The notes under the pieces were generated by a model, which was not told where the DNA came from, did not search any database, and saw only the letters and a program-made list of their open reading frames with translations. A stretch of 64,000 bases of DNA from contig JBBIKX010000001.1 of the NCBI GenBank assembly GCA_037445205.1, positions 8,767 through 72,766 of the forward strand, written 5' to 3'. The translations under genes and the position numbers were made by a program. This DNA comes from Candidatus Wildermuthbacteria bacterium. Lineage in GTDB: Bacteria; Patescibacteriota; Minisyncoccia; Minisyncoccales; PEYH01. Shown here in pieces: positions 1 through 64,000 of this stretch (positions are counted from its first letter, which is position 1; every line of letters begins with the position of its first letter).

Positions 1-1
1 G

Positions 2-121
2 GGCGGAAAGGTGAAGGATTTGCCGGGCATAAGATATAAAATAGTAAGGGGAAGGCTGGATACTGCGGGCGTTGAGGGGAGGAAACAATCGCGCAGCAGG
101 TACGGCGCAAAGAAAGGATAA
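2..121 (+). CDS. rpsL: 30S ribosomal protein S12, C-terminal fragment (5' end lies outside the window)
   Basis: Frame 2 reads [39 protein letters not shown]-stop, the conserved S12 C-terminus. It sits directly upstream of S7 and EF-G. Confidence 0.85.
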
Positions 122-131
122 TTTTTAGAAA

Positions 132-590
132 ATGTCAAAAAGCAAAAAGAAAAGAGAAGTTGATCCGGATTATCTTTATGGAAGCTCTACAGTTGCCAAG
201 CTCATTAATTACATAATGAGAAAGGGCAAAAAAACCACAGCCCAGAAAATTGTTTATGGCGCTTTTGAGGTTTTAAAAGAAAAAACCAAGAAAGATCCGC
301 TTGAGGTTTTTGAAAGCGCTTTGCAAAATGCAGCGCCGATTTTGGAGGTAAGACCAAAAAGGATTGGGGGAGCGACATATCAGGTGCCAGTGGAAGTAAC
401 GCCCAAAAGAAGATTGATTCTGGCAACTCGCTGGATTATAGCGGCTGCGAAAACAAGGAAGGGGCCTATGAAAAATAATCTGGCGACAGAGATTCTTGAA
501 GCGGCCAACAATACAGGATCGGCAATCAGAAAGAAAGAAAACACTCATAAAATGGCCGAGGCAAACCGCGCTTTCGCTCATTTTGCCTAA
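132..590 (+). CDS. rpsG: 30S ribosomal protein S7
   Basis: The ORF-track protein has S7 motifs ([18 protein letters not shown]) and the str-operon position. Confidence 0.96.
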
Positions 591-610
591 TATGGTAAAT
601 ATTTGCATTT

Positions 611-630
611 AAGGCAGAACTGCCTTTTTT
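611..630 (+). terminator. Short hairpin plus T-run between rpsG and fusA (possible attenuator)
   Basis: AAGGCA(611-616) pairs with TGCCTT(621-626), followed by TTTTTT. Confidence 0.35.
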
Positions 631-651
631 AATTGTAAAATTATAAAACTT

Positions 652-2772
652 ATGCCAAGAACCCATTCCTTAGAAAGATATAGAAATATAGGCATTATTG
701 CCCACATTGACGCAGGAAAAACAACAGTTTCCGAACGCGTTTTATTTTACACGGGAATTTCTCACAAAATCGGAGAAGTTCATGAAGGAGCAACAATTAT
801 GGATTGGATGGAGCAGGAAAGGGAAAGGGGGATTACCATCACCGCGGCCGCCACCACTTGTTTTTGGGTTCCGGTTGAAAAAGAAACCGGACAGGATAAT
901 CAGGAAAGGCAAAAAAATCAGTATAGAATAAATATTATTGATACTCCCGGGCATATTGATTTTACAGCGGAGGTGCAGAGATCTTTGAGAGTGCTGGACG
1001 GGGCAGTGGTTGTGTTTGACGGAGTGGCGGGGGTTGAAGCGCAATCAGAAACCGTCTGGCGCCAAGCCGACAAGTTTAAAGTTCCAAGAGTCTGCTTCAT
1101 AAACAAATTAGACAGAATGGGCGCTTCGTTTGAAAACAGCCTGCAGTCAATTCGGGACAAGCTCACTCCCAATGCCGTGGCTATTCAAATTCCCATCGGC
1201 ATTGAATCCACTTTTAAAGGAGTGATAAATCTTATTACAATGAAGGCCTTAAGGTTTGAGGGAGAGCATGGAGAAAAAGTGATTATAGAAGAAATCCCTC
1301 AAGATTTGAAGGAAGAAGCGAATAAACGGAGAAAGCAAATGCTTGAAAAAATAGTTGCCGAAGATCATGATTTGCTTGAAAAATATCTGGCCAACCAAGA
1401 AATTTCTCCCTCAGAAATAAGAAACACCTTAAGAAAAAGCGTCATCAACTACAAATTAGTTCCCGTACTTTGTGGTTCCGCCCTGAAGAACAAAGGAGTG
1501 CAGGGATTGCTTGATGCCGTTATTTATTATCTTCCAAATCCTCTTGATTTGCCTCCGGTTCAGGGGACTGATCCAAAAACAGGAGAAATAGTTGAGAGAA
1601 AATCAGAAGACAATGAGCCATTTTCTGCTCTGGCTTTTAAAATTGCCACAGACCCATTCGTGGGAACATTAACTTATTTTAGAGTTTATTCAGGAACGCT
1701 TAAGGCGGGTTCCACTATTTTTAACACTACCACCCAAGAAAAAGTGCGACTTGGAAGAATTGTAAGAATGCATGCCAATCACAGAGAAGACATAACAGAG
1801 CTTTATGCGGGAGATCTGGCAGCGGCTGTCGGTTTAAAAAATGTAAGCACCGGTCATACTCTGTGCGATATGGATCGTTTGATCGTTCTTGAAAAAATAA
1901 CCTTTCCCGAGCCGGTTATTTCTATCAGAATTGAGCCCAAGACCAAGGCCGATCAGGAAAAAATGGATACTGCCCTTAGAAAATTGGCTGAAGAAGATCC
2001 GACTTTCAGAATTAAAGTTGATCCCGAAACTGAAGAGACCATTATTTCCGGCATGGGAGAACTTCATTTGGAAATTATCGTTGAAAGAATGAAAAGAGAA
2101 TTTCAGGTTGAAGCCAATGTTGGAAAACCCCAAGTTGCTTATAAAGAAACAATTACCATGCAGGCCGAAGCAGAAGGAAAATATATCAGGCAGAGTGGAG
2201 GCAGGGGGCAGTATGGTCATGTCTGGATTACTGTTGAGCCAAGAGAGAGGGGAGAAGGATATGAATTCGTTGATAAAATCAAGGGAGGCATTATTCCAAG
2301 AGAATTTATTCCCGCCGCAGAAAAAGGGATAAAAGAGGCGCTGGAGAAAGGAGTAGTCGCAGGGTACCCTTTGGTTGATATTTTGGTTACTCTTTTTGAT
2401 GGTTCTTTTCACGATGTCGATTCGTCGGAAGCTGCTTTTAAAATCGCAGGTTCCATTGCCCTGCAGGATGCGGTTAAAAAAGCAAAGCCGGTGCTTTTGG
2501 AGCCCGTTATGAAGCTTGAAGCGGCTTTTCCTTCGGAATATTTTGGAAGCGTAATCGGCGATTTAAATTCCCGGAGAGGAAAAGTCTTTGAGACGCTGGA
2601 CAGAATGAATTTAAAAATCGCCAGAGCATATCTGCCCTTGGCGGAAATGTTTGGCTATGCGACCACGATCAGATCATTGACTCAGGGGCGCGGATCATTT
2701 ACTATGGAATTTGACCATTATGCGCAGGTTCCATCAAACATCGCGCAAAATTTAATGGGAGTAAAAAAATAA
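652..2772 (+). CDS. fusA: Elongation factor G
   Basis: 706 aa with the GTPase motifs [14 protein letters not shown] and DTPGHIDF; follows rpsG. Confidence 0.97.
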
Positions 2773-2776
2773 ACAT

Positions 2777-3049
2777 ATGGATTTCAGCTTGATTAAAAGA
2801 ATACTGGCCAAAGAAAAAACAAAAATTGTCATCGTGGAAAACGGCGTACCCACAATGATTATTTCAAGCATTGAAGATTATCTTTCAGGAGAAGAGAAAA
2901 CCGCCAAAGAAAAAATCGGCATGGAAAAAATCGGCATGGAGGAAAAAAAAGAAAGCTTTTTATCCGCTCCCAAGAGAGAAGAAGATGTTTTTTTGCCCAA
3001 AAGCGGGGAATTTACCGAGGAGCTGACTATTGATGATTTGCCTCTTTAG
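2777..3049 (+). CDS. Small hypothetical protein whose N-terminus resembles Phd/YefM-type antitoxin folds
   Basis: 90-aa ORF lying tightly between fusA and tuf. The N-terminus KIVIVENGVPTMIISSIEDY resembles Phd/YefM by eye only. Contains a 15-nt tandem repeat. Confidence 0.5.
   Translation: MDFSLIKRILAKEKTKIVIVENGVPTMIISSIEDYLSGEEKTAKEKIGMEKIGMEEKKESFLSAPKREEDVFLPKSGEFTEELTIDDLPL
2909..2938 (+). repeat. Perfect 15-nt tandem duplication GAAAAAATCGGCATG x2 inside the small ORF
   Basis: Units at 2909-2923 and 2924-2938 are identical and encode (E)KIGM twice. Confidence 0.9.
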
Positions 3050-3094
3050 TGCTATATTCTGTATGAGCGTCACTTGATGATTGATTTCTGTTAT

Positions 3095-3130
3095 CAATCC
3101 TTGGGCGCAAAAAGGATTGACTTTTATTTT
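3095..3130 (+). terminator. Hairpin plus T-rich tract upstream of tuf
   Basis: CAATCCTT(3095-3102) pairs with AAGGATTG(3112-3119), followed by ACTTTTATTTT. Confidence 0.45.
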
Positions 3131-3144
3131 AAAAATAATATAAT
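3117..3144 (+). promoter_or_regulatory. Candidate sigma70 promoter for tuf
   Basis: TTGACT(3117-3122), 16-nt spacer, TATAAT(3139-3144), 28 nt upstream of the tuf ATG. Confidence 0.5.
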
Positions 3145-3172
3145 TAAAAAAAATTAAACAAAATTAATACAT

Positions 3173-4372
3173 ATGGCAGAAAAAGAAAAATTTGAGCGCA
3201 CAAAACCGCACCTTAATGTAGGAACCATTGGGCATGTTGATCATGGAAAAACTACACTAACGGCTGCAATTTTAAAAGTCCTGAAACTTAAGGGTCTTAG
3301 AGCGTCTGAAAAAGACGTTGATCAAATTGACTCGGCGCCGGAAGAAAAAGCGAGAGGACTTACAATCAACATCACTCACGTTGAATATGAAAGCGACAAA
3401 AGGCATTACGCCCACATTGACTGTCCGGGGCACGCCGATTACATCAAAAATATGATTACAGGCGCAGCCCAGATGGATGGGGCTGTTCTTGTTGTTTCAG
3501 CGGTGGATGGCCCGATGCCTCAAACTCGCGAACACATACTTTTAGCAAGACAGGTGGGCGTTCCCGCAATCGTTGTATTCTTAAACAAATGCGATTCGGT
3601 GGATGATCCAGAAATGATTAATCTTGTGGAATCTGAGATAAGAGAGCTTTTGAAGAAATATAATTTCCCCGGAGATCAGACTCCCATTATCAGGGGATCT
3701 GCGCTTAAAGCCCTTGAGGCAAAATCTGCTGATGATGAATCTGCAAAGCCCATTCTTGAATTGGCAAAAGCACTTGATGAACACGTGCCTGAGCCGGTCA
3801 GAGAAAAAGACAAGCCATTTTTAATGGCCGTTGAAGATGTTTTCTCAATTGCGGGCAGAGGCACTGTTGCTACAGGAAGAGTTGAAAGGGGAATGGTAAA
3901 ATCCGGCGAGGAAATAGAAATAGTCGGGATCAAGCCCACAAGCAAAACAACGGTTGTGAGCATTGAGATGTTTAATAAAATCCTTGACGAAGGATTTGCC
4001 GGAGACAATGTTGGAATTCTTTTAAGGGGTCTTAAAAAGGAGGACATCGAGAGAGGGCAGGTTTTGGCAAAAACCGGCTCAATCACCCCTCATGCCGAAG
4101 TTGATGCAGAGGTTTATATTTTGACAAAAGAAGAGGGCGGAAGACACACGCCGTTTTTTGCCGGCTACAAGCCCCAATTTTACGCCCGAACAGCGGATAT
4201 TACCGGAGAGGTGACTCTTCCTCAGGGAACAGAAATGGTTATGCCCGGTGATACCGTCAATTTGAAAATTAAATTGATTGTGCCGGTGGCCATTGAAGAA
4301 AAACAAAGATTTGCCATCAGAGAAGGAGGAAAAACAGTGGGCGCGGGAGTAGTCACAAAAATAATCAATTAG
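3173..4372 (+). CDS. tuf: Elongation factor Tu
   Basis: 399 aa with [18 protein letters not shown] and NKCD motifs. Confidence 0.98.
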
Positions 4373-4396
4373 TTCTGGATTTTAAAAAATAAATAA

Positions 4397-4732
4397 ATGA
4401 TAGCCAAGAAAAAGCAAGAAGAAACAGTCAAGCCGCGACTTAGGATTAAGCTTAGGGCTTACGATTATAAAGTTTTAGACAAGAGCAGTCATCAAATAGT
4501 GGAAACTGCCTTGCGTCACGGCATTGAATTTTGCGGGCCTATTCCTTTGCCCACGGAAATTCACAAATACACCGTTAATCGCTCAAGCTTTATTCATAAA
4601 GACGCGAGAGAGCAGTTTGAAATGAGAATTCACAAAAGATTGATAGATGTTTCAAGCCCCAGCCAGAAGTTTATTGAAGCGCTGACAAGTCTGACTTTGC
4701 CGAGCGGAGTGGATGTACAGATCAAGATGTAG
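4397..4732 (+). CDS. rpsJ: 30S ribosomal protein S10
   Basis: Contains RIKLRAYDYKVLD; first gene of the S10 operon. Confidence 0.96.
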   Translation: MIAKKKQEETVKPRLRIKLRAYDYKVLDKSSHQIVETALRHGIEFCGPIPLPTEIHKYTVNRSSFIHKDAREQFEMRIHKRLIDVSSPSQKFIEALTSLTLPSGVDVQIKM

Positions 4733-4803
4733 AAAAAAGAGAAAAAATTAATTATGAGCAAATCATCTTAGGTTAAAAGAGGATTTTGGCAGCCACAAAG
4801 GTA

Positions 4804-4830
4804 AAATACCGGGCGCAAAACCCGGTATTT
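4804..4830 (+). promoter_or_regulatory. Stem-loop between rpsJ and rplC (attenuator-like)
   Basis: AATACCGGG(4805-4813) pairs with CCCGGTATT(4821-4829) across the loop CGCAAAA, followed by TCGTT. Confidence 0.3.
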
Positions 4831-4855
4831 CGTTAAAAAGATATCAAAATAATTT

Positions 4856-5446
4856 ATGCCGTTTATCTTGGGAAAAAAAATTGGGATGGCGCAAGTGTGG
4901 CGGGACAAAAAGGTGGTGCCGGTTACAATTATCGGGGCCGGGCCTTGCGTTGTTACCCAATTAAAAAATCAGCGAAAAGACGGATATCAATCAATACAGA
5001 TCGGCTTTGAGAAAATCACCAAGGAAAAAAAGATTAAAAAAACGCAGAAAAACAAGCCATATAGATGGTTAAGGGAGTTCAAAAAAGATCCGGGCGAATA
5101 TAAGTTGGGCGATGTTCTGGACGTTTCAAGGTTTAAGATTGGAGAGAAAGTAAAGATTTCGGGCATTTCGAAAGGGAAAGGATTCCAGGGAGGAGTAAAA
5201 AGGTGGGGATTCGCGGGAAGGAATGCCACCCATGGAGTAAAGCATGAACATAGAACAATTGGTTCCACGGGGAGTTGTTTGCCCGAAAGAGTGAGAAAAG
5301 GAAAAAAAATGCCCGGCAGAATGGGACAGGACAGGATAACGGTAAAAAATCTGGAGATTATGGAAATTGATCAAGAGAAAAACTTGATTGCCGTCAAAGG
5401 AGCGGTTCCGGGCAGCAAAGATACATTATTAGAAATCAGGAATTAA
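4856..5446 (+). CDS. rplC: 50S ribosomal protein L3
   Basis: Contains the L3 motif FQGGVKRWGF; conserved gene order. Confidence 0.95.
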   Translation: MPFILGKKIGMAQVWRDKKVVPVTIIGAGPCVVTQLKNQRKDGYQSIQIGFEKITKEKKIKKTQKNKPYRWLREFKKDPGEYKLGDVLDVSRFKIGEKVKISGISKGKGFQGGVKRWGFAGRNATHGVKHEHRTIGSTGSCLPERVRKGKKMPGRMGQDRITVKNLEIMEIDQEKNLIAVKGAVPGSKDTLLEIRN

Positions 5447-5477
5447 ATAAAAACGGGGCAGTTTGTATTAAAATTTT

Positions 5478-6119
5478 ATGTTGACAGACGTTTACAATCA
5501 AAAAGGCGAAAAAACAGGGCAAGCGCAACTGCCCAAGGAGATTTTTGGAGTAAAATTCAGAGCTGATTTGGTGCATCAGGTGTTTTCTTCCATGGTTTCA
5601 AACAAAAGAAGGCCCATCGCTCACGCAAAAGACAGGGGAGAGGTGAGGGGCGGAGGGAAAAAGCCCTGGCGCCAGAAAGGAACGGGCAGGGCAAGACATG
5701 GTTCGATCAGGTCTCCTTTATGGAGAGGCGGCGGGGTTACTTTTGGTCCAAGAAACGAAAGAAATTTTAAAAAAAGCATACCTAAAAAAATGAAAAGGTC
5801 AGCGCTCTTTTCCGTTTTGTCAGCCAAATTAAAAGATAATGAAATTATTGTTTTAGATAATCTTTTCCTGAAAGAACCCAAAACAAAATTAATGGACGAA
5901 ATCCTTGATAATCTTAAAAAAGCCGGTTTAAAGCAAAAAAACTGCTTGATTATTCTTCCAAAAAAGGATAAAAATATAGGACTGGCAGCAAGGAATATCG
6001 CGAAAATAAAAACCGCCCAAATAAATAATTTTAACATTTTAGACATACTTTCGTTTAAATACCTGCTTTTTACAAAAGAAACCATCGGCGCGATGAAAGA
6101 AACATTGATAAAAGATTAA
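5478..6119 (+). CDS. rplD: 50S ribosomal protein L4
   Basis: Contains RGGGKKPWRQKGTGRARHGS; conserved gene order. Confidence 0.95.
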   Translation: MLTDVYNQKGEKTGQAQLPKEIFGVKFRADLVHQVFSSMVSNKRRPIAHAKDRGEVRGGGKKPWRQKGTGRARHGSIRSPLWRGGGVTFGPRNERNFKKSIPKKMKRSALFSVLSAKLKDNEIIVLDNLFLKEPKTKLMDEILDNLKKAGLKQKNCLIILPKKDKNIGLAARNIAKIKTAQINNFNILDILSFKYLLFTKETIGAMKETLIKD

Positions 6120-6120
6120 T

Positions 6121-6525
6121 ATGGCTCCATTGAGAATTTTTAAACAAAAAAAAGAAAGCCCCAAAGAAAAAAAGAAAGAAGAAAAGAAAGAAACCGCAGA
6201 GAAGGTTGTCAAACAGGAAATTTCCAAACCAAGCAAAGTAAGAATGATTGCGTGGAGGGTTGTAAAAGCGCCTCATATTACAGAAAAGGCGACCATCGGG
6301 GAAGAAAGCCGCAGGTATATCTTTAAAATTTTTGAAAGGGCTAATAAGACTGAAACCAAAAAAGCCATTGAAGAAATTTTTAATGTGAAGGTTGAGAAAG
6401 TGAGGATTATTAATGTCCCAAGAAAAAAAAGACAGCGGGGAAGAGTGCGCGGATGGAAGGGGGGATATAAAAAAGCGATAGTGACGTTAAAAGAAGGATA
6501 TAAAATTGAAATTTTATCACGATGA
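6121..6525 (+). CDS. rplW: 50S ribosomal protein L23 with a K/E-rich N-terminal extension
   Basis: The C-terminal half matches L23 (YIFKIFERANKTETKKAIEEIFNVKV); conserved gene order. Confidence 0.93.
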   Translation: MAPLRIFKQKKESPKEKKKEEKKETAEKVVKQEISKPSKVRMIAWRVVKAPHITEKATIGEESRRYIFKIFERANKTETKKAIEEIFNVKVEKVRIINVPRKKRQRGRVRGWKGGYKKAIVTLKEGYKIEILSR

Positions 6526-7352
6526 TAGGGTTTGGCAAAAAAAACATAAGCAGAGGGAAAAAGCTAAAAAGGATTGATCTTTCGGGATTATCTAAAAAGA
6601 AACCCCAAAAAAGCTTGATTTTTTCTTTGAAAAAAAAGTCGGGCAGAAATTTTCAGGGAAGGATTACAGTAAGGCATCGGGGCGGAGGATCAAAAAAATT
6701 TTATCGCATGATTGATTTTTCCCAGAAGAAAATGAACATTGCGGGAAAGGTAGCGGCCATTGAATATGATCCAAACAGGACGGCTTTTATTGCCTTGATA
6801 GAGTACCAAGACAAAACCAAGGGATATATTTTGGCTCCTCAAAAGCTGAAAGAGGGCGATGAGATAATAGTGTCTGAATCAGCGCCTATAAATCCCGCCA
6901 ACAGAATGAAGCTGAAAAATATACCCGTTGGAACAGAAGTCCATAACATTGAATTGCAGCCCTTTGGCGGGGGAAAAATTGTTCGCTCCGCGGGCAGCTC
7001 TGCAACTGTTTTGGCGCAGGAAGGAGGATATGCTCACCTTTTATTGCCCTCAAAAGAAATAAGGAAAATTCATAGCGAATGTTTTGCAAGCATCGGAGCG
7101 CTTTCTCATCAGGAGCATAGATTTATCCGCATTCCCAAAGCAGGCACGATGCGTCTTAAAGGCAGAAGGCCGCAGGTCAGGGGCACTGCGATGAATCCGG
7201 TTGATCATCCCCATGGCGGCGGAGAAGGAAGAACAGGAATTGGCATGCCCCATCCAAAAACTCCTTGGGGAAAGCCGGCCTTGGGAGTAAAAACAAGAAA
7301 GAGAAAACATACCAACCAGTTTATCCTTCAGAGAAGGTCAAAGAAAAAATAA
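6522..7352 (+). CDS. rplB: 50S ribosomal protein L2
   Basis: Contains GTAMNPVDHPHGGGEGR. Confidence 0.97.
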   Translation: MIGFGKKNISRGKKLKRIDLSGLSKKKPQKSLIFSLKKKSGRNFQGRITVRHRGGGSKKFYRMIDFSQKKMNIAGKVAAIEYDPNRTAFIALIEYQDKTKGYILAPQKLKEGDEIIVSESAPINPANRMKLKNIPVGTEVHNIELQPFGGGKIVRSAGSSATVLAQEGGYAHLLLPSKEIRKIHSECFASIGALSHQEHRFIRIPKAGTMRLKGRRPQVRGTAMNPVDHPHGGGEGRTGIGMPHPKTPWGKPALGVKTRKRKHTNQFILQRRSKKK

Positions 7353-7388
7353 CAAACAACCAACAATTAATAAATTATTTTAATTATT

Positions 7389-7730
7389 ATGGCGAGATCA
7401 TTAAAGAAAGGCCCATACATTGATAAAAAACTGATAGAAAAGATTAAAAAAACTGCGCCGGATTCGAAAACCATTATCAAAACATGGGCAAGGGATTGCA
7501 CCATTGTTCCGGAGATGATCGGGCGGTCCATTAATGTCCATAACGGGAAAGATTTTATAACCGTAAAGATAAGCGAAGAAATGGTTGGACATAGATTGGG
7601 AGAGTTTTCGCCGACTACGAAATTCGTAAGGCATGGAGGGAAAATGCAGAGAGATTTAGAGGCAAAAACCGAAGCAAGGGCGTTGCCTCAAAAAGAGACA
7701 GCAGGATTGCCCAAAGATAACAAAAAATAA
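7389..7730 (+). CDS. rpsS: 30S ribosomal protein S19
   Basis: Contains SLKKGPYID, VHNGK and GHRLGEF. Confidence 0.96.
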   Translation: MARSLKKGPYIDKKLIEKIKKTAPDSKTIIKTWARDCTIVPEMIGRSINVHNGKDFITVKISEEMVGHRLGEFSPTTKFVRHGGKMQRDLEAKTEARALPQKETAGLPKDNKK

Positions 7731-7738
7731 TCGCTTGT

Positions 7739-8161
7739 ATGGAAAAAAAAGATGTAGTGGCAAAATTAAATCATTTGAGGGTCGCGCCAAGAAAAGCAAT
7801 GCTTGTGGTTGATTTGATAAGGGGAAAGTCAATTAAAGAGGCGCTTGCTGTTTTGGATTTAGCCAATAAAAAATCAGCCCTGCCCGTTAAGAAATTATTG
7901 AACTCCGCCCTTGCCAACGCTAAAAATAATTTTCATTTAAGCGAAGAAAATTTATATATTTCAAAAATAGTCGTCAATCAGGGCCCAAAATTAAAAAGGT
8001 GGATTGCAAGGTCAAGAGGGCAGGCAAATGAAATCCAGAAGAAGACCAGCCATATTATTCTCGTGCTTTCAGAAAAAAAGAAACCAAAAAGCCCAAAAGA
8101 AAGGAAAATTGACAAAGGCGATAAAAAGCAAATTAAAAATAAAAAGAAGTGGAATAAGTAG
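7739..8161 (+). CDS. rplV: 50S ribosomal protein L22 with a K-rich C-terminal tail
   Basis: Contains LRVAPRKAMLVVDLIRGK; conserved gene order. Confidence 0.95.
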   Translation: MEKKDVVAKLNHLRVAPRKAMLVVDLIRGKSIKEALAVLDLANKKSALPVKKLLNSALANAKNNFHLSEENLYISKIVVNQGPKLKRWIARSRGQANEIQKKTSHIILVLSEKKKPKSPKERKIDKGDKKQIKNKKKWNK

Positions 8162-8175
8162 CATTTATTTATCTT

Positions 8176-8874
8176 ATGGCACACAAGGCTAATCAAAAAA
8201 GTTTAAGAATTGGATATATCGAGGGTTGGGATTCGCGCTGGATAAGCAATCAAAAGTTTCCCAAATATCTGGAGGAGGATTTTTTGATCCGCCGATTTCT
8301 TGAGAAAAAGCTGAGAGATGGAGCGGTGGAGAAGATAGAGATAGAGCGTTTCCCCGGGAAATTGAATATTGCCATTAATACTGCCAGACCGGGCTTGATA
8401 ATCGGGAGGGGAGGAAGGGGAGTTGAGGATCTGAAGGTTGCCATAGAAAAACTTTTGCTCAAAAAAAATGATTCAAAAAAAGAAGCAAGAGGAGTAAGAA
8501 TAGAGATAAAGGAAATAAAGAATCCCTGGATCAGCGCTCCTGTTGTCGCCCAGTGGGCGGCCCAGAGAATAGAAAAAAGATTACCTTATAGAAGAGTGTT
8601 GAAAGAGGCATTATCCAGAGTGATTAATTATAAAGAAGTTCAGGGAGTAAAAATTGAAGTATCAGGGAGACTAAACGGAGTTACCATTGCAAGAAGGGAA
8701 TGGATGCAGAAAGGCAAATTGCCAAGGCAAACTCTGAGGGCAGATATTGATTATGGCTTTGCGCAGGCATATTGCACTTACGGAGTAATAGGAGTAAAAG
8801 TATGGATATATAAAGGAGAGAAGTTTCAACCCCAAGGATTAAAAAACCACAATGCTTTATCCAAAAAAGGTTAA
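8176..8874 (+). CDS. rpsC: 30S ribosomal protein S3
   Basis: KH-domain motif [15 protein letters not shown]; conserved gene order. Confidence 0.96.
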
Positions 8875-9259
8875 ATATAGGAAAATGCAGAGAGGAAAAA
8901 GCAAAGGCATAGAGAGCCGGGGCGTAGATTTGTCCTTTGGTCAGTTTGGATTGAAAGCGCTTGAAGCCCAGTGGATAACGGCGCGCCAGCTTGAAGCGGC
9001 AAGAAGAACAATAGTTTACTATCTTAGAAAGGGCGGAAAGCTTTGGATAAGAATTTTTCCCGATAAACCTGTTACCAGCAAAGGCGTTGAAGTTCCCATG
9101 GGCGGAGGGAAGGGAGCGGTAAGTCATTATGTTTTTTCCGTGAGGCCGGGTAGAATTATTTTTGAGTTGGCAGGCGTTGATGAAAGTATTGCGCGGGAAG
9201 CTTTCACAAAAGCGGCGGCAAAATTCCCCATTAAAACAAAGTTTATAAAAAAGGATTAA
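8852..9259 (+). CDS. rplP: 50S ribosomal protein L16
   Basis: Starts [15 protein letters not shown]; overlaps the rpsC end. Confidence 0.96.
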
Positions 9260-9325
9260 TCCCCGCGTCCGGAGGAGCATTGACAGAAACGGTAAAAATC
9301 ATTATGAAAGAGTTTTAAAATATAA

Positions 9326-9532
9326 ATGATAAAAACAAAGATAAAAGAATTAAGAAGTAAAAATAAAGAAGATTTAGGTCGGCTGCTTTTAAACTTGCGA
9401 GAAAAGCTAAGGCAATTAAAATTTGATTTGGCTTCGGGGAAAATTAAGAATGTAAGCGAAATAAGAAAAATAAGAAAAGAAATAGCCCAGATTTTGACGG
9501 TTCTTGAAGAACATACGGATCAAAAAGTTTAA
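9326..9532 (+). CDS. rpmC: 50S ribosomal protein L29
   Basis: 68 aa, contains ELRSKNKEDL; conserved gene order. Confidence 0.92.
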   Translation: MIKTKIKELRSKNKEDLGRLLLNLREKLRQLKFDLASGKIKNVSEIRKIRKEIAQILTVLEEHTDQKV

Positions 9533-9553
9533 TAATTTTTACATACAGCCAAT

Positions 9554-9787
9554 ATGGCAAAAAAGAAATTAATCGGAAAAATCGTCTCTTCTAAAATGCA
9601 GAAAACAGTCGTTGTAGAGGTTGAAAGAATGAAATTTCATTCCAAGTTTAAAGTGCGCCATAAAATGCATAAGAGGTATAAAGTTCATAATGAGGATCCA
9701 GAATATAAGGTGGGGGATAGGGTGATTATTGAAGAATCTTTGCCAATCAGCAAAGAAAAGAGATGGAGGATTATAAATAAGGTTTAA
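9554..9787 (+). CDS. rpsQ: 30S ribosomal protein S17
   Basis: Contains GKIVSSKMQKTVVVEV; conserved gene order. Confidence 0.94.
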   Translation: MAKKKLIGKIVSSKMQKTVVVEVERMKFHSKFKVRHKMHKRYKVHNEDPEYKVGDRVIIEESLPISKEKRWRIINKV

Positions 9788-9815
9788 TTTTTAATTCAAG
9801 GCGATAATCAAAGCT

Positions 9816-10187
9816 ATGATTCAATTAAGAACAATGCTGACCGTTGCGGACAATACCGGAGCAAAAATAGTGCAGTGCATCCGTGTTTTGGGCGGGAGTA
9901 CGCGCCGATACGCTCGATTGGGTGATATCATAGTTGCGGCTGTCAAAAAAGCAGAACCAAGAAAAATTGTTAAAAACCACGAGGTAGTAAGGGCGGTAGT
10001 GGTCAGGCAAAGGAAAGCGTATAGAAGGGTTGATGGTTCTTACATAAAGTTTGATGAAAATGCGGTGGTGATTTTAGATGGCAAAACAAAAAATCCAAAA
10101 GGGGGGAGAATTTTCGGACCGATCCCCCGCGAGATAAAAGAAAAAGGTTTTGAAAAAATTATAACCCTTTCTCCGGAAGTTGTATAA
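9816..10187 (+). CDS. rplN: 50S ribosomal protein L14
   Basis: Starts [17 protein letters not shown]. Confidence 0.97.
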
Positions 10188-10211
10188 ATTTAAGACGATA
10201 AACTAATTTTT

Positions 10212-10520
10212 ATGAAGTTGAAAAAAAGCGATACAGTATTAATAATATCGGGAGATGACAGGGCAAAGAAGGGAAAGATCATAAAAGTTATACCATCAAA
10301 GCAAAAAATTGTGGTGGAGGGCGTGAGCATTCAGAGGAGACATCAGAGGCCGAAAAAAGAAGGAGAAAAAGGGCAAATTGTAGAAAAGCCGGCGCCTATT
10401 TCTGCCTCTAATGCAAAATTGATTTGCCCGCGATGTCAAAAACCAACCATGATATCGCGAAAAATAATGCAGAATAAAAAAAGAAGAGTGTGTAAAAAGT
10501 GCAATCAAATGATTGACTAA
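10212..10520 (+). CDS. rplX: 50S ribosomal protein L24 (KOW domain plus a CxxC...CxxC C-terminus)
   Basis: Contains KKSDTVLIISGDDRAKKGKI; conserved gene order. Confidence 0.94.
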   Translation: MKLKKSDTVLIISGDDRAKKGKIIKVIPSKQKIVVEGVSIQRRHQRPKKEGEKGQIVEKPAPISASNAKLICPRCQKPTMISRKIMQNKKRRVCKKCNQMID

Positions 10521-11088
10521 AGATATGACCGTAAGAATAAAAGAACAATTTGGAGAAAAGATAAACCTGAAAATGAAGGAGCTTTTTGGATATCGAAGCC
10601 GTCTTTCAGCGCCCAAGATAAAAAAGGTTGTTGTAAATGTCGGATTCGGAAATTTGGTGGCTAACAAATCAAAGCAAGAGAGAGAAAAAATATACGAAGA
10701 AATAGCCAAAGATTTAGCGATCATAACCGGGCAGAAACCGATTGCCACCAGAGCAAAAAAATCCATTGCGGCTTTTAAAGTAAGAAGCGGCATGGCTTTA
10801 GGCGCCAAAGTAACTCTTAGGCGCCAGAAAATGAATGATTTTTTGGAAAGATTGATTAATATCGCCCTTCCCCGCACAAGGGATTTTAAGGGCATTGATC
10901 TTAAATGTATTGATCAGGGAGGCAATTTGAATTTTGGAATTAAAGAGCAGATTTCTTTTCCCGAGATTGCCCCGGAAAAGATTAAAAGAATTTTTGGTTT
11001 TGAAATTACCATAGTGACAAGCGCAAAAAGCCCAAAAGAGGCGATAGAATTATTTAAACTGCTTGGCTTTCCCTTAAAAAATCAATAA
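10513..11088 (+). CDS. rplE: 50S ribosomal protein L5
   Basis: Contains VVVNVGFG and FPEI motifs; conserved gene order. Confidence 0.95.
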   Translation: MTKDMTVRIKEQFGEKINLKMKELFGYRSRLSAPKIKKVVVNVGFGNLVANKSKQEREKIYEEIAKDLAIITGQKPIATRAKKSIAAFKVRSGMALGAKVTLRRQKMNDFLERLINIALPRTRDFKGIDLKCIDQGGNLNFGIKEQISFPEIAPEKIKRIFGFEITIVTSAKSPKEAIELFKLLGFPLKNQ

Positions 11089-11097
11089 GATTTAAAT

Positions 11098-11283
11098 ATG
11101 GCTACAGAAGCGCAAATATACAAATCTTTAAAAAATCCGAAATTCAGCTCAAGAATTATGAGAAGATGTTTTAGATGCGGAAGAAAAAAGGGATATCTGA
11201 GAAAATTTGGCCTTTGTAGAATTTGTTTCAGAGAATTAGCGCATAAAGGCCTTATTCCCGGAATCAGAAAATCAAGCTGGTAA
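11098..11283 (+). CDS. rpsN: 30S ribosomal protein S14, short zinc-ribbon type (type Z)
   Basis: 61 aa with [21 protein letters not shown]. Confidence 0.95.
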
Positions 11284-11305
11284 ATTACATTTATTAAAAA
11301 AAGAT

Positions 11306-11692
11306 ATGGATTCAATCGCAGAAATGCTAATTAGGATAAAAAACGCCCAATCCGCAGGGAAGCCGACGGTGGATGTTGATTATTCTTCCGTAAAATATCA
11401 AATAGCGAATATTCTTGTAAAGAAGGATTTTCTTGAGGCGGTGGAGCGGAAATTCAAAAAGCAAAAAAAGTTTTTAAGATTAATTTTAAAATATGTAGAC
11501 AAAGAGCCGAAAATGAGGGGAGTAAAAAGGATTTCCAAGCCGGGGAGAAGAGTTTATTTGCCGTCTAAAAAAATAAAATCTTCAAAAGGAGTTTTTAGCG
11601 TTGTTATTGTCTCTACCTCTCAGGGGATAATGTCTCACATAGACGCGCGAAAGAAGAATTTGGGAGGAGAAATTATTTGTGAAGTCTGGTAA
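11306..11692 (+). CDS. rpsH: 30S ribosomal protein S8
   Basis: Contains IAEMLIRIKNA and GGEIICEVW. Confidence 0.96.
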   Translation: MDSIAEMLIRIKNAQSAGKPTVDVDYSSVKYQIANILVKKDFLEAVERKFKKQKKFLRLILKYVDKEPKMRGVKRISKPGRRVYLPSKKIKSSKGVFSVVIVSTSQGIMSHIDARKKNLGGEIICEVW

Positions 11693-11694
11693 AT

Positions 11695-12246
11695 ATGTCC
11701 CGCTTATCAAAAAAACCAATTGTTATTCCCGCCGGCATAGAAGCCGAGATTTTGCAAGGCACGATTAGGATAAAAGGCCCCAAGGGCGAGCTTTCTTTTA
11801 CTTTACATCCAAAGATAGAGATTTTAAAAGAGAGCAAAAAAATAAAAATTAAGACAAAAACCCTGACAAAGAAAACGAAATCTCTTTTGGGCCTTAGTAT
11901 AAGAATGATTTGCGCAATGATTGAGGGGGTTATTAAGGGATATGAAAAACAGTTAATAATAGAAGGAGTTGGATATAAGGCGAACGTAGAAGGAGAAGAT
12001 TTGATTTTGGAGGCGGGCTTCTCTCATAAGGTGAAAATGAAAATTCCCGAGGGCCTGAAAATAACTGTTGCCAAGAATGTTATCAGCATCTTGGGCGCAG
12101 ACAAGCAGGTTGTTGGCGAATTTGCCGCCAGAATTAAAAAAATAAAACCGCCCGAGCCGTATAAAGGAAAGGGGATTAGATATGCAAACGAAAAAATCAA
12201 AAAGAAATTTAGCAAAAAAGCAACTGCGGCCGCCAGCGCCGCTTAG
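11695..12246 (+). CDS. rplF: 50S ribosomal protein L6
   Basis: Contains SRLSKKPIVIP and EPYKGKGIRY. Confidence 0.96.
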   Translation: MSRLSKKPIVIPAGIEAEILQGTIRIKGPKGELSFTLHPKIEILKESKKIKIKTKTLTKKTKSLLGLSIRMICAMIEGVIKGYEKQLIIEGVGYKANVEGEDLILEAGFSHKVKMKIPEGLKITVAKNVISILGADKQVVGEFAARIKKIKPPEPYKGKGIRYANEKIKKKFSKKATAAASAA

Positions 12247-12262
12247 CGGATTCATATAAAAA

Positions 12263-12688
12263 ATGCCCAGCAAATTATCAAAAATTAAAAAAAGAATAAG
12301 AAGGCATAAAAGATGCAGAGCAAAGATTTTTGGCACGGCGCTAAAACCGCGACTTTGCGTTTTTCGCTCAAATAAACATATTTATGCGCAGTTGATTGAT
12401 GATGAAAAAAGAAAAGTATTGCTGTCGGCAAGCGATTTTGAAGTTAAGGGCCAAAAAAACAAAGCGCCATCTTTAAAAATTAAGGATAAAAACAAAAATG
12501 ATTCAAAAAAAGAGGATATTTTGCAAAGCGTTAAAAGGTCTATTGCTTATAAGGTTGGAGCTTTAATCGCCCAAAAAGCTTTTGCCAAAAAAATCAAAAA
12601 AATAGTCTTTGACAGGGGCGGATATAAATATCATGGCCGGGTTAGAGCGCTTGCAGAGGGAGCGCGCAACGAAGGTCTGGAATTTTAA
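12263..12688 (+). CDS. rplR: 50S ribosomal protein L18 (with an internal K-rich insertion)
   Basis: Contains PRLCVFRSNKHIYAQ and FDRGGYKYHGRVRALAEGAR. Confidence 0.94.
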   Translation: MPSKLSKIKKRIRRHKRCRAKIFGTALKPRLCVFRSNKHIYAQLIDDEKRKVLLSASDFEVKGQKNKAPSLKIKDKNKNDSKKEDILQSVKRSIAYKVGALIAQKAFAKKIKKIVFDRGGYKYHGRVRALAEGARNEGLEF

Positions 12689-12693
12689 TTTTT

Positions 12694-13170
12694 ATGGAAA
12701 AAAAAGGTTTTAGAAAATTTAATCAAAAGCCGGCGGATGATTTTGTTTCCGAGTTTTTGGAAGTGAGGAGGGTGACAAAGGTTACAACCGGAGGGAAGAA
12801 ATTAAGATTTCGCGGCATTGTTGTTATAGGCGATAAGAAGGGAAAGGTTGGTTTGGGAGTGGCAAAGGGAAAAGATGTCGCCCAGGCGATTGAAAAAGCA
12901 GAAGCATCGGCAAGAAAAAATATAATTGATGTGCCCATCGTTGAGGGAACCATACCGCACGAAGTTATGGCAAAATTCGGCGCGGCAGTTATTCTTTTAA
13001 GACCCCAAAGAAAAGGAAGGGGGTTGGTTGCGGGCGGAACAGTGAGGGTTATTTGTCAGCTTGCAGGCATTAAAAACATTTCTTCAAAAACCCTTGGAAC
13101 AACAAGAAACAAGCTGAATAACGCCCGGGCAACTCTTAGAGCGATAAAGCAATTAAGGATAAAAAAGTAG
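12694..13170 (+). CDS. rpsE: 30S ribosomal protein S5
   Basis: Contains RVTKVTTGGKKLRFRGIVVIGD. Confidence 0.96.
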   Translation: MEKKGFRKFNQKPADDFVSEFLEVRRVTKVTTGGKKLRFRGIVVIGDKKGKVGLGVAKGKDVAQAIEKAEASARKNIIDVPIVEGTIPHEVMAKFGAAVILLRPQRKGRGLVAGGTVRVICQLAGIKNISSKTLGTTRNKLNNARATLRAIKQLRIKK

Positions 13171-13173
13171 TTT

Positions 13174-13617
13174 ATGCAAATTCACCAGATTAAGCCAAAA
13201 AATCCCCGCAAAAGGAAAAAACGGATCGGAAGGGGAGGCAAAAGAGGGGTTTTTTCCGGAAAGGGAACCAAAGGACAGAAATCGCGCGCAGGAAGAAGAA
13301 TGCAGCCCCTTATCAGAACCCTCATTAAAAAATATCCAAAACTCAGAGGATATAGCTTTAAGGCAAAAAATAAAAATCAAAATTCAAAAATCGCCGCTTT
13401 GAATATAGAAACCTTAGAAAAACAATTTCAAGACGGGGATAAGGTTTCTTTTAAGAGTTTGCTTGAAAAAAGAATAATTCGTAAAATAAAAGGAGCAGCG
13501 CCCAGAGTAAAAATTTTAGGAAGGGGCAATTTAAACAAAAAAATTACAATTGAAAAATGCATGGTTTCCAAAACCGCCCGGGAGAAAATTAAAAAAACGG
13601 GCGGAAAGATTTTATAA
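13174..13617 (+). CDS. rplO: 50S ribosomal protein L15 (follows S5 directly; no L30 gene)
   Basis: Contains KRIGRGGKRG and GQKSRAG. Only 3 nt separate it from rpsE. Confidence 0.94.
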   Translation: MQIHQIKPKNPRKRKKRIGRGGKRGVFSGKGTKGQKSRAGRRMQPLIRTLIKKYPKLRGYSFKAKNKNQNSKIAALNIETLEKQFQDGDKVSFKSLLEKRIIRKIKGAAPRVKILGRGNLNKKITIEKCMVSKTAREKIKKTGGKIL

Positions 13618-13620
13618 TTT

Positions 13621-14913
13621 TTGAAAATGTGGTCTGGCAAGCTTTTACAAATTTTTAAAATACGCGATTTAAGGAAAAAGATTTTCTTCGTTTTGCTGAT
13701 TTTTATTGTTTTCAGAATGATGGCAAACATTCCCGCGCCGGGAGTAAATACGGAAAATTTAAAAGAATTCTTTCAAAGATTTCAGGTCTTTGGCCTGATG
13801 AATATTTTTGCGGGCGGGGCGATGGAAAATGTTTCTATCGCCATGCTTGGATTGGGTCCCTATATTACAGCTACCATTATTTTTCAGCTCTTAACCCTTA
13901 TTTTTCCAGCTCTTGAGAGAATGTATAAGGAAGAAGGCGATGCGGGGAGAAAAAAATTCAATCAATATGCAAGAATTGTAACTGTGCCGCTGGCTCTTGT
14001 TCAGGCATATGCGATGCTTTCCTTTTTTCAAAAACAGAACGCGGTGAGTTTTGATTCTTCGTTTTCTCTTTTGGCGTCTGTGGTGGCGGTGACGGCGGGC
14101 AGTATTTTTCTGATGTGGCTTGGAGAATTAATTACAACAAGGGGTATCGGCAATGGCGTATCCCTTTTAATTTTTGCGGGAATTGTCGCGCGCCTGCCCC
14201 TAAATATCTGGGAAATAATGGTGAAATGGGAACGTTCCCAAATTCCATTCTATGCTTTGTTTTTGGCATCAATATTCGCGATTATATTCGGAGTTGTTTT
14301 TGTGACAGAGGCCAGAAGGAATATTCCCGTCTCCTACGCCAAAAGGGTGAGAGGGTCAAAAATTTATGGAGGGGTTTCTACGTATCTTCCTATGAGTGTT
14401 AATCCTGCGGGGGTTATTCCGATTATTTTCGCCCTTTCCATTATGATTTTTCCGGGGATGATCGCTAATTTTTTAACGGGCGCAGGGGGCAAAGTTGGTC
14501 TTGTTGCTCAGGCAATAGCGAATTTTTTTGATCCCCAAAAACATCCCTTTGGGCATGGCGCTATGTATTTCGCCCTTGTTTTCATCTTCACATATTTTTA
14601 TACGATGGTTACTTTTGATCCCAAAACTATTTCTTCTAACTTGCAAAAAATGGGCGGATTTGTTCCCGGTATTAGGCCCGGAACATCAACGGTGCAACAT
14701 CTTTCATTCATACTGCACAGGGTTTTATTTATCGGAGCCCTTTTTCTAGCCGCGATCGCTGTCATGCCTTCTATTATTCAGGGAATAACAAGAATAACTG
14801 CTCTGCAGTTTCTAATCGGGGGTACTTCTGTTTTGATTATGGTGAGCGTTATTTTGGAAATGGTGAAGCAGATTAATTCTCAGCTCCAGATGCGGGAGTA
14901 CGAAACAATTTAA
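13621..14913 (+). CDS. secY: Preprotein translocase subunit SecY
   Basis: 430-aa polytopic protein with GLGPYITATII; spc-operon position. The start could be the ATG at 13627. Confidence 0.95.
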   Translation: MKMWSGKLLQIFKIRDLRKKIFFVLLIFIVFRMMANIPAPGVNTENLKEFFQRFQVFGLMNIFAGGAMENVSIAMLGLGPYITATIIFQLLTLIFPALERMYKEEGDAGRKKFNQYARIVTVPLALVQAYAMLSFFQKQNAVSFDSSFSLLASVVAVTAGSIFLMWLGELITTRGIGNGVSLLIFAGIVARLPLNIWEIMVKWERSQIPFYALFLASIFAIIFGVVFVTEARRNIPVSYAKRVRGSKIYGGVSTYLPMSVNPAGVIPIIFALSIMIFPGMIANFLTGAGGKVGLVAQAIANFFDPQKHPFGHGAMYFALVFIFTYFYTMVTFDPKTISSNLQKMGGFVPGIRPGTSTVQHLSFILHRVLFIGALFLAAIAVMPSIIQGITRITALQFLIGGTSVLIMVSVILEMVKQINSQLQMREYETI

Positions 14914-14936
14914 TTGCGCCTCTTTTGACCTAAAAC

Positions 14937-15656
14937 ATGTCGGAGTTAAAAAAAATAGACAGCCAGAGGATTATTATTGTTATTGGACCTCCGGGATCGG
15001 GCAAGGGAACTCAGGCAATTCTTCTTGCCGATAAATTGGGGTTATATTATTTTGAAACAAGCAAAATAATAGAGCTTAACGTGATGAATGCAAAGAAAGG
15101 AGAGTGGCAGATGGTTGAGGGTAAAAAATATTTTCTTGAAAACGAAAAAATAATATGGGAGAAAGGGGGATTGTGCAGTCCGCCGATAGTAACTTTTTGG
15201 GTCAAGGAAAAAATTAAAAATTTGGCAAACGAAAATCAAGGTATTATTTTTGCGGGTAGTCCTAGAACTATTTACGAAGCAGAAAACCTAATGCCTCTGC
15301 TGGAAAAACTTTATAAAAAAGAAAATATCAAGATTGTTTTGTTAGATTTGCCCCCGGAGCAGACATTGTGGCGCAATTCAAGAAGAAAAATCTGCACATT
15401 AATGCGCCATCCGATTATTTATCATCAGGAAACAAAAAAACTGAAAATTTGCCCGCTCGACGGCTCTAAGCTGGTGACAAGAGTGGGGCTTGACAGTAAA
15501 AAATCAATCAAATTAAGAGTTGAACAGTATCAAATCAGAACCTTTCCGGTTATAGACTATCTCAAGAAAAACCAATACGAAGTTGTAAAGATAAACGCGA
15601 TGCCCGCTCCATCAATAGTTTTTTCCGATATTTGCGACGCACTTGATATAAAATGA
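14937..15656 (+). CDS. adk: Adenylate kinase
   Basis: P-loop GPPGSGKGTQA; follows secY. Confidence 0.9.
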   Translation: MSELKKIDSQRIIIVIGPPGSGKGTQAILLADKLGLYYFETSKIIELNVMNAKKGEWQMVEGKKYFLENEKIIWEKGGLCSPPIVTFWVKEKIKNLANENQGIIFAGSPRTIYEAENLMPLLEKLYKKENIKIVLLDLPPEQTLWRNSRRKICTLMRHPIIYHQETKKLKICPLDGSKLVTRVGLDSKKSIKLRVEQYQIRTFPVIDYLKKNQYEVVKINAMPAPSIVFSDICDALDIK

Positions 15657-16405
15657 GAGAAATTCCCGTTAAAACCAAAGAAGAAATAGAAATTATGGCC
15701 AGGGCCGGAAAAATCCTGGCTTTAATTTTAGATTCTTTAAAAAAAGAGATTCGAGCCGGCATAAAAACAAAAGATTTAGACTTAAAGGCCCGTCAATTAA
15801 TTAATTTTTACAAAGCGAAGCCAGCTTTTCTGGGATACGATAATTTTCCGGCTGTTTTATGCGTTTCCGTGAACGACATAATCGTCCACGGAGTGCCCTC
15901 TGATCATCAATTAAAAACAGGGGATATTATAAGCCTGGATCTTGGAATAAAATATGGCGGTTTTTATGTTGATATGGCGGTTACGATGCCGGTTGGAAAA
16001 GTTGATTCCGAGGCCTTAAGATTGATAAAAACCACAAAAAAAGCGCTCAAAAGAGCAATCAAAAAAGTCAGGCCCGGGAACACTTTTGGCGATGTCAGCA
16101 ACACTATTCAAAGATATATTGAGAAGCGGGGATTTTTTGTGATAAAAGATCTGTGCGGGCATGGCATCGGGAAAAAGCTTCACGAACCGCCGGAAATTTT
16201 AAATTATGGCAAAAGAAAAACAGGTCCTTTGTTGCGCGAAGGAATGGTTTTTTGTATAGAGCCAATGGCTTCAATCAGCGCTGAAAAAACAAAAAAATCC
16301 GATGATATCTGCGGATACAAAACGATTGATGGATCTCTGTCCGCCCATTTTGAACATACAGTGGCAGTGACAAAAAATGGGGCAAGGATTCTCACTAAAA
16401 TTTGA
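15653..16405 (+). CDS. map: Methionine aminopeptidase type I
   Basis: 250 aa with HGVP, GHGIG and FCIEP motifs; follows adk. Confidence 0.94.
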   Translation: MREIPVKTKEEIEIMARAGKILALILDSLKKEIRAGIKTKDLDLKARQLINFYKAKPAFLGYDNFPAVLCVSVNDIIVHGVPSDHQLKTGDIISLDLGIKYGGFYVDMAVTMPVGKVDSEALRLIKTTKKALKRAIKKVRPGNTFGDVSNTIQRYIEKRGFFVIKDLCGHGIGKKLHEPPEILNYGKRKTGPLLREGMVFCIEPMASISAEKTKKSDDICGYKTIDGSLSAHFEHTVAVTKNGARILTKI

Positions 16406-16430
16406 CGATTGGATCATATTATATTACTAT
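16402..16430 (+). promoter_or_regulatory. Candidate promoter of cassette A
   Basis: TTGACG(16402-16407, overlapping the map stop), 17-nt spacer, TACTAT(16425-16430). The predicted +1 falls at TCCC (16437). Confidence 0.4.
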
Positions 16431-16461
16431 AAAGAATCCCAAAAAAGATAAGGAGGTAGTG

Positions 16462-16839
16462 ATGAGAAGGATAACGCTTTTAGTAGGACTAGTTCCGCTT
16501 TCGCTCTGCACGGTTTTGGCGAGTCATTTCCTTGAGCTGCGCGGTTTCCATTACGAGCAAGCCGCTGTCTTATTTCTTCCTTTCTTAATATGGCTGACCT
16601 TATTGCGGCTTGTGGAAGGGTCAAGGGCTTGGATAGCTTGGATCGGATTTGGAACCGCCAGCGCATTGGGCGGTTTCGTTGTTTTTTCGGTGGTTCTGCA
16701 TCATCTTGCAGAGTGGAAAATAGGCCTTTGTCTCATCATGTTAGTTGCCTACTGTTTTGCCTGTGGGTTCGTTGGCCTGCTTGGTTACGATATCTGGAAG
16801 CTACAGCGCCACAATCGCGACAAGAAGAAAAAATCGTAA
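16462..16839 (+). CDS. Small integral membrane protein, about 4 TM helices, 125 aa, no recognised family
   Basis: AAGGAGGT at 16450-16457 lies 4 nt before the ATG at 16462. The ORF-track start at 16402 is an upstream in-frame extension. Sequence is hydrophobic (LLVGLVPLSLCTVLA..., GGFVVFSVVLHHL...) with GC-rich codons. Confidence 0.7.
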   Translation: MRRITLLVGLVPLSLCTVLASHFLELRGFHYEQAAVLFLPFLIWLTLLRLVEGSRAWIAWIGFGTASALGGFVVFSVVLHHLAEWKIGLCLIMLVAYCFACGFVGLLGYDIWKLQRHNRDKKKKS

Positions 16840-16882
16840 CAAAGCAGAGCCGGGCAGATGGGGAAATTGAGGTTGGGATGTC

Positions 16883-16917
16883 GGGGGCATAGCTAGGCCC
16901 CCTTTTTCTTTTTTTGA
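16883..16917 (+). terminator. Rho-independent terminator of cassette A
   Basis: GGGGGC(16883-16888) pairs with GCCCCC(16897-16902), followed by TTTTTCTTTTTTT. Confidence 0.7.
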
Positions 16918-16961
16918 AAAAGATGATAGAATAAAAAAGATAAAGAATTAATTTAAAAAAA

Positions 16962-17696
16962 ATGAAACTATCAATAATTATTCCCGCGTACAACGAAGAA
17001 AAAAGACTGCCCAAAACGCTTTTATCGATAGATAAGCATTTGAAAGGACAATCTTATGAATATGAGATTATTGTTGTAAGCGATGGTTCAAAAGACGACA
17101 CCGCAAAGATGGCTAATGATTTAAAGCCCAATGTTTCAGGCCTGAAAGTGATTGACAACAAGGAAAATCACGGCAAGGGATATGTCGTGAGGCAGGGAAT
17201 GCTTGAGGCAAGAGGAGATTATCGCATTTTCAGCGATGCTGATAATTCTACCACCATTGATCAGGTTGAAAGAATGTGGCCTTGGTTTGAAAAAGGATAC
17301 GACATCGTCATAGGATCAAGAGATGTTGAGGGTTCTGTTTTAAATCCTCCCCAGCCCTGGCTCAGAAAAGTTATCTTTGGAGGAGGGTTCAAGCTGGTCA
17401 GAAAATTTATAATCGGCCTTTGGAATATAAATGATACCCAGTGCGGCTTTAAATGCTTTACAAAAAAAGCCGCGGAAGACATTTTCTCTTCTTCAAAAAT
17501 TGACGGCTTTGCGTTTGATGTGGAAATACTGGTTTTGGCGAAGAGAATGAAGCATAAAATCAAAGAAATACCAATTACCTGGATAAATGACGTTGAGTCA
17601 AAAGTGAAATTAAAACATGTTTTCAAAATGTTTTTGGAAATGCTTAAATTGAGAAAGGATTTAGTTTTTGGAAAATATGGAAAAAGAAGAATCTAA
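16962..17696 (+). CDS. Family 2 glycosyltransferase (polyprenol-phosphate sugar transferase-like)
   Basis: Contains SIIIPAYNEE, VVSDGSKDDT and DADNS motifs. Confidence 0.85.
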   Translation: MKLSIIIPAYNEEKRLPKTLLSIDKHLKGQSYEYEIIVVSDGSKDDTAKMANDLKPNVSGLKVIDNKENHGKGYVVRQGMLEARGDYRIFSDADNSTTIDQVERMWPWFEKGYDIVIGSRDVEGSVLNPPQPWLRKVIFGGGFKLVRKFIIGLWNINDTQCGFKCFTKKAAEDIFSSSKIDGFAFDVEILVLAKRMKHKIKEIPITWINDVESKVKLKHVFKMFLEMLKLRKDLVFGKYGKRRI

Positions 17697-18726
17697 TCCA
17701 TTTCCGTCACAGCTGCGCTATGATTTGGTTTCAAAAGACTGGGTAATTATCGCCACGGGCCGGGCAAAAAAACCCCAGCTTTTTAAGCAGGCAAGAAAAC
17801 CCCAACAAGCAGTCAGGAGAAAAGATTGCCCATTTTGCAAAACAGAAACGCAATTGTTGCCCACCCTTGTTTTTTCCAATGGAAAAAGACAAGACCTGAA
17901 AAAAAACAATGGCAAAATTCCAAAAAATTGGACAACCGTCGTTATTCCCAACAAATACCCGGCCCTTTTACCCCACCCCGATCTTGGTAAAAAAATGGAA
18001 GGCGGGCTTTATCAAACAATGAACGCGGTCGGTTTTCACGAGGTTGTGGTTACCAGAAATCATCAAAAAACAATGGCAAAGTTTTCTTTAAAGGAAGCAA
18101 AAGAACTTATGGATGTTTATCAGGCAAGATATCTTGATTTAATGAAGAAAAAATTCGTAAATTATATTTCCATATTTCATAACCATGGCCAGGCGGCCGG
18201 CGCCTCCATAGAACATCCTCACTCTCAAATTATTACAACGCCCCTGATCGATTCGGATTTAAACAAAGCGCTTATCAACGGCCATAGATATTTTAAGAAA
18301 TTCAAAGAATGCATCTATTGCAGGATGAATAGATGGGAAATAAGAGCGAAAAAAAGAATTATTTTTGAAAATAAAAATTTTATTGCCGTTTGCCCTTTTG
18401 CCTCTAAAGCCGCTTTTCAGGTCATTATATCGCCCAAAAAACACCTTTCTTATTTTGAGCGAATAACAGAAAAAGAAAAAATTGATTTGGCAGATGCTTT
18501 TAGAACGGCTTGCGCAAAGCTTGAAAAAGGCCTAAATAGCCCCGCTTATAATTTTTATCTTCACACCGCCCCTTGCGACAGAAAAAAATATCCCTTTTAT
18601 CATTGGCACTGGACTATTATTCCCAAGACATCGACTTGGGCCGGTTTTGAAATCGGCACAAGAATTGAAATTTCCACCATTGAGCCCGAAAAAGCAGCGC
18701 AGTATTTAAGAGAACAAAGGACTTAA
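17668..18726 (+). CDS. galT: Galactose-1-phosphate uridylyltransferase (HIT superfamily)
   Basis: CPFC zinc motif and HPHSQ active-site motif. Confidence 0.85.
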   Translation: MENMEKEESNPFPSQLRYDLVSKDWVIIATGRAKKPQLFKQARKPQQAVRRKDCPFCKTETQLLPTLVFSNGKRQDLKKNNGKIPKNWTTVVIPNKYPALLPHPDLGKKMEGGLYQTMNAVGFHEVVVTRNHQKTMAKFSLKEAKELMDVYQARYLDLMKKKFVNYISIFHNHGQAAGASIEHPHSQIITTPLIDSDLNKALINGHRYFKKFKECIYCRMNRWEIRAKKRIIFENKNFIAVCPFASKAAFQVIISPKKHLSYFERITEKEKIDLADAFRTACAKLEKGLNSPAYNFYLHTAPCDRKKYPFYHWHWTIIPKTSTWAGFEIGTRIEISTIEPEKAAQYLREQRT

Positions 18727-18840
18727 GTTTTTTGTAATGGGGAAAAATATATCTGGAAAGCATAGAGGGGGTTGGCACGAGATTTACGCTTGTTTTTCCG
18801 TTTGCAAGACAGAGCTACTTAAAATCAGCTCAAAAGTCTT

Positions 18841-19587
18841 ATGAATAAAACAATAATTATAGCAAACTGGAAATGCAATCCGAATTCTCTAAAAGAGGCA
18901 AAAAATATTTTTGGAAAAATCAAAAAATCCCTTAGCCGTTTTAAAAAGATAGAAATAGTGGTTTGCGCGCCATTTGTCTATCTTTTTTCTTTAAAAAATA
19001 TCGCGGGAGGGAATATTCTTCTGGGCGCCCAAGATGTTTTTTGGGAAGAGGGGGGAGCGTTTACAAGCCAAATTTCTTCTTTAATGCTTAAAGACGCCGG
19101 ATGCAAATACGTGATAATTGGCCATAGCGAAAGAAGGAGATTCGGAGAGAGCGATGTAACGATAAATAAAAAGATTAAGAAGGCGATTTCTTTTGGGTTA
19201 AATGTTATTTTTTGTGTTGGGGAAACAAAGGAGGAAAGAGAAAAAGGAAGGACGTTTGAAGCGGTGTCAGGGCAGTTAAAAATTGGGTTGGGCGGTGTAT
19301 CAAAAAACTTGACGAAAAATATCATTATCGCCTATGAGCCGGTTTGGGCGATAAATCCGGGAAAACCCTGTTTATATGACGACGCCATGACAATGAATAT
19401 TTTTATTAAAAAAAATCTTGTTAAAATTTTTGGAAAGAATTTTTCCCAGAAAATAAGAATAATTTACGGAGGGAGCGTTGATTCCCAAAACGCAAAAGAT
19501 TATATAGAAAAAACGCTTATGAAAGGATTATTGGTTGGATCCGCTTCTTTAACAGAAGATTTTATAAAGATAGCAAAAAAAATATAA
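18841..19587 (+). CDS. tpiA: Triosephosphate isomerase
   Basis: Contains ANWKCN, IIGHSERR, AYEPVWAI and YGGSV. Confidence 0.94.
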   Translation: MNKTIIIANWKCNPNSLKEAKNIFGKIKKSLSRFKKIEIVVCAPFVYLFSLKNIAGGNILLGAQDVFWEEGGAFTSQISSLMLKDAGCKYVIIGHSERRRFGESDVTINKKIKKAISFGLNVIFCVGETKEEREKGRTFEAVSGQLKIGLGGVSKNLTKNIIIAYEPVWAINPGKPCLYDDAMTMNIFIKKNLVKIFGKNFSQKIRIIYGGSVDSQNAKDYIEKTLMKGLLVGSASLTEDFIKIAKKI

Positions 19588-19635
19588 TTTCTTGTTTTCG
19601 CCTGACCTTTTTGATAGTATATACAAAGAAATTTT

Positions 19636-20145
19636 ATGAAAGACATAACTTTCGGAAGGTTTTTTAATCCCACAAAGGGCTATATTGATTTTTCAGAAGT
19701 TTTAAATGAAATCTTTTTTTATTTTCAGGAGAGGCCGGAAAAATTTTATGAAGTTGTTTTGGGCTGCGATTCGTCTTCCCAAAAAGAGCCATTTTTTCCT
19801 GTGGCCATTGTTGTTTTAAGAAGAGGGGAGGGCGGAAGGTTTTTTTTGAAAAAAATCAAATATCGCCATAGAAAATTTTATAATCATCAACAAAGGATTT
19901 TAGAAGAAGTTTTTTTGTCCTGTCAGATGGCGCTTATCATAAAAGATAGGATTAACAATGAAATCAGGGGGAAAATACCAAATTTAAAATTGGAATTTAA
20001 ATATATCCATGCCGATGTGGGAACAAATGGATTGACCCGCGATATGATAAAGGAAGTGGTTGGATTGATCAAGGGGAACGGATTCGAGGCAAAAATCAAG
20101 CCCGAATCTTTTGCGGCTACGATTGTAGCCGATCGCTACTCCTAA
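19636..20145 (+). CDS. RNase H-like YkuK/DUF458-type protein (tentative)
   Basis: 169 aa. The GCDSS and HADVGTNG pattern resembles the YkuK family by eye only. Confidence 0.5.
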   Translation: MKDITFGRFFNPTKGYIDFSEVLNEIFFYFQERPEKFYEVVLGCDSSSQKEPFFPVAIVVLRRGEGGRFFLKKIKYRHRKFYNHQQRILEEVFLSCQMALIIKDRINNEIRGKIPNLKLEFKYIHADVGTNGLTRDMIKEVVGLIKGNGFEAKIKPESFAATIVADRYS

Positions 20146-20164
20146 AAAATCAATAAAAAAGCCA

Positions 20165-21970
20165 ATGAACAGCGCAGGCAAGATTCGTCAAAAATTTCTT
20201 AAGTTTTTTGAAAAAAGGGGACACAAAATCGTGCCATCATCTTCTCTTTTGCCCGCTGACCCTTCCGTTCTTTTTACCACCGCCGGCATGCAGCAATTTA
20301 AGCCCTACTTTTTGGGGGAAGAATCGCCCCACGGGGACAAGACGACAAGCTGCCAGAAATGCTTGCGCACTTCAGATATAGAGAGCGTGGGCGATGAAAG
20401 CCATCTGACATTTTTTGAAATGCTTGGAAATTTCAGCTTCGGAACTTATTTTAAAAAAGAGACTATAAAGATGGCGATTGATTTTTTAGTTGAAGAATGT
20501 AAATTGCCGATTAAAAATATTTGGGTAACAGTTTTTGGAGGAGAGGCTGGTATGCCGCCGGATGAAGAATCTCCGAAAATCTGGCAGGAGATTGGGATTC
20601 CTCCAGAAAGAATTTATTCTTTTGGAAAAAAAGATAATTTTTGGGGGCCTACGGGAAAAGAAGGTCCCTGCGGCCCGACTACTGAAATCCACTATGATTT
20701 GAGAGGCGGTTTTTGTTCCAAAAAAGAAAAATGCATGCCCGGCTGTAAATGCCAGAGATTTGTAGAGGTTTGGAATTTGGTGTTTAACCAGCACTATCAA
20801 AATGAGGACGGAAGCCTTGAGGCGTTAAGAAAAATTGGAGTTGATACGGGTATGGGACTGGAAAGATTAACGATGATCCTCCAAAACAAAAAATCAGTTT
20901 TTGAATCAGATCTTTTTTGGCCGATAATGAAAGTGATTGAGTCCAATTGCAAAAAAAAATATGAAACAGCGCCAAGACATTTCAGAATTATTGGCGATCA
21001 CCTGAAGTCATCTTGTTTTCTGATATCAGAGGGGATAACGCCCTCTAAAATTGAAAGAGGATATGTTTTAAGGCGTCTTTTGAGAAGATCTATGCGTTAT
21101 GGTAAAATGATAGAGTTAAAAGAAGAAGGATGGAGGCAAATTCTTGGCCAGATAATTGATCTTTATAAAAAAGATTATCCCGATATTTTTTACAATCAAA
21201 AGAAAATTTTTTCCATAATATCCGAGGAAAAAAGCAGATTTGACAAAACAATTCAGGAGGGAATCAGGGATTTTGAGAGATTAATCGCCGATTCTAATGG
21301 AAAAATAACGGGCAAAGAGCTCTTTGATCTTTCTGCAACGCATGGCCTTCCCTTGGATTTGATTCAGGATATTGCTTTTGAGCGGGGCATTCAATTTGAT
21401 AAAGACGGCTTTAACAGGGCGTTAAAAAAACATCAGGAGGTTTCGCGCGCCGGAGCAAAGAAAAAATTTGGAGGTCTCGGGGTGGACAGTTTGGAAAATG
21501 AACAGGAAATCAAAGAAGCAAAAAAACTTCACACGGCAACCCATATTCTTCACGCCGCGCTAAGAGAAATTTTGGGCAAAGAGGTAAAACAGATGGGTTC
21601 TGACATTACTCCTCAGAGGTTAAGATTTGATTTCTCTTTTAAAAGAAAGCTTGAAAAAGACGAGCTTGAGAAGATAGAAAGCTTTGTAAATAAGAAAATT
21701 AAGGCAAATCTTTCGGTCTCTAAAAAAGCAATGCCCTTAAAAAAAGCCCTTAGCGTCGGAGCGCTCGCTTTTTTTAAAGAAAGGTATCCGCAAACCGTAA
21801 ATGTTTATTTGATAAGAGATCCAGAAGGCAAAGCGGGATTTCTTTCAAGGGAAATTTGCGCAGGTCCTCATGTAAACGGAACTTTAGAGATAGGAGGGTT
21901 TAAAATCCTCAAAGAAGAAGCAGTGGGTTTAGGAATCAGAAGAATCAGGGCAGTAGTCGGAAAAAAATAA
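20165..21970 (+). CDS. alaS: Alanine--tRNA ligase (short form, 601 aa)
   Basis: Contains FLKFFEKRGH, FTTAGM and the editing motif HTATHILHAALR. Confidence 0.93.
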   Translation: MNSAGKIRQKFLKFFEKRGHKIVPSSSLLPADPSVLFTTAGMQQFKPYFLGEESPHGDKTTSCQKCLRTSDIESVGDESHLTFFEMLGNFSFGTYFKKETIKMAIDFLVEECKLPIKNIWVTVFGGEAGMPPDEESPKIWQEIGIPPERIYSFGKKDNFWGPTGKEGPCGPTTEIHYDLRGGFCSKKEKCMPGCKCQRFVEVWNLVFNQHYQNEDGSLEALRKIGVDTGMGLERLTMILQNKKSVFESDLFWPIMKVIESNCKKKYETAPRHFRIIGDHLKSSCFLISEGITPSKIERGYVLRRLLRRSMRYGKMIELKEEGWRQILGQIIDLYKKDYPDIFYNQKKIFSIISEEKSRFDKTIQEGIRDFERLIADSNGKITGKELFDLSATHGLPLDLIQDIAFERGIQFDKDGFNRALKKHQEVSRAGAKKKFGGLGVDSLENEQEIKEAKKLHTATHILHAALREILGKEVKQMGSDITPQRLRFDFSFKRKLEKDELEKIESFVNKKIKANLSVSKKAMPLKKALSVGALAFFKERYPQTVNVYLIRDPEGKAGFLSREICAGPHVNGTLEIGGFKILKEEAVGLGIRRIRAVVGKK

Positions 21971-21979
21971 TTTTAAATT

Positions 21980-23215
21980 ATGGCCAATATAAAAATTTAT
22001 GATATACGTCCGCCAAGGAAAGTAAAAAAAATAAGCCCGGATAAGGAAGTTTTAAAACAGCCAAAAAAATCCGACGCGAAAGCAAATATCAAAAAAATAT
22101 CAATAATATTTATTTTTTTTATCATTCTTTCCTTGGTTGTCATACAATTTTTTAACGCCTCAAAAGCGACTATATCAATATGGCCAAAAACTCAGGAAAA
22201 TGAATATCAGGTTTTTATAACAGCCGTTCCTCAGCAAAAAGAATTTGATGTTCTTGCCCAAACAATTCCCGCAACTGTTTTAGAAAAAGAAGAAGTGTTA
22301 ATAAAGGAATTTCAGTCGCCCAAGATTAATATTGGAGAAAAAGCGAAGGGCACGATCCGCGTCCACAGCAAACATCATTTGCCGACAACCCTTATCGCCA
22401 ATACAAGATTTTTGTCTTCCACCGAACCGACCCGTCAATTCGTCGCTTTAAAGCGATTTACGGTTCCGGCGGGAGGTTACGTGGATGTGGATGTTGTCGC
22501 CAGCGAGGCGGGAAGCGATTATAACATAGGACCCTCCACTTTTTCCATTCCGGGATTAAGAAATTTTTCTCCTCCGGAACTGTATTATAATCTTTACGGA
22601 AAATCCTCGGAAGAAATGACAGGAGGCGGCAATAAGGAAATTTTTAAAATTGACAAAAAGGCTGTTGAAAAAGCAAAAGAGGTTGCAGAAAAAGAAGCCC
22701 GGGAAATGATACAAAAAGAATTAGAAAAGCTTGCCGGTCAAGACAAATTATTGCAAAAAAGCATTTATAAAGAAATATTAGAATCATCTGCGCCATCCGC
22801 CCAAGAGCAGGAACAAAAAGAATTTTTCACATACAAAGTAAAGATTAGGGGCAAGGCTTTGATTGTTAAAAATTCCCAACTTTCGGATTTCATTATAAAA
22901 TATCTTTCGCTTAAAATGCCTCGTGATAAAGATGTCAACAAAGAAAAAATTGCCATAAAAAATTTTTCTGAAAATATTGATAAGGAAAATAACATCACCA
23001 TTGATTTGACCATTGCGTCTTATATCTTTTCTAAAATAGAAGATATGGCTATAAAAGAGATGAGTCGCAACCAGAGAGTGTCTAACATCAAGCGATACTT
23101 AACAGAAATTTATCCCCAGATGCAAAAAGAGCCCAAAATCAAAACCTCTCCATTTTTTCTAAAAAAACTTCCCGAGAGCTCCGAAAGCGTGGAAATTCAA
23201 ATTAAATTCGAATGA
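21980..23215 (+). CDS. Hypothetical membrane-anchored protein (one N-terminal TM helix)
   Basis: 411-aa ORF with backbone composition. TM segment is ISIIFIFFIILSLVVIQFF. Confidence 0.6.
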   Translation: MANIKIYDIRPPRKVKKISPDKEVLKQPKKSDAKANIKKISIIFIFFIILSLVVIQFFNASKATISIWPKTQENEYQVFITAVPQQKEFDVLAQTIPATVLEKEEVLIKEFQSPKINIGEKAKGTIRVHSKHHLPTTLIANTRFLSSTEPTRQFVALKRFTVPAGGYVDVDVVASEAGSDYNIGPSTFSIPGLRNFSPPELYYNLYGKSSEEMTGGGNKEIFKIDKKAVEKAKEVAEKEAREMIQKELEKLAGQDKLLQKSIYKEILESSAPSAQEQEQKEFFTYKVKIRGKALIVKNSQLSDFIIKYLSLKMPRDKDVNKEKIAIKNFSENIDKENNITIDLTIASYIFSKIEDMAIKEMSRNQRVSNIKRYLTEIYPQMQKEPKIKTSPFFLKKLPESSESVEIQIKFE

Positions 23216-23218
23216 TGC

Positions 23219-23247
23219 TTGACCTTTTTGTGCAATATTGCTATACT
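23219..23247 (+). promoter_or_regulatory. Candidate sigma70 promoter for infA-rpmJ-rpsM
   Basis: TTGACC(23219-23224), 17-nt spacer, TATACT(23242-23247). Confidence 0.5.
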
Positions 23248-23292
23248 TTTTTACATTGTCCGGATTTAAAAAGACAATTTAGGAAGTAGCAA

Positions 23293-23511
23293 ATGTCTAA
23301 AAACAAAGCCCACAAGGTAGACGGAATGGTAATTGAATCTCTGCCCAATGCAACTTTTAGGGTCAAGCTTGATGATGGAAGGGAAATTTTGGCGCATCTT
23401 GCGGGCAAATTAAGAATATATAGAATAAGGGTTCTGCCCGGAGACAGGGTTGTGGTAGAACTACCATCTTTACAAGACCTAAGAGGCAGAATCACATACA
23501 GAAAAAAATAA
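23293..23511 (+). CDS. infA: Translation initiation factor IF-1
   Basis: 72 aa, contains GMVIESLPNATFRVKLDDGREILAHLAGKLR. Confidence 0.96.
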   Translation: MSKNKAHKVDGMVIESLPNATFRVKLDDGREILAHLAGKLRIYRIRVLPGDRVVVELPSLQDLRGRITYRKK

Positions 23512-23525
23512 AGTTTTTTTGAAAT

Positions 23526-23639
23526 ATGAAGGTGAGACCATCAGTAAAAAAAATTTGTCAAAAATGCAAAATCGTCAGAAGAAAAGGACGAATTTATGTT
23601 ATTTGCGAAAATAAAAAACATAAGCAAAGACAGGGATAA
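23526..23639 (+). CDS. rpmJ: 50S ribosomal protein L36
   Basis: Below the ORF-track size cutoff; translated by hand as [37 protein letters not shown]-stop. Confidence 0.93.
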
Positions 23640-23641
23640 TT

Positions 23642-24031
23642 ATGGCCAGAATTTCAGGGATAAATCTCCCCGACAATAAAAAAATAGAAGTTGGATTGTC
23701 CTATATATACGGAATAGGCCCTTCTTTGAGCAAAAAAATTATAAAAGAGACCAAGATCAGCGCCGCTAAAAAAGTTTCTGAACTTAGCGCCGAAGAAGTC
23801 AGCAGAATTCAGGATTACATCATTAAAAACTTTAAAGTTGAGGGGGATTTGAAAAGAGAAACGATGATGAATATCAAAAGATTAAAGGAAATCAGTTGCT
23901 GGCGCGGGATAAGACATATAAAGAAATTGCCGACAAGAGGCCAGACTACCAGAGTGAATTCAAGAACCGTCAGGGGAAACGTGAGAAAGACGGTTGGTTC
24001 GGGGAGAAAACCGCCTCCCGCTCCTACCTAA
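23642..24031 (+). CDS. rpsM: 30S ribosomal protein S13
   Basis: Starts MARISGINLP, contains YIYGIG. Confidence 0.96.
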   Translation: MARISGINLPDNKKIEVGLSYIYGIGPSLSKKIIKETKISAAKKVSELSAEEVSRIQDYIIKNFKVEGDLKRETMMNIKRLKEISCWRGIRHIKKLPTRGQTTRVNSRTVRGNVRKTVGSGRKPPPAPT

Positions 24032-24045
24032 TAAACTAAATTAAT

Positions 24046-24498
24046 ATGGGAAAGAAAAAAGTCATTAAACAAACAGAAGAAGAAGTTTTAAAAGAGAGAG
24101 AAGAGCTTGAAACAAAGATTCAAAAAATTTCTCCGACAAAATCAATAAAGAAGATTAATTCAGGCATAATTTTTATTACTTCTACTTACAATAATACAAT
24201 CCTTACGCTGACCGACCGCAAGGGCAATGTTTTGTCTTGGGTTAGCGCGGGCAAAATAGGATTTAGGGGGACAAAAAAAGGAACTCCTTACGCGGCGGTA
24301 AAAGCCGCAGAGGTTCTGGTTGGCGCAATAGAGAAAATAAAACTGGACGAGGTTGAGGTAAAGATAAAAGGCATTGGAACAGGCAGAGAATCAGCCCTGA
24401 GAACTTTAGCGGGAAGGGGAGTGAATATTGTTTCCATAGAAGACATCACACCTATTCCTCATAATGGTTGCAAAAGGCCCAAGCCCCGCAGAGTTTAA
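24046..24498 (+). CDS. rpsK: 30S ribosomal protein S11
   Basis: Contains NNTILTLTD and TPIPHNGCKRPK. Confidence 0.96.
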   Translation: MGKKKVIKQTEEEVLKEREELETKIQKISPTKSIKKINSGIIFITSTYNNTILTLTDRKGNVLSWVSAGKIGFRGTKKGTPYAAVKAAEVLVGAIEKIKLDEVEVKIKGIGTGRESALRTLAGRGVNIVSIEDITPIPHNGCKRPKPRRV

Positions 24499-24524
24499 AC
24501 AACAAGGATTAATCATGGATAAAA

Positions 24525-25169
24525 ATGGAAAAAAAACCACAATGCAGAATTTGTAGAAGAAGGCAGAAAAAGCTTTTCTTAAAGGGAGATAAGTGCAATT
24601 CTCCCAAATGTCCCATTATAAAAAAACCATATCCCCCCGGCACGAAAAAGAAAAGAAGGATGGGCGGTTTTTCCGAATATGCCAAAGAGTTGCAGGAAAA
24701 GCAAAAATTAAAGAATTATTATAATTTAAGCGAGAAACAGCTTAATAAATACATCAAAGATATTTTGGAGAAAAGCCGCAAGGGATCTTGGAAGGCCCAA
24801 GACGCCACAGAATCTTTAATAAAAAGATTAGAATTGCGCTTGGACAACGTTGTTTATCAAATGGGATTGGCAGAATCAAGAAAGGCGGCCAAGCAAGTCG
24901 TTTCACATGGCCATCTTTGGGTTAATGGAAAATCAATAGACATACCCAGCATTGAACTTAAAAAGGGAGACAAGATAAGCGTTAGGCCCCATTCCCTTAA
25001 AAAGAATATATTCAAAGACAAGGAAGCTTTGATAAAAAAACATCAACCTCCAGTTTGGATTAAATTTGATGCGGAAAAGTGGAGCGGGGAAATTATTGGT
25101 TTCCCCTCGGTAGAGGTTGCGGCCCCGCCGGCGGATATTACTGTCGTTTTCGAATTCTATTCGAAATAA
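24525..25169 (+). CDS. rpsD: 30S ribosomal protein S4
   Basis: N-terminal zinc-type motif CRICRR, and an S4 domain (LRLDNVVYQMGLA). Confidence 0.95.
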   Translation: MEKKPQCRICRRRQKKLFLKGDKCNSPKCPIIKKPYPPGTKKKRRMGGFSEYAKELQEKQKLKNYYNLSEKQLNKYIKDILEKSRKGSWKAQDATESLIKRLELRLDNVVYQMGLAESRKAAKQVVSHGHLWVNGKSIDIPSIELKKGDKISVRPHSLKKNIFKDKEALIKKHQPPVWIKFDAEKWSGEIIGFPSVEVAAPPADITVVFEFYSK

Positions 25170-25198
25170 AAATTTAAAATTAATTCATAAACAAAAAT

Positions 25199-26152
25199 AT
25201 GATTCCCTTGCCCACTATTATGAAAATAACGCAGAAAAATGAAAATTATGCTGAATTTATGATCGAGCCGCTTTATCCGGGATATGGCATTACTCTTGGC
25301 AATACTCTCCGCAGAGCGCTTTTTTCCTCGCTGGAGGGAGCGGCGCCGACAGAGGTTAAAATTAAGGGAGTGCAGCACGAATTCTCTACTATTCCGGGAG
25401 TCATAGAAGATGTGATTCACATTTGCTTAAACTTAAAAAAACTTAGATTCAAAATTTTTGGCGATGAACCAATAAGGGCAACGCTGAAAATAAAAGGGCA
25501 GAAAGAAGTAAAGGGGGGCGATTTTGAATTGCCTTCTCAACTGGAATTAGTGAATAAAAACCAGCATATCGCCAGTTTGACCAAAAAAGACGCAGAATTG
25601 GAAATGGAAATTATAGTGAAAAATGGCATTGGCTATGAAACCAGGGAAATGAGATCAAAGGAAAAACTGCCCGTAGGTCAAATATCACTGGATGCAATTT
25701 ATACACCCATAAGAAGGGTTAATTTCAGGATAGAAAATATGCGCTTTGGCGAAAGAACAGATTTTGATCGGTTATTTGTTGAAATTGAAACCGACGGCAC
25801 TATACAGCCCCAAGAAGCGCTTTTGAAAGCAAACGATGTTTTAATAAAGCATTTTCAATTTGTAGCCAATGAAGGGGTGGGATTTTTAACAGACAAGGCC
25901 TCGGAAGAGAAAAAAGAAAAAAAGAAAACTGCAAAAAAAGAAGAATTTCAAGATATTTCTAAAATGCCGATATCCCAGCTTAAGCTGTCCAACAGAACCA
26001 TTAATGCTTTGTCGGGCGCGCACATTAAGACAGTTGGAGGGCTTTTAAAGAAAAAAGAAAAAGATCTTCTTGGGCTTGAGGGCTTGGGGCAAAAGGGGAT
26101 TGAGGAAATCAAAAAAATACTAAAAACATTAGATATAGAGATAAAGAAATAG
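25199..26152 (+). CDS. rpoA: DNA-directed RNA polymerase subunit alpha
   Basis: Contains PLYPGYGITLGNTLRRALFSS and a C-terminal HhH domain. Confidence 0.95.
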   Translation: MIPLPTIMKITQKNENYAEFMIEPLYPGYGITLGNTLRRALFSSLEGAAPTEVKIKGVQHEFSTIPGVIEDVIHICLNLKKLRFKIFGDEPIRATLKIKGQKEVKGGDFELPSQLELVNKNQHIASLTKKDAELEMEIIVKNGIGYETREMRSKEKLPVGQISLDAIYTPIRRVNFRIENMRFGERTDFDRLFVEIETDGTIQPQEALLKANDVLIKHFQFVANEGVGFLTDKASEEKKEKKKTAKKEEFQDISKMPISQLKLSNRTINALSGAHIKTVGGLLKKKEKDLLGLEGLGQKGIEEIKKILKTLDIEIKK

Positions 26153-26158
26153 AGGTTT

Positions 26159-26509
26159 ATGTGGAAAAGAAAAAAAGGAAGAAAATTTCATAGAGAGAAA
26201 GATCAGAGGAAGGCCTTTATAAAGTCTTTGCTTGGGGCGTTGATTATGAAAGAAAGAATTGAAACAACGCAAGCCAGAGCCAAAGAAATTTCCGGATTGG
26301 CGGAGAAATTAATCACCAAAGCCAAAGCGGGAGGCTTAAGTTCAAGGAGATTAACATCCAAAATTTTATCATACAAAGCGTCCAAGAAATTATTTGAGAA
26401 ATTAGCGCCTCAATATAAAGACAGGAAAGGAGGATATACCAGAGTTTTAAAAACAGGTCATAGGAAAGGAGATGGCGCCAAAAAAGCAATTATTGAATTC
26501 GTAAAATAG
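26159..26509 (+). CDS. rplQ: 50S ribosomal protein L17
   Basis: Contains KDRKGGYTRVLK; follows rpoA. Confidence 0.94.
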   Translation: MWKRKKGRKFHREKDQRKAFIKSLLGALIMKERIETTQARAKEISGLAEKLITKAKAGGLSSRRLTSKILSYKASKKLFEKLAPQYKDRKGGYTRVLKTGHRKGDGAKKAIIEFVK

Positions 26510-26513
26510 TTAT

Positions 26514-26888
26514 ATGAAAAGCATTATCAAGAGAAAAACACACATCATTGACGCCAAAGATCGATCGCTTGGGAGATTGGCCAGCGAAATTGCGCTTTTG
26601 CTTCAGGGAAAGCACAAACCCGATTACGCTCCTCACAAAGATATAGGCGATAGGGTAGTTATCAGAAATTTGGATAAAATTAAATTTAGCGGACGAAAAA
26701 TTGACAAGAAAAATTTTTACTATCACACAACTTTTCCCAAGGGCTTGAAAACAACCCCTCTTAGAAAGTTTTTGGAGAAAAACCCATTTAAAGTTTTAGA
26801 GCTGGCTGTTTTGGGAATGCTCCCCAAGAATAAACTTAGAAAAAGAATGATCAGCAGGTTAAAGATTGAAGATTTTTCTAAAAATTAA
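26514..26888 (+). CDS. rplM: 50S ribosomal protein L13
   Basis: Contains IIDAKDRSLGRLASEIA. Confidence 0.94.
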   Translation: MKSIIKRKTHIIDAKDRSLGRLASEIALLLQGKHKPDYAPHKDIGDRVVIRNLDKIKFSGRKIDKKNFYYHTTFPKGLKTTPLRKFLEKNPFKVLELAVLGMLPKNKLRKRMISRLKIEDFSKN

Positions 26889-26893
26889 ATCAT

Positions 26894-27367
26894 ATGCCAA
26901 GAAAAAAAACTAAAAAAACAAAAGATCCGGTAAAAGTCAAGGCGAAAGAGGAATTGAAGCAGAAGAAAAGCAAAGAAGATCGCTATATAGAAGCTGTTGG
27001 TCGCCGAAAAAGAGCAATTGCAAGATTAAGATTTAAAAAACACGAAGGGAAGGAAATTTTTATAAACGATAAAAAATTATTTGAATATTTTCCCCCAAAA
27101 GAATTGCAAGAAATTGTTTTTTCTCCTCTTTACAAAATAAATCTTTCTGAAAACTTTAAAATTACAATCAAGGTCAAGGGCGGGGGAGTCCGCGCGCAGG
27201 CAGAGGCAATAAGGCATGCATTGGCGCGGGCGCTTGTTAAGAGCAATGAAGATTTCAAAAAAAGATTAAAAAAGGCAGGATTCCTTACGCGAGATCCCCG
27301 CGAAAGAGAAAGAAAAAAGTTTGGACTTAAGCGGGCAAGGAGAGCTCCGCAGTGGTCTAAACGATAA
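26894..27367 (+). CDS. rpsI: 30S ribosomal protein S9 (K-rich N-terminal extension)
   Basis: Contains GRRKRAIARLRF, GGGVRAQAEAIRHALARAL and APQWSKR. Confidence 0.95.
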   Translation: MPRKKTKKTKDPVKVKAKEELKQKKSKEDRYIEAVGRRKRAIARLRFKKHEGKEIFINDKKLFEYFPPKELQEIVFSPLYKINLSENFKITIKVKGGGVRAQAEAIRHALARALVKSNEDFKKRLKKAGFLTRDPRERERKKFGLKRARRAPQWSKR

Positions 27368-27390
27368 AGACTTAATTTTTAAACGCAACA

Positions 27391-27414
27391 AACCCCGCTC
27401 CTAAGCGGGGTTTT
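27391..27414 (+). terminator. Rho-independent terminator after rpsI
   Basis: AACCCCGC(27391-27398) pairs with GCGGGGTT(27405-27412), followed by TT. Confidence 0.6.
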
Positions 27415-27419
27415 GGCAC

Positions 27420-27447
27420 TTGATCGCGGCTGAGAATAGGCTATAAT
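27420..27447 (+). promoter_or_regulatory. Candidate promoter of the HTH gene
   Basis: TTGATC(27420-27425), 16-nt spacer, TATAAT(27442-27447). Confidence 0.45.
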
Positions 27448-27467
27448 TAATGTAATTCGTAAAAATA

Positions 27468-27710
27468 ATGGAAAACAATCAAAAAGAGCCAAAAAAAATT
27501 CCGTTATTTAATACTTCAAGGCATGCAAGGAAAATAAAAGCGACAACTCTTTTAACGCCACAAGAAGTGGCAGAAAGATTAAGGTTAAAGCGCTCTACCA
27601 TTTGGGAATATATTCGCAAGGGAAAAATAAAAGCAATAAGATTCAATAAAAGAACTTGGCGCATTCTGGAAAAAGATCTTAATAGGTTTCTGAAGCAATG
27701 CAGGCGATAG
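27468..27710 (+). CDS. Excisionase/MerR-superfamily helix-turn-helix DNA-binding protein
   Basis: 80 aa. LTPQEVAERLRLKRSTIWEYIRKGKIKAIRF fits the excisionase-type HTH pattern. Confidence 0.7.
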   Translation: MENNQKEPKKIPLFNTSRHARKIKATTLLTPQEVAERLRLKRSTIWEYIRKGKIKAIRFNKRTWRILEKDLNRFLKQCRR

Positions 27711-27807
27711 ATATATTTTGCTATATTGACTCAGGTCAAATCAATCGTATCTGAACTTTTTGATTTCATATGGTTTTTTGGGCTTTTGTCCGGGCGCAGC
27801 AGTGAAT

Positions 27808-27840
27808 GCCCTCCGAGCAATCGGAGGGCTCTTCTTCTTT
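27808..27840 (+). terminator. Hairpin terminator after the HTH gene
   Basis: GCCCTCCGA(27808-27816) pairs with TCGGAGGGC(27821-27829) across the loop GCAA, followed by TCTTCTTCTTT. Confidence 0.55.
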
Positions 27841-27860
27841 CAAGAATTAAAATTTAAAAG

Positions 27861-29303
27861 CTATCTTAAAATCTCATTATTTGAATAAAACTTGTCTTTT
27901 TCCAAAACAAAAAGAGTTTTTTTCTCGCCAATCCATAAAATCTTTGCGTTGTTAAACTCTGATATTTGCCAGATATTGACCGGTTTTCTATCATCAATTT
28001 CTATTATAAAAATTCCGCTGCGCCCGGAAAAAATTAAATGATTCAAGCCCAGCCAAAAAATTTCATTCACTGGTTCCTTAAATTCAGCCAATTTGACGAT
28101 TTCCATTTCTTGGCGATGGGGTTGCTCATATTCTTTTTCTAAATAAAAAATTTCTATTTGATTGCCTTTCAAGATAGATATTTTTCTGTTTTCTTTATCC
28201 GCCAAAACCTTGTTTACATTTTCAGAGACTTTGTAAAAAATATGCGTTTTTGGATTTATATAGTAAAGATTCTCATCGCCCAGGACAAAAAACCGGGAAT
28301 TTGGGTAAGCAAAAATTTTATAACTTTTTTCATTCATTTCCAGGGGTTTCAAATTCAATATTTCCGAAACAATAATGATATGGTCTCTTATAAATGTTTT
28401 GTACAAAAAACCGCTGCTGCCCAGTAAAATCAAATCGCCGTTTAAAAAAGAAAAATCCATTATTTGGTCATCAAAAAAGGCTTCATTCATTAGCGATATT
28501 TGGTTAAGCTGTTCGTCAAGCGTCCAAAGGCGATCTTTTTTATTGTTTTTTACATCATCGCCGATAAAAACAATTTCGTTTTGATTTTGAGGATTAAATT
28601 TGGCTGATTTTAGGGAAAACTCAATTTCAATGGGAATTAATTTGTTTTGAGAGATATCTACTAAAAATATCCTTTTCTGTTTATCAAGGGCTGCCTCAAA
28701 AATAATTTTTTTTTCGTCCCCTGACCAGATGACTTCGTTTATGGTCAAAGATGTTTTTGGCTTTTTTATCTTGAAATGCGGGATTAGCTGGTCTTCTGAA
28801 AAAAGCTGGCTGATTTTCGAGTCAAAATGGCTCAATAGCAATATTCTCCTTTCTTCCTTTTCTGCTCCTTGGTCTGCGACAGAAAAACGCCCCGAGGGAG
28901 AGAAAAATATTTCTTTAATGTTTTCATAAGAAAAGGAAAAATTTATATTTTGAGGGATAAGAAGGATATTTTTCGCTTCAGTCACCATTGATTCTTCTAT
29001 GGTAAGAATTTTTTCCCATTTTTGATAATTATCCCTTTCTATCCTTATATGATAATCTCCGGGCAAAAGGTTATTCAAAAAAACCGAACTAAAAATTGGG
29101 TTTGTTTTTTTAATAAGGCGGTCGTTTATATAAATTTTGGCTGTTGATGGTTCGCTTTTAAGATAAAGTCCTCCCAAATGAACGATTTTATATGAAGCGA
29201 AATCAAAACGATATCCGTTTATATAAAAAAGAGTCAAGGGGGCGCAAGTTAAAAAAGCCAACGAAAGCGCTAAAAGCAGAATTTTTTTATGAAGCTTTTT
29301 CAT
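27861..29303 (-). CDS. Membrane-anchored surface protein with a PEGA-like domain and a repeat-rich C-terminal region
   Basis: 480 aa with an N-terminal signal/anchor (LLLALSLAFLTCAP). PEGA-like segment: KIYINDRLIKKT...LPGDYHIRIERDNYQKW. Confidence 0.6.
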   Translation of the reverse strand: MKKLHKKILLLALSLAFLTCAPLTLFYINGYRFDFASYKIVHLGGLYLKSEPSTAKIYINDRLIKKTNPIFSSVFLNNLLPGDYHIRIERDNYQKWEKILTIEESMVTEAKNILLIPQNINFSFSYENIKEIFFSPSGRFSVADQGAEKEERRILLLSHFDSKISQLFSEDQLIPHFKIKKPKTSLTINEVIWSGDEKKIIFEAALDKQKRIFLVDISQNKLIPIEIEFSLKSAKFNPQNQNEIVFIGDDVKNNKKDRLWTLDEQLNQISLMNEAFFDDQIMDFSFLNGDLILLGSSGFLYKTFIRDHIIIVSEILNLKPLEMNEKSYKIFAYPNSRFFVLGDENLYYINPKTHIFYKVSENVNKVLADKENRKISILKGNQIEIFYLEKEYEQPHRQEMEIVKLAEFKEPVNEIFWLGLNHLIFSGRSGIFIIEIDDRKPVNIWQISEFNNAKILWIGEKKTLFVLEKDKFYSNNEILR

Positions 29304-29384
29304 AATTTAACTTATTCTATCATAAAATATCCTTTTTTGAAGCAATTGCCAAAAATGCTTTTTTAGTTTAAGATTAAAAAATCT

Positions 29385-30653
29385 ATGGACGAAAAATTTA
29401 TCATTGCCGGCAATAAACCGCTGAAAGGAGAAATTGAGGTCGGCGGCGCGAAAAACGCCACCTTTCCAATCTTGGCCGCCTCTCTTTTAACCGAAAAGCC
29501 ATGCGTTATAGACAATATACCTCTTATAGAAGACATTCTTAAAATGATAGAAATCATTAAAGAGTTGGGAGCAGAGGTTTTTTGGCTTGGAGATCGGAAG
29601 ATAAAGATCGTTGCGCGAAACATAGATCTTAAAAAACTAAACGAAGGTTTAGTGAAGAAATTAAGAGGATCGGTGCTTATTGCGGGATCTCTTTTGGCCC
29701 GATTTGGGGAAATAAAAATTCCCCAGCCGGGCGGATGTTTAATCGGCGCAAGGTCTATTTCCACCCACCTTGATTTATTTTCCCAATTGGGCGTAAAAAT
29801 AGATTTTCAGGATGATGGGTTTTTATTCCAAGCTCCTTTAAATATTTCTGCAAAAGAAGTTATTTTAAACGAATGCAGCGTTACTACCACCGAAAATGCC
29901 TTGCTTTTTCTCGCAAACAGACCGCAAGAAATTATTATTAAAAACGCTGATGGAGATTATCCCGTGCAAGAGCTGGCAAGGGTTTTGCAAAAAATGGGCG
30001 TCAAGATAGGGGGTTGGGGGACTCATACTATTTTGATTAAGGGAGCTAAAAAATTAGAGGGATTTGAACATAAAATAATGTATGATCCTTTAGAAGCAGG
30101 GACGTTTATTCTGCTTGCCGCAGCCACCAAGAGCAATATAATTATAAAAAATGTTGAGTTCAGATTTTTGGAAATGGTCTTGAAAAAATTAAAAGATTTC
30201 GGATTGCCGTTCGAAATTATTGATGAGAAAACAATTAAAGTTAGTCCGTGGCATCATTTAATTTTGGACAAATTGCAGGCTCTTCCGTACCCGGGCCTGC
30301 CCACAGACCTTCTGCCATTATTTGGCGTTTTGGCTACTCAGGCCGAGGGGCTGACGCTTTTACACGATCCTCTTTATGAAAATAGATTGAAATATTTAGA
30401 AGAATTAAATAAAATGGGAGCGCAGATTATTTTTGCCGATCCTCATCGGGCGATTGTAAAAGGTCCTACTGCGCTTTTTGGGATAGAAATTAACAGTCCG
30501 GATATAAGAGGCGGGGCTTCCCTGATTGTCGGCGCCTTGCTCGCCAAGGGGAAGACAATCATAAGTAATATTCATCAGATAGACAGGGGATACGAAAAAA
30601 TTGAAGAAAAGCTTCAAAAAATCGGCGCTGATATAAAAAGAGTAAAAGAATAA
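29385..30653 (+). CDS. murA: UDP-N-acetylglucosamine 1-carboxyvinyltransferase
   Basis: 422 aa. Contains GAKNATFPILAASLL and the active-site loop PGGCLIGARS. Confidence 0.94.
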   Translation: MDEKFIIAGNKPLKGEIEVGGAKNATFPILAASLLTEKPCVIDNIPLIEDILKMIEIIKELGAEVFWLGDRKIKIVARNIDLKKLNEGLVKKLRGSVLIAGSLLARFGEIKIPQPGGCLIGARSISTHLDLFSQLGVKIDFQDDGFLFQAPLNISAKEVILNECSVTTTENALLFLANRPQEIIIKNADGDYPVQELARVLQKMGVKIGGWGTHTILIKGAKKLEGFEHKIMYDPLEAGTFILLAAATKSNIIIKNVEFRFLEMVLKKLKDFGLPFEIIDEKTIKVSPWHHLILDKLQALPYPGLPTDLLPLFGVLATQAEGLTLLHDPLYENRLKYLEELNKMGAQIIFADPHRAIVKGPTALFGIEINSPDIRGGASLIVGALLAKGKTIISNIHQIDRGYEKIEEKLQKIGADIKRVKE

Positions 30654-30671
30654 TCCAAAACAATAAAAATT

Positions 30672-31679
30672 ATGATTGTAAGAAAAATAGGAATAGATCT
30701 GGGGACCTGCAATTCATTGGTTTATATTCCCAAAAAAGGAGTGATGCTTAATGAGCCGACAGTTGTTGCCGTATCTATGGATGATAATAAAATTTTGGCG
30801 GTAGGCAGGGCGGCCAAAGAAATGACGGGCCGCACGCCAGATACTATAAGAGTTTATCGCCCTCTAAAAGATGGCGTAATCGCCGATTATACGGTCACTT
30901 TGGTGATGCTTAAATATTTTATTAACAGCACAAAACCATGGTATCAGGTTTTTAAGCCAGAACTTGTTATTTCTGTGCCTGCGGGTATTACCTCCACCGA
31001 AAAGAGAGCAGTGATAGAGGCTGCTATGGAAGCGGGCGCAAAGGCGGCTTATGTCGCAAAAGAACCCATTTTGGCAGCCATAGGGGCCGGTATCCCCATT
31101 AACAGCTGTTCGGGCCATCTGATCATTGATATTGGCGGAGGAACCACAGAGGTGGCTGTTATATCTCTTGGCGGGATAGTAACCGCGCATTCGGTGCGTA
31201 TGGCGGGAGATAAAATGAATGCGGCCATATCCGACTATATAAAAAAGAAATACAACTTGGCGATAGGCGAACAAACCGCAGAAGATATAAAAATAAAAAT
31301 CGGCACTGCTCTTTCTGAAAGAAAAGAAATGTTTATAGAGGCAAAAGGAAGAGATTTGATTTCCGGACTTCCAAGGGTGATAAAATTTTCATCAAATGAG
31401 GTATGCGAGGCCATTTCAAACGTTTTAAGCGATATAGTTCAGGCAGTAAAAATGGTTTTAAAAGAAACGCCCCCTGAGCTTGCCGCAGATATTATGGATA
31501 AGGGGATGGTGCTTTCCGGAGGCGGTGCGCTGCTCAGGAACATAGATCAATTAATTGCGAAAATGACAGGAGTGCCTTGTTTTGTGGCGGATGAACCGCT
31601 ATTTTGCGTTGTAAAAGGAACGGGAGTGGTTTTGGAAAATTTGGAGACATATAAAAAGAGCATTATGACAAAACATTAA
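30672..31679 (+). CDS. mreB: Rod-shape protein MreB (actin-like ATPase), copy 1
   Basis: Contains GIDLGTCNSLVY, DIGGGTTEVAVISLGG and VLSGGGALLRN. Confidence 0.93.
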   Translation: MIVRKIGIDLGTCNSLVYIPKKGVMLNEPTVVAVSMDDNKILAVGRAAKEMTGRTPDTIRVYRPLKDGVIADYTVTLVMLKYFINSTKPWYQVFKPELVISVPAGITSTEKRAVIEAAMEAGAKAAYVAKEPILAAIGAGIPINSCSGHLIIDIGGGTTEVAVISLGGIVTAHSVRMAGDKMNAAISDYIKKKYNLAIGEQTAEDIKIKIGTALSERKEMFIEAKGRDLISGLPRVIKFSSNEVCEAISNVLSDIVQAVKMVLKETPPELAADIMDKGMVLSGGGALLRNIDQLIAKMTGVPCFVADEPLFCVVKGTGVVLENLETYKKSIMTKH

Positions 31680-31686
31680 TAATTTT

Positions 31687-32598
31687 ATGATTATAGGACA
31701 CCAAAAAGAATGGGAGTTCTTAAAAAAAAGCGCAGAGAAAAGAAGCTTATCCCATGCCTATCTTTTTTATGGGCCCCAAAGCGTGGGCAAGAGGAAAGTG
31801 GCAATGGAATTTGCAAAATATCTTAATTGTAAAGATCATATTAAAAATAACCCATGCCAGAAGTGCATAGTCTGTTATCAGATAGAAGGAAAATTTTATC
31901 CGGACCTGTCTTTGGTGGAAAAAAAATTGGACGAACAAGCAATAGGCATAGAGCAGATAAAAGATTTAAAAGCGAAACTTTCTTTATCCTGCGCTCTTGA
32001 AGGTCATAAGACAGCGATAATTGATCAAGCCCATCTTATGACCCACGATGCGCAAAACGCCCTTTTAAAACAGCTAGAAGAACCCAAAGGCAAAACGATT
32101 ATTATCTTGATTGCAGAGCATCCTCATCGTCTTCTGGGAACAGTTCTTTCAAGATGCCAAAAAATAAGATTTTCCCCCGTGCCTTCATATTTAATAAAAG
32201 AATATTTTCCGAAAAACGAAGCGTTAAAAGAAAATCATTTATATGCATTGGGGAGGCCCGGAATTGTTTTTGGTGCCTTAGCCAATCCCCAAACAGACGC
32301 CAAAAGAAAAAAACTGGAACAAGATATGATACAATTAAAACAGGCAAGTTTTCATGAAAGATTCTCTTATGCAAAAAAAATAATTAAAAACGGCGGGGAA
32401 ATCTCTGAAATATTTGGAATTTGGATTCTTTATCTAAGAAACCTTATGCAAAATTATTTAGAGAAGAAAAAAAACAATATTTGGAATTTAAAAGAATTAA
32501 GAAAAATTATATCTTTGGCTCAGGAAATGCAACATCTTATAGATACCTCTAATGTGAACAAACAATTAGCGCTAGAATTATTTTTAATGGAAATATGA
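31687..32598 (+). CDS. holB: DNA polymerase III delta-prime subunit
   Basis: Contains HAYLFYGPQSVGKR, a zinc-module cysteine cluster, and SRCQKIRF. Confidence 0.85.
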   Translation: MIIGHQKEWEFLKKSAEKRSLSHAYLFYGPQSVGKRKVAMEFAKYLNCKDHIKNNPCQKCIVCYQIEGKFYPDLSLVEKKLDEQAIGIEQIKDLKAKLSLSCALEGHKTAIIDQAHLMTHDAQNALLKQLEEPKGKTIIILIAEHPHRLLGTVLSRCQKIRFSPVPSYLIKEYFPKNEALKENHLYALGRPGIVFGALANPQTDAKRKKLEQDMIQLKQASFHERFSYAKKIIKNGGEISEIFGIWILYLRNLMQNYLEKKKNNIWNLKELRKIISLAQEMQHLIDTSNVNKQLALELFLMEI

Positions 32599-33149
32599 AC
32601 AATTTAGTGAACAATTTTAAAAACGAGATGGAAAAAATATCAACTTTTTTTAGAAACGAATTGCAAAGATTAAGAACGGGCAGAGCGAGCCCCCTCATCG
32701 TGGAAGATATTTTAGTGGATTGTTACAACACAAAAATGAAGTTAAAACAGGTGGCGGCTATTTCTTGTCCGGAGCATCGCCAGATTCTTATCCAACCATG
32801 GGACAGGACAATCACAGAGCATATTGTTAAAGCCCTTAGCGCAAGCGATCTTGGCACAAGTCCGATTGTAGACAAGCAGTTTATCAGGATTAACTTGCCC
32901 TCGCTCACAGAAGAGTTTCGCAAGAATTTAATAACCCAGATTTCCAGAAAAGAAGAAGAATCCAGGGAGGCAATTAGAAAATGGAGAGATTATTTCTTAA
33001 AAGAATTACAAAAGCAGTTTCAAGAAAAGCAGATTTCCGAAGACGATAAATTCAGGACAAAAGATGAAATACAAAAAATAGTGGATGAATACAACAAAAA
33101 ATTAGCGGATATTGCCAAATTAAAAGAAAAAGAAATTTTAGAATCCTAA
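32595..33149 (+). CDS. frr: Ribosome recycling factor
   Basis: Contains LRTGRASPLIVEDI and INLPSLTEE. Confidence 0.93.
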   Translation: MNNLVNNFKNEMEKISTFFRNELQRLRTGRASPLIVEDILVDCYNTKMKLKQVAAISCPEHRQILIQPWDRTITEHIVKALSASDLGTSPIVDKQFIRINLPSLTEEFRKNLITQISRKEEESREAIRKWRDYFLKELQKQFQEKQISEDDKFRTKDEIQKIVDEYNKKLADIAKLKEKEILES

Positions 33150-33152
33150 TTT

Positions 33153-34274
33153 ATGATTGCTTTTATCGTTGCTATTTTTATTTTAAGCTTCCTTATTTTT
33201 ATCCACGAACTTGGGCATTTTCTTGCCGCAAAAAAAGCCAATATTTTGGTTGAAGAGTTTGGATTTGGATACCCGCCAAGAATATTTGGAAAGAAAATCG
33301 GCGAAACGATATATTCGCTAAACATTATTCCCTTCGGGGGTTTTGTAAAAATCAGGGGAGAGAGCGGGCCCTTAGAAGACAAAAATGCGGACAAAAGGAG
33401 TTTTTTCTTGCAAAAGCCAAAAATGAAGGCAAAAATTCTTTTAGCGGGCGTTTTGGCGAACGCTTTTTTGGCGGTAGTTATTTTTTATTTTATTCTGATA
33501 AGCCAAAATTTCTCCTTTCATCTTCCGTCTTTTTATAATCATCGCTTTATTTTCGGGGAGCAGAAAAGTTTTCCCGCAGTGGCGCTGGTGCTTGATGATT
33601 CCCCCGCCCAAGAATCAGGGCTTAGGATATACGATTTGATTATTTCAGCCAATGATCAGTATATTTCAGGTGCCCGTCAATTTATTGATTTTATCAACCA
33701 AAGAAAGGGCGAGACAGTCGCGCTTCATGTTAGGAATTTAAATGATAATCTGGAAAAGACGATTATGGTGTCTTTGCCTATCAATGCGCCAGATAAAAAA
33801 GTCTTGGGGGCGGGAATTCAGGATATGATAAATATAAGATACAATTCTGGCTTAGAAAAAATCTTTTCGGGATTTTTTCATTCAATTAATATCATTGATT
33901 ATTCCTTCGCCATCTCGGGAAATTTGATTAAACAATCATTTGCTACAAAAGAGATAGCTCCTCTCGCGAATTTGGCAGTAGGTCCGGTGGGCATAATCGC
34001 TTTGACAAAAAATATTCTTAGCGGAGGGGTTTTGGCGCTTTTGAATTTCTTGGCAATTTTTTCGCTGGGCTTGGCGCTGGTAAACGTCCTGCCCATTCCG
34101 GCGGCAGACGGGGGAAGATTGGTTTTTGTAGCATATGAGGCCATATTCAAAAAAACCGCTCCGCCTAAATTTGAAAGGAATTTCAACCTTGTGGGATATA
34201 TTTTCCTTATTGTATTGTCAATTATCATCGCCGCAAAAGATATTATCCAATTTAGGGATATTTTATTTAAATAA
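33153..34274 (+). CDS. rseP: Site-2 (RseP-type) intramembrane zinc metalloprotease
   Basis: HELGHF motif, a PDZ-like middle region, and the C-terminal NVLPIPAADGG. Confidence 0.9.
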   Translation: MIAFIVAIFILSFLIFIHELGHFLAAKKANILVEEFGFGYPPRIFGKKIGETIYSLNIIPFGGFVKIRGESGPLEDKNADKRSFFLQKPKMKAKILLAGVLANAFLAVVIFYFILISQNFSFHLPSFYNHRFIFGEQKSFPAVALVLDDSPAQESGLRIYDLIISANDQYISGARQFIDFINQRKGETVALHVRNLNDNLEKTIMVSLPINAPDKKVLGAGIQDMINIRYNSGLEKIFSGFFHSINIIDYSFAISGNLIKQSFATKEIAPLANLAVGPVGIIALTKNILSGGVLALLNFLAIFSLGLALVNVLPIPAADGGRLVFVAYEAIFKKTAPPKFERNFNLVGYIFLIVLSIIIAAKDIIQFRDILFK

Positions 34275-34286
34275 CCTTGTTTTTAT

Positions 34287-35540
34287 ATGAGGCAATCGCA
34301 ATTATTTTATAAAACAGAAAAAGTTTTGCCGGACAAAAAAGAGGCGATATCCCATGAGCTTTTAAAAAAAGCCGGCTTTATAAACCAATTGGCTTCAGGG
34401 CTTTATAGTTTATTGCCGCTGGGGTTTTTAGTCCATAAAAAAATTGAAAATATCATTCGCGAAGAAATGAAGAATATCGGCGCCCAAGAAGTATTTTTGC
34501 CCGCCCTGCAGCCAAAAGAAATTTGGGAAAAGACAAAAAGATGGAATACTATTGATCCTCCGCTCTTTAAGCTAAAAGACAGGCACCAAAAAGAATTTGC
34601 CCTTGGGTCTACGCATGAGGAAGTAATCAGCGATCTTGCGCGCCTTAAAATTAAATCTTACCGAGATTTGCCGGCGGCGCTTTTTCAGATTCAAACAAAA
34701 TTCAGAAACGAATTAAGATTTTCCGGGGGTCTTTTAAGGGCCAGAGAGTTTGTTATGAAAGATCTTTACAGCTTCCATCGAGATAAAGAAGATTTTGAGA
34801 AATATTATAAAAAGGCTATGGGCGCCTATCTTAAAATTTTTAAGCGATGCGGACTTAGGGCGGTTGTAACAGAAGCTTCGGGACAGGGATTTACAAAATC
34901 CGCTACTCACGAATTTCAGATTTTAACGCCGGCCGGCGAAGATAAAATAATTTTTTGCAAAAATTGTGCTTTTTCTCAAAATCAAGAAATCGCCCGGCAA
35001 AATGAAGGAGAAAAATGTTTAAATTGCAATAAGGGCGTTTTAGAGCTTAAGAGGGGAATAGAGGTGGGAAACATTTTTCCTTTGGAAGATAAGTATTCCA
35101 ATGATTTTGACCTTTATTTTGTTGATAAAGACAATAAAAAAAAGCCCGTTATTATGGGATGTTATGGAATCGGACTGGGAAGGTTGATGGCCGCCGCTGT
35201 TGAGATAAACTGCGATAAAAAAGGAATTGTCTGGCCAAAAGAGATAGCGCCCTACAGCGTGCATTTGCTTGCCATAGATTTAAAAGATAAAAAAGTTTTT
35301 CATCAGGCGGAAAGTTTTTATCAAAGTTTACAAGGCGCGGGTATGGGGGTATTATATGACGACAGACCGCAGACAAGCGCAGGAGAGAAATTTTTTGAAT
35401 CAGATTTGATAGGGATACCCAAAAGAATTGTTATCAGCAAAAAAACGCTGGGCGGGAATAAAATAGAATTAAAAGAGCGAAAGAGCGACAATTTGAAACT
35501 GATCAGCCGGAAACAGGCGTTAGGAGAATTAAAATTATGA
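34287..35540 (+). CDS. proS: Proline--tRNA ligase (short form)
   Basis: Class II motifs (FRNELRFSGGLLRAREFVMKD, GCYGIGLGR). Confidence 0.92.
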   Translation: MRQSQLFYKTEKVLPDKKEAISHELLKKAGFINQLASGLYSLLPLGFLVHKKIENIIREEMKNIGAQEVFLPALQPKEIWEKTKRWNTIDPPLFKLKDRHQKEFALGSTHEEVISDLARLKIKSYRDLPAALFQIQTKFRNELRFSGGLLRAREFVMKDLYSFHRDKEDFEKYYKKAMGAYLKIFKRCGLRAVVTEASGQGFTKSATHEFQILTPAGEDKIIFCKNCAFSQNQEIARQNEGEKCLNCNKGVLELKRGIEVGNIFPLEDKYSNDFDLYFVDKDNKKKPVIMGCYGIGLGRLMAAAVEINCDKKGIVWPKEIAPYSVHLLAIDLKDKKVFHQAESFYQSLQGAGMGVLYDDRPQTSAGEKFFESDLIGIPKRIVISKKTLGGNKIELKERKSDNLKLISRKQALGELKL

Positions 35541-36604
35541 TAAAAAATTTATTTTCAAACTTTGGAAAAGATATTGCCATAGATCTGGGTACGGCCAATA
35601 CGCTGGTTTATGTGAAAGGAGAGGGGATAGTAATTCGGGAACCCTCGGTTGTGGCGCTCAACCAAAAAACTGGAAAAATTTTGGCAATTGGACAAGAGGC
35701 AAAGAAAATGATCGGCCGCACGCCTTCCCATATTTTGGCAATCAAACCGCTAAGGAATGGCGTCATATCCGATTTTGAAGTGGCAGAGCAGATGTTAAGG
35801 TATTTTATTCAGAAATCATATAAAAGGAATATTGTTTTTCCAAGGCCCCGAATTATTATTGGCATTCCATGCGGGCTGACAGACGTAGAAAGAAGGGCAG
35901 TCAGAGATGCCGCAAAAAATACCGGAGCAAAAAGCGTATTCTTGGTGGAACAGCCGATGGCCAGCGCAATCGGCGCAAGGCTGCCCGTTAACGACCCCGG
36001 AGGAAATTTTGTTGTTGACATTGGGGGAGGCACTACTGAAATAGCCGTTATATCTCTTGGCGGGATAGTTCTTTCCAAGAGCTTGAAAATCGCGGGAGAT
36101 AAATTAAACGACGATATCATCAATTATGTCCAAGAAGAATATCGTCTTTTGATAGGGGAAAGAACCGCAGAGCAGATAAAAATGCATCTTGGAAGCGCTT
36201 GCCATGTAAAAGAAAAAGAAGGCGCTCCCGTAAAAAAGGAATTGCCAATGAGGGGGCGAAATCTTATTACCGGCCTTCCCGAAGAAGTAATTATTACGCA
36301 AGATGACGTGCGCAGGTCTCTTGAGAAATCAATAAAAGAGGTTGTTATGGCAGTAAAGGATACAATCGAGGCAACCCCTCCCGAGCTTGTTTCCGATATT
36401 ATGACTAAAAATATTTATCTCTCAGGAGGAGGAGCGCTTTTGAAGGGAATAGATGTTTTGATATCAAAGGAAACGAGGATTCCGACAAAAATTGTGGAAG
36501 ATCCCTTAACTGCGGTTGTGAGAGGTGCGGGCATGGTTTTGGAAAATCTTGAGATATTCAAAGATGTTTTAACCCAGCCCCAAGAAGTTCAGATTCCGCA
36601 ATAA
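35537..36604 (+). CDS. MreB-like actin ATPase, copy 2
   Basis: Contains AIDLGTANTLVY, DIGGGTTEIAVISLGG and YLSGGGALLKG. Confidence 0.92.
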   Translation: MIKNLFSNFGKDIAIDLGTANTLVYVKGEGIVIREPSVVALNQKTGKILAIGQEAKKMIGRTPSHILAIKPLRNGVISDFEVAEQMLRYFIQKSYKRNIVFPRPRIIIGIPCGLTDVERRAVRDAAKNTGAKSVFLVEQPMASAIGARLPVNDPGGNFVVDIGGGTTEIAVISLGGIVLSKSLKIAGDKLNDDIINYVQEEYRLLIGERTAEQIKMHLGSACHVKEKEGAPVKKELPMRGRNLITGLPEEVIITQDDVRRSLEKSIKEVVMAVKDTIEATPPELVSDIMTKNIYLSGGGALLKGIDVLISKETRIPTKIVEDPLTAVVRGAGMVLENLEIFKDVLTQPQEVQIPQ

Positions 36605-36611
36605 TAAAAAA

Positions 36612-36899
36612 ATGATCACAGAAAAAGAAGTAATACATATTGCAGGGCTCGCGCGCATTAATCTTTCAGAAAAAGAAATTGAAAAGATGAAAAATGAACT
36701 TTCTTTGATTTTGGAATACATCAAGAAATTAAAAGAGCTTGATTTAGAAAATGTTTTGCCGACCACGCACTGCGCGGAATTAAAAAATATTACAAGAGAG
36801 GACATTTCGTCCAAAAGAGACGAGAGGGTGGCTGACTCTTTAAAAAATCTGGCTCCTCAAAAAGAGCAGAAATATATTAAAACAAAATCAGTTTTTTGA
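36612..36899 (+). CDS. gatC: Glu/Asp-tRNA amidotransferase subunit C
   Basis: 95 aa, contains IAGLARINLSEKE; precedes gatA. Confidence 0.9.
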   Translation: MITEKEVIHIAGLARINLSEKEIEKMKNELSLILEYIKKLKELDLENVLPTTHCAELKNITREDISSKRDERVADSLKNLAPQKEQKYIKTKSVF

Positions 36900-36900
36900 A

Positions 36901-38340
36901 ATGAATTTTTCTGACCTATCTATAAAGGAGATTCATAATGGGTTAAAAAGCAAAAAATTTTCCTGCCGGGAGTTAACCGATTTTTATTTGAGCAAAATTG
37001 AAGAGTGGAATCCGAAAATCAATGCCTATCTTTGGATTTTTTTTGATCAGGCGCGCTATCTTGCTCAAGAAATTGATGAATTAATAGCGCAGGAGAAAGA
37101 GATCCATCTTCTTTCGGGAATTCCCTGCGCGATCAAAGACAATATTGCAATAAGGGGCCAAAAAGCGAGCGCCGGCTCCAAAATACTCAAAAATTATATT
37201 GCACCCTATGATGCGTTCGTTATAGAAAAGTTGAAGTCAAAAAATAGCGTTATACTCGGGAAAACTAATTTAGATGAGTTTGCGGTGGGCTCTTCGGGAG
37301 AACATTCCGCATACGGGCCCACAAAAAATCCCTTAGACCATAAACTTGTTCCGGGCGGATCATCTTCGGGATCAGCGGCGGCAGTCAGCCAAAAAATGTG
37401 CGTTTTTTCATTGGGTTCGGACACGGGCGGATCCGTGAGGCAGCCCGCCTCATTTTGCGGAGTTGTGGGATTAAAACCAACCTATGGGGCGGTTTCTCGG
37501 CATGGATTGATAGCTATGGCTTCATCGCTGGATCAAATAGGCCCCATCGCAAAAACAGTTGAAGATGCAGAAATCGTTTTTGAGGCGATTAGAGGACAAG
37601 ACAAAATGGATTCAACCAGCTTTGAAAAAAAAGAAGAAGATTTTGAAAAGAAGCTTCAGGCAGAGAAATTTAAAATCGGAATCGTGAAAGAAGGGATGGG
37701 CGAGGGGATAGACAATGAAGTTCTTGCGTCTTTTAAAAAAACGATAGAAAATATAAGAAAAGAAGGAGTCAGCCTGGAAGAAATTAGCCTGCCCCACCTG
37801 CATTACGGACTCGCCTGTTATTATATTTTGATGACTGCGGAAGTTTCAAGCAATCTTGCAAGGTATGATGGAATAAAATATGGCCAATCAAAGAAAGACG
37901 CAAAAAATCTTTTAGATATTTATTTTGAAACAAGGAAAGAGTTTTTTGGACCGGAGGTGAAGCGAAGAATAATGCTTGGGACTTACTGTCTGTCATCGGG
38001 CTATTACGAGTCTTATTATTTAAAAGCCCAAAGAACAAGGACAAAAATAGTAGAGGATTTCAAAAGCGCATTCAAAAAAGTGGATTTGCTGTTAATGCCC
38101 ACCTCCTCCACTCTTCCATTCAGATTGGGCGAGAGGATAGACAATCCTTTGTCAATGTATCTTGCAGATTTGTTAACCGTTCCTGTTAATCTTTCAGGGC
38201 TTCCCGCCATTTCCATCCCTTTCAAGGACAAAAAGAAATTTCCGATAGGCATTCAGCTTATTGCTCCGGCCTTTGGAGAAAAAAAGATATTTGAATTTGG
38301 AAAATTTTTTGAGAAAATATGTCAATCCAAAACAACATAA
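36901..38340 (+). CDS. gatA: Glu/Asp-tRNA amidotransferase subunit A
   Basis: Amidase signature GGSSSGSAAAV...GSDTGGSVRQPA. Confidence 0.95.
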   Translation: MNFSDLSIKEIHNGLKSKKFSCRELTDFYLSKIEEWNPKINAYLWIFFDQARYLAQEIDELIAQEKEIHLLSGIPCAIKDNIAIRGQKASAGSKILKNYIAPYDAFVIEKLKSKNSVILGKTNLDEFAVGSSGEHSAYGPTKNPLDHKLVPGGSSSGSAAAVSQKMCVFSLGSDTGGSVRQPASFCGVVGLKPTYGAVSRHGLIAMASSLDQIGPIAKTVEDAEIVFEAIRGQDKMDSTSFEKKEEDFEKKLQAEKFKIGIVKEGMGEGIDNEVLASFKKTIENIRKEGVSLEEISLPHLHYGLACYYILMTAEVSSNLARYDGIKYGQSKKDAKNLLDIYFETRKEFFGPEVKRRIMLGTYCLSSGYYESYYLKAQRTRTKIVEDFKSAFKKVDLLLMPTSSTLPFRLGERIDNPLSMYLADLLTVPVNLSGLPAISIPFKDKKKFPIGIQLIAPAFGEKKIFEFGKFFEKICQSKTT

Positions 38341-38945
38341 TCAATATTCCCAATTACGATTTTGAGGGGTTATTTTCTTATCTTTTAAGGATTGTTCAGG
38401 GATTTAAAATTCCCTTCATTGTTGTTTCTTTAATATTGCTTGCCGGAATTGTATATTTTATGGTTTTTACGGATTATCTTTATTACAAATACTTTGAGCA
38501 ATGGGAGGAATATACCAAATGGAAAGCGATGCATAAAATTCCCCGCAGAAAAAAAAGGAAAATCATCCAAAAGGAAAATCCGCTCTCCATGGCGCCGTCC
38601 CTGCCCGCAGAAGAGTCAATCATAAAAGAATCAAAACCGCCGGGGGAGTGGGAAAGGATTTTTGAAAAGCTTAAAAGCCAAAAAGGCATTGATTATAAAT
38701 TGGCGCTTGTTGACGCAGACAGATTGCTTGCCAAAAAATTAGAAGAAGCGGGAATCGCGGGAAGGAATTTAGATCAGCAAATAGAAAATGTTCCTCCGGA
38801 TTTTAAAATGGATTTGTCCCAGATTAAAAAGGCGCGAAATCTTTTAAAAGAGGTATTTTTGGAAGAAAAAAAGAAGACTGCGAAAAGCTCTGTTAAAGAG
38901 GCAATTGAGGTGTATAAAAATGCGTTTGACGCAGTAAAAATTTGA
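38319..38945 (+). CDS. Hypothetical membrane protein
   Basis: 208-aa ORF with one TM segment (IPFIVVSLILLAGIVYFMVF) and backbone composition. Confidence 0.55.
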   Translation: MSIQNNIINIPNYDFEGLFSYLLRIVQGFKIPFIVVSLILLAGIVYFMVFTDYLYYKYFEQWEEYTKWKAMHKIPRRKKRKIIQKENPLSMAPSLPAEESIIKESKPPGEWERIFEKLKSQKGIDYKLALVDADRLLAKKLEEAGIAGRNLDQQIENVPPDFKMDLSQIKKARNLLKEVFLEEKKKTAKSSVKEAIEVYKNAFDAVKI

Positions 38946-38970
38946 TTTTTTCTAAAAATCAATATATAAA
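38942..38970 (+). promoter_or_regulatory. Candidate promoter of the tRNA cluster
   Basis: TTGATT(38942-38947), 17-nt spacer, TATAAA(38965-38970), 6 nt before the first tRNA. Confidence 0.5.
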
Positions 38971-38976
38971 TACGAT

Positions 38977-39050
38977 AGCGGGGTGGACCAGTAGTAGGTC
39001 GCGGGTCTCATAAGCCCGAAGCGTTGGTGCAATTCCAGCCCCCGCTACCA
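38977..39050 (+). tRNA. tRNA-Met(CAT), initiator-like, CCA encoded
   Basis: Folded by hand. Acceptor AGCGGGG/CCCCGCT, anticodon stem CGGGT/GCCCG with three G-C pairs, loop CTCATAA. Close to the E. coli initiator tRNA pattern. Confidence 0.8.
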
Positions 39051-39084
39051 GTTTAAAAATAAAAAATTTTAATTTTTCTCTGTG

Positions 39085-39156
39085 GCCGGTGTAGCTCAGT
39101 GGCAGAGCAAACGTTTCATAAGCGTTGGGTCGTTGGTTCAATTCCAACCACCGGCA
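39085..39156 (+). tRNA. tRNA with CAT anticodon (elongator Met or Ile-lysidine); no encoded CCA
   Basis: Acceptor GCCGGTG/CACCGGC, D-stem GCTC/GAGC, loop TTCATAA, T-arm GTTGG-TTCAATT-CCAAC. Confidence 0.85.
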
Positions 39157-39175
39157 AAAATTGAGAATATATTAT

Positions 39176-39250
39176 GGACCCATGGTGTAGCCCGGTTAAC
39201 ACATCTCCCTGTCACGGAGAAGATCAGGGGTTCAAATCCCCTTGGGTCCG
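39176..39250 (+). tRNA. tRNA-Asp(GTC)
   Basis: Acceptor GGACCCA/TGGGTCC, anticodon loop CTGTCAC, T-arm AGGGG-TTCAAAT-CCCCT. Confidence 0.88.
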
Positions 39251-39253
39251 CAA
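39235..39253 (+). repeat. Direct repeat copy 1 (the 3' end of tRNA-Asp), att-like
   Basis: AATCCCCTTGGGTCCGCAA is identical to 40465-40483. Confidence 0.9.
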
Positions 39254-39305
39254 TACGAGATTTGTCAAAGATTCTGTTTCGCAATCAACGCGGAAGTGAC
39301 AATTT

Positions 39306-40373
39306 ATGAAAATTTCTGATTTAAATTTTAGTAATTTCAATAGACAAATTAAATTTTCAATGAAAGCAATACTAAGCGATTTTAAATATTTCTATTTATC
39401 GATTTTTTTCTTTGGAATTCTTTTGTTTTTCATTCCTGAAATTTGTAGCGCTAATTTCCTTATAGGAGGATTTTTTATGTATAGTTTCTCTTTGTTGGCG
39501 CCCGTTATTTTCACGGGCGTTTGGGCCATAGAAGCCTTAACTATCAAGAATAAATTAGGGGGGACGCCACAAAAAGCACTATTTACTGCTTTAGTGGTAA
39601 ATTTGGCCACCAGCCTATCGGGCTTTGTTTTGGTTAAAAAAAACTTCTTGGCGGAATACACCCTATATAACGAATCTCTTACATTAATGATTTTTTTCCT
39701 TCTATCTGTTTTTGTTGAAATGTTAATGTTGCATTTTTGCTATAGAGAAGAATCTTGGCATAAAGTAATTATTGCTAGCTTTTTAATGAATCTGAAATCT
39801 TACTTTTTTTTAGCGTTTTTCTTGATAGGAGATTTTACAATCATAGGCGGGGCTATTATTTTAGTTATTGTCGTCCCCTATTTTTTCACAAAAGCTTTTA
39901 GGATGTTAGCCCCGGACAGAGAGTTTTTAAAATTTTTTAAAATAAGATCAGGCATCTTAATTCATTTCCTTTCCATTGTTCTAATCGGTTTGGTGTTTAT
40001 AGGAACCATAAAGGCGATAGATAAAGCGTTTCTTAAGCAAAGAAGAGAGGTGATAAAAGAGCATGAGGTAATGTCTAACATGCTTCAGATAAGCTCCAAG
40101 GCAGAATTGATCTATGCATACAAAGGAAGTTATGAATCATTAAATTGCGACTATGACGAAGAAATAAAAAGTGCTTGCAAGAATATTGAAAAGAAGACAG
40201 GCGCCAGGCTCACTATTCATACATCTGAAAACAGATATTGCGCCTATATTAAATTAATTTATTCTGAAAAATGGTATTGCGCAGATAATATTTCTGGACT
40301 TATCCCTGGGAAAATTAATATTAATCCCTCTATTTTGGGGTATTGTGATGGTAAGACTTTTATTTGTCCATAA
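39306..40373 (+). CDS. Polytopic membrane protein with a C-terminal type IV pilin-like globular domain
   Basis: 355 aa with about 6 TM helices. The C-terminus then runs hydrophobic helix, MSNMLQISSKAELIYAYKGSYESL, RYCAYIKL, WYCADNISG, with cysteine pairs reminiscent of pilins. Confidence 0.6.
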   Translation: MKISDLNFSNFNRQIKFSMKAILSDFKYFYLSIFFFGILLFFIPEICSANFLIGGFFMYSFSLLAPVIFTGVWAIEALTIKNKLGGTPQKALFTALVVNLATSLSGFVLVKKNFLAEYTLYNESLTLMIFFLLSVFVEMLMLHFCYREESWHKVIIASFLMNLKSYFFLAFFLIGDFTIIGGAIILVIVVPYFFTKAFRMLAPDREFLKFFKIRSGILIHFLSIVLIGLVFIGTIKAIDKAFLKQRREVIKEHEVMSNMLQISSKAELIYAYKGSYESLNCDYDEEIKSACKNIEKKTGARLTIHTSENRYCAYIKLIYSEKWYCADNISGLIPGKININPSILGYCDGKTFICP

Positions 40374-40464
40374 ATATTAGCTTATTTGTAAGAATTAGAT
40401 GTGTTGTCCACAATTTTTTAGAGTAAAAATAATTGATTAATTTTTCCATCGGTATCAGATTATT

Positions 40465-40483
40465 AATCCCCTTGGGTCCGCAA
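40465..40483 (+). repeat. Direct repeat copy 2
   Basis: AATCCCCTTGGGTCCGCAA is identical to 39235-39253. Confidence 0.9.
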
Positions 40484-40505
40484 CGATACAAATTTCTTAC
40501 CTTAA

Positions 40506-40531
40506 AGCCGCGCTCCAGCGTGGCTTTTTTT
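40506..40531 (+). terminator. Rho-independent terminator (probably the original tRNA-cluster terminator)
   Basis: AGCCGCGC(40506-40513) pairs with GCGTGGCT(40518-40525) with one G-U pair, followed by TTTTTTT. Confidence 0.65.
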
Positions 40532-40533
40532 GG

Positions 40534-40561
40534 TTGAAATTTTTTTTGATTCTGATAGATT
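40534..40561 (+). promoter_or_regulatory. Weak candidate promoter of cassette B1
   Basis: TTGAAA(40534-40539), 16-nt spacer, TAGATT(40556-40561). Confidence 0.3.
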
Positions 40562-40589
40562 GAAAAAATAACCAAAAGGAGGTGAGACA

Positions 40590-41588
40590 GTGTCTTGCGA
40601 TACAGCCGTTATCGTGAATGTGCAGGCGGGCGCGGGAATGACTCGCTGGAAGTTGGCGCATCTTATGCGCCAGTTAAACCGCATTCTTTCTGTGCCCAAG
40701 AGTTGTGTCTGGCTGACTCGGGAAACCGGCGAGAGCAGCGCCACATCCCTGGCATCTTTTGCCCAAAGCAGAGGGGCCAAAGCAGTGATTGTCTTTGGCG
40801 GAGACGGCACGGTTCATCAGGCAGTAAACGGCCTGAAACTGCCCGATCCTTCAATCTCTGTTGGCATTGTGCCCTGCGGTACGGCCAACGTGGTTGCTTC
40901 CTGCCTTGGAATGCCAAGAAATGTCAAAGCGGCGCTGGAAGTCATAAGGGCCGGAATGACAAGAAAGATCGATCTGGGAATCCTGGAGGGAGATGGCCTT
41001 CCAAGATACGCGGTTTCCACGCTAAGCGTGGGACTTGACGCGATGATAAACGAACTGGCGCATCGTGTTAAGCCCCTGTTTCGGAAATACCATCTGCCAT
41101 CCATCTTGGGCTACATTCCGCCTCTTCTTAGATACACTCTTAATGAAGTTCCGCTCTACGATGTAGCTGTCAAAAAGGATGGATTGGTTTTTTGCGAAAG
41201 GATATCCTTTCTGGCAGTAACAAACACTCCATGGTATGGAGGCGGATTGGTGGACAGAACTGCCAAGCTTGACGACGGGCTGTTTAACATGATATGCGCC
41301 AGAAAGATCAGGTCCCGCGATCTTCCCTGGTGGATGTTTCAGATGTGGCAGGGAAATCACATCTATTATCCCAAGGTTTTTCTGCCCTGCTCTTCGTTTT
41401 CAGGATTAAGCATAAGTTCTGACTTTCCCTTGCCCGCGCAGATTGACGGACAGATTCTGCCCGCCCGGAAGAACATCGCAATCTCTGTCGTTCCCCGCCT
41501 CCTGCAGGTTTTCGCACCTTTGCCCCAACCAGAAAGAACAAAGCATTCTGGTTGGGGTTGTTTTTTTGATATGTCCAGGTTCAGATAG
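40590..41588 (+). CDS. Diacylglycerol-kinase catalytic-domain (YegS/BmrU-type) lipid kinase
   Basis: GTG start 5 nt after GGAGGTG(40578-40584). Contains VIVFGGDGTVHQAVNGL and VGIVPCGTANVVASCLG, hallmarks of the DAGK_cat family. Confidence 0.8.
   Translation: MSCDTAVIVNVQAGAGMTRWKLAHLMRQLNRILSVPKSCVWLTRETGESSATSLASFAQSRGAKAVIVFGGDGTVHQAVNGLKLPDPSISVGIVPCGTANVVASCLGMPRNVKAALEVIRAGMTRKIDLGILEGDGLPRYAVSTLSVGLDAMINELAHRVKPLFRKYHLPSILGYIPPLLRYTLNEVPLYDVAVKKDGLVFCERISFLAVTNTPWYGGGLVDRTAKLDDGLFNMICARKIRSRDLPWWMFQMWQGNHIYYPKVFLPCSSFSGLSISSDFPLPAQIDGQILPARKNIAISVVPRLLQVFAPLPQPERTKHSGWGCFFDMSRFR
41523..41567 (+). terminator. Strong rho-independent terminator lying inside the last codons of the kinase ORF
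   Basis: Perfect 12-bp stem: CCCCAACCAGAA(41523-41534) pairs with TTCTGGTTGGGG(41546-41557), followed by TTGTTTTTTT. Confidence 0.7.
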
Positions 41589-41591
41589 ATA

Positions 41592-41620
41592 TTGACCAAA
41601 ATATTCTTTTATGATATAAT
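41592..41620 (+). promoter_or_regulatory. Near-consensus sigma70 promoter of cassette B2
   Basis: TTGACC(41592-41597), 17-nt spacer, TATAAT(41615-41620). Confidence 0.6.
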
Positions 41621-41647
41621 TTGGATATCCTAAGGAGGTGATGCGTG

Positions 41648-41815
41648 ATGAAGGCGGGTATAGTGATTTTCCGGCATACACAAGTAGAAACGCTGCAGGC
41701 GACGGTTAACGCGTTTCTCAAGGTTCACGCTCCACATATGGAGAACCTTGAGCATCAGCTGGTAGTGACTCCAGACGGCACTATCGTCTTGACCCTGCTT
41801 TATCGGGCTAAGTAG
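41648..41815 (+). CDS. 55-aa soluble protein, unknown family
   Basis: Not in the ORF track (below 60 aa). AAGGAGGTG(41632-41640) lies 7 nt before the ATG. Translates to MKAGIVIFRHTQVETLQATVNAFLKVHAPHMENLEHQLVVTPDGTIVLTLLYRAK-stop. Confidence 0.6.
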   Translation: MKAGIVIFRHTQVETLQATVNAFLKVHAPHMENLEHQLVVTPDGTIVLTLLYRAK

Positions 41816-41837
41816 GGTTCGTAAGGAGGGAGGAACG

Positions 41838-42101
41838 ATGCGTAAGCTCTTTGCGGCGATTGTCGGACTCTACCGTCGGCTCTGGATGATTGAGCCCCGC
41901 CGTTTCAAACGGGGACAAATCATCCAGTTCGAAGACTGGCGCGATGGCATTAGAGTTGCCAAAGCCAGATACCTGGTTCTCGGCAATACACCCTCCGAGA
42001 AGAGGTACGTCCTGGAGGGTGTTGGGCCCGGCAACAAGGGGAGGCGCGAGCGCCTTCGCTTCCGCTGGGTTGACAAACACGCACATTTGGTGCGCGGCTG
42101 A
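41838..42101 (+). CDS. 87-aa basic protein, unknown family
   Basis: AAGGAGG(41823-41829) lies 8 nt before the ATG. The ORF is in the track and is followed by a terminator. Confidence 0.6.
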   Translation: MRKLFAAIVGLYRRLWMIEPRRFKRGQIIQFEDWRDGIRVAKARYLVLGNTPSEKRYVLEGVGPGNKGRRERLRFRWVDKHAHLVRG

Positions 42102-42111
42102 AATGCCTGTT

Positions 42112-42155
42112 CCGCCCGGGACTAAGGAGGAGTTCCGGGCGGTTGTTGTTTTTTG
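42112..42155 (+). terminator. Terminator of cassette B2
   Basis: CCGCCCGG(42112-42119) pairs with CCGGGCGG(42135-42142), followed by TTGTTGTTTTTT. Confidence 0.65.
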
Positions 42156-42204
42156 ATGAAGTTTCTGGTATCGTATCAAGTATCGCACATTGGGAGGTGG
42201 AACG

Positions 42205-42348
42205 GTGCACAAATGGGTAATCTTTGCGGTAGTGGTGATCCCAAGCATTCTCATCGGTTCCCTTATCTGCCTTTTCCAAGGAAAGGGCAGAAGAGTGTGG
42301 TCCTTCGCTAAGGGGAGAGTCTTTGCTTGGGCGGAAACGGATTGGTGA
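42205..42348 (+). CDS. 47-aa single-pass membrane peptide
   Basis: GGAGGT(42194-42199) lies about 5 nt before the GTG at 42205. Translates to (M)HKWVIFAVVVIPSILIGSLICLFQGKGRRVWSFAKGRVFAWAETDW-stop. Not in the ORF track (below 60 aa). Confidence 0.5.
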   Translation: MHKWVIFAVVVIPSILIGSLICLFQGKGRRVWSFAKGRVFAWAETDW

Positions 42349-42371
42349 ACACAATCCTCTTGGCACTTGTT

Positions 42372-42405
42372 AACCGGCGCATCTTCTGATGGGCCGGTTC
42401 ATCTT
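42372..42405 (+). terminator. Hairpin at the right edge of island B
   Basis: AACCGGC(42372-42378) pairs with GCCGGTT(42393-42399), followed by CATCTTTT. The T tract is weak. Confidence 0.4.
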
Positions 42406-42472
42406 TTAACAAAAAATGCTCCATTTTTTGATTTGATTTTTGTTTGTTTTTGAATTAGAATTAATATATAAA

Positions 42473-43519
42473 ATGGATTTAAAAAGCATTAAAAAGAAAG
42501 CAAAAAAGGAGATTGAATCGGCAAAAGATTCTGTTGCGCTAAAGCATATTTTTCAAGATTTTTTCGGCAAAAAGGGCGAGATTGCCGTCATTTTAAGCTC
42601 TCTTAAAAATCTTCCCCAAAAAGAAAGAAAGGACAAGGGAAAAATTATAAATGAAGTAAAAAAAGAGGTTCTGGAAATGATTGCAAAAAAAGAAAATAAT
42701 TTGAAAAAAATTGAGGCGGCTTTGGACGCAAAAGAGGAGTGGATTGATATAAGCTTTCCCTCAAAAAAAATTCCTCTGGGACATCTTCACCCCCTTACCC
42801 AAGCCAGAAGAAAAACAGAGGAAATTTTTGAAAAACTTGGATTTTCTGTGATTGAAGGACCCCAGATAGAAACAGAGTGGTATAATTTTGACGCCCTAAA
42901 CATTCCCAAAGATCATCCCGCGCGGGACAGGTGGGACACTTTTTGGCTCAGGGAGTCAGAAAGTCAAAAGTCAAAGGTCAAAAGTCAAAGGTTATTGTTA
43001 AGAACCCACACAAGTCCGGTTCAAATCCGCTATATGGAAAAAAACAATCCTCCCTTGCGGATTATTGTTCCAGGCAGAATATTCAGATACGAGGCGACAG
43101 ACGCTTCTCATGAAATAAACTTTTACCAGCTGGAAGGATTAATGGTTGATTCAAAAGTAACCCTTGCCGACTTTAAAGGAGTGATGGAAAAATTTTTCCA
43201 GATGTTTTTTGGCGATGAGGCCAAGATCCGGCTAAGGCCCAGCTATTTTCCCTTTACCGAACCGAGCGTTGAAATTGATATTAGCTGCCGGATATGCAAA
43301 CAAGAGGGATGCAGCGCTTGCGGCCGGAAGGGCTGGGTTGAAATAGCGGGCGCAGGCATGGTTCACCCAAATGTTTTTAAAGCAGCCAACCTTAACCCTA
43401 AAAATTGGCAGGGATTTGCGTTTGGAATAGGTCTTGATAGGTTGGCTATGATGAAATACAGGATTAATGATATAAGATTGTTCTATGGGGGAGATCTGCG
43501 GTTTCTTGAGCAATTTTAA
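42473..43519 (+). CDS. pheS: Phenylalanine--tRNA ligase alpha subunit
   Basis: Contains LLRTHTSPVQIRYM, FRYEATDASH and the class II motif 3. The start is taken as the ATG at 42473 (MDLKSIKK...) rather than the ORF-track TTG at 42440. Confidence 0.93.
   Translation: MDLKSIKKKAKKEIESAKDSVALKHIFQDFFGKKGEIAVILSSLKNLPQKERKDKGKIINEVKKEVLEMIAKKENNLKKIEAALDAKEEWIDISFPSKKIPLGHLHPLTQARRKTEEIFEKLGFSVIEGPQIETEWYNFDALNIPKDHPARDRWDTFWLRESESQKSKVKSQRLLLRTHTSPVQIRYMEKNNPPLRIIVPGRIFRYEATDASHEINFYQLEGLMVDSKVTLADFKGVMEKFFQMFFGDEAKIRLRPSYFPFTEPSVEIDISCRICKQEGCSACGRKGWVEIAGAGMVHPNVFKAANLNPKNWQGFAFGIGLDRLAMMKYRINDIRLFYGGDLRFLEQF
42954..42991 (+). repeat. Imperfect short tandem repeat (AGTCAAA[A/G]G-like) inside pheS
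   Basis: AGTCAGAAAGTCAAAAGTCAAAGGTCAAAAGTCAAAGG encodes the low-complexity insert SQKSKVKSQR. Confidence 0.8.
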
Positions 43520-43528
43520 TTTAACATA

Positions 43529-45595
43529 ATGATATTTTCGTATAACTGGATACAGTCATTTTTTACTGAAAAACTGCCCAAGCCTCAAGCATTGGCAGAG
43601 CTTTTGGAGCTTCACAGCTTTGAAGTAAAAGAGACAAAAAAAATCGGGAGAGATTTTTCGCTTGATATAGATATAATGCCGAACAGGCCCGACTGTTTTT
43701 CTCATTTGGGCATTGCAAGAGAATGTTCTGCCATTCTTGGATTAAAAACCAAGAATAATCAGCCAAAAATAGTTTCAGAATTTTCGTTTAAAAATCTCAA
43801 AAAGAAATCTAATCTGATTTCCGTGGAAATTAAAGATCAAAACGATTGTTTTAGATATACGGGGGCGTTTGTCGGGGGCATTAGTGTTGGTTTTTCTCCG
43901 AAATGGATGCAGCAAAGACTTTCCGTTTGCAATATTCAGCCGATTAACGGCATAGTTGATGTGGCGAACTACACAATGCTTGAAACGGGCCAGCCCATAC
44001 ATATTTTTGATTATGATAAAATCGCGGGCAAAAAAATTGTCGTAAGACGCGCCCGAAAAAACGAGAAAATTTCCGCTCTTGATGGGAAAGAATATAGCCT
44101 CGATCAGGATATTTTGGTAATTTCCGATGAAAAACAACCTTTGGCGATAGCGGGAATTAAAGGCGGAAATATCGCAGCAATTGACGAAAAAACAAAAAAC
44201 ATCTTTATTGAATCCGCGACTTTTGACCCTTTGGTTATAAGAAAGGCGTCTTATAAGCTGAAATTGAAAACAGATGCTTCTTTGAGATTTGAGCACGGGC
44301 TTGATTACAATATGACGGAATCGGCGATCAATAAAGCGATATCTTTTGTAAAAAAAACTTCGTCCAAGGATGCTAAAATTTTCAAAATAGATATTTTTGA
44401 GAAGTGTCCGCCCAAAAAAATTATAAAACTTGATTTTAACTTTGCAGAAAAACTCTTGGGCGTAAAAATTTCTCCAAAAAATACAGAGAACATATTAAAA
44501 ACGCTTGGAATAAAAGTTTTTAAAAAAACGAACAGCACTTTTGATTTAGAGATTCCCTTTGAAAGGGGCGATCTCTGCCTGCCCTCCGACATCGCGGAAG
44601 AAATTATAAGAATTTACGGATTAGAAAGAATAAAACCCACTTTGCCCCTTGGAGTTTTAGTCCCTCCCCAAAAAAACGACGAACTTTTTTGGGAAAACCA
44701 GGTTAAAAATTCTTTGAAAGAAATGAATTTCTTTGAAATTTACAATTATTCTTTCATCAAAAAAAACGATGGAAAAAATTATTTTTCTCTTGTTGAGCTT
44801 GAAAATCCGGCAAGCGAACAATTCCAATATCTCAGGCCAACGCTTTTAACGGGGCTTATAGAAAATTTAAAAATCAACACTCCAAATTACAAGGAAATAA
44901 AAATTTTTGAGCTGGAAAAAGTTTTCCAAAAATCAATCAGCGGAGAAATTTTTGAAAAGAAAATGTTGTCTGGCCTGATTTGGGAAAAAGGGGCAAAAAA
45001 GGGGAGATTGGAAAACGAATTCGCCCATATCAAGGGAATTTTAGACACGCTTTTGAATAATTTGGGGATAAGCGATTATTATTTTAACGAATACAAACCA
45101 AATCCTTCGGAGATGAAATTATCATTTTGGGATAAAAACCGCGTAGCAGAAATTTCTCTTATGAGCGGGAAAAAAATTGGATTTCTGGGAGCGATTTCTT
45201 TGGATATTCTTGGGGGCTATAAAATTGAGGAACCGGTTATGGCTTTTGACATAGATTTTGAAAAGCTTTGGACGGAGTGCAGCGAAGAGTGCGAATATCG
45301 TCCTGCCTCAAATTATCCCTGCGCTATACGCGATATTGCGGTTTTAGTTCCAAGAGAAACAAAAATAGGCGAGGTTTTAAATGCAATACAGAAAGCCGGC
45401 GGAGAAAAGATAAGAGATGTGGATTTGTTTGATTTCTACGAGGGGTCTCAAATTCCCCAAGGAAAGAAGAATCTTGCATTCCATATCATATTTCAATCAG
45501 ACGATAAAACATTAAGCGGCAAGGAAGTTGATTCATTGCATAAAAAAATAATCGGTTTTCTTGAGAAAAAAGAAGGATGGGCGGTGAGAAAATAA
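43529..45595 (+). CDS. pheT: Phenylalanine--tRNA ligase beta subunit (short form)
   Basis: 688 aa. Has B3/4 and B5 region motifs (IMPNRPDCFSHLGIARE) and follows pheS. Confidence 0.92.
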   Translation: MIFSYNWIQSFFTEKLPKPQALAELLELHSFEVKETKKIGRDFSLDIDIMPNRPDCFSHLGIARECSAILGLKTKNNQPKIVSEFSFKNLKKKSNLISVEIKDQNDCFRYTGAFVGGISVGFSPKWMQQRLSVCNIQPINGIVDVANYTMLETGQPIHIFDYDKIAGKKIVVRRARKNEKISALDGKEYSLDQDILVISDEKQPLAIAGIKGGNIAAIDEKTKNIFIESATFDPLVIRKASYKLKLKTDASLRFEHGLDYNMTESAINKAISFVKKTSSKDAKIFKIDIFEKCPPKKIIKLDFNFAEKLLGVKISPKNTENILKTLGIKVFKKTNSTFDLEIPFERGDLCLPSDIAEEIIRIYGLERIKPTLPLGVLVPPQKNDELFWENQVKNSLKEMNFFEIYNYSFIKKNDGKNYFSLVELENPASEQFQYLRPTLLTGLIENLKINTPNYKEIKIFELEKVFQKSISGEIFEKKMLSGLIWEKGAKKGRLENEFAHIKGILDTLLNNLGISDYYFNEYKPNPSEMKLSFWDKNRVAEISLMSGKKIGFLGAISLDILGGYKIEEPVMAFDIDFEKLWTECSEECEYRPASNYPCAIRDIAVLVPRETKIGEVLNAIQKAGGEKIRDVDLFDFYEGSQIPQGKKNLAFHIIFQSDDKTLSGKEVDSLHKKIIGFLEKKEGWAVRK

Positions 45596-45631
45596 CTTCA
45601 AAATTAAGTTTTGATAATAAAAATATAATAT

Positions 45632-47557
45632 ATGACAAAAAAAGATAAGGCCTCGGAGGGTTATAGTGCAAAAGATATTTTTGTATTGAAAGGATTGGAG
45701 CCGGTGCGCAAAAGACCGGCGATGTATATTGGCTCAACGGGGCCAGACGGGCTTCATCATCTAATTTGGGAATGTTTGGACAATGCCATTGATGAGGCGA
45801 TGGGAGGATACGCTACAGAAATTGAAGTGGTTTTATTGCCCAAAAACCGGGTAAAGGTTACTGACAACGGCCGCGGGATTCCTGTTGATATTCATCCCCA
45901 GACCAAAAAATCTGCCCTTGAAACGGTGATGACGACCCTTCATGCAGGCGCAAAATTTGACAGGAAAGTATACCAAATTTCAGGGGGACTGCATGGAGTC
46001 GGAGTTTCTGTCGTATGCGCTCTTTCTTCCTGGATGAGGGTTGAAGTATGCCGTCAGGGACATCGCCATTCCCAAGAATACGAGAAAGGCAAGCCCCAGA
46101 CGAAAGTGAAAAAAGAAGGAACTTGCAGACAATCCGGCACCGCTGTAATTTTTGATGCCGACCCGGAAATTTTTTCTCAAATCAAATATGACAGAAAAAG
46201 GGTCATTTCTCATTTGAGGAGACAGGCATATCTTACAAAAGGCGTGAGAATAAAATTCAAGGATTTGCGCGAAGGAGAATTTGAATACACTTTTTATTTT
46301 GAAGGCGGGCTCCGTTCCTACATAAAGTTTTTAATCGGCAACAATACTCCTCTTCATCAGGGCGTTTTTTACGTCCAAAAGGAAAAGGACGGAATTATTT
46401 CAGAGGCCGTATTCCAGTATACGCAGGAAAGAGAGGGCTGGGAGGAGGGTTTCGCGAATAACATTTATACAGTTGAGGGAGGTAGCCATTTAACCGGCTT
46501 TCGCTCCGCCTTAACGCGCAGCCTGAATGATTACGCCAAAAAGAATAACTACATAAAACCAGAAGAAGATGGTTTTTCCGGCCAAGACGTGAGAGAGGGT
46601 TTGAACGCGGCTGTTTCCGTGAAAATTAAAGAACCGCAGTTTGAGGGCCAGACAAAAACAAAACTTGGAAATCCCGAGGCAAAATCGGCGGTAGAGTCAG
46701 TTGTGGGAGAGGTGCTCAGCGATTTTTTGGAGAGAAATCCCCAAGATGCCCGGTTAATTGTGGAAAATTGTCTTTTAGCCGCAAAAGCGCGTCAGGCGGC
46801 AAGGGCGGCGCGCCAGACAATCCTTCGCAAGGGTATTTTAGATGGATTGAGCCTTCCCGGAAAACTGGCCGATTGCATTATGCGCAATCCGAGCCAAGCA
46901 GAGCTTTTTATCGTAGAGGGAGAGAGCGCGGGCGGCTCTGCAAAAATGGGAAGAGATAGGAAATTTCAGGCGATCCTCCCCCTTAGGGGAAAAATTTTAA
47001 ATGTTGAAAGGGCGAGGCTTGATAAAATTTTGTCATCTGAAGAAATCAAAGCGCTTGTAATTGCATTAGGCACTGCCATTTCTCAGGATTTTGAAATAGA
47101 CAAGATAAGGTATCATAGGATTATCATTATGACCGATGCGGATGTAGATGGCGCTCATATAAGAACTCTTCTTTTAACGCTTTTTTACAGATATTTTAAG
47201 CCGGTGATAGATATGGGATATCTTTATATCGCCCAGCCTCCGCTTTATAAAATCCAATCGGGAAAGATTGTAAAATATGCCTACACAGAGGGTCAGAAAG
47301 AAAAATTCATAAAAGAGATCCAGAAAGGAGAAGTGAAAAATATTAATATACAAAGGTATAAAGGTTTGGGAGAAATGAACCCCGATCAGCTCTGGGAAAC
47401 GACAATGAATCCTTCCCAGAGAATGTTAATGCGGGTAGCAATTGAAGAGGCCAAAGAAGCCGATAAGATATTTGATATTCTGATGGGCAAGGAGGTTTTT
47501 CCAAGAAAAAAATTCATTCAGGCGCACGCCAAAAGCGTCAAAAACTTAGATATTTAA
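45632..47557 (+). CDS. gyrB: DNA gyrase subunit B
   Basis: Contains LEPVRKRPAMYIGS, EGESAGGSAKMGRDR and IMTDADVDGAHI. Confidence 0.97.
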   Translation: MTKKDKASEGYSAKDIFVLKGLEPVRKRPAMYIGSTGPDGLHHLIWECLDNAIDEAMGGYATEIEVVLLPKNRVKVTDNGRGIPVDIHPQTKKSALETVMTTLHAGAKFDRKVYQISGGLHGVGVSVVCALSSWMRVEVCRQGHRHSQEYEKGKPQTKVKKEGTCRQSGTAVIFDADPEIFSQIKYDRKRVISHLRRQAYLTKGVRIKFKDLREGEFEYTFYFEGGLRSYIKFLIGNNTPLHQGVFYVQKEKDGIISEAVFQYTQEREGWEEGFANNIYTVEGGSHLTGFRSALTRSLNDYAKKNNYIKPEEDGFSGQDVREGLNAAVSVKIKEPQFEGQTKTKLGNPEAKSAVESVVGEVLSDFLERNPQDARLIVENCLLAAKARQAARAARQTILRKGILDGLSLPGKLADCIMRNPSQAELFIVEGESAGGSAKMGRDRKFQAILPLRGKILNVERARLDKILSSEEIKALVIALGTAISQDFEIDKIRYHRIIIMTDADVDGAHIRTLLLTLFYRYFKPVIDMGYLYIAQPPLYKIQSGKIVKYAYTEGQKEKFIKEIQKGEVKNINIQRYKGLGEMNPDQLWETTMNPSQRMLMRVAIEEAKEADKIFDILMGKEVFPRKKFIQAHAKSVKNLDI

Positions 47558-47561
47558 GGTT

Positions 47562-49058
47562 ATGAGCTATATTGTTAAAATAATATTTTTTTGGAAAAGA
47601 ATTTATTTGCTGATAATGATTATCTGTTTTTCTTTATTCGCAGAGTTTGCGTTGGCAGAAGAAATTAAACAAGAAATATATGTCCCCAAAATAGAAATAG
47701 GCGATGGAATTACTCATTTAGCCAGAAAAACAATAATTGAATTTATAAAAAGAGAGGGTATTGACCCCAGAATTACGGTTCCGCACTTGGTTTATATTGA
47801 GGATCGTCTTGCGATAGAAAAAGGAAAGAAAACTATTTATTTAAAAGATTTTTCGCCAATAAATTTTTCCAGTGAAGAAATATCTAGGGCGATAAATAAA
47901 GCGTTGCTGCTTAACGAAAAGCAGATTTTAAGCTTAGAGCACTACGCTCTGTCCGTAAGCGCATATTTTGACTTAATAGTTAATAATAAGTTGCGGTTTA
48001 ATATAAAAAAAATTTCCGATTATAATTTGCCCCAGATAACCGGATTAGGATATCGCTTTATTGTTTACAAAGACAATATTTTTTTATTAGACATAGAGAA
48101 AAAAATAATGATTTTAGATATAGCGAATTCTAAAACCCCGAAGTTAATTGCCGAATTTTCTCCACCCCCTGGGGCTCGATGTAATAATCTTGCCTCTCTA
48201 CAAGACAATTTGATCGCTCTTTTTTGCTGGAATTCTTTTTCCGAGAGAATAATCTATTTTCTCGAGGTAGACAATCCTTTTGATTTGAAAATTATTTCAG
48301 AGTATAAGTTCGGCAAGGGAAATCTTATGGGAAATGCCGCTATAAAAGATTCTTTGCTTTTTTTGAGCGATTATAATCTATTTGAGGCAATAGACGTAGG
48401 CGATATTAAAACACCAAAATTAATTTTTAAACATGAATTTGATGATAGCTTTGAGCCGGTGAATATAACAAAAAAAGATAATCTTTTAATAGTCGGCTAT
48501 GATAAAAACTCTCCCCAGATCTTATGGTTGTTTGATGCCAAAAATTTTGAAATAAAAGAATTAGAAATACAAAACGAGAAAGCGATAAAACATCGCTATT
48601 TTTGGAGAAGCAGGGAAGGAAAAAACTGGCTCTTGGGTTCGCCCAGTATTTATTATTATTTTCCTTCATTGCTATTTATCAACTCCAAGGATATTTCTTT
48701 GGGAAAAAATAGCGGAATCTTGAACGTTAAGCCCTTTGAATTTCAATGTCCTTTATTAGAAAATCCAATTTTTGACTATGATAGCAAAGATGATGTCGTA
48801 TATCTTTATGTTCGCAGCCGCTATTTGAGAGACCCGACAAACAATATAACAGAATGTTGTGATGAGAATCTTTATATTTTGGATTTTAATGCTATTGGAG
48901 AAGAGCCACTAAAAGAGATTATAAATATCGGAAAATCCCCAGTTCTATTTAAAAATATGAACCTACAAAAGAGTAGATTATTTACTGTAACCGACTCCTT
49001 AACGACTTCTTGGCAAAAACTGGAAATTTATCAATTAATAAAAACTATCCATCCTTGA
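47562..49058 (+). CDS. Hypothetical secreted or anchored repeat protein (LVIVD/beta-propeller-like repeats, tentative)
   Basis: 498 aa with an N-terminal TM/signal segment. Recurrent D[IV].....PKLI motifs. Confidence 0.55.
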   Translation: MSYIVKIIFFWKRIYLLIMIICFSLFAEFALAEEIKQEIYVPKIEIGDGITHLARKTIIEFIKREGIDPRITVPHLVYIEDRLAIEKGKKTIYLKDFSPINFSSEEISRAINKALLLNEKQILSLEHYALSVSAYFDLIVNNKLRFNIKKISDYNLPQITGLGYRFIVYKDNIFLLDIEKKIMILDIANSKTPKLIAEFSPPPGARCNNLASLQDNLIALFCWNSFSERIIYFLEVDNPFDLKIISEYKFGKGNLMGNAAIKDSLLFLSDYNLFEAIDVGDIKTPKLIFKHEFDDSFEPVNITKKDNLLIVGYDKNSPQILWLFDAKNFEIKELEIQNEKAIKHRYFWRSREGKNWLLGSPSIYYYFPSLLFINSKDISLGKNSGILNVKPFEFQCPLLENPIFDYDSKDDVVYLYVRSRYLRDPTNNITECCDENLYILDFNAIGEEPLKEIINIGKSPVLFKNMNLQKSRLFTVTDSLTTSWQKLEIYQLIKTIHP

Positions 49059-49163
49059 CAGGGAATAAAAGAGGGATTATTCTAAAGCAATAAGCCCCAA
49101 AAAAGGGCTTTTAAAAAATGCGTTTATCGTCCTAAATTCCCCCTAGATTCTTTTAATAAAAAT

Positions 49164-49364
49164 ATGAATTTCTCATCTTTTCCCAAAAAGATCCTTAATT
49201 ATTTCAAAGAGGTCAAAACAGAAACAAAAAAAGTCAATTGGCCTACAAAAAAAGAAGCGACTAAATACACCTTAATTGTTATTGCTGTTATTGTTGTTGT
49301 TTCTGTCTTTCTGGGCTTTTTGGACATTATTTTTACCCTTATTTTAGATAAATTCATTTTTTAA
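49164..49364 (+). CDS. secE: Preprotein translocase subunit SecE
   Basis: 66 aa. Contains VKTETKKVNWPTKKE plus a C-terminal TM helix; precedes nusG. Confidence 0.88.
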   Translation: MNFSSFPKKILNYFKEVKTETKKVNWPTKKEATKYTLIVIAVIVVVSVFLGFLDIIFTLILDKFIF

Positions 49365-49367
49365 ACT

Positions 49368-49913
49368 ATGCCCAAGCAACAATTGCCCGAACAGCGAAAA
49401 TGGTACGCAATCCACACATATTCGGGATATGAAGATGCGGTTTCAAGAAATCTCAAGCAGAGGATTGAGTCTTTGGGAATGGAAGATAAAATTTTCAGCG
49501 TTCTGGTTCCCAAAGAAAAAAAAATTAAAATTAAGAACGGAAAACGATATTCCATTGAAGAAAAAATTTATCCGGGATATGTTTTGGTAGAAATGATTGT
49601 CACAGACGATTCTTGGTATGTGGTCAGAAACACTCCCAATGTTACGGGATTCGTCGGCGCTGGCACTACGCCCGTGCCTCTTTCCGAAGAGGAAATATCG
49701 GTTCTGAAAAATAGGATGGAGGGAGAGACGCCCAAATACCAGATAAGTTTTAAAATAAGCGACCATGTAAAAATTATTGATGGCCCTTTCAAAGATTACG
49801 AAGGAAAGGTTTCAGAAATAAATCAAGACGAGGGAAAAATTAAGGTAATGATAAATCTATTTGGAAGAGATACGCCAGTTGAATTAGATTCCCTGCAAGC
49901 CAAAAAAATATGA
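49368..49913 (+). CDS. nusG: Transcription antitermination factor NusG
   Basis: Contains WYAIHTYSGYE, and a KOW domain (GPFKDYEGKVSEIN). Confidence 0.95.
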   Translation: MPKQQLPEQRKWYAIHTYSGYEDAVSRNLKQRIESLGMEDKIFSVLVPKEKKIKIKNGKRYSIEEKIYPGYVLVEMIVTDDSWYVVRNTPNVTGFVGAGTTPVPLSEEEISVLKNRMEGETPKYQISFKISDHVKIIDGPFKDYEGKVSEINQDEGKIKVMINLFGRDTPVELDSLQAKKI

Positions 49914-49990
49914 TTCCCGCCTTCGGCAGGACCCCGTCTTTCTCTAACGAGAAATTATGATTCCCGCCTTCGGCAGGACCCCGTCTTTCT
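49909..49990 (+). repeat. Perfect 35-bp direct repeat, two copies with a 47-bp period
   Basis: TATGATTCCCGCCTTCGGCAGGACCCCGTCTTTCT occurs at 49909-49943 and 49956-49990. Copy 1 overlaps the nusG stop codon. Confidence 0.9.
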
Positions 49991-50006
49991 AAAAACTTTA
50001 AAAATT

Positions 50007-50429
50007 ATGAAAAAAATACAAACAAAAGTTAAACTCCATATCGCCGCCGCTCAGGCTAATCCCGCCCCTCCTATCGGTCCCGCCCTTGCGCAACACGGAA
50101 TAAACATCGCTGACTTTTGCCAGAAGTTTAATGCCGCAACTAAAAATCTGGCAGGTTATCAGATTCCTGTTGAAATATCAATATACGAGGACAGGACTTT
50201 TAATTTTAAAATAAAACAGCCCCTTGTCAGCGATCTTTTAAAAAAGGCAGCGGGCATTGAGAAAGGGTCGGGCGAGCCGAATAAAATTAAGGCTGGAATA
50301 ATCACCAAAGAGCAGTTAAAAGAGATTGCCCAGAAGAAATTAGACGATTTAAACACAAAAAACATTGATGCCGCAATGAAAATTATTGAAGGACAGGCAA
50401 GATCAATGGGAATTGAAATTAAAAATTAG
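50007..50429 (+). CDS. rplK: 50S ribosomal protein L11
   Basis: Contains [21 protein letters not shown]. Confidence 0.96.
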
Positions 50430-50434
50430 TTTTT

Positions 50435-51265
50435 ATGACCCAGTTTGACGAGCAGTATAAACAAGCAATCTGGGAAGTAATGAACGGAGGTACGGAAATT
50501 TACAGCGCAAGACAGAAATGTCATACCAAAGCTTTTCCGGGCATAACCTTTAATTTAGACAAAGGATTTCCTCTGCTTACTTTGAGAAAAATTCCTGTTA
50601 AAATTTTTGTCGCTGAACAATTCTGGTTTTTGATGGGCGAAAAAGACCCCAAGGTTTTTTTAAAAAAATTTACTGCCATATGGGATGATTTTGCCGATCA
50701 AAATGGATTAGTTTTGGGCGCTTATGGCTATCGCTGGAGGAAGCATTTTGGGAAAGATCAAATAGCCAATTTGTTGAGCCTTCTTTCCCAGGATCCAAGT
50801 TCGCGTCACGGAGTTGTGGTGGCGTGGGATCCCTCAGACGACATCAGGACCCTTGATTCAAAAAAGAAAAACGTTCCCTGCCCCTATACTTTCACTGTTA
50901 ATATTATCGGCAATAAGCTTCATATTCATATTATTATAAGGTCAAACGATATGATTCTTGGCTGTCCTCACGATATTGCGGGATTTGCGCTTTTGCAAAG
51001 GATTTTGGCCGGAAAGCTGGGGGTAAAGACAGGAAAGCTTACTTGTTCCATCAGCAATGCCCACATTTACGATATTCATTACAATGCGGCATGGGAGATG
51101 CTTGAAAGAAAAAACAATCATCCCGAAATTATTTTGGACGCAGAAGAAAATTGGTTTGACAGGGCGGAGAAGGGAGATGAATCGCTTGCTCAAGAAATTA
51201 TAGATACCATTGCAAGACAATATAGCCCGATGAATCCCATTAAGGGCTTAAAAATTATTTTATAA
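50435..51265 (+). CDS. ThyA-family pyrimidine-nucleotide C5 methylase/hydroxymethylase homologue, with Asp at the Asn177-equivalent position
   Basis: Aligns without gaps to E. coli ThyA over [27 protein letters not shown] against KLHIHIIIRSNDMILGCPHDIAGFALL. The catalytic Cys (VPCP, codon 149) and the AHIY motif are present. Confidence 0.8.
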   Translation: MTQFDEQYKQAIWEVMNGGTEIYSARQKCHTKAFPGITFNLDKGFPLLTLRKIPVKIFVAEQFWFLMGEKDPKVFLKKFTAIWDDFADQNGLVLGAYGYRWRKHFGKDQIANLLSLLSQDPSSRHGVVVAWDPSDDIRTLDSKKKNVPCPYTFTVNIIGNKLHIHIIIRSNDMILGCPHDIAGFALLQRILAGKLGVKTGKLTCSISNAHIYDIHYNAAWEMLERKNNHPEIILDAEENWFDRAEKGDESLAQEIIDTIARQYSPMNPIKGLKIIL

Positions 51266-51270
51266 ATTAT

Positions 51271-51777
51271 ATGAAAATAATTTTAGTAATGGCAATCACG
51301 CTTGATGGGAAAATTGCCAAGACAAAAGACCATTTTCCAAACTGGACGTCAAAGGAGGATAAAAACTTCTTTGCCAAAATTTCAAAAAAGCACAAGGTCG
51401 TCTTAATGGGAAAGAACACTTTTGATACCTTCAAAAAACCGCTCAAAGACAGATTAAATGTGGTTTTTACAAATAAAAAAAATCTGGCGAAGATAAAAAA
51501 TGTAATGTGGGTTTCGGGCAAAATAAGTCCGATTTTAAAAAAGCTGGAAAAGAGGGGATATAAATCGGCGGTTCTTGGCGGAGGAGCAATGTTGAACGCA
51601 GAGTTCTTAAAGGAAAAATTGATAGATGAGGTTATAGTCACAATCAATCCCAAAATCTTTGGGCGAGGGATATCTTTGTTTGAAGGAGATTTTGATATTG
51701 ATTTAAAACTTTTAAAAGTGGAAAATATTAATAAAGATACGATAGCTCTTCGTTATAGGCCGGTGTTTTGTAATTAA
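51271..51777 (+). CDS. Dihydrofolate-reductase-like protein (RibD C-terminal domain family)
   Basis: Contains MKIILVMAITLDGKIA, VVLMGKNTF and VLGGGAMLNAEFL. Confidence 0.75.
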   Translation: MKIILVMAITLDGKIAKTKDHFPNWTSKEDKNFFAKISKKHKVVLMGKNTFDTFKKPLKDRLNVVFTNKKNLAKIKNVMWVSGKISPILKKLEKRGYKSAVLGGGAMLNAEFLKEKLIDEVIVTINPKIFGRGISLFEGDFDIDLKLLKVENINKDTIALRYRPVFCN

Positions 51778-51786
51778 ATTAAAAAT

Positions 51787-52443
51787 ATGCCCCTATCAAA
51801 ACCTGAAATCATAAAATCCATCCAAGAAGAGAAAATTAAATTTGAACCGTCTCTTGATAAATTTCAGCTTCAGCCCCATTCCATTGATTTGCGGCTTGGT
51901 TGGAATTTTTATATACCAAAAAACTGGGCAATCACGGAAAAGGGAAGGGTTGGCGTAAGTATTGATTATTTGGACACGCAATCCCAAAAAGACAACTTTG
52001 ATTTAATCAAATTAAAACCCGGTCAGTATTTTGAAATTTTGCCAAAAGAATTCATTATTGCTTCGACAATGGAAAAGGTGGTTATAGAAGCCGATAAGCT
52101 AATGGCATTGTTGTATCCCAGAAGCTCTTTTACAAGAAAAGGGTTGTTCATTGCCAGCGGAATCGTTGATGTAAAATACAGCGGATATCTGGCTCTTTCA
52201 GTGATAAACAATACAGAAACCCAGATTATAAGGCTATATCCGGGCGAAAGAGTGTGCCAGCTGGTCTTTCATTTTTTAAGCTCTGCTTTGTCGCCAGAAG
52301 AGGCAATTAAGCACGGGATAAGCGATTCCAAATATTTAAAAGCGGCTCCTTATTCTCTTGAGGCAAAAAGCGACAATCAGGAAGAAATAGATCTAATCAG
52401 ATTTGGAAAGATTGGCGAATTGAAAGAAAAATTCAAATTATAA
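51787..52443 (+). CDS. dcd: dCTP deaminase family protein
   Basis: Contains SIDLRLG, GIVDVKYSGYLALSVIN and VCQLVF. Confidence 0.8.
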   Translation: MPLSKPEIIKSIQEEKIKFEPSLDKFQLQPHSIDLRLGWNFYIPKNWAITEKGRVGVSIDYLDTQSQKDNFDLIKLKPGQYFEILPKEFIIASTMEKVVIEADKLMALLYPRSSFTRKGLFIASGIVDVKYSGYLALSVINNTETQIIRLYPGERVCQLVFHFLSSALSPEEAIKHGISDSKYLKAAPYSLEAKSDNQEEIDLIRFGKIGELKEKFKL

Positions 52444-52449
52444 AAGCCG

Positions 52450-52908
52450 ATGGGAAAAGAAGGAATAAAATATCCCTATTTGCCGGAAGCAAGAGAAATA
52501 AAATTTGTTTCAGAAAAAAATATTTTTATCAGGGAGGCGAAGAAAATTTGCAAAAAGAAAGGATGCATTGCGCATCCAACAGGGGCGGTTTTGGTCAAAA
52601 AGAATAAAATCATAGGGAAGGGGACTAACGCCGCAAAAAAAATAAAAGATTGTCCAAGGGCTTTGAAAAAAAGCAAGACCGGCCAAGATTATCATTTATG
52701 CAAAAAAATTTGCCTGCAGGAAGGACACGCAGAAGCGATGGCGATTAAAAGCGCAAAAGAAAAAAAGGAGAAAATCAGAGGAGCAGATTTATATCTTTAT
52801 GGCCATTGGTGGTGCTGTAAAGATTGTTGGGATAAAATCATCAAAGAAGGGATAGGAGAGGTTTATTTAATTGAAAACGCTTTTGATAAATTTCATAAGC
52901 GAATATGA
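52450..52908 (+). CDS. Deoxycytidylate (dCMP)/cytidine deaminase zinc-binding family
   Basis: Contains the HAEAMAI and CCKDC zinc ligands. Confidence 0.8.
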   Translation: MGKEGIKYPYLPEAREIKFVSEKNIFIREAKKICKKKGCIAHPTGAVLVKKNKIIGKGTNAAKKIKDCPRALKKSKTGQDYHLCKKICLQEGHAEAMAIKSAKEKKEKIRGADLYLYGHWWCCKDCWDKIIKEGIGEVYLIENAFDKFHKRI

Positions 52909-53540
52909 AAAAAAATCCTTATCTTGGAAAATTCATAGTTTTTGAAGGGCTGGACGGGTCCGGACAAAGCACCCAAGCATCAAAACTGGTGGATTATTTC
53001 AATGAAAAAAACCAGATATTTAAATTTGGGCATACCGGAGCGCATCTTACCAAAGAGCCGACATCCGGAATTATTGGAGGATTAATCAGGGGCCAGCTAT
53101 CTTTTGACTGGAAATCTTCTCAAGAATGCCTCCAGCTTTTATTTGCGGCAGATCGGGCGTACCATCTAGAAAAGGAGATTTTGCCTCTTTTGGAAATGGG
53201 CGTAACGGTGGTTTGCGATCGTTATTTTTTTTCTTCTTGCGCCTTCGGGGCGCTGGAGGCCGATCAGGAATGGCTTTTAAAAATCAATGAAAAGTTTCTT
53301 TTGCCTGATTTGATATTCCTGCTTGCTGTTTCTCCCAAAATCTGCATTGAAAGAATAAAAAGAAATCGTTTTGAAATAAATCTTTTTGAAAACGAAGAAA
53401 TATTAAAAAATGTGTGGGAGAAATACTTGATATTGGCACATCAAAATAAAAACACGCATATTATAGACGGGGAACGGCCGATCAATGAGATTTTTGAGGA
53501 GATTAAAGAAATAACTGATAGGAAATTTAACCAACGATGA
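52905..53540 (+). CDS. tmk: Thymidylate (dTMP) kinase
   Basis: P-loop FIVFEGLDGSGQSTQ, and the DRY motif (CDRYFFSS). Confidence 0.9.
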   Translation: MKKNPYLGKFIVFEGLDGSGQSTQASKLVDYFNEKNQIFKFGHTGAHLTKEPTSGIIGGLIRGQLSFDWKSSQECLQLLFAADRAYHLEKEILPLLEMGVTVVCDRYFFSSCAFGALEADQEWLLKINEKFLLPDLIFLLAVSPKICIERIKRNRFEINLFENEEILKNVWEKYLILAHQNKNTHIIDGERPINEIFEEIKEITDRKFNQR

Positions 53541-55024
53541 TAAATTCATCAAAAAAATATATTCCCGTCATCGGGCTTGAAATACATACGGAATTAAAAA
53601 CTAATTCCAAAATGTTTTGCGGGTGCAAAAACGATTCGCAGGAAAAAGAAGCGAATTTGAATATTTGTCCTGTTTGCATGGGTCATCCCGGCACTCTCCC
53701 CGTTATAAACAAAACAGCGATTCGTTTTGTCATAAAAACAGGGATTGCTCTGAATTGTAAAATTACAAAAGAGTCGCGATTTGAAAGAAAAAATTATTTT
53801 TATCCCGATCTTCCAAAAGGATATCAGATTTCTCAATACAAAGAGCCGTTTTGTTTTAATGGCTTTTTAAAAATAAATAATAAAAAAATAAGAATTAGAA
53901 GGGTTCATTTGGAAGAAGATACTGCCCGCCTGATACACTCCAAAAATGGATATTCGCTGATTGATTTCAACCGCGCCGGCATTCCTTTAATGGAGCTTGT
54001 AACGGAGCCGGACATAGAATCTTCTAAAGAGGCATCAGACTTCGCAAAAAAACTTCAGTTGATCCTGAGATATTTAAATGTTTCCAGCGCTGACATGGAA
54101 AAAGGGCAATTGAGAGTGGAGGCAAATATTTCATTAATAAACGCAAATTTTAAAGCAAAAAACGCAAAACTAGGAACAAAGGTGGAGATCAAAAATTTAA
54201 ATTCGTTTAGGGCAGTTGAGAGGGCGATAGAATATGAAATAGAAAGGCAAAAGGAGTTACTATTAAATGATGAGAGGGTGGCGCAGGAAACAAGAGGATG
54301 GGATCCTCAATCAGAAAGAACCTTTCCCCAGAGAGAAAAAGAAGAGGCGCATGATTACCGCTACTTTCCAGAGCCGGATTTGCCCCAGATTTATATAAAA
54401 AAAGACTATCTGGAGGCGATAAAAAAAGGAATTCCCGAACTTCCCGATCAAAAAATAAAAAGATTAAAAGAAGAATTTTTTGTTAACGAACAATCAGCCC
54501 AGATTCTTGTCTCTAACAGAGATTTAAGCGAGTATTTTGAAAAATCGGCAAGCGAGCTTTTAAGATGGTCAAAAGACAAAAGATTAGATCAAAAGAGCCA
54601 AAAAGAATTGATACAGAGCGCCGCCAACTATCTTTTGACAGATTTACTCGGCTGTCTTTCAGGGAAAGAATTTTCAGAAAAAGATTTTCCCATAACGCCT
54701 GAAAATTTCGGAGAGTTTATCGCTCTTGTCCGCGATAAAAAATTCACAAGCAAAATGGCAAAAATTCTTTTAGGAGAGATGTTTGATTCCGGCCAAGATC
54801 CCTCAACCATAATAAAAAAAAGAGGATTAATCCAGACGGACAACGAAGATGAGATTAAAAAAATAGTGCAAAAAATAATTTCATCAAATCCTCGGGCATT
54901 TGAAGATTATAAAAAAGGAAAAGAAAATGCTCTTCAATTCATGATTGGACAAATGATGAAAGAAACTAAAGGCACTATAAATCCCCAGATGGCAAAGAAA
55001 GCGTTGATTGATTTTTTAAAATAA
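53537..55024 (+). CDS. gatB: Glu/Asp-tRNA amidotransferase subunit B
   Basis: Contains IGLEIHTELKT, VCMGHPGTLPVINK and RVEANISL. Confidence 0.95.
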   Translation: MINSSKKYIPVIGLEIHTELKTNSKMFCGCKNDSQEKEANLNICPVCMGHPGTLPVINKTAIRFVIKTGIALNCKITKESRFERKNYFYPDLPKGYQISQYKEPFCFNGFLKINNKKIRIRRVHLEEDTARLIHSKNGYSLIDFNRAGIPLMELVTEPDIESSKEASDFAKKLQLILRYLNVSSADMEKGQLRVEANISLINANFKAKNAKLGTKVEIKNLNSFRAVERAIEYEIERQKELLLNDERVAQETRGWDPQSERTFPQREKEEAHDYRYFPEPDLPQIYIKKDYLEAIKKGIPELPDQKIKRLKEEFFVNEQSAQILVSNRDLSEYFEKSASELLRWSKDKRLDQKSQKELIQSAANYLLTDLLGCLSGKEFSEKDFPITPENFGEFIALVRDKKFTSKMAKILLGEMFDSGQDPSTIIKKRGLIQTDNEDEIKKIVQKIISSNPRAFEDYKKGKENALQFMIGQMMKETKGTINPQMAKKALIDFLK

Positions 55025-55032
55025 TATATAAT
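55004..55032 (+). promoter_or_regulatory. Near-consensus promoter of cassette C
   Basis: TTGATT(55004-55009, inside the last gatB codons), 17-nt spacer, TATAAT(55027-55032). Confidence 0.55.
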
Positions 55033-55135
55033 ACTTAAAATCCAGAATAAGGAGGTGGTCGCCGGGATACAGTCCAAAGAGGGCGAGGGGCGTTTTCGGA
55101 AGCAAAACCGGATCTTTCTTGCGAAAGGAGCATCG

Positions 55136-55333
55136 ATGCCAGCAGTAAATCTTGTTAACGTGGCGAGGTCATTGCCGGACGAAGAGGCGGAGAGGCTTTT
55201 GCTCATCGAGCAAAGCAATCCTGATTGCCTCAGGGCGCTTTTTGCGGTCGTTCTGAGCGCCGGAACGCTGGAAAAAGCTGTTCCTCTGATCCAACGAGTT
55301 CTTGCTGGCGCACCCTTGTTTCCGGGCGGATGA
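55136..55333 (+). CDS. 65-aa helical protein, unknown family (a 92-aa form from the GTG at 55055 is possible)
   Basis: AAAGGAG(55124-55130) lies 5 nt before the ATG at 55136. The same frame is open from 55055, but that GTG sits inside an SD (AAGGAGGTG 55049-55057). Confidence 0.5.
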   Translation: MPAVNLVNVARSLPDEEAERLLLIEQSNPDCLRALFAVVLSAGTLEKAVPLIQRVLAGAPLFPGG

Positions 55334-56341
55334 AACTGGATGGGGCTCCCTTCGGGAGCCCCCTTGTTTTGTTAAAAAAGTATTTATTATTTTTCTGGCT
55401 TTTTTTTTATCCCCAACCCAATTTACTCTTTTGTCTTTTTTAAACCAGGTTATTTGTCTTTTGGCGTAACTTTCAATTGCTTTTTGGAGCATTCCGACCA
55501 TTTCATCATAGCCAATTTTTTTTTGAAGATAGCAAGCAATATATCTGTATTCCAATCCAAATTCTTCAAGCCGTTTCCAGGAAACGCCGTCTTTTCTTAG
55601 CGCTCTGACCTCTTTTATCATCCCCTGATTTAATCTTTTGTATAGCCGTTTTCTGATTAAATTTTTTAGCTCTTTTTTTTCTTTCTTGATGCCGATAATG
55701 AGCAAATCAAACAATTGGCTTTTTTTTATGACGGGTACCGGTTTTTTTGATTTCAAAACTATTTCAATTGCCCGGATTAATCTGCGGGGATTTTTTTTAT
55801 CAATAATTTTTGCCCGCCGCGGGTCCAGTTTTTTTAACATTTGATAAAGCTGGTTTGGCAATTTTTTTTCCAGTTTTTTCCTTAATTTCCAGTCCGGCGG
55901 AATTTTTGGGATGACGATTCCGTCAACGACTGATTGAATATAGAATCCGGTGCCGCCGCAAAGAATGGGCAGCTTATTTCTCTTATGGATTTCCCTTATT
56001 TTTTTTAATGCCATTTTTTGATACTGGGCGACCGTAAATTTCCTTTTTGGAGAAGCAACATCCAAAAGATGATGTTGGATGCCTCTATAAAGATATGACT
56101 GTTTTGAAATTTGAGATTTAGGACTTGGAGTTTGTTTAGAAATTAGAAATTTGGAATTAGAAATTTTATCTCGTGGAACCTTCCCGGTTCCGATATCCAT
56201 TTTGCGATAAACCTGACGGGAATCGGCCGAAATCACCTCTCCGTTAAAATTTTTTGCCAGTGCTACCGCCAAATCGCTTTTTCCCGAAGCAGTGGGTCCA
56301 AGAATAACTAACAATATTTTTCGGTCCGTTTTTTTTGACAT
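55169..56341 (-). CDS. miaA: tRNA dimethylallyltransferase MiaA. The conserved core is 55364-56341; the ORF then runs 64 further codons antisense into cassette C.
   Basis: P-loop LGPTASGKS, plus DSRQVY, GGTGFY and AKRQITWF. The homologous end (KIINTFLTKQ) coincides with the composition boundary at about 55364. Confidence 0.88.
   Translation of the reverse strand: MSKKTDRKILLVILGPTASGKSDLAVALAKNFNGEVISADSRQVYRKMDIGTGKVPRDKISNSKFLISKQTPSPKSQISKQSYLYRGIQHHLLDVASPKRKFTVAQYQKMALKKIREIHKRNKLPILCGGTGFYIQSVVDGIVIPKIPPDWKLRKKLEKKLPNQLYQMLKKLDPRRAKIIDKKNPRRLIRAIEIVLKSKKPVPVIKKSQLFDLLIIGIKKEKKELKNLIRKRLYKRLNQGMIKEVRALRKDGVSWKRLEEFGLEYRYIACYLQKKIGYDEMVGMLQKAIESYAKRQITWFKKDKRVNWVGDKKKARKIINTFLTKQGGSRREPHPVSSARKQGCASKNSLDQRNSFFQRSGAQNDRKKRPEAIRIALLDEQKPLRLFVRQ
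55342..55372 (+). terminator. Terminator of cassette C
   Basis: GGGGCTCCC(55342-55350) pairs with GGGAGCCCC(55354-55362), followed by CTTGTTTTGTT. Confidence 0.7.
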
Positions 56342-56363
56342 AATCCCAAGAATATTATATCAT
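56335..56363 (+). promoter_or_regulatory. Candidate promoter of cassette D
   Basis: TTGACA(56335-56340, overlapping the miaA start codon on the other strand), 17-nt spacer, TATCAT(56358-56363). The predicted +1 falls at TCCC (56370). Confidence 0.4.
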
Positions 56364-56389
56364 TATAAATCCCAAAAAGGAGGTGGTTA

Positions 56390-56683
56390 ATGTCGTATTA
56401 TTTAGCAATAATGTTTATGTTGCTAAGCGCAGGCTTTGCAAGTGCGGGGTTTAGGGTGATCCGTTATGCCCTTCGAGGAAAGCTGACAGGCACTATGCTT
56501 GATAGAGGCATGATACTCGGTACTGTCATCGTGCTTGTTGGAGTGGGGCTCGCCACGATTCCCATCATCTTCCAGAGCGGGATAAGATGGTGGTGTCTTG
56601 CGCTGGCGCTTGTGGAGGCAGTGGTCTGTATTGGGCTCTGGATGCTGCATGTCTTCTCGTCTGCGTCAATGGATTCACCCTAA
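56390..56683 (+). CDS. 97-aa integral membrane protein, about 3 TM helices, unknown family
   Basis: GGAGGTG(56379-56385) lies 4 nt before the ATG. Hydrophobic segments: YYLAIMFMLLSAGFASAGF, ILGTVIVLVGVGLATIPIIF, WWCLALALVEAVVCIGLWML. Confidence 0.7.
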   Translation: MSYYLAIMFMLLSAGFASAGFRVIRYALRGKLTGTMLDRGMILGTVIVLVGVGLATIPIIFQSGIRWWCLALALVEAVVCIGLWMLHVFSSASMDSP

Positions 56684-56695
56684 GGCGTGGATTGC

Positions 56696-56728
56696 GAGGG
56701 CTCTCTTGTGCGGGGGCCCTCCTTTTTT
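56696..56728 (+). terminator. Terminator of cassette D, abutting the miaB stop codon
   Basis: GAGGGCTCTC(56696-56705) pairs with GGGGGCCCTC(56712-56721) using G-U pairs, followed by CTTTTTT. Confidence 0.6.
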
Positions 56729-58061
56729 ATTCCATCAATTTTCCTCTCAGTCCGTATGGACCAATGTTTATTATTTTGGCTTTAACAAAATTTCCTAAAA
56801 TATTTTTATCTGATTTCAATCTAATGGTTTGATAATGCCTTGTTTTTCCGACATAAAAATCATTTTTTTTGGTGAGTATCAAAACTTCCGCGGTTTTTTT
56901 AAAAAACTTCTTGTTAAAATTTAAAATGGTTTTTTTTAATACTTTGAATAATTCTTTTTCTCTTGTTTTTTTCTTAAAGTTGGGGACATCGTCGTTTAAA
57001 TGAAGGGCGGCTGTTTGAGGCCTTTTAGAATAAGCCGCAATATATCCAAACGCAAATCCGATTTTTTCAAAATTATTTTTTGTATTTTCAAATTGTTTTT
57101 TGGTCTCGCCGGGAAATCCTACAATTACATCAGAAGATACAGCCACTTCTTTTTCGATGCCGCATCTGTATTTTTTAAAATTATTTCTTATTTTTTTAAT
57201 AAGCGCTTTATATTGAGATACAGTGTAGGGCCTATTCATTTTTTTAAGGATTTCATTGTCTCCTGATTGAATTGGAAGATTAATATAGGGCGTTACTTTA
57301 TGGCATTTTGCCATTGTTTTAATTAGTTCGTCGCTTAAATCTTTTGGATGAGAAGAGGTAAATCTTATCCAAAAATTCCCCTCAATATCATTTATCATTT
57401 TAAGAAGCGTTGGAAAATTTATTTCTTTTTCTTTTTTCACTTTAAGGTTTGTGTTTTGGATTTTACCATTATAGGAATTGACATTCTGTCCCAACAGCCA
57501 TACTTCTTTTGCTCCGCTTAAAACGGCCTTTTTTATTTCACAAATAATATCTTGGGCCGGCCTTGAGATTTCTTTTCCTCTTACATAAGGTACGACGCAA
57601 TAACTGCAGAAATTATTGCACCCGGTCATTATCGGAATATAGGCAACAACAGGGGATTGATATTTAGGCATTAATTCAAAATAGTGTTTTTTTTTGAATT
57701 CAACCGACCTAATTTTAAAACCAAGCTTTTTTAATATCTCGGGCAATTTGGGAAGCTCATTTATGTCAAAGATTTCATCGCAGAATTTATTAAGTTCTTT
57801 TTTGTCTTTTTCTAAGATACATCCCGTTAAAATAATTTTATATTTTATATTTTTATTTTCATATTTGAGCCTTATCTTTTTAATTCGAGCGCTTGCTCGA
57901 TCTATCGCCGACTGTCTGACTGAACAGATATTAAACACTATCAAATCCACCCCATCGCATTTATTGGCATGATTAAATCCTGATTTTTCCAAAACGCCTG
58001 CGATTCTTTCGGAGTCAGATTTATTCATTTGGCACCCAAAAGTGATAATATGATATTTCAT
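56727..58061 (-). CDS. miaB: MiaB/RimO-family radical-SAM methylthiotransferase
   Basis: Contains ITFGCQMNKSDSE, GCNNFCSYCVVP and a C-terminal TRAM-like domain. Confidence 0.88.
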   Translation of the reverse strand: MKYHIITFGCQMNKSDSERIAGVLEKSGFNHANKCDGVDLIVFNICSVRQSAIDRASARIKKIRLKYENKNIKYKIILTGCILEKDKKELNKFCDEIFDINELPKLPEILKKLGFKIRSVEFKKKHYFELMPKYQSPVVAYIPIMTGCNNFCSYCVVPYVRGKEISRPAQDIICEIKKAVLSGAKEVWLLGQNVNSYNGKIQNTNLKVKKEKEINFPTLLKMINDIEGNFWIRFTSSHPKDLSDELIKTMAKCHKVTPYINLPIQSGDNEILKKMNRPYTVSQYKALIKKIRNNFKKYRCGIEKEVAVSSDVIVGFPGETKKQFENTKNNFEKIGFAFGYIAAYSKRPQTAALHLNDDVPNFKKKTREKELFKVLKKTILNFNKKFFKKTAEVLILTKKNDFYVGKTRHYQTIRLKSDKNILGNFVKAKIINIGPYGLRGKLME

Positions 58062-58092
58062 ATCTTTTCTTTAAGATAAACGCTAAAGAATA

Positions 58093-58536
58093 TTATTCTC
58101 CGATTATTTGAATCTGGATATTTCTTTTTTTAGGATAAGCGAGTTCTATGAAAAGAATGCTCTGCCATAAGCCGAGCTGCAGCTTTCCTTCAATTATATT
58201 TAGGCAGACGCTTGTTGGTATATGCAATGCTCTGCAATGAGAGTGGGCGTTCGGTTTCTCATCCGGACACATATTTACGGTTCTTATTTCAAAATTATTG
58301 TGATTATACGCTTTATTTTTCGGAGAACAATGCTCTAAGTGTTCTTTAATGTCCTGTAAAAGCAACGGTTCGTTTTCATTTACAAAAACAGAGGCGGTTG
58401 TGTGAAGAGACTGAATATTAATAATTCCGTTTTTTACCGCAGTTTTTTTGGTTATTTCTTTAATCCTTTCCGTGATATCGATAATTTGAAGTTCTTCGAC
58501 GGTATCAATAGAGATAATCGAATTTTTGATAATCAT
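58093..58536 (-). CDS. YjbQ/UPF0047 family protein (secondary thiamine-phosphate synthase-like)
   Basis: Contains QSLHTTASVFVNENE, NAHSHCRA and GLWQSILFIE. Confidence 0.75.
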   Translation of the reverse strand: MIIKNSIISIDTVEELQIIDITERIKEITKKTAVKNGIINIQSLHTTASVFVNENEPLLLQDIKEHLEHCSPKNKAYNHNNFEIRTVNMCPDEKPNAHSHCRALHIPTSVCLNIIEGKLQLGLWQSILFIELAYPKKRNIQIQIIGE

Positions 58537-60287
58537 TTTTTTTCTTTGATTTCTTTTTTTATTTTTTCAATGAAATCACGCAATGAAATAACACCTAAAT
58601 TTCCTTTTTCTCTGCTTCTCATGCTTATTTTTTGTTCTTTTTCTTCTTTATCCCCGGCAACAACAACGTAAGGAATTTTTTGAATTTCAGCTTCCCTTAT
58701 TTTTTTAGAAAGCGTTTCATTATCGTCTTTAATTTCCACTCTGATACTTTCTTTTTCTAATGCGTTTTTTATTCCTTGGGAATAAATCAAATGCCTTTGA
58801 GCAATCGGCATTATTGAAACCTGGACCGGAGAAAGCCAAAGGGGCAAAGCGCCTTTATAATGCTCTAATAAAAACGCAATGGTTCTTTCAATCGCGCCGA
58901 TTGAAGAACGATGAATCACAATCGGTTCTTTTTTTGAGCCGTCTTGGTCGATATAAGAAAGATTGAATCTTTTTGAGGCTAAAAAATCGTATTGCACGGT
59001 AAAAGCGGTTTCTTCTTTGCCGGCGAAATTTTTTATTTGAATATCTATTTTGGGCCCATAGAAAGCGGCTTCACCCTTTGCCTCAAAAAAAGGAGATTTT
59101 CTTTCGATTAAAACATCTCGCAAAATATTTTCCGCGAGAAGCCAGGATTTTTTATCCTGATAATATTTTTTAGCATTTTTTAGGTCGCCCAAAGACAATC
59201 TGTATCTGTAATTTTTATTTTTTTCCAAGCCCAGGGCGAAAGATACGCATTCTATCAAATCCAGAACTTTTTTAATTTCTTCTTTTGCCATTTCTTTTTG
59301 GCAGATGATATGGGAATCCGCCAAACAAAAAGATCGCACCCTCATCAGACCGGTTAATTCCCCGGATTTTTCGTATCTATACTGCTTTGCCAATTCGGCC
59401 AAGCGGAAAGGAAGATCTCTGTAAGATCTTGGAGCGTCAAGGTAAAGTTGATAATGATGCGGGCAGGTCATTGGTCTTAGAATCAGCTTTTCTTCGTCAA
59501 CCTGCATCACTGGATACATCGCATCTTTATAATAAGGGTAATGTCCGGAAACTTCATATAGAGCAACGCGAGCCAGATCGGGTGTGTAAATATGCATATA
59601 GCCCCTTTTAATTTCTTCTTCAACTATAAACCTTTCCAGTTCTCTTCTGATTATTGATCCCTTGGGCGTGAAAAGGGGTAATCCTTTGCCTACCAATTCG
59701 GAGAATGTGAACAAATTAAGCTTTTTTCCAATTATCCTATGGTCTCTTTTTTCCGCTTCTTTAATCAGTTCAAAGTGATTATCCAGTTCTTTTTTATTTT
59801 TAAAAGCAACCCCATAAATTCTTGTCATCATTTTATTCTTTTCGCTGCCCCTCCAATAAGCGCCCGCAATCTTAGTTAATTTAAAACAATCTTCTGGAAT
59901 TTCTTTTGTTGATTTTATATGCGGACCTCCGCACAAATCAATAAAATTTCCTGATTCATATATCGTAACCATTTTTTCTTTAAGCTCTTTGATCAGTTCA
60001 ATTTTATACGGTTGATTTTTAAAGATCTTTTTTGCTTCAATTTTAGAAACAAATCTTTTTTTAAATTTGATATTTTGTCGAATTAATTCTTTCATTTTTG
60101 TCTCAATTCTTGATAAATCATCAACGCTAAATCCGCTCCCATCTGAAGTCGTAGCGGGCAAGTCAAAATCATAATAAAATCCATTTTCAATAACCGGACC
60201 TATGCCAAACTTTGCTTTAGGATAAAGTTCTTTAACCGCATGCGCCATTATATGCGCCAGCGAATGTCTGATGGTGTCTAATTTCAT
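58533..60287 (-). CDS. thrS: Threonine--tRNA ligase (lacks the N-terminal TGS domain)
   Basis: Contains RHSLAHIMAHAV, class II motifs and HRSSIGAIER. Confidence 0.94.
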   Translation of the reverse strand: MKLDTIRHSLAHIMAHAVKELYPKAKFGIGPVIENGFYYDFDLPATTSDGSGFSVDDLSRIETKMKELIRQNIKFKKRFVSKIEAKKIFKNQPYKIELIKELKEKMVTIYESGNFIDLCGGPHIKSTKEIPEDCFKLTKIAGAYWRGSEKNKMMTRIYGVAFKNKKELDNHFELIKEAEKRDHRIIGKKLNLFTFSELVGKGLPLFTPKGSIIRRELERFIVEEEIKRGYMHIYTPDLARVALYEVSGHYPYYKDAMYPVMQVDEEKLILRPMTCPHHYQLYLDAPRSYRDLPFRLAELAKQYRYEKSGELTGLMRVRSFCLADSHIICQKEMAKEEIKKVLDLIECVSFALGLEKNKNYRYRLSLGDLKNAKKYYQDKKSWLLAENILRDVLIERKSPFFEAKGEAAFYGPKIDIQIKNFAGKEETAFTVQYDFLASKRFNLSYIDQDGSKKEPIVIHRSSIGAIERTIAFLLEHYKGALPLWLSPVQVSIMPIAQRHLIYSQGIKNALEKESIRVEIKDDNETLSKKIREAEIQKIPYVVVAGDKEEKEQKISMRSREKGNLGVISLRDFIEKIKKEIKEKK

Positions 60288-60329
60288 AACGATTAATTAT
60301 ATTATTAATTTTTCAGGATTTTTTCAAAT

Positions 60330-61916
60330 TTAGGAAAGAGGGATATTGATGTAAAACAAAGAACCCTTCTCTGTTTTTTTGGGGGTTGCCCAGACAATTC
60401 CCCTATGAAGTTCGGTAAACTTTCTTGCGATATAAAGACCCAGCCCCGCCCCTCCTGTCCAGCTTTCTTCGCCCGCTTTTCCCCGCATAAAGCTTTGGAA
60501 GAGATTTGCAGCTTCTTCTTCGCTCATTCCAAGCCCCGTGTCAGAAATTTTTATAAGCGCCCTGTTTTCTTTAACAGTGCTGATAATTTCTATCCCGCCC
60601 TTCTCTGTGTATTTGATTGCGTTATCAATAATATTTATAAAAACCTGCCTTATTTTTTCTTTGTCTAACGACATTAAAGGAAGAGGAATATTCTTTTTAT
60701 ATCTTAAATACAGATCTTTCTGATGGGCGGCAATTTTTAATTGTTCCACCACTTCTCCAATTAAATCCTCAAGCGAGGTTTTTTCAATGTTCATTTCCAT
60801 TTTTCCCGCTTCAATCCGGGAGATGTCTAAAAGATCCTGCACAAGCTTATTAAGCTGGGAAACCACCTGAAAAGAATTTTTTATTGGTTTTTTGATTCCC
60901 CGCGAAACTTCTCCGTAGTTTTCTTCAAGAACCATTGAAAGGTAGCCGCGAACGATGGTTAAAGGGGTTCTCAATTGGTGCGAGGCAATAGAAATAAATT
61001 CTGTTTTCGCCTTGTCCAGCTCCGATAATTTTTCATAAGCAATTTTCAGTTTTTTCGCCATTTCCTCCATTTCTTTCCTCTGCTTTATTTCCCTGAGAAC
61101 GCTTCTTATAAGCAAAACTCCAAAAATCAAAAAAACAAAAAACACAAATCCCTTCCACATATACTGCCAGAGGTGAACCGCGTCAAAAATGTTAAAAAAC
61201 AAAACGATGCTTATAATGCCTACAATCAGGGCGGCAATTACAACCTTTATGTCAAAAAGTCGGTGCTTGACGATGGCATAGGAGAGTATTAGCGGGTAAA
61301 ACGCAACAAAAAAATTTCCATAGGGCGGAAAAGAAATTCCATACCACAATGGAAAATTTGTTGCGCCCCCTCCAAACCCAATTATTATTGCCAGAAAAAT
61401 ATATTTTATCTGGTTGCGGATATCGTTAGATGATTTTTTATAGACTTTTAAAAGTTCGTAGCAGGTGTAAGCAATTATCGCGCCGTATGCCCCAAAAAGA
61501 TAAATGGTGTAGACAGGTCCGGCTATCGGCCACCAGGGAAAATTAAGCTGGGGTTTTACATTTTTTACAAAAAGAGGGCTGAAGCTGAATAGAAATAAAA
61601 TTGCTGTAAGCAGGTATCCAGAAATAATGACCGCCCTTCTTTTTTTATGTAAATCATAAATTGTAAAAATCCAATGAAGGAATGTTATCGGTATGAAAGT
61701 TGATCCAATACTTAAGCATTTCGCCCAAAATAACGCAGTTTCTTTATTAAGACTTAGCTGCCAGAAACCGTAACTGACTCCCCAAAAAACAAGCGCGACA
61801 TTCATTAGCAAAAAAGTTTTATGGGAAAGCTTTTTTGGATTTTTATAGAATACAAAAAAACCGAAAATTATAGCCGATAGTCCGTTGATAAAACCAGATA
61901 AAGCGAATATATTCAT
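60330..61916 (-). CDS. Sensor histidine kinase with a multi-TM N-terminal domain (no adjacent response regulator)
   Basis: HisKA motif SIASHQLRTPLT and HATPase motifs (DNAIKYT, DTGLGM, GGAGLGL). The start is taken as the ATG at 61916 rather than the TTG at 61928. Confidence 0.88.
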   Translation of the reverse strand: MNIFALSGFINGLSAIIFGFFVFYKNPKKLSHKTFLLMNVALVFWGVSYGFWQLSLNKETALFWAKCLSIGSTFIPITFLHWIFTIYDLHKKRRAVIISGYLLTAILFLFSFSPLFVKNVKPQLNFPWWPIAGPVYTIYLFGAYGAIIAYTCYELLKVYKKSSNDIRNQIKYIFLAIIIGFGGGATNFPLWYGISFPPYGNFFVAFYPLILSYAIVKHRLFDIKVVIAALIVGIISIVLFFNIFDAVHLWQYMWKGFVFFVFLIFGVLLIRSVLREIKQRKEMEEMAKKLKIAYEKLSELDKAKTEFISIASHQLRTPLTIVRGYLSMVLEENYGEVSRGIKKPIKNSFQVVSQLNKLVQDLLDISRIEAGKMEMNIEKTSLEDLIGEVVEQLKIAAHQKDLYLRYKKNIPLPLMSLDKEKIRQVFINIIDNAIKYTEKGGIEIISTVKENRALIKISDTGLGMSEEEAANLFQSFMRGKAGEESWTGGAGLGLYIARKFTELHRGIVWATPKKTEKGSLFYINIPLS

Positions 61917-61930
61917 ATACAAAAACAAAT

Positions 61931-61971
61931 CCCCCGGAGGTGCGTTAGTTCATTTTAACACCTTTTGGGGG
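61931..61971 (-). terminator. Imperfect hairpin plus T-run after the methyltransferase, ending about 12 nt before the kinase ATG
   Basis: The minus strand reads CCCCCAAAAGGTG...CACCTCCGGGGG followed by ATTTGTTTTTGT. The stem has an internal loop. Confidence 0.4.
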
Positions 61972-61983
61972 ATAGAGACAACG

Positions 61984-62859
61984 TTATGCTGGTTTATAGA
62001 CACGGTTTACCAGCACTTGGCGGGCAAACGTCACCCTCCATGTCGGGCCTACGAATCCGACTTCCCGGAGCAGTTGTTCCCATTGCGGAATTGCGAGGAA
62101 GGTGTATGTTCCTTCTTTTCCCTTTCTTTGTATTTCAAGGGCGTGACGAAGTATGCTTGTGCCCTGAAGAATTCGGCTAAAATCCCGATTTCTTATGTAG
62201 GGCAGAGGATTGAGCATGTCAGGAAGAGAAGCGACAAACACCCATTGGAAGTGAACGTTTTGTCTGGGAGTAGACCAGACGATATGTCCTCCGGGCTTGA
62301 GCACCCTATGCATCTCTCTGAAAACTTCCCTCATGGCCCTTATGCCTTTTTCGCTTCGAAAGTCAGTTGCATAGGGGATAACTAAATTTGCGATAATTCC
62401 ATCAAAGTGGTTATCGTCGAAGGGAAGTTCTTCGCCAAGATGAGCGAAAACAAGATGCATGGGCAACGTGGGGTGAAGAGATTGCGTTTTCCGCGCCGGA
62501 TCAAGAACTATATCCAGACCAACTACCAATTTGATAGTTCTGCCGGATTTGTTCCATGCCAAGAGAGCCATCTTGGCGGGTCCGCAGCCTACATCCAGCC
62601 AAACTTCGTTAGCTTTGGGCTGGATTAATCCGGCGACTGTCGTTGTAAGGTTGTGGTAGGGTCTTGCCTTTTCCAGGTTTTTGTAAATCCTTGCGTAATC
62701 CCTCCAAAACGCCAACTCTTGTCCCCAAGAGCGGATCCTTCCTCTTGTGAAGGGCGAAAGCCCGTTCTCATTTGCTTCCAGCCACTCTTCTATGCTCTCC
62801 GTGCTTAATCCTTCTCCAAAGCACGGCCCAAGGATCTCTGATATGCTTTTGGTTTTCAT
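61984..62859 (-). CDS. Class I SAM-dependent methyltransferase
   Basis: Motif I LDVGCGPAK, and post-I/II elements (VGLDI, VLKPGGHIVW). AAGGAGGT lies 5 nt upstream of the ATG. Confidence 0.8.
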   Translation of the reverse strand: MKTKSISEILGPCFGEGLSTESIEEWLEANENGLSPFTRGRIRSWGQELAFWRDYARIYKNLEKARPYHNLTTTVAGLIQPKANEVWLDVGCGPAKMALLAWNKSGRTIKLVVGLDIVLDPARKTQSLHPTLPMHLVFAHLGEELPFDDNHFDGIIANLVIPYATDFRSEKGIRAMREVFREMHRVLKPGGHIVWSTPRQNVHFQWVFVASLPDMLNPLPYIRNRDFSRILQGTSILRHALEIQRKGKEGTYTFLAIPQWEQLLREVGFVGPTWRVTFARQVLVNRVYKPA

Positions 62860-62906
62860 TCCTTACCTCCTTGCTTGCCCGATAAATCAAAGGGCTGTGT
62901 TTATTT

Positions 62907-62935
62907 TTTATAGCCGTATAGCAGGAATTTGTCAA
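62907..62935 (-). promoter_or_regulatory. Near-consensus promoter of cassette E
   Basis: Minus strand: TTGACA(62935-62930), 17-nt spacer, TATAAA(62912-62907), starting 5 nt after the dnaE stop. Confidence 0.55.
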
Positions 62936-62939
62936 TTTT

Positions 62940-64000
62940 CTATTCTTCAATGATTTCTTCTATTTCCTCGGCAATAATTTTTGGGATTTCGTTTTCAAAA
63001 TTAACGCGGCCCGAAATGAAAACAACTTTATTTTCCTGCAGGGCGGCCGGATTTTTTTCAATGATGCTTGGAAAAATAACCGTTTCTATTTTCTCTGAAA
63101 GGTCCTCAATTTCAACAAAAAGCATTGGTTTGCCGTTCTTGGTGATAATTCTTTTTATTTTGTTGATGAGTCCGCCAATCTTTATTCTGGTCCCCGGCAT
63201 AATTTTTTTGACAAACGAGATGGGAAAATTATTTTCTTTATTTACGCCATTTTGGTAAATCTTTACTATGGGAGTTGTTTTTTCAGCGATTATTTTCTCC
63301 ATAGACCTTAGAGGATGTCCGGAAATATAAAGGCCCAGCAGTTCTTTTTCCCACAAAAGCTTTTCTTTTTCATGGGCATCTTGGCAATCTTCCATTTTCA
63401 GGCCGGGATTAATTTTGGGCAATCCGTCAAAAAGCCCTTTTTGCCCGTTAGATTTTGACTTTTTAAGCTCTCTATTATATTCAAGCAATCTCTCCAAATT
63501 TTTCAAAAGCTTGTTTCTTTTTTCGAGGTTGTCAAAAGCTCCCGCCTTGATAAGCGCCTCCATTGATTTTTTATTGAGATCTTTGCAATCTATGCGATGG
63601 ATAAAATCGCTGATTGATTGGTACTTGCCATTTGATTTTCGTTCTTTGACGATTGTTTCTACGATATTGTGCCCCACGTTCTTAATCGCCAAAAGCCCAA
63701 AGCGGATCTGATTTTTTCCTACCACGCTGAAGTTTTCAAAGCTTTCATTGATGTCGGGACCAAAAACTTCAATTTTCATTCTTTTGCATTCTTCCAAAAG
63801 AAAAGCGATTCTTTCCACGTCCTGTTTTTCGCAAGCCAAAACAGACGCCATAAACTCCACCGGAAAATGCGCTTTTAAATACGCGGTTTGATGCGCAATT
63901 GTCGCGTATCCGACGCTGTGGCTTTTGTTGAATCCATAACTTGCGAACGGCAAAAACCATTGCCATATTTTCTGGGCGATTTCTTTTTTAATGTCTTGAG
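62940..64000 (-). CDS. dnaE: DNA polymerase III alpha subunit, C-terminal part (5' end beyond the window)
   Basis: Contains FASYGFNKSHSVGYA and an OB-fold tail. The frame stays open through 64000. Confidence 0.92.
   Translation of the reverse strand, partial: QDIKKEIAQKIWQWFLPFASYGFNKSHSVGYATIAHQTAYLKAHFPVEFMASVLACEKQDVERIAFLLEECKRMKIEVFGPDINESFENFSVVGKNQIRFGLLAIKNVGHNIVETIVKERKSNGKYQSISDFIHRIDCKDLNKKSMEALIKAGAFDNLEKRNKLLKNLERLLEYNRELKKSKSNGQKGLFDGLPKINPGLKMEDCQDAHEKEKLLWEKELLGLYISGHPLRSMEKIIAEKTTPIVKIYQNGVNKENNFPISFVKKIMPGTRIKIGGLINKIKRIITKNGKPMLFVEIEDLSEKIETVIFPSIIEKNPAALQENKVVFISGRVNFENEIPKIIAEEIEEIIEE

What the first reader, a model, noticed from the sequence alone, without database searches (positions are those of the whole stretch)
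40534..42405. Island B: a lipid kinase plus three micro-proteins in three tandem cassettes beside a tRNA integration hotspot
This is the largest foreign block, about 1.9 kb. It lies between the tRNA-cluster terminator and pheS and splits into three units.

- B1: a YegS/BmrU-type DAGK-domain lipid kinase (GGDGT, PCGTAN).
- B2: a near-perfect promoter (TTGACC-17-TATAAT) drives a bicistron of a 55-aa protein and an 87-aa protein, each with AAGGAGG.
- B3: a 47-aa single-TM peptide with its own SD and hairpin.

Two of the four ORFs are below the ORF-track cutoff and were found only by reading downstream of the SD motifs.

Two interpretations are speculative. Reduced CPR-like cells are thought to scavenge host lipids, so an acquired lipid kinase with small membrane partners could process scavenged lipids. 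Alternatively, the 47-aa hydrophobic peptide resembles type I toxin-like or regulatory membrane peptides.
Basis: partly seen in the sequence, partly recalled or inferred. Interest (0 to 1): 0.8.

Follow-up and report, generated by a model that had tools for sequence, protein, structure and literature searches.

The report
Old lipid-kinase locus with small-gene cassettes
A GC-rich 1.9-kb stretch next to pheS holds a genuine lipid-kinase gene and three small genes, but it is an old, inherited accessory locus of this small-genome bacterial lineage, not a fresh foreign island; only one micro-protein is conserved.

Summary
The sequence features are all present as described: a GC-rich block (about 51% against 39% overall) made of three promoter/SD/ORF/terminator units. 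The 332-aa ORF is a DAGK_cat + YegS_C soluble lipid kinase.

The claim of a recently acquired island at a tRNA integration site is only partly right. The kinase sits at this position (tRNA-Asp > kinase > pheST) in six related metagenomic lineages and diverges in step with pheS, so it is old and vertically inherited. The real tRNA-targeted insertion is the neighbouring low-GC 355-aa ORF, bracketed by an exact 19-nt repeat of the tRNA-Asp 3' end.

- The 47-aa membrane peptide is conserved, with its SD and terminator, in two relatives.
- The 55-aa and 87-aa ORFs are sequence orphans behind a conserved promoter whose cargo differs between strains.
- The 55-aa product is predicted with high confidence (pLDDT 95) as a small fold that looks Cse60-like or phage-like.
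- The minus-strand ORFs are not conserved.

Unexpectedly, native genes of this genome and its relatives lack Shine-Dalgarno motifs. The GC-rich cassettes here, and at least three more in the window, all carry strong ones.

Overall this is an ordinary kind of accessory locus with some curious features. Interest is moderate to low.

The parts
39235..39253 (+). Copy 1 of an exact 19-nt direct repeat (AATCCCCTTGGGTCCGCAA), which is the 3' end of tRNA-Asp (39176-39251). Left border of the ORF355 insertion. Context only, not part of island B.
   Evidence: 2 copies; 0.03 expected by chance
39306..40373 (+). Low-GC (0.32) 355-aa multi-pass membrane ORF with no family match. It is the cargo of the 1230-bp segment inserted into the tRNA-Asp 3' end. 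It is absent from L002 and L004, where tRNA-Asp lies about 130 bp upstream of the kinase.
40465..40483 (+). Copy 2 of the 19-nt repeat. This is the ancestral tRNA-Asp 3' end, now displaced, and it lies immediately upstream of the island.
40504..40534 (+). Intrinsic-terminator-like hairpin plus T-run (T0). A terminator occupies the same position after tRNA-Asp in relatives.
40534..40561 (+). Kinase promoter-like site, TTGAAA-16-TAGATT, with TG before the -10. Conserved in L002, L004, L167 and L168.
40576..40584 (+). Shine-Dalgarno AAGGAGGTG of the kinase. The GGAGGTGAGA core is conserved across the clade.
40590..41588 (+). B1: a 332-aa soluble lipid kinase (DAGK_cat residues 6-130, YegS_C residues 144-308). 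The last 22 or so codons run through the terminator hairpin.
41523..41567 (+). Kinase terminator hairpin (arms 41523-41534 and 41546-41557) plus T-run. Conserved in L167 and L168.
41592..41630 (+). B2 promoter TTGACC-17-TGnTATAAT (41592-41620), followed by the palindrome GGATATCC (41623-41630). Conserved in L168 and, as TTGACC...TATGAT...GATATC, in L002. The DNA downstream of it differs in each genome.
41648..41815 (+). p55: a 55-aa soluble protein with SD AAGGAGG at 41632-41638. It is a sequence orphan. It is confidently predicted as a beta-alpha-beta-beta fold resembling phage or Cse60-like small proteins.
41838..42101 (+). p87: an 87-aa basic protein with SD AAGGAGG at 41823-41829. It is a sequence orphan. 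The low-confidence model shows an N-terminal helix followed by beta strands.
42112..42155 (+). Terminator hairpin after p87. The loop TAAGGAGGA and the tail TTGTTGTTTTTT are conserved in L002 and L003, while the stem changes by compensatory substitutions.
42205..42348 (+). p47: a 47-aa single-pass membrane peptide with SD GGAGGTG at 42193-42199 and a GTG start. Homologues of the same length lie at the same place in L002 (11592-11735) and L003 (1441-1584).
42372..42407 (+). Hairpin plus a short T-run after p47, marking the right edge of the island. The pheS contigs of close relatives (L165, L166) begin here.

Best explanation
This is a long-standing accessory locus of a small-genome, low-GC bacterial lineage. 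The lineage is probably Patescibacteria/CPR. The evidence for that is indirect: there is no L30 gene between S5 and L15, and the native genes lack Shine-Dalgarno motifs.

**Layers of the locus**
- **Oldest layer (shown).** A stand-alone gene for a soluble DgkB/YegS/BmrU-type lipid kinase, with its own promoter, SD and terminator. It lies between tRNA-Asp and pheST and has been inherited vertically.
- **Conserved promoter, variable cargo (shown).** Behind the kinase terminator is a conserved strong promoter. It drives cargo that differs between strains. In this genome the cargo is the orphan pair p55 + p87.
- **Conserved peptide gene (shown).** A 47-aa membrane-peptide gene follows.
- **Origin (inferred).** All units have high GC3 and full SD motifs in a genome whose own genes have neither. 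This points to an origin outside the lineage, from SD-using donors of higher GC. The kinase arrived long ago and the B2 cargo recently.
- **The real tRNA-targeted insertion (shown).** The only event with an integration scar is the adjacent low-GC ORF355 segment, inserted into the 3' end of tRNA-Asp.

**Function (inferred from family membership)**
- The kinase phosphorylates diacylglycerol or a related lipid to feed membrane-lipid recycling.
- p47 may be a membrane partner of the soluble kinase, but it is not required in all lineages.
- The functions of p55 and p87 are unknown. They look like phage-moron-type cargo.
For: **Kinase family**
- Pfam DAGK_cat 87.9 bits and YegS_C 42.4 bits.
- Solved DgkB structure 2qv7 at 4e-19, with BmrU and YegS also matched.

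**Synteny and vertical descent**
- Gene tables and tRNA scans of L002-L004 show the same slot.
- L085, L086 and L097 show it too.
- Kinase and pheS identity matrices have the same grouping.
- Kinase dS is similar to pheS dS for close pairs: 0.12 vs 0.08 and 0.74 vs 0.64.

**Composition**
- Kinase GC3 exceeds pheS GC3 in every lineage, by 0.10-0.14 in five of the six and by 0.04 in L004. The small ORFs downstream of the kinase have GC3 0.52-0.68.

**Shine-Dalgarno contrast**
- 0 of 28 native gene starts carry a strong SD, against all 4 island ORFs.
- The same contrast holds in L002, L003 and L004.

**Conserved promoters and swapped cargo**
- Alignments A3 and A4.
- Contigs of close relatives break at the cassette borders.

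**p47**
- tblastn 1.4e-6 and 6.9e-6.
- A profile finds it only at the syntenic sites.
- It has an in-frame indel, and its start, SD and 47-codon length are conserved.

**p55**
- pLDDT 95 from a single sequence.
- Best fold matches are phage 'sporulation protein'/Cse60-like proteins, TM 0.81-0.85.

**ORF355 insertion**
-.

**Precedent for a membrane partner**
- Soluble DgkB needs a membrane recruiter, GdpS, in S. aureus (PMC11962490).
Against: - No enzyme assay exists, and the substrate is unknown.
- The kinase scores below the cut-offs of the NCBIfam subfamily and all equivalog models (TIGR00147: 98.6 against 118.65).
- The residue aligned to DgkB Glu273 is Gln in this strain and in its 95% relative, but Glu in the other clade members.
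- A persistent GC3 excess after saturating divergence is awkward for simple ancient transfer followed by amelioration.
- p55 and p87 have no homologues, so there is no comparative evidence that they are translated.
- p47 differences between L002 and L003 show no third-position bias (8/9/8). Its pS of 0.27 is below the kinase pS of 0.47, so constraint at the nucleotide level cannot be excluded.
- No donor lineage could be identified. The best hits outside the clade are 31-33% identical.
Confidence: 0.7

Rival explanations
1. The whole 1.9-kb block is a recently acquired foreign island, delivered by an element that integrates at the tRNA cluster, with the kinase and its micro-protein partners arriving together.
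For: - GC and GC3 are far above the host's.
- SD motifs are absent from host genes.
- An exact 19-nt tRNA-Asp repeat lies at the left edge.
- Contigs of close relatives break at the island edges.
Against: - The kinase is at the same site in six related lineages. Its divergence of 34-58% identity tracks pheS.
- The second copy of the repeat lies upstream of the island. The repeat pair therefore brackets ORF355, not the island.
- There is no third copy within 3 mismatches.
- The island has no integrase or recombinase ORF.
- p55 and p87 are absent even from the 95% and 72% relatives.
Confidence: 0.1
2. The small ORFs are not genes. The GC-rich DNA between the kinase and pheS is non-coding: remnants of decayed insertions, or a structured leader or regulatory RNA for pheST. 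On this view p55, p87 and p47 are chance ORFs in GC-rich sequence.
For: - p55 and p87 are orphans.
- The p47 region folds better than shuffled sequence (z -3.8).
- p47 shows no third-position bias between L002 and L003.
- Even longer ORFs exist on the opposite strand.
Against: - No Rfam family matches, even at E <= 5, including T-box.
- The predicted internal pairs are not kept in the window sequence.
- Each ORF has a full SD at 5-9 nt, in a genome where SDs are otherwise absent.
- p55 is predicted at pLDDT 95 without an alignment.
- p47 keeps its start, SD, 47-codon length, an in-frame indel and a hydrophobic core at about 30% identity.
- GC1 > GC2 < GC3 holds in the p55 and p87 frames but not in the antisense frames.
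Confidence: 0.12
3. B3, or B2 together with B3, is an addiction or toxin module. p47 would be a type I membrane toxin controlled by an antisense RNA. Alternatively, p55 and p87 would form a toxin-antitoxin or anti-phage pair on a decayed mobile element.
For: - p47 is a small hydrophobic peptide with its own SD and flanking hairpins.
- p55 has a fold common among small phage proteins.
- The cargo varies between strains.
Against: - There is no match in PADLOC or Pfam.
- p47 is single-copy and kept in synteny across lineages with saturated dS. That is unusual for type I toxins.
- No antisense promoter stronger than chance was seen.
- There is no experimental evidence.
Confidence: 0.08

Closest known systems
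Soluble bacterial diacylglycerol/lipid kinases (DgkB of S. aureus and B. subtilis, PDB 2qv7; BmrU, 3t5p; YegS, 2bon). Pfam DAGK_cat PF00781 + YegS_C PF19279.
   Same: - Two-domain architecture.
- GGDGT nucleotide-binding motif.
- The conserved Asp aligned to DgkB Asp271.
- Length of about 300-330 aa.
- No membrane segment.
   Different: - Only 25-31% identical to any characterised member or any member outside the clade.
- Below the cut-offs of the NCBIfam subfamily and equivalog models.
- Gln in place of the residue aligned to DgkB Glu273.
- It forms a small clade restricted to related small-genome metagenomic lineages and always sits next to pheST.
GdpS-DgkB membrane recruitment in Staphylococcus aureus (PMC11962490).
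   Same: A soluble DAG kinase must be brought to the membrane. Here a membrane peptide gene (p47) is kept near the kinase gene in three lineages.
   Different: - GdpS is a polytopic protein with a GGDEF domain, whereas p47 is a 47-aa single-pass peptide with no such domain.
- No interaction has been tested.
- The kinase occurs without p47 in L004, L085 and L086.
Phage 'morons': self-contained promoter-ORF-terminator units of deviating base composition. This comparison comes from memory of the lambdoid-phage literature.
   Same: - Each unit has its own promoter-like site, SD and terminator.
- GC deviates from the surrounding DNA.
- The ORFs are small.
- The cargo is strain-variable.
   Different: They sit in a chromosome between housekeeping genes, with no prophage. 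Two of the units (the kinase and p47) are anciently conserved.
Cse60 / small phage 'sporulation protein' fold (Pfam PF10957; accession recalled from memory).
   Same: p55 has the same size and the same beta-alpha-beta-beta topology. Foldseek TM is 0.81-0.85 to the two best phage matches, one annotated 'sporulation protein' and one unnamed.
   Different: There is no sequence-level Pfam match, even at E <= 10. The Foldseek E-values are only about 1e-3, and the fold is simple.
tRNA-gene-targeted genomic islands.
   Same: An exact 19-nt duplication of the tRNA-Asp 3' end marks an insertion at this locus.
   Different: The duplication brackets the neighbouring ORF355 segment, not island B. No integrase is present.

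Membership tests
DAGK_cat / YegS-BmrU-DgkB soluble lipid kinases | DAGK_cat catalytic domain above the Pfam gathering score | tested here: met
   PF00781: 87.9 bits against a cut-off of 23.6, residues 6-130.
DAGK_cat / YegS-BmrU-DgkB soluble lipid kinases | C-terminal YegS_C (NAD-kinase-like beta sandwich) domain | tested here: met
   PF19279: 42.4 bits against a cut-off of 27, residues 144-308.
DAGK_cat / YegS-BmrU-DgkB soluble lipid kinases | GGDGT nucleotide-binding motif and the conserved C-terminal Asp (DgkB Asp271) in the DGE motif | tested here: inconclusive
   G70-T74 and D286/G287 are invariant in the clade and align to DgkB GGDGT and VDGE. The residue aligned to DgkB Glu273 is Gln in the window and in P0002. 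The numbering of the DgkB residues and their catalytic roles come from memory; the paper could not be read.
DAGK_cat / YegS-BmrU-DgkB soluble lipid kinases | Membership of a curated orthologous group (DgkB, YegS, or the TIGR00147 subfamily) | tested here: not met
   TIGR00147: 98.6 against 118.65. DgkB-type PRK13337: 89.8 against 385. YegS TIGR03702: 46.3 against 387.
DAGK_cat / YegS-BmrU-DgkB soluble lipid kinases | ATP-dependent phosphorylation of diacylglycerol or another lipid | not testable with these tools
   This needs an enzyme assay.
tRNA-integrated genomic island | Island bracketed by direct repeats derived from the tRNA 3' end | tested here: not met
   Only two copies of the 19-mer exist within 3 mismatches. 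Both lie upstream of the island and they bracket 39254-40464.
tRNA-integrated genomic island | Integrase or recombinase gene in the island | tested here: not met
   The four ORFs give only kinase domains or no match.
tRNA-integrated genomic island | Empty site in related genomes | tested here: not met
   The kinase occupies the site in L002, L003, L004, L085, L086 and L097. Only the B2 cargo and ORF355 are absent from relatives.
Type I toxin-antitoxin (for p47) | Small hydrophobic membrane peptide | tested here: met
   47 aa, with a Kyte-Doolittle 19-residue maximum of 2.85.
Type I toxin-antitoxin (for p47) | Overlapping or adjacent antisense RNA antitoxin | tested here: inconclusive
   No minus-strand promoter-like site was found within the p47 unit (42156-42407). 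The minus-strand sites in the scanned 38500-44000 region all lie elsewhere, and the total of 18 sites compares with 10.0 +/- 2.9 expected. No transcript data are available.
Cse60-like small proteins (for p55) | Match to the family profile | tested here: not met
   No Pfam hit other than an irrelevant one at E 0.07, even with the threshold at E <= 10.
Cse60-like small proteins (for p55) | Same fold | tested here: inconclusive
   Foldseek against BFVD gives TM 0.85, rmsd 1.4 and E 1.2e-3 to a phage 'sporulation protein', and E 5.7e-3 to a phage Cse60. No PDB match is below 1e-3.
Integron gene cassettes | intI integrase and attC recombination sites between cassettes | tested here: not met
   The hairpins are simple G+C stems followed by T-runs. 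No integrase was found among the island ORFs. The rest of the window was not scanned systematically.

The most novel reading that the evidence does not exclude
The GC-rich, SD-led cassettes may form a separately translated gene class in a genome that otherwise initiates without Shine-Dalgarno pairing. The class would include island B plus at least three more in this window: 16462-16839, 56390-56683 and 61984-62859(-). Their SDs have been kept under selection over saturating divergence. That would imply a small accessory regulon of membrane and lipid genes that depends on SD-anti-SD pairing, perhaps by a conditional ribosome state as described for Bacteroidota. Within this regulon, p47 would be a minimal membrane tether for the soluble lipid kinase.
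Probability: 0.1. Interest if true: 0.7.

Novelty: new member of a known kind. Interest (0 to 1): 0.35.

Why it matters
If the kinase is active, it gives this reduced-genome lineage a route to re-phosphorylate diacylglycerol. That bears on how such cells maintain membranes without full lipid synthesis. A DAG kinase has already been noted as a variable gene in Parcubacteria (PMC11188291).

The more general point concerns the split between two gene classes. Core genes are AT-rich and lack SD motifs. Accessory cassettes are GC-rich, SD-led and self-contained, and they stay that way for long evolutionary times. This offers a simple sequence signature for finding accessory genes in these genomes. 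It also raises a testable question about how translation starts in them.

Tried and rejected
- **Rfam.** Searches at gathering thresholds over the whole window, and at E <= 5 over 40380-42500, found only the three tRNAs and noise. There was no T-box or leader.
- **Exact-protein scan of GTDB genomes** for the kinase found nothing. The profile scan found only relatives at 33% identity or less.
- **Viral-contig scans.** Nothing for p55 or p87, and only 23-26% relatives for the kinase.
- **PADLOC, PHROGs and NCBIfam** for the micro-proteins gave nothing meaningful.
- **Positional analogues of p87.** It was compared with the L002 126-aa ORF and the L085 154-aa ORF. There is no significant similarity (E 0.23-6.7). 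All-against-all BLAST of the small ORFs links only the p47 family.
- **p87 structure.** The model has pLDDT 57, and its fold search found nothing.
- **Consensus RNA structure of the p47 region.** Only the two terminator hairpins are supported across all three sequences.
- **Minus-strand ORFs** 41808-42254 and 41950-42366.
  - They have no family match.
  - They are not kept open in L002 or L003 over the p47 region.
  - Their codon-position GC pattern is poorer.
- **Integron reading** rejected: no attC-like sites and no intI.
- **Chimeric assembly** rejected. The arrangement recurs in independent assemblies from other samples.
- **Other dead ends.**
  - The DgkB structure paper could not be read.
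  - A paper search for the SRA run found nothing.
Full report
**1. What is in the sequence**

The block 40497-42405 is the one large compositional outlier of the window. GC is about 0.51, against 0.39 overall and 0.31-0.40 in the flanks. The excess holds at all three codon positions of the main ORF: GC1/2/3 are 0.54/0.45/0.55, against 0.45/0.33/0.38 for 12,742 host codons.

Reading the DNA together with the consensus scan and hairpin folds gives three units on the plus strand.

| Unit | Promoter-like site | SD | ORF | Terminator hairpin |
|---|---|---|---|---|
| B1 | TTGAAA-16-TAGATT, 40534-40561 | AAGGAGGTG | GTG 40590 to 41588 | 41523-41557 |
| B2 | TTGACC-17-TGnTATAAT, 41592-41620 | AAGGAGG (twice) | p55 41648-41815; p87 41838-42101 | 42112-42142 |
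| B3 | none clear | GGAGGTG | GTG 42205, p47 to 42348 | 42372-42399 |

An independent gene caller on the public copy of this contig (L001, Logan SRR11582151) also called the 55-aa and 87-aa ORFs, but not p47.

**2. The kinase**

- The 332-aa product matches DAGK_cat (5e-25) and YegS_C (8e-11), both above the Pfam cut-offs.
- Among solved structures it matches DgkB 2qv7 (4e-19), then BmrU and YegS.
- It is below the cut-offs of TIGR00147 and of every NCBIfam equivalog. It is therefore a family member but not an assignable orthologue of DgkB or YegS.
- GGDGT and the Asp aligned to DgkB Asp271 are invariant in its clade. The residue aligned to Glu273 is Gln in this strain and its 95% relative, but Glu in the others.

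**3. It is old and syntenic, not a fresh island**

Among 5.8 billion proteins the kinase has a tight clade of relatives at 95, 72, 56, 54, 54 and 36% identity. Everything else is at or below 31%.

- The contigs of the 54-56% relatives (L002, L003, L004) show the same order: gatC, gatA, a 208-aa protein, tRNA-Met, tRNA-Met, tRNA-Asp, kinase, pheS, pheT, gyrB.
- More distant metagenomic loci keep tRNA-Asp > kinase > pheS. These are L085 and L086 (kinase 34-35% identical), with L097 showing the upstream part.
- The kinase and pheS identity matrices give the same three groups.
- For close pairs, kinase dS is similar to pheS dS: 0.12 vs 0.08 and 0.74 vs 0.64.
- The kinase promoter and SD region are alignable across the clade.

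This is vertical descent from a common ancestor.

**4. The real tRNA insertion is next door**

An exact 19-nt repeat, AATCCCCTTGGGTCCGCAA, occurs at 39235-39253 (the 3' end of tRNA-Asp) and at 40465-40483. There are no further copies within 3 mismatches, against 0.03 expected by chance.

The repeat brackets the low-GC (0.32) 355-aa membrane ORF. In L002 and L004, tRNA-Asp lies about 130 bp upstream of the kinase with no such ORF. The 'integration hotspot' idea is therefore right, but it applies to ORF355 and not to island B.

Relatives carry other selfish genes in the tRNA cluster. L085 has a LAGLIDADG endonuclease (6e-16), and L002 has a weak GIY-YIG fragment.

**5. The micro-proteins**

*p47*
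- It is conserved. tblastn finds it in L002 (11592-11723, 1.4e-6) and L003 (1441-1566, 6.9e-6) at the same place upstream of pheS.
- All three ORFs are 47 codons long. They share HKW at the N-terminus, a hydrophobic core containing IP, and LFQG+xR+xW after it. They differ by an in-frame indel.
- A profile of the three finds nothing else in 170 loci.
- The antisense ORFs are broken in L002 and L003.
- The comparative coding signal is weak. L002 and L003 differ at 8/9/8 sites by codon position, with pN/pS about 0.55.
- p47 is absent from L004, L085 and L086.

*p55 and p87*
- Both are sequence orphans. Each matches only itself, and p87 also matches only itself in a full HMMER scan of 1.8 billion representatives.
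- p55 folds with pLDDT 95 from a single sequence as beta-alpha-beta-beta. Its best fold matches are small phage proteins, one annotated as a sporulation protein and another as Cse60 (top two matches TM 0.81-0.85, E about 1e-3).
- p87 gives only a low-confidence model.

**6. A conserved promoter with swapped cargo**

- The B2 promoter and the following palindrome GGATATCC are identical in the 95% strain (L168) and recognisable in L002.
- The DNA after GGATATCCTA differs in L168.
- In L002 the slot holds an unrelated 115-aa membrane protein.
- The 72% relative (L167) has different, low-GC DNA after the kinase terminator. L004 goes straight to pheS.
- Contigs of close relatives end exactly at the cassette borders. 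L168 holds only the kinase, and L165 and L166 start 42-50 nt before pheS. This suggests heterogeneity within the population.
- No recombinase or repeats that could explain the swapping were seen.

**7. Unexpected: two classes of genes**

- None of 28 native gene starts in the window has a strong SD, ribosomal protein genes included. Every island ORF has one.
- The same holds in L002-L004. About 30 native genes lack an SD there, while the kinase, the L002 cargo ORF and the p47 homologues have one.
- The kinase SD core GGAGGTGAGA is conserved despite saturated synonymous divergence.
- Kinase GC3 exceeds pheS GC3 in every lineage, by 0.10-0.14 in five of the six and by 0.04 in L004.
- Other ORFs in the window are also GC-rich, SD-led and flanked by a promoter-like site and a terminator: 16462-16839, 55136-55333 and 56390-56683. 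The SAM methyltransferase at 61984-62859(-) is likewise GC-rich and SD-led, though its flanks were not scanned.
- S5 is followed directly by L15, with no L30 gene. From memory, this is typical of CPR bacteria.

**8. Interpretation**

The best reading is an old accessory locus of foreign origin. A stand-alone soluble lipid kinase was fixed in the lineage long ago. It is followed by an expression slot whose cargo turns over, and by a conserved membrane-peptide gene.

A role in recycling diacylglycerol is inferred from family membership alone. A link between p47 and the kinase is plausible by analogy with GdpS-DgkB (PMC11962490), but it is untested and cannot be obligatory.

A DAG kinase has already been reported as a variable gene in Parcubacteria (PMC11188291). 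The kinase is therefore a new member of a known kind. The micro-proteins remain uncharacterised.

The persistence of the GC excess and of the SD motifs is the most curious point, and it is unexplained.

Noticed in passing
window, whole; examples at 11306, 12694, 13174, 42473 and 43529: Native genes, including ribosomal protein genes, have A/T-rich leaders and no Shine-Dalgarno motif (0 strong SDs in 28 starts). Native genes in L002, L003 and L004 are the same.
   Followed up: partly
window 16402-16902 (+): Another self-contained GC-rich cassette. It has a promoter-like TTGACG-17-TACTAT, SD TAAGGAGGTAG, a 125-aa multi-pass membrane ORF (16462-16839, GC 0.48, no Pfam match) and a terminator at 16883-16902.
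   Followed up: partly
window 55004-55362 (+) and 56335-56721 (+): Two more GC-rich small-ORF cassettes. The first has TTGATT-17-TATAAT, a 65-aa ORF (55136-55333, GC 0.55) and a terminator at 55342-55362. The second has TTGACA-17-TATCAT (11 of 12), SD AAAAGGAGGTG, a 97-aa membrane ORF (56390-56683, GC 0.51) and a terminator at 56696-56721.
   Followed up: partly
window 61984-62859 (-): A GC-rich (0.49, GC3 0.50), SD-led (GCAAGGAGGTA) 291-aa SAM-dependent methyltransferase (Methyltransf_11, 5e-13). It has the same compositional and SD signature as island B.
   Followed up: no
window 39235-40483: A 1230-bp low-GC segment carrying a 355-aa membrane ORF with a Cys-rich C-terminus and no family match. 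It is bracketed by an exact 19-nt duplication of the tRNA-Asp 3' end, with no integrase. It is absent from L002 and L004.
   Followed up: partly
window 12694-13617: Ribosomal protein S5 is followed after 3 nt by L15, with no L30 gene between them. This is consistent with a CPR/Patescibacteria genome (hallmark recalled from memory).
   Followed up: partly
L085 3831-4781; L002 9513-9713: Homing-endonuclease genes sit inside the tRNA-Met/tRNA-Asp cluster of relatives. L085 has LAGLIDADG_3 at 6e-16, and L002 has a weak GIY-YIG fragment at 8e-4.
   Followed up: partly
window 42112-42142; L002 about 11490-11530: The loop TAAGGAGGA (an SD-like sequence) of the terminator hairpin before p47 is conserved between lineages, while the stem changes by compensatory substitutions. 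L003 keeps the loop and the 3' arm but has lost the 5' arm.
   Followed up: partly
window 41523-41588: The kinase ORF reads through its own terminator hairpin, adding about 22 residues. In the 72% relative (L167) the ORF stops before the hairpin. This strain probably lost the stop codon.
   Followed up: partly
window 47562-49058 (+) and 27861-29303 (-): Two long low-GC ORFs (498 aa and 480 aa) have no Pfam match at E <= 1e-5.
   Followed up: no

Follow-up and report, generated by a model that had tools for sequence, protein, structure and literature searches.

A thymidylate synthase homolog in a core operon

The window examined here, a 64,000-nucleotide stretch of a Candidatus Wildermuthbacteria contig, encodes a homolog of thymidylate synthase (TS), referred to below as the TS homolog, immediately downstream of the gene for ribosomal protein L11 and immediately upstream of genes for a DHFR-like reductase, a Dcd-like protein, a CDA-fold deaminase, and the dTMP kinase Tmk (Table 1). 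The match to Pfam model PF00303 (Thymidylat_synt), with an E-value of 7.7e-50, runs from residue 6 to residue 243 of this full-length TS-fold protein, and the first-pass annotation of this DNA, which had called a ThyA homolog here, had its coordinates correct to the base. The AF2 model of the protein (pLDDT 91, pTM 0.91) superimposes on the E. coli and M. tuberculosis ThyA structures with a TM score of about 0.8, canonical ThyA enzymes being its best structural matches. Every source currently annotates the protein as thymidylate synthase, and CPR papers treat the gene as thyA. The protein scores 122 bits to model TIGR03284 (ThyA), for which the cutoff is 108, while falling far under the cutoffs of the other seven of eight NCBIfam ThyA equivalog models.

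Table 1. Features of the TS homolog operon, in window coordinates.
Feature	Position	Strand	Description
rplK (ribosomal protein L11)	50007-50429	+	5 bp upstream of TS homolog; translation; same neighborhood in loci L001/L002
TS homolog ORF	50435-51265	+	276 aa, ATG to TAA; PF00303 member; predicted dCMP C5-methyltransferase
Cys149-Pro150, TGC CCC	50879-50884	+	equivalent to E. coli Cys146-His147; inside KNVPCP motif
Asp180 codon, GAT	50972-50974	+	equivalent to E. coli Asn177 / T4 dCMP hydroxymethylase Asp179; pyrimidine specificity residue
DHFR-like reductase (RibD_C / DHFR_1)	51271-51777	+	PF01872 E 1e-24, PF00186 E 4e-14; 5 bp downstream of TS homolog
Dcd-like protein	51787-52443	+	PF22769 E 5e-29; Ser138 (TCA 52198-52200) replaces deaminase Glu
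CDA-fold deaminase	52450-52908	+	PF00383 E 2e-13; HAE 52726-52734, CxxC 52813-52827
dTMP kinase Tmk	52905-53540	+	TIGR00041 151.6 bits, cutoff 83; 4 bp overlap with deaminase

The gene order rplK, TS homolog, DHFR, Dcd-like protein, deaminase, tmk, gatB is conserved across the radiation, and in the window the successive gaps are 5, 5, 9, 6, -4, and -4 bp. With rplK so close upstream, the module sits in a core housekeeping transcription unit. Among the 43 loci with full flanks, the TS homolog is linked within 5 kb on either side to the DHFR gene in 42, the Dcd-like gene in 42, the deaminase gene in 39, and tmk in 31. Some lineages have, where the deaminase would stand, a paralog with a TS fold but no Cys. 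An origin in a prophage or other mobile element was considered and rejected, the neighbors being gyrB, secE, nusG, rplK, gatB, miaA, miaB, thrS, and pheST.

Replacement of the pyrimidine specificity residue

In HMMER alignments to solved thymidylate synthases, the region around Asp180 reads 'rsndmilgcphdiagfall' against 'rsadiflgvpfniasyall' with no gap, as the first-pass annotation had found by eye. A MAFFT alignment sets D180 below N177 of E. coli ThyA, N229 of L. casei TS, and D179 of T4 dCMP hydroxymethylase, so that formal alignment, with the T4 enzyme included, puts Asp and not Asn at the specificity position. The T4 sequence used is 100% identical to that of PDB entry 1B49, and for E. 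coli and L. casei the numbering agrees with the PDB alignments.

The TS homolog retains the equivalents of R21, E58, W80, Y94, R126, C146, R166, S167, D169, H207, and Y209, and carries the substitutions N177D, H147P, R127H, Q165I, C168N, W83F, F176H, and L143N in E. coli numbering. In its own numbering, Arg124 corresponds to R126', Asn146 to L143, Ile168 to Q165, Ser170 to S167, and Asp172 to D169. The first-pass annotation had listed as conserved the catalytic Cys (codon 149, 50879-50881), Arg166/Ser167/Asp169, Glu58, Tyr94, and the His/Tyr pair, and as changed His147 to Pro and Arg127 to His; all of these reappear in the residue table, the last two as codons 150 (CCC) and 125 (CAC). At E. 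coli positions 83/126/127/147/165/167/168/176/177, the TS homolog reads F R H P I S N H D, where E. coli ThyA reads W R R H Q S C F N and the homolog from phage Xp12, discussed below, reads F R R P L S S Y D. The protein has a TS-type C-terminal tail, YSPMNPIKGLKIIL, which lines up with YDPHPGIKAPVAI of E. coli.

Markers of canonical ThyA are missing from the pocket: Asn177, which admits dUMP and excludes dCMP, is Asp180, and on the side facing O4 of uracil Pro150 and Ile168 take the places of His147 and Gln165. Changing Asn177 of E. coli TS or Asn229 of L. casei TS to Asp switches the enzyme from dUMP to dCMP methylation (PMC8670742), as the first-pass annotation had stated, and in the MetaGPA analysis D177 and position 147 are the two residues most strongly linked to cytosine-modified DNA, position 147 ranking second (PMC8670742). 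The engineered enzymes (N177D, and N229D in PDB entry 1NJC) are canonical scaffolds turned into dCMP methylases by Asp, the activity predicted for the TS homolog, which differs from these single mutants in being changed at 147, 165, 168, 83, 127, and 143 as well. To the canonical ThyA proteins of E. coli, M. tuberculosis, and E. faecalis it is alike in fold, catalytic machinery, W80 and D169 on the folate side, tail, and linkage to DHFR, but it has only 27-29% identity to them, with Asn177, His147, Gln165, Trp83, and Arg127 all replaced.

Conservation across Patescibacteria

Among the best 120 homologs of the TS homolog, Asp occupies the N177 position in all 109 whose motif could be read, the other 11 giving no match to the motif pattern used for reading. 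It is likewise invariant in 81 of 81 aligned loci, comprising 80 fetched genome loci plus the window, and these loci and the Asp-bearing close homologs come exclusively from Patescibacteria. Asp180 is not a chance feature. Several replacements co-vary with it, namely His147 to Pro (80 of 81 loci), Gln165 to Ile or Val (79 of 81), Trp83 to Phe, and Arg127 to His or Gln. The equivalents of C146, E58, Y94, R21, R126, R166, S167, D169, H207, and Y209 are all invariant over the same 81 loci, the D169 position thus being Asp throughout, and the L143 position is Asn in every one.

At the level of representatives clustered at 50% identity, Asp is also found in 135 of the nearest 150, and relatives occur in at least 447 GTDB species genomes. 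A search for a cultured carrier, with a high-GC 'Ktedonobacterales' homolog as the query, returned MAGs only. Our literature search found no paper noting Asp in the TS of Patescibacteria.

Relationship to the phage Xp12 dCMP methyltransferase

Judged by sequence, the closest tested relative of the TS homolog is the dCMP methylase of Xanthomonas phage Xp12 (QNN97214.1), not T4 gp42. The Xp12 enzyme, a TS homolog with relatives in the Bradleyvirinae phages PaMx74, Mallos, and phiH2, yields 5mdCMP in vivo, as do five of seven other deaminase-linked, Asp-type enzymes of metaviromic origin (bioRxiv 10.1101/2024.12.05.627091). At 35% identity, the two proteins share the motif AYGYRWRxHFGxDQ, the KNVPCP insertion, Asp at N177, Pro at H147, Phe at W83, Asn at L143, an aliphatic residue at Q165, and a C-terminus of TS length. 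PHROGs places both in one 'thymidylate synthase' family, so libraries at the family level cannot discriminate between the annotated activity and the one validated for Xp12. A hidden Markov model built from 63 Xp12-like representatives scores the TS homolog at 242.6 bits, vs. 220.7 bits with an Asn-type model, a difference of 22 bits.

The first-pass annotation had proposed a phylogeny as a check on its assignment. In neighbor-joining trees with the T4 enzyme removed, 95 of 100 bootstrap replicates separate all 23 Asn-type representatives from the TS homolog and the Xp12 enzyme. The long branch of T4 dCMP hydroxymethylase is unstable, which is why it was removed for the decisive Asn/Asp split; rooting on it was tried and dropped as uninformative, since the branch moves about, with quartet support divided 58/36/6 over how the CPR and Xp12 clades and the T4 enzyme branch.

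The two loci resemble each other in that a gene of the dCMP deaminase family and a DHFR gene adjoin the TS homolog, the Xp12 layout being hydrolase, TS homolog, dCMP deaminase, DHFR. TS and deaminase genes are co-localized on 70% of viral contigs with modified cytosine, vs. 6% of unmodified ones (bioRxiv 10.1101/2024.12.05.627091). Unlike the phage gene, the TS homolog is cellular, kept across Patescibacteria in a ribosomal-protein and tRNA-synthetase neighborhood of the bacterial chromosome. It has RSND...PHD, with His or Gln for Arg127, where the Xp12 enzyme has RSSD...PYD. The upstream supplier of dCMP would be the Dcd-family protein rather than the HAD/MazG hydrolase of Xp12, Tmk lies within the operon, and the deaminases are not detectably orthologous. 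The DNA of the bacterium, unlike that of Xp12, presumably does not have C replaced by 5mC.

Besides the specificity Asp and the RSND motif, T4 gp42 (PDB 1B49) has the catalytic Cys, Glu, and Tyr in common with the TS homolog, and its Q165 position is likewise non-polar; the T4 Asp and RSND, also cited by the first-pass annotation, were checked against the PDB sequence. Identity is only 22%, however, and T4 has Asp at L143 where the TS homolog has Asn146. The T4 enzyme lacks the C-terminal tail and adds water, not hydride, to the methylene intermediate, whereas the TS homolog has both the tail and a linked DHFR.

Predicted substrate and product

Published residue rules for the wider family allow the range of expected activities to be narrowed. 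Preference for ribose in MilA and BcmA is marked by Lys at R126' and Ala at S167 (PMC5175136), a pair absent from the TS homolog, which has Arg124 and Ser170; with R126 and S167 kept, the substrate should be the deoxy rather than the ribo form. The signature of 5-hydroxy-dCMP synthases of the RB69 gp48 type, D169N, and that of hydroxymethylases, an acidic residue (Asp or Glu) at the L143 position that admits water (PMC13326640), are absent too, these positions being Asp172 and Asn146, the latter as in the Xp12 methylase. Retention of D169 argues against a 5-hydroxy-dCMP synthase, and Asn at the L143 position, the TS-type tail, and linkage to DHFR together suggest that the product should be methyl and not hydroxymethyl or 5-hydroxy.

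We regard dCMP as the probable preferred substrate; should that be so, the group added is very probably methyl. The first-pass annotation had predicted action on a cytosine nucleotide by reductive methyl transfer, a prediction that the in silico evidence supports. It had named 5-methyl-dCMP, 5-hydroxymethyl-dCMP, or the corresponding CMP form as products, of which the residue rules favor 5-methyl-dCMP and speak against the hydroxymethyl and ribo forms.

In the mechanism we propose, Cys149 would attack C6 of dCMP, and Asp180 would hydrogen-bond to and protonate cytosine N3/N4, where canonical enzymes read uracil with Asn. The methylene group of 5,10-CH2-THF would then be transferred and reduced by the cofactor hydride to give 5-methyl-dCMP and dihydrofolate, from which the adjacent DHFR would regenerate the folate cofactor.

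Neighboring proteins and a proposed route to thymidylate

The Dcd-like protein passes TIGR02274, at 102 bits vs. a cutoff of 92.8. In an alignment with the M. tuberculosis and B. halodurans enzymes, however, Ser138 falls under the catalytic Glu (E138 in E. coli, E129 in M. tuberculosis), and 78 orthologs have Pro (73), Ser (3), or an alignment gap (2) there, but never Glu. Lacking the catalytic Glu, the protein is predicted to be a dCTP/dUTP pyrophosphatase rather than a dCTP deaminase. Dictyostelium Dcd2, which reportedly nests within a Dcd clade rich in CPR members, can complement dcd in E. coli (PMC10733785), and would count against our reading should it be one of the Glu-less proteins.

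The CDA-fold deaminase is distant from characterized dCMP deaminases, its best PDB match being the S. mutans enzyme with an E-value of 2e-4, and its matches to the deaminases of Xp12, Mallos, and phiH2 and to T4 Cd are marginal, with E-values of at least 0.01. Its substrate therefore cannot be read from homology, and we propose it as a candidate 5-methyl-dCMP (or dCMP) deaminase. Human dCMP deaminase accepts 5-methyl-dCMP (PMC12088426). For the one such deaminase that has been characterized from a phage, the substrate is 5mdCTP and not 5mdCMP (bioRxiv 10.1101/2024.12.05.627091), so the order of steps here could differ, with deamination at the mono- or the triphosphate level.

The conserved presence of the deaminase and Tmk suggests that 5-methyl-dCMP is not an end product but is processed further to dTMP, and, given a methyl product, we think it likely that this compound is funneled there. 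The first-pass annotation had expected a modified cytosine nucleotide "rather than dTMP"; 5-methyl-dCMP can stand as the predicted immediate product, but the exclusion of dTMP should probably be revised, since these neighbors suggest that dTMP is where the pathway leads. The complete route would be independent of dUMP: the Dcd-like protein would convert dCTP to dCMP, the TS homolog, as a folate-dependent dCMP C5-methyltransferase of the Xp12 type in a housekeeping role, would convert dCMP to 5-methyl-dCMP, the deaminase would convert 5-methyl-dCMP to dTMP, and Tmk would convert dTMP to dTDP. We give this scheme, taken as a whole, about an even chance of being right.

Alternative readings

The main rival is that the TS homolog is an ordinary dUMP-dependent thymidylate synthase (EC 2.1.1.45) in which a protonated Asp reads uracil in place of Asn, as such a residue can in principle do. 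The deaminase would then convert dCMP to dUMP, the Dcd-like protein would act as a dUTPase supplying dUMP from dUTP, DHFR would recycle folate, and Tmk would phosphorylate dTMP. Such an operon is a coherent classical dTMP module, and its genes equally suit the scheme of Gram-positive type, in which dUMP reaches TS from a dCMP deaminase and a dUTPase-like enzyme. In favor of the rival are also the uniform annotation as thymidylate synthase or thyA, the retention of the covalent-catalysis and hydride-transfer residues and the C-terminal tail, and the lack of any second TS in the 64-kb window. That lack, together with the absence of ThyX from the window and from the 8-10 kb flanks on either side of the other loci, also fits our own scheme. 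The passing TIGR03284 score and a fold closest to ThyA lie on its side as well, and these, like the 58/36/6 quartets, count against our own scheme. It must nevertheless explain a change that is the best-documented specificity switch of the TS family, the accompanying loss of His147 and Gln165, partners in orienting and hydrating uracil at its O4 side, the placement of all Asn-type sequences beyond the 95% bootstrap split, and scores below seven of eight NCBIfam equivalog cutoffs. Nor, to our knowledge, has methylation of dUMP been demonstrated for any natural enzyme of the Asp type, which also counts against the rival. On balance we consider dependence on dUMP unlikely, if still a serious competitor.

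Two further readings accept a cytosine substrate. In one, 5-methyl-dCMP is phosphorylated and incorporated, and 5-methylcytosine replaces much or all of the DNA cytosine, as happens in phages Xp12 and PaMx74. The Dcd-like protein would then serve as a dCTPase to remove dCTP, and part of the pool would pass through the deaminase to thymidylate. Phages of the Xp12 type follow just this logic with the same three genes, a Dcd-family protein lacking Glu is plausible as a dCTPase by analogy to the T4 dCTPase gp56, and the Falkowbacteria version of the operon carries an extra AAA_17 kinase. This arrangement, which would be the first case of nucleotide-level base replacement in a cellular organism, so far a phage-only phenomenon, seems to us very improbable for genes that cellular genomes throughout the radiation keep in a core operon with ribosomal protein genes, beside a standard Tmk, with no dedicated 5mdCMP kinase in the window and no report of globally 5mC-substituted CPR DNA found in the literature search. 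In the other, the enzyme adds a hydroxymethyl group (as T4 gp42) or a hydroxyl group (as RB69 gp48) to dCMP, or uses CMP like MilA, and feeds a modified base or a secondary metabolite. Asp177 and RSND are indeed common to the T4 enzyme, and the L143 position is not bulky and hydrophobic, but that position is Asn as in the Xp12 methylase and not Asp or Glu, D169 is not Asn, R126 and S167 are not the Lys/Ala of MilA, and the tail missing from T4 gp42 is present. The DHFR gene linked in 42 of 43 loci makes sense only if dihydrofolate is produced, and no glycosyltransferase or other tailoring genes occur near the TS homolog, all of which renders this reading highly improbable.

Implications of a proposed dCMP methylase in Patescibacteria

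If the methylation of dCMP is as we propose, what is called 'ThyA' across a large part of the bacterial tree would be a dCMP methylase and not a thymidylate synthase, and a whole bacterial radiation may make T by a phage-only route, via a path from 5-methyl-dCMP to thymidylate so far documented only in cells infected by phage Xp12. It would be a third cellular way to T beside ThyA and ThyX, one that bypasses dUMP, with a bearing on how ultra-small cells exclude uracil from DNA and with a predicted insensitivity to dUMP-analog inhibitors. Metabolic reconstructions of Patescibacteria would change, and a systematic annotation error would be corrected. The operon could also be a cellular reservoir, or the origin, for the phage cytosine-methylation module, and would provide new dCMP methylases, and perhaps deaminases selective for 5mC, such as are now under development for use in methylation sequencing.

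TS* carries Asp at the specificity position

The ORF for TS*, the thymidylate-synthase-fold protein of the window, encodes 276 aa, with a Pfam Thymidylat_synt match over residues 6-243 (E 7.7e-50). HMMER places "...RSNDMILGCPHDIAGFALL..." on "...RSADIFLGVPFNIASYALL..." of solved thymidylate synthases without gaps through the active-site strand and helix, as in the by-eye alignment to E. coli ThyA of the first-pass annotation. Formal alignment with MAFFT likewise upholds its central claim, setting Asp180 in the column of Asn177 of E. coli ThyA, Asn229 of L. casei TS and Asp179 of phage T4 dCMP hydroxymethylase (a sequence identical to PDB 1B49); the codon positions it gave for the catalytic Cys (TGC) and this Asp (GAT) are exact. 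Residues it listed as conserved (E58, Y94, catalytic C146, R166, S167, D169, H207 and Y209 in E. coli numbering) are all retained, as are R21, W80, R126 and the TS-type C-terminal tail, while the replacements it noticed, N177D, H147P and R127H, are joined by Q165I, C168N, W83F, F176H and L143N. An AlphaFold model built with 53 homologs is confident (pLDDT 91, pTM 0.91), and its superposition on the ThyA structures of E. coli and M. tuberculosis gives TM about 0.8.

Coordinates of features in the window and in related loci
Feature	Locus	Position
498-aa ORF	window	47562-49058
rplK (L11)	window	50007-50429 (+)
TS*	window	50435-51265 (+)
TS* catalytic Cys codon	window	50879-50881
TS* Asp180 codon	window	50972-50974
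DHFR	window	51271-51777 (+)
Dcd-like	window	51787-52443 (+)
Dcd-like Ser138 codon	window	52198-52200
Deaminase	window	52450-52908 (+)
Tmk	window	52905-53540 (+)
AAA_17-type kinase	L001/L002	12792-13343
Tmk-thymidine kinase fusion	L001/L002	14881-16125
TS-fold paralog	L037	9512-10537
TS-fold paralog	L049	10005-11069
TS-fold paralog	L057	6957-7997
TS-fold paralog	L077	2691-3746
TS-fold paralog	L086	11748-12878

Relationship to the phage Xp12 enzyme

In a search among 1.84 billion clusters, 135 of the 150 representatives nearest to TS* carry the Asp, and most belong to a large "RSSD...PYD" group that takes in the TS homologs of the Bradleyvirinae phages Mallos, phiH2, PaMx74 and Xp12. All C in Xp12 is replaced by 5mC, and its TS homolog yields 5mdCMP in vivo, as do 5 of 7 other deaminase-linked Asp-type enzymes (bioRxiv 10.1101/2024.12.05.627091). 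At positions 83/126/127/147/165/167/168/176/177 (E. coli numbering) the Xp12 enzyme reads F R R P L S S Y D and TS* F R H P I S N H D, against W R R H Q S C F N in E. coli ThyA. The first two are 35% identical; both have the motif AYGYRWRxHFGxDQ and an insertion that ends with KNVPCP. Once the long-branched T4 sequence is left out, 95 of 100 NJ bootstrap trees set all 23 Asn-type sequences opposite TS* plus Xp12; when T4 is kept, the bootstraps do not fix how the three Asp groups branch. An HMM built from 63 Xp12-like sequences beats an Asn-type HMM by 22 bits on TS*, and by 33-61 bits on other CPR members.

Conservation across the lineage

All 120 proteins closest to TS* (58-85% identity) come from Patescibacteria/CPR assemblies, and RSND...P-x-D occurs in every one of the 109 in which the pattern could be read. 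Scanning the species genomes of GTDB turned up at least 447 with a relative; the best 80 loci cover Parcubacteria- and Microgenomates-type groups, among them Falkow-, Kuenen-, Moran-, Harrison-, Doudna-, Davies-, Shapiro-, Woese- and Jacksonbacteria. Asp180, Asn146, Cys149, Asp172 and Phe86 do not vary in the 81 sequences (these loci plus the window), Pro150 is found in 80, and Val or Ile stands at the Q165 position in 79. Across these sequences, the specificity-position Asp is no accident but characterizes a family from a cellular lineage. The name given to TS* across sources is uniformly thymidylate synthase.

High-GC contigs labelled Ktedonobacterales also carry an Asp-type module: L061, L064 and L077 (GC 64-67%) and L086, a 366-kb contig of GCA_021323855.1. 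Adjoining genes there (F420H2 quinone reductase, enoyl-CoA hydratase, TIR protein) resemble those of a free-living bacterium from outside the CPR, so either the clade may extend past Patescibacteria or the binning of these contigs may be at fault.

Operon partners and a proposed thymidylate route

The gene order is rplK-TS*-DHFR-Dcd-like-deaminase-tmk-gatB, with spacings of 5, 5, 9, 6, -4 and -4 bp, so that the TS gene starts 5 bp downstream of rplK. The set recurs around the gene across the radiation, in some loci rearranged: within ±5 kb at the 43 loci whose flanks reach 5 kb or more on each side, DHFR and the Dcd-like gene are each found at 42, the CDA-fold deaminase at 39 and Tmk at 31. 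The phage order in Xp12 is hydrolase-TS-dCMP deaminase-DHFR, and in viromes TS and deaminase co-localize in 70% of C-modified contigs versus 6% of unmodified ones (bioRxiv 10.1101/2024.12.05.627091). CPR folA genes complement E. coli folA (PMC11974145), a statement about CPR folA rather than the DHFR of the window.

The Dcd-like protein passes the cutoff of the dCTP-deaminase model TIGR02274. Its catalytic Glu (E129 in M. tuberculosis, E138 in E. coli) is Ser138, and in 78 orthologs this position holds Pro in 73, Ser in 3 and Glu in none; R110, S111, R115 and D128 are retained in the family. Because the catalytic Glu is lost, we read the protein as a putative pyrophosphatase (dCTPase and/or dUTPase) instead of a deaminase, and throughout its CPR family the annotation as deaminase is probably an error, the likely activity being that of a dCTP/dUTP pyrophosphatase. 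The operon deaminase has HAE and CxxC zinc motifs and is very distant from characterized dCMP deaminases.

In the route we propose, the Dcd-like protein would convert dCTP to dCMP; TS* would convert dCMP and CH2-THF to 5-methyl-dCMP and DHF, the latter recycled by DHFR; the deaminase would convert 5-methyl-dCMP to dTMP; and Tmk would yield dTDP. Every gene would be used once, and dUMP would not be needed. Such a route would be the cellular counterpart of that in Xp12-infected cells, for which later papers cite Kuo 1982 and Wang & Ehrlich 1982. As a substrate, 5-methyl-dCMP is accepted by the human dCMP deaminase (PMC12088426), and the only phage deaminase so far characterized is active on the triphosphate (bioRxiv 10.1101/2024.12.05.627091); the presence of Tmk in the operon would favor deamination at the monophosphate level. 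Enzyme type and two-step route are known already from phages. In the literature we found no paper noting that the two would serve a major radiation of bacteria as its conserved and apparently housekeeping module for thymidylate.

The same operon genes can be accommodated classically, with the deaminase and a dUTPase-like enzyme supplying dUMP to a dUMP-dependent TS that tolerates Asp, a reading we consider doubtful but of real weight. Bearing on it is published mutagenesis: N177D in E. coli and N229D in L. casei, both cited in the first-pass annotation, turn TS into a dCMP methylase, and the reverse change shifts T4 dCMP hydroxymethylase towards dUMP. In viromes, positions 177 and 147 are the two residues whose association with cytosine-modified DNA is strongest (PMC8670742). 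A 2026 study ties Asp177 to dCMP as substrate, an acidic residue at L143 to a hydroxymethyl product and D169N to a 5-hydroxy product (PMC13326640), and work on MilA identifies two markers of a preference for ribonucleotides, Lys at R126' and Ala at S167 (PMC5175136). The Asp177, Asn at L143, Asp169, Arg126 and Ser167 of TS* together point to dCMP, in the deoxy form, as predicted substrate, with a product neither hydroxymethyl nor hydroxy; we give a hydroxymethyl, hydroxy or ribo product only the slimmest chance. Incorporation of 5mC into the chromosome seems very improbable.

Where the CDA-fold deaminase is absent, at nine related loci and L086, the same operon holds a TS-fold paralog of about 340-376 aa (five examples are tabulated; five more loci have it, and the window has none). 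Its catalytic Cys is Tyr ("PPYQ"), and it retains Asp at the N177 position, SRR, HR-x-x-D and phosphate-binding Arg residues. The two are mutually exclusive (deaminase only, 65 loci; paralog only, 9; both, 0), and the paralog, from a small family of about 125 clusters in 5.8 billion proteins, all unnamed and uncharacterized, may be a non-orthologous replacement for the deaminase step.

Genomic setting

The window is a housekeeping part of a low-GC (about 39%) chromosome, with gyrB, secE, nusG, rplK, gatB, miaA, miaB, thrS, pheST and a dnaE fragment. Given this gene content, prophage origin was rejected. In Falkowbacteria (L001/L002) L11-L1 lies upstream of the module, whereas the window has L11 without L1; tblastn of the whole 64 kb detected no rplA homolog, which fits the absence of L1 from some Parcubacteria. 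In the Falkowbacteria loci the deaminase is immediately followed by an additional kinase of AAA_17 type (183 aa) and, further on, by a 414-aa Tmk-thymidine kinase fusion, in contrast to the plain 211-aa Tmk of the window. Between gyrB and secE lies a 498-aa ORF that matches no Pfam family at E 1e-3 and has a hydrophobic segment at its N-terminus. Gene orientation flips from + to - at about 55.0-55.2 kb and the cumulative GC skew has its maximum at about 56-58 kb, the pattern expected (about 55000-58000) of a replication terminus or other strand-bias boundary.

Follow-up and report, generated by a model that had tools for sequence, protein, structure and literature searches.

The question raised by this locus is whether five deoxynucleotide genes packed between rplK and gatB of a Candidatus Wildermuthbacteria genome encode an ordinary synthesis of thymidylate from dUMP, or a route in which dCMP is methylated and only then deaminated. 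We addressed it by computational analysis of the window, i.e. the whole stretch of 64,000 nucleotides in which the cluster lies, and of related loci.

Gene cluster and its distribution

The first-pass annotation, made from the letters alone, had described a compact five-gene cluster between rplK and gatB, and the ORF coordinates matched its order and spacing exactly. The genes and the codons discussed below are as follows.

49164..49364, + strand: secE, context upstream in the same gene string (ORF listing)
49368..49913, + strand: nusG, context (PF02357, E 4e-29, plus a KOW domain)
50007..50429, + strand: rplK, ribosomal protein L11, with the module directly 3' (PF03946, PF00298)
50435..51265, + strand: ThyA-like gene, 276 aa (PF00303, E 8e-50)
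50879..50884, + strand: codons of catalytic Cys149 and of Pro150, corresponding to E. coli C146 and H147 (alignment)
50972..50974, + strand: codon GAT of Asp180, corresponding to E. coli N177, the pyrimidine-specificity determinant (alignment)
51271..51777, + strand: DHFR-like gene (RibD_C/DHFR_1), 168 aa (PF01872, E 1e-24; PF00186, E 4e-14)
51787..52443, + strand: Dcd-family gene, 218 aa (PF22769, E 5e-29)
52198..52200, + strand: codon TCA of Ser138 at the catalytic Glu site, E. coli Dcd E138 (alignment)
52450..52908, + strand: dCMP-deaminase-family gene, 152 aa (PF00383, E 2e-13)
52726..52734, + strand: His93-Ala-Glu95, zinc ligand and catalytic Glu of the deaminase (alignment)
52816..52827, + strand: Cys123-x-x-Cys126, zinc ligands of the deaminase (alignment)
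52905..53540, + strand: tmk, 211 aa (PF02223, E 2e-44; TIGR00041)
53537..55024, + strand: gatB, context downstream (PF02934, PF02637)

The gaps at the junctions from rplK to the deaminase gene are, in order, 5, 5, 9 and 6 nt; the tmk start then overlaps the deaminase stop, and the gatB start the tmk stop, by 4 nt each. The module is situated among core genes, with secE-nusG-rplK on one side and gatB on the other, and secE homologues were found upstream of it in 27 related loci. It had also been remarked that rplA is missing after rplK; indeed, tblastn detected no rplA homologue across the whole 64-kb window. The closest relatives (loci L002-L004 and L047) lack rplA like the source locus, and in 20 of 81 related loci it sits between rplK and the module.

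The enzyme combination had been called unusual. The gene set itself is real, but it is not rare: much of the CPR has it as a rule, and species genomes with a homologue of the ThyA-like protein number at least 455, from the CPR and some Chloroflexi. Most of 80 related loci contain the same set; of these 80, the Dcd-like gene adjoins the ThyA-like gene in 75, the deaminase gene is present in 63 and the DHFR-like gene in 55; SHMT was found in 25 loci. The module occupies this position or a nearby one across many CPR lineages, and some Ktedonobacterales and Anaerolineae MAGs have the pair of ThyA-like and Dcd-like genes. Neither in the window nor in any related locus (within 10 kb) was thyX or an N177-type thyA detected.

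The ThyA-like protein

The aspartate for which the ThyA-like protein had been classed as an Asp variant is genuine, since Asp180 aligns with N177 of the E. coli enzyme. All 120 homologues have aspartate at position 177 and proline at position 147 (E. coli numbering), and the Asn177/His147 pocket of canonical ThyA thus occurs in no family member. At the same time, C146, E58, R166, D169, H207, Y209 and Y94 are invariant across the 120 homologues, and these conserved catalytic residues, together with the PF00303 match, identify the protein as having the thymidylate synthase (TS) fold. Its score was above the cutoff for TIGR03284 (122.3 bits; cutoff 108.35) and below it for NF002497 (144; cutoff 327) and for the remaining curated ThyA equivalog models. 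An N177D exchange makes TS prefer dCMP, and MetaGPA singled out 147 and 177 as the two most discriminating positions (PMC8670742).

The protein resembles a phage enzyme more closely than E. coli ThyA: BLAST gave 147 bits with the TS of phage Xp12 and 109 bits with the E. coli protein. It shares with Xp12 TS the residues A57, F83, N143, P147, T151 and D177 as well as the motifs KNVPCP and YGYRWRxHFGxDQ; neither this signature nor the two motifs were present in E. coli or KVP40 ThyA, with which we compared it. The Janthinobacterium phage and phiH2 enzymes have the same signature residues as Xp12 TS, whereas Tedan TS differs in having S151. Of the 150 cluster representatives closest to the query, ~125 carry D177 and 21 are of the canonical H147/N177 type, the first of these at rank ~78. 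In a neighbour-joining tree (100 bootstraps), 37 sequences including the query and Xp12 TS, and no N177 member, formed a D177 clade with a moderate bootstrap value of 68%. We also found proteins in which a D177-type TS is fused to a deaminase or to PRA-PH.

The Xp12 TS makes 5mdCMP, as do five of seven other D177-type homologues, and the deaminases encoded in cis in D177-TS phages have been proposed to yield dT nucleotides (10.1101/2024.12.05.627091). The residue signature and the kinship to these validated phage enzymes argue for C5-methylation of dCMP. A hydroxymethylase or hydroxylase product seems less likely, since position 143 is N, neither D nor E, and D169 is retained (rules in PMC13326640), and the co-occurrence with DHFR-like and SHMT genes indirectly points to a DHF-producing methylation, i.e. 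to a methylase. On these sequence grounds, the ThyA-like protein is predicted to be a dCMP C5-methyltransferase (5-methyl-dCMP synthase).

The Dcd-like protein, the deaminase and their partners

The Dcd-like protein scored 102 bits with TIGR02274 (cutoff 92.8), and its AF2 model (pLDDT 87) had DCD-DUT, the dCTP deaminase-dUTPases of M. tuberculosis and B. halodurans, as best Foldseek matches (30% identity, rmsd 1.9 Å). The residues of motif II (R-S-S/G) and motif III (G-x-I/V-D-x-x-Y-x-G) are retained, and the equivalents of R110, S111, R115, D128, Y131 and G133 are conserved in the family. The catalytic glutamate (E138 in E. coli, E129 in M. tuberculosis, E145 in M. jannaschii) is replaced by Ser138. 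Glutamate occurred at this site in none of 78 locus orthologues and none of 120 database homologues; proline was found in 73 and 113 of them, respectively (~94%). The first-pass annotation had postulated two deaminases acting at different phosphorylation levels. This view fails, because the Dcd-family protein has serine, and its orthologues proline, in place of the glutamate, so that the cluster probably has one deaminase.

Visual comparison with the E. coli enzymes Dcd and Dut showed that the C-terminus bears the Dcd-type 'SKY' segment, and its last 50 residues contain no Gly-rich motif V of classical Dut. Archaeal Dcd-fold dUTPases likewise lack the glutamate and provide a precedent. A separate canonical Dut is encoded near the module in ~21 related loci, which suggests that the Dcd-like protein does more than stand in for Dut; most likely, it is a dCTP/dUTP pyrophosphatase. 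Rv0321 of M. tuberculosis, MJ0430 of M. jannaschii and the B. halodurans DCD-DUT share with it the fold, the Ser111/Arg115/Asp128 equivalents and the Dcd-type C-terminus, but they possess the catalytic glutamate, where the Dcd-like family has Ser or Pro throughout. Of the two activities of these bifunctional enzymes, the Dcd-like protein would be expected to retain just the pyrophosphatase half-reaction. A possible counterexample is Dictyostelium Dcd2, whose sequence nests with Dcd homologues of CPR and Chloroflexi: it can replace dcd in an E. coli knockout (PMC10733785), which would count against the 5-methyl-dCMP route if Dcd2 were a member of the Glu-less family.

In the deaminase family, the motifs HxE, CxxC and GHWWCCxxCW are invariant (H93, E95, C123, C126). 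The best PDB profile matches were dCMP deaminases (2hvv with E 2e-10, 4p9c, 1vq2 and 2w4l), and Foldseek retrieved the same structures with TM values of 0.52-0.58; the score for the ComEB equivalog model TIGR02571 was 29.4 against a cutoff of 219. BLAST detected no relation between the CPR deaminase and that of Xp12. The enzyme is predicted to form dT nucleotides from their 5-methyl-dC counterparts, with a purely conjectural preference for the methylated base. The only characterized phage partner deaminase, mSCD-B5, works on triphosphates and not on monophosphates (10.1101/2024.12.05.627091); like the missing BLAST match to the Xp12 deaminase, this counts against the 5-methyl-dCMP route.

The DHFR-like protein exceeded the gathering scores of PF00186 (53 vs 25 bits) and PF01872 (87.5 vs 24.1), matched Xp12 DHFR (E 1e-9) and E. 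coli FolA (E 6e-7) in BLAST, and is predicted to recycle the DHF made by the methylase. Tmk reached 151.6 bits with TIGR00041 (cutoff 83.25) and contains the P-loop GLDGSGQST.

The predicted pathway and its alternatives

The conversion of dCMP via 5-methyl-dCMP to dTMP, already suggested in the first-pass annotation, is the reading best supported by the sequences, given D177, the Xp12-type signature and the neighbouring DHFR-like and deaminase genes. We put at about one in two the probability that the cluster is a housekeeping thymidylate module and the cellular counterpart of the Xp12-type phage module, in which dCTP would be converted through dCMP, 5-methyl-dCMP and dTMP to dTDP. The Glu-less Dcd-fold protein may hydrolyze dCTP to dCMP and PPi. 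The D177/P147 TS homologue would then use dCMP and methylene-THF to form 5-methyl-dCMP and dihydrofolate, which the DHFR-like protein would reduce to THF; in related genomes, the neighbouring SHMT could recharge THF. The 5-methylcytosine nucleotide would next be deaminated to the thymine nucleotide; the substrate may be the monophosphate, with dTMP as product, or the triphosphate, as it is for phage mSCD-B5. Tmk would phosphorylate dTMP. We infer all catalytic activities in this scheme, while gene content, gene order, residue patterns, folds and conservation were observed.

The operons of Xp12-type phages have the order pyrophosphohydrolase or HAD, TS, dCMP deaminase, DHFR. Similarities of the module to the systems of Xp12/PaMx74-type phages (Bradleyvirinae, Pamexvirus) include the shared TS signature at ~35% identity, a DHFR-like and a dCMP-deaminase-family gene within one operon, a nucleotide pyrophosphatase function tied to both (predicted in the CPR module), and the proposed chemistry of dCMP methylation to 5mdCMP followed by deamination to dT nucleotides. 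In contrast to the phage systems, the CPR module is cellular, lies beside ribosomal genes and includes Tmk, its pyrophosphatase slot is filled by the Glu-less Dcd-fold protein instead of MazG/PRA-PH or HAD, and its deaminase belongs to another subfamily with the GHWWCCxxCW motif; 5mC DNA is known from the phages and would be hypothetical for the CPR genome.

Phage T4 encodes the set of gp56 dCTPase/dUTPase, gp42 dCMP hydroxymethylase, Cd, Frd and Td. Its established biochemistry is similar in that a dUTPase-superfamily pyrophosphatase converts dCTP to dCMP, a D177-type TS homologue performs the C5 transfer, and the set includes a dCMP deaminase and a DHFR; gp42 has D179 at the pyrimidine-specificity site (PMC8670742). 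However, gp42 is a hydroxymethylase with an acidic residue at 143 that forms no DHF and has only ~24% identity, and T4 retains canonical Td for dUMP. With the canonical route (Dcd + Dut or dCMP deaminase, ThyA, FolA, Tmk), the module has in common the protein families and the end product dTMP/dTDP. Adjacency of thyA and folA is common in bacteria. The differences are N177/H147 in canonical ThyA against D/P in the CPR protein, the glutamate of canonical Dcd that the Dcd-like protein lacks, and the order of methylation and deamination, which is predicted to be reversed.

A canonical pathway is possible but rather unlikely. In it, the TS homologue would methylate dUMP in the ordinary way in spite of its Asp177, with the dUMP formed from dCMP by the deaminase; the Dcd-like protein would act as dUTPase and the DHFR-like protein would recycle folate, with Tmk following. 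Textbook dTMP synthesis uses all five families, the Glu-less archaeal Dcd-fold proteins are dUTPases, and the NCBIfam models thym_sym (TIGR03284, 'thymidylate synthase') and dCTP_deam (TIGR02274, 'dCTP deaminase') scored above their cutoffs, a point against the 5-methyl-dCMP route. Moreover, the canonical Dut close to the module in many relatives shows that dUMP is produced, which would fit a normal dUMP-using TS. However, this second, canonical Dut would make a pure dUTPase role of the Dcd-like protein redundant, Asp177 and Pro147 are invariant, with mutagenesis and phage enzymology linking Asp177 to the use of dCMP, and the family groups with the validated Xp12 dCMP methyltransferase, away from N177 ThyA.

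Since the quartet of pyrophosphatase, D177 TS, deaminase and DHFR is that of phages with full replacement of C by 5mC, the module might instead supply 5-methyl-dCTP, the Dcd-like dCTPase depleting dCTP and the deaminase diverting a part to dT, so that genomic cytosine would be largely or wholly 5mC. We consider this improbable. The lack of a Dcm-type DNA C5-methyltransferase in the window and in 1.3 Mb of related loci speaks weakly for it; against it, the module looks like a housekeeping one beside ribosomal genes. Many CPR genomes have been long-read sequenced, and to our knowledge none has been described as carrying 5mC globally. Furthermore, the cluster encodes a standard Tmk as its sole kinase and no promiscuous dNMP kinase like T4 gp1; in an E. 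coli assay, such a kinase was co-expressed to get 5mdC into DNA (10.1101/2024.12.05.627091). That module-bearing CPR and some Chloroflexi both make thymidylate via 5-methyl-dCMP and carry largely or entirely 5mC in place of chromosomal C, as Xp12 does, is a long shot; if true, it would be the first case in cellular life of a base replaced wholesale through nucleotide synthesis. Very improbable, finally, is the idea that the cluster entered the genome recently as a phage or defence island, acting e.g. by nucleotide depletion, and does not belong to core metabolism. The nearest characterized TS relatives are indeed phage enzymes, and the deaminase weakly matches anti-phage dCTP deaminase models (E 5e-4 in PADLOC and E 2e-6 in NCBIfam, far below the cutoff). 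There was, however, no significant PADLOC match, the G+C content of the cluster resembles that of the surrounding DNA, and just 3 IMG/VR contigs carry a close relative, compared with the at least 455 species genomes. The embedding of the cluster between rplK and gatB, with stop codons that overlap the next start, and its conservation at this or a nearby position across many CPR lineages largely refute a mobile origin.

A route to thymidylate through dCMP methylation has so far been proposed only for 5-methylcytosine phages. If the housekeeping thymidylate module operates as predicted, bacteria from a large part of the tree would methylate dCMP and then deaminate the product, instead of methylating dUMP. 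The labels 'thymidylate synthase' and 'dCTP deaminase' in CPR and Chloroflexi genomes would then be wrong in substrate or reaction, and metabolic reconstructions of the host-dependent CPR bacteria would change. The family would also offer fresh candidates for 5mC-selective deaminases. All these enzymes are small and easily expressed, and cultured relatives of the Ktedonobacterales and Anaerolineae MAGs that have the pair of ThyA-like and Dcd-like genes would, if they too carry the pair, allow a direct test. Finally, phage DNA-modification enzymes would be tied to a cellular housekeeping module, and the question would be which of the two came first.

Organization of the cluster and its surroundings

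The genes from secE to gatB form a single unbroken string on the plus strand.

Genes of the secE-gatB string (ORF table; for the five genes from 50435 to 53540 also Pfam/NCBIfam)
49164-49364, +, secE
49368-49913, +, nusG
50007-50429, +, rplK
50435-51265, +, thymidylate-synthase-family (TS) protein, 276 aa
51271-51777, +, RibD_C/DHFR-like protein, 168 aa
51787-52443, +, Dcd-family protein, 218 aa
52450-52908, +, dCMP-deaminase-family protein, 152 aa
52905-53540, +, tmk
53537-55024, +, gatB

Gaps of 5, 5, 9 and 6 nt separate the genes from rplK on; the last two junctions are 4-nt overlaps of the ATGA type. The ORF table and these junctions bear out the first-pass annotation, which had described a five-gene cluster with this spacing between rplK and gatB, and all family assignments were upheld by Pfam and NCBIfam. 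A consensus scan found no convincing terminator within the secE-gatB string; the strongest terminator-like hairpin lies downstream of gatB (55342-55362). The G+C content of the cluster is similar to that of its surroundings.

The cluster indeed stands where rplA (ribosomal protein L1) would be, as had been claimed: tblastn detected no rplA homologue within the 64-kb window, including the position after rplK (50429-50435). In 20 of 81 related loci rplA is located between rplK and the module; like the window, the closest relatives (L002-L004, L047) lack it. L1 loss is a known CPR trait (bioRxiv 10.1101/2022.01.07.475337; for OD1-L1, PMC5220378); the missing rplA is consistent with this known loss in some CPR lineages. 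The genes rplJ, rplL and rpoBC are also not downstream of the rplK of the window.

After gatB, a G+C-rich stretch of about 330 nt (55033-55365, +) is preceded by a promoter-like TTGATT-17-TATAAT and closed by the strong hairpin at 55342-55362. No Rfam family reached the gathering score for this stretch, a match to the RNase MRP/RNase P clan was weak (10.8 bits, E 0.64), and no tmRNA was found there; its MFE z-score was -2.5. The stretch could encode a structured RNA that has escaped annotation, possibly a diverged RNase P RNA. The miaA ORF (55169-56341, -; 390 aa) overlaps it on the opposite strand with its oddly composed C-terminal ~75 aa, and this tail probably results from translation reading on into the putative RNA gene and is not real protein.

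The thymidylate synthase homologue

The TS homologue was aligned with E. coli ThyA (264 aa) and with solved ThyA structures. Its catalytic residues are intact (C146, E58, Y94, R21, R126, R166, S167, D169, H207 and Y209 in E. coli numbering), the pyrimidine-specificity position N177 is occupied by Asp (D180 of the protein, codon 50972-50974), and Pro is found at the H147 position. D177 and P147 are both present in all 120 database homologues (58-85% identical), Patescibacteria MAG proteins that the named sources label 'thymidylate synthase'. These two positions discriminate best between cytosine-modifying and ordinary TS homologues, and N177D/N229D turns TS into a dCMP methylase (PMC8670742); D177 is the hallmark of members that use cytosine, T4 gp42 and MilA among them (PMC5175136).

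The protein shares A57, F83, N143, P147, T151 and D177, as well as the motifs KNVPCP, YGYRWRxHFGxDQ and WDPxxDG, with the TS of the 5-methylcytosine phage Xp12, a validated dCMP methyltransferase; the ThyA proteins of E. coli and KVP40 have H/G57, W/N83, L143, H147, Q151 and N177 at these sites. BLAST gave 147 bits against Xp12 TS and 109 bits against E. coli ThyA. When 1.84 billion cluster representatives were scanned with HMMER, D177 was found in about 125 of the nearest 150 clusters, 94 of them also with P147, and canonical H147/N177 proteins first appeared at about rank 78. A neighbour-joining tree (60 sequences, 100 bootstraps) placed all 22 N177 sequences apart from a 37-member D177 clade with moderate support (68%); this clade comprises the query, other CPR and Chloroflexi proteins and Xp12-type phage enzymes. 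Judged by D177, P147, the Xp12 signature and the tree, the protein is of the dCMP type and not of the canonical type, which supports its earlier description as an Asp variant and putative cytosine-specific C5 transferase.

The methyl, hydroxymethyl and hydroxy products of such enzymes are distinguished by position 143 (hydrophobic or acidic) and by D169N (PMC13326640). Position 143, read by a fixed offset from the catalytic Cys and by the comparison with Xp12 TS and ThyA, is not acidic here, D169 is kept, and DHFR and SHMT genes co-occur; a hydroxymethylase or a 5-hydroxy-dCMP synthase is therefore unlikely.

Beside the D177 TS, loci of Chloroflexi and of some CPR encode another, divergent TS-family paralogue of ~343 aa (PF00303 E 3e-10; 10856-11887 in the Anaerolineae locus L066; also in L068, L071, L073, L079, L060, L058, L054, L055, L035, L033 and L045). 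This paralogue seems to have no catalytic Cys ('GIPPYQFFQ') and is either a pseudo-enzyme partner or an enzyme of different chemistry.

The Dcd-like protein and the accompanying enzymes

When the Dcd-like protein was aligned with solved Dcd and DCD-DUT enzymes, both pairwise and by profile, Ser138 (codon 52198-52200) fell on the position of the catalytic Glu; the region reads 'LALSVIN', versus 'ITLELFN' and 'ITLELSN' in the solved enzymes. Glu never occurs there, neither in 78 orthologues from related loci (Pro in 73, Ser in 3) nor in 120 database homologues (Pro 113, Ser 6, Ala 1). The dUTPase-type nucleotide- and phosphate-binding residues are kept in the family (equivalents of R110, S111, R115, D128, Y131, G133 and N141). 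The AlphaFold model (pLDDT 87) most resembles two bifunctional dCTP deaminase-dUTPases, those from M. tuberculosis and B. halodurans (30% identity, rmsd 1.9 Å), and the structure search also matched archaeal Dcd-fold dUTPases (8y1w, 9ln0), likewise without the Glu. Since the catalytic Glu is absent family-wide, we rejected true dCTP deaminase activity: the 'Dcd' very probably does not deaminate, and the proposal of two deaminases acting at different phosphorylation levels is not supported. As a caveat, an E. coli dcd knockout is complemented by Dictyostelium Dcd2 (PMC10733785), which is nested among the CPR and Chloroflexi homologues, though the phenotype might be relieved by a dCTPase too.

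The missing Glu and the retained binding residues shared with dUTPases lead us to expect the pyrophosphatase half-reaction. The sequence does not tell which base is accepted; we favour dCTP to dCMP as the reaction, because about 21 related loci encode a separate canonical Dut within 10 kb, because the Dcd-like gene is the most faithful TS neighbour (no more than 3 kb away in 75 of 80 loci), and because in phages a nucleotide pyrophosphohydrolase gene accompanies the D177 TS gene or is fused to it. The separate Dut genes also weaken a role of the Dcd-like protein as the only Dut of the cell.

The DHFR-like protein scored above both the PF00186 and PF01872 thresholds and matched Xp12 DHFR with E 1e-9 and E. 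coli FolA with E 6e-7 in BLAST. In the deaminase, H93-x-E95 and C123-x-x-C126 are invariant across the family, as are C68, R70, G78 and Y81; C84 is nearly invariant, and the family has the motif GHWWCCxxCW. Its nearest profile and structure matches are genuine dCMP deaminases (S. mutans, cyanophage S-TIM5, T4, PBCV-1, human), from which it is divergent (TM scores 0.52-0.58; far under the ComEB cutoff), and it gave no BLAST match with the Xp12 deaminase. Tmk is a standard dTMP kinase.

In about nine CPR loci, the deaminase ORF continues into a domain resembling nucleoside 2-deoxyribosyltransferase (DNPH1/Rcl): 11504-12412 in L024 and 7874-8737 in L056, and also in L009, L022, L049, L041, L052, L008 and L015. 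In Anaerolineae, where no deaminase was detected, a stand-alone DNPH1/Rcl-like copy (9576-10004 in L066) is directly upstream of the TS homologue. Tmk-Dut fusions of ~400 aa, with an N-terminal Tmk and a C-terminal canonical Dut, are encoded a few kb from the module in L056 (9292-10485) and L009 (4310-5512).

Conservation and the proposed route to dTMP

A scan with one genome per species found a close relative of the TS homologue in at least 455 species genomes. Among 80 fetched loci, the Dcd-like gene was present in 77, the deaminase in 63 (either further down the same strand or upstream in divergent orientation), the DHFR-like gene in 55, rplK in 37 and tmk in 23; of the 56 loci that extend for 3 kb or more to either side, 33 had all four core genes. 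The gene set that the first-pass annotation called unusual is thus as it had stated, but not exceptional, since the cluster is typical for its lineage. In some Chloroflexi (Anaerolineae, Ktedonobacterales MAGs) the TS and Dcd-like pair is part of a richer cluster; in L066 (5791-9579) this version contains a second Glu-less Dcd paralogue, an SDR as a possible replacement for DHFR, and a ribonucleotide reductase of class II (B12) that has an ATP-cone. Many CPR-like contigs (L006, L011, L013, L015, L017 and others) were deposited as 'uncultured Gammaproteobacteria bacterium' or 'Candidatus Saccharibacteria bacterium', labels that look like placeholders or errors because of their gene content and similarity to Patescibacteria MAGs.

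Within the window, tblastn found no thyX, canonical thyA, dut, glyA, cmk, ndk or ung. In 25 loci, SHMT (glyA) is encoded within 10 kb of the module; SHMT and DHFR make up a full thymidylate folate cycle, which argues for a DHF-producing methylation.

We infer the activities of the module enzymes from comparative evidence, which supports the central idea of the first-pass annotation, dCMP to 5-methyl-dCMP to dTMP. This route is the most likely flow, with a probability of about 0.5. The Dcd-like protein would convert dCTP to dCMP, the TS homologue would methylate dCMP to 5-methyl-dCMP with release of DHF, recycled by the DHFR-like protein, and the deaminase would yield dTMP, which Tmk would phosphorylate to dTDP.

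The nearest phage TS relatives are from Xp12, a Janthinobacterium phage, Pseudomonas phage phiH2 and Ruegeria phage Tedan, and all four have an operon of a pyrophosphohydrolase or HAD, then TS, dCMP deaminase and DHFR. 5mdCMP is produced by Xp12 TS and by five out of seven further D177 TS homologues, cis-encoded enzymes of the dCMP deaminase family can be 5mC-selective (mSCD-B5 uses 5mdCTP, not monophosphates), and such deaminases were proposed to supply dT nucleotides from 5mC nucleotides (NEB preprint 10.1101/2024.12.05.627091). The nearest representatives include natural fusions of D177 TS with a dCMP deaminase (P0266, 433 aa) and with a MazG-like PRA-PH pyrophosphohydrolase (P0327, 424 aa), which independently tie the three activities together. 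The window cluster would have the same functional set as the Xp12-type operon, here in a cell, but its predicted pyrophosphatase has another fold, its deaminase belongs to another subfamily, and a Tmk is added. The searched literature, with most subscription journals outside its coverage, held no description of a cellular dCMP-methylase route in CPR.

CPR papers treat the TS gene of the module as an ordinary thyA (PMC12455944). Given the dCMP-type TS, we consider a canonical dUMP pathway doubtful. Genome-wide 5mC as in Xp12 is less probable still, although it could coexist with the 5-methyl-dCMP route; no Dcm/M.HhaI-type DNA cytosine-5 methyltransferase was found, either in the window or across ~1.3 Mb of the related loci L002-L081, all from the same genomic neighbourhood. 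The least probable reading, a mobile or defence element, was rejected: close relatives occur on just three IMG/VR contigs, PADLOC gave no significant match to a defence system, and the synteny with core genes is conserved. We conclude that the cluster belongs to core metabolism and is not a mobile island.
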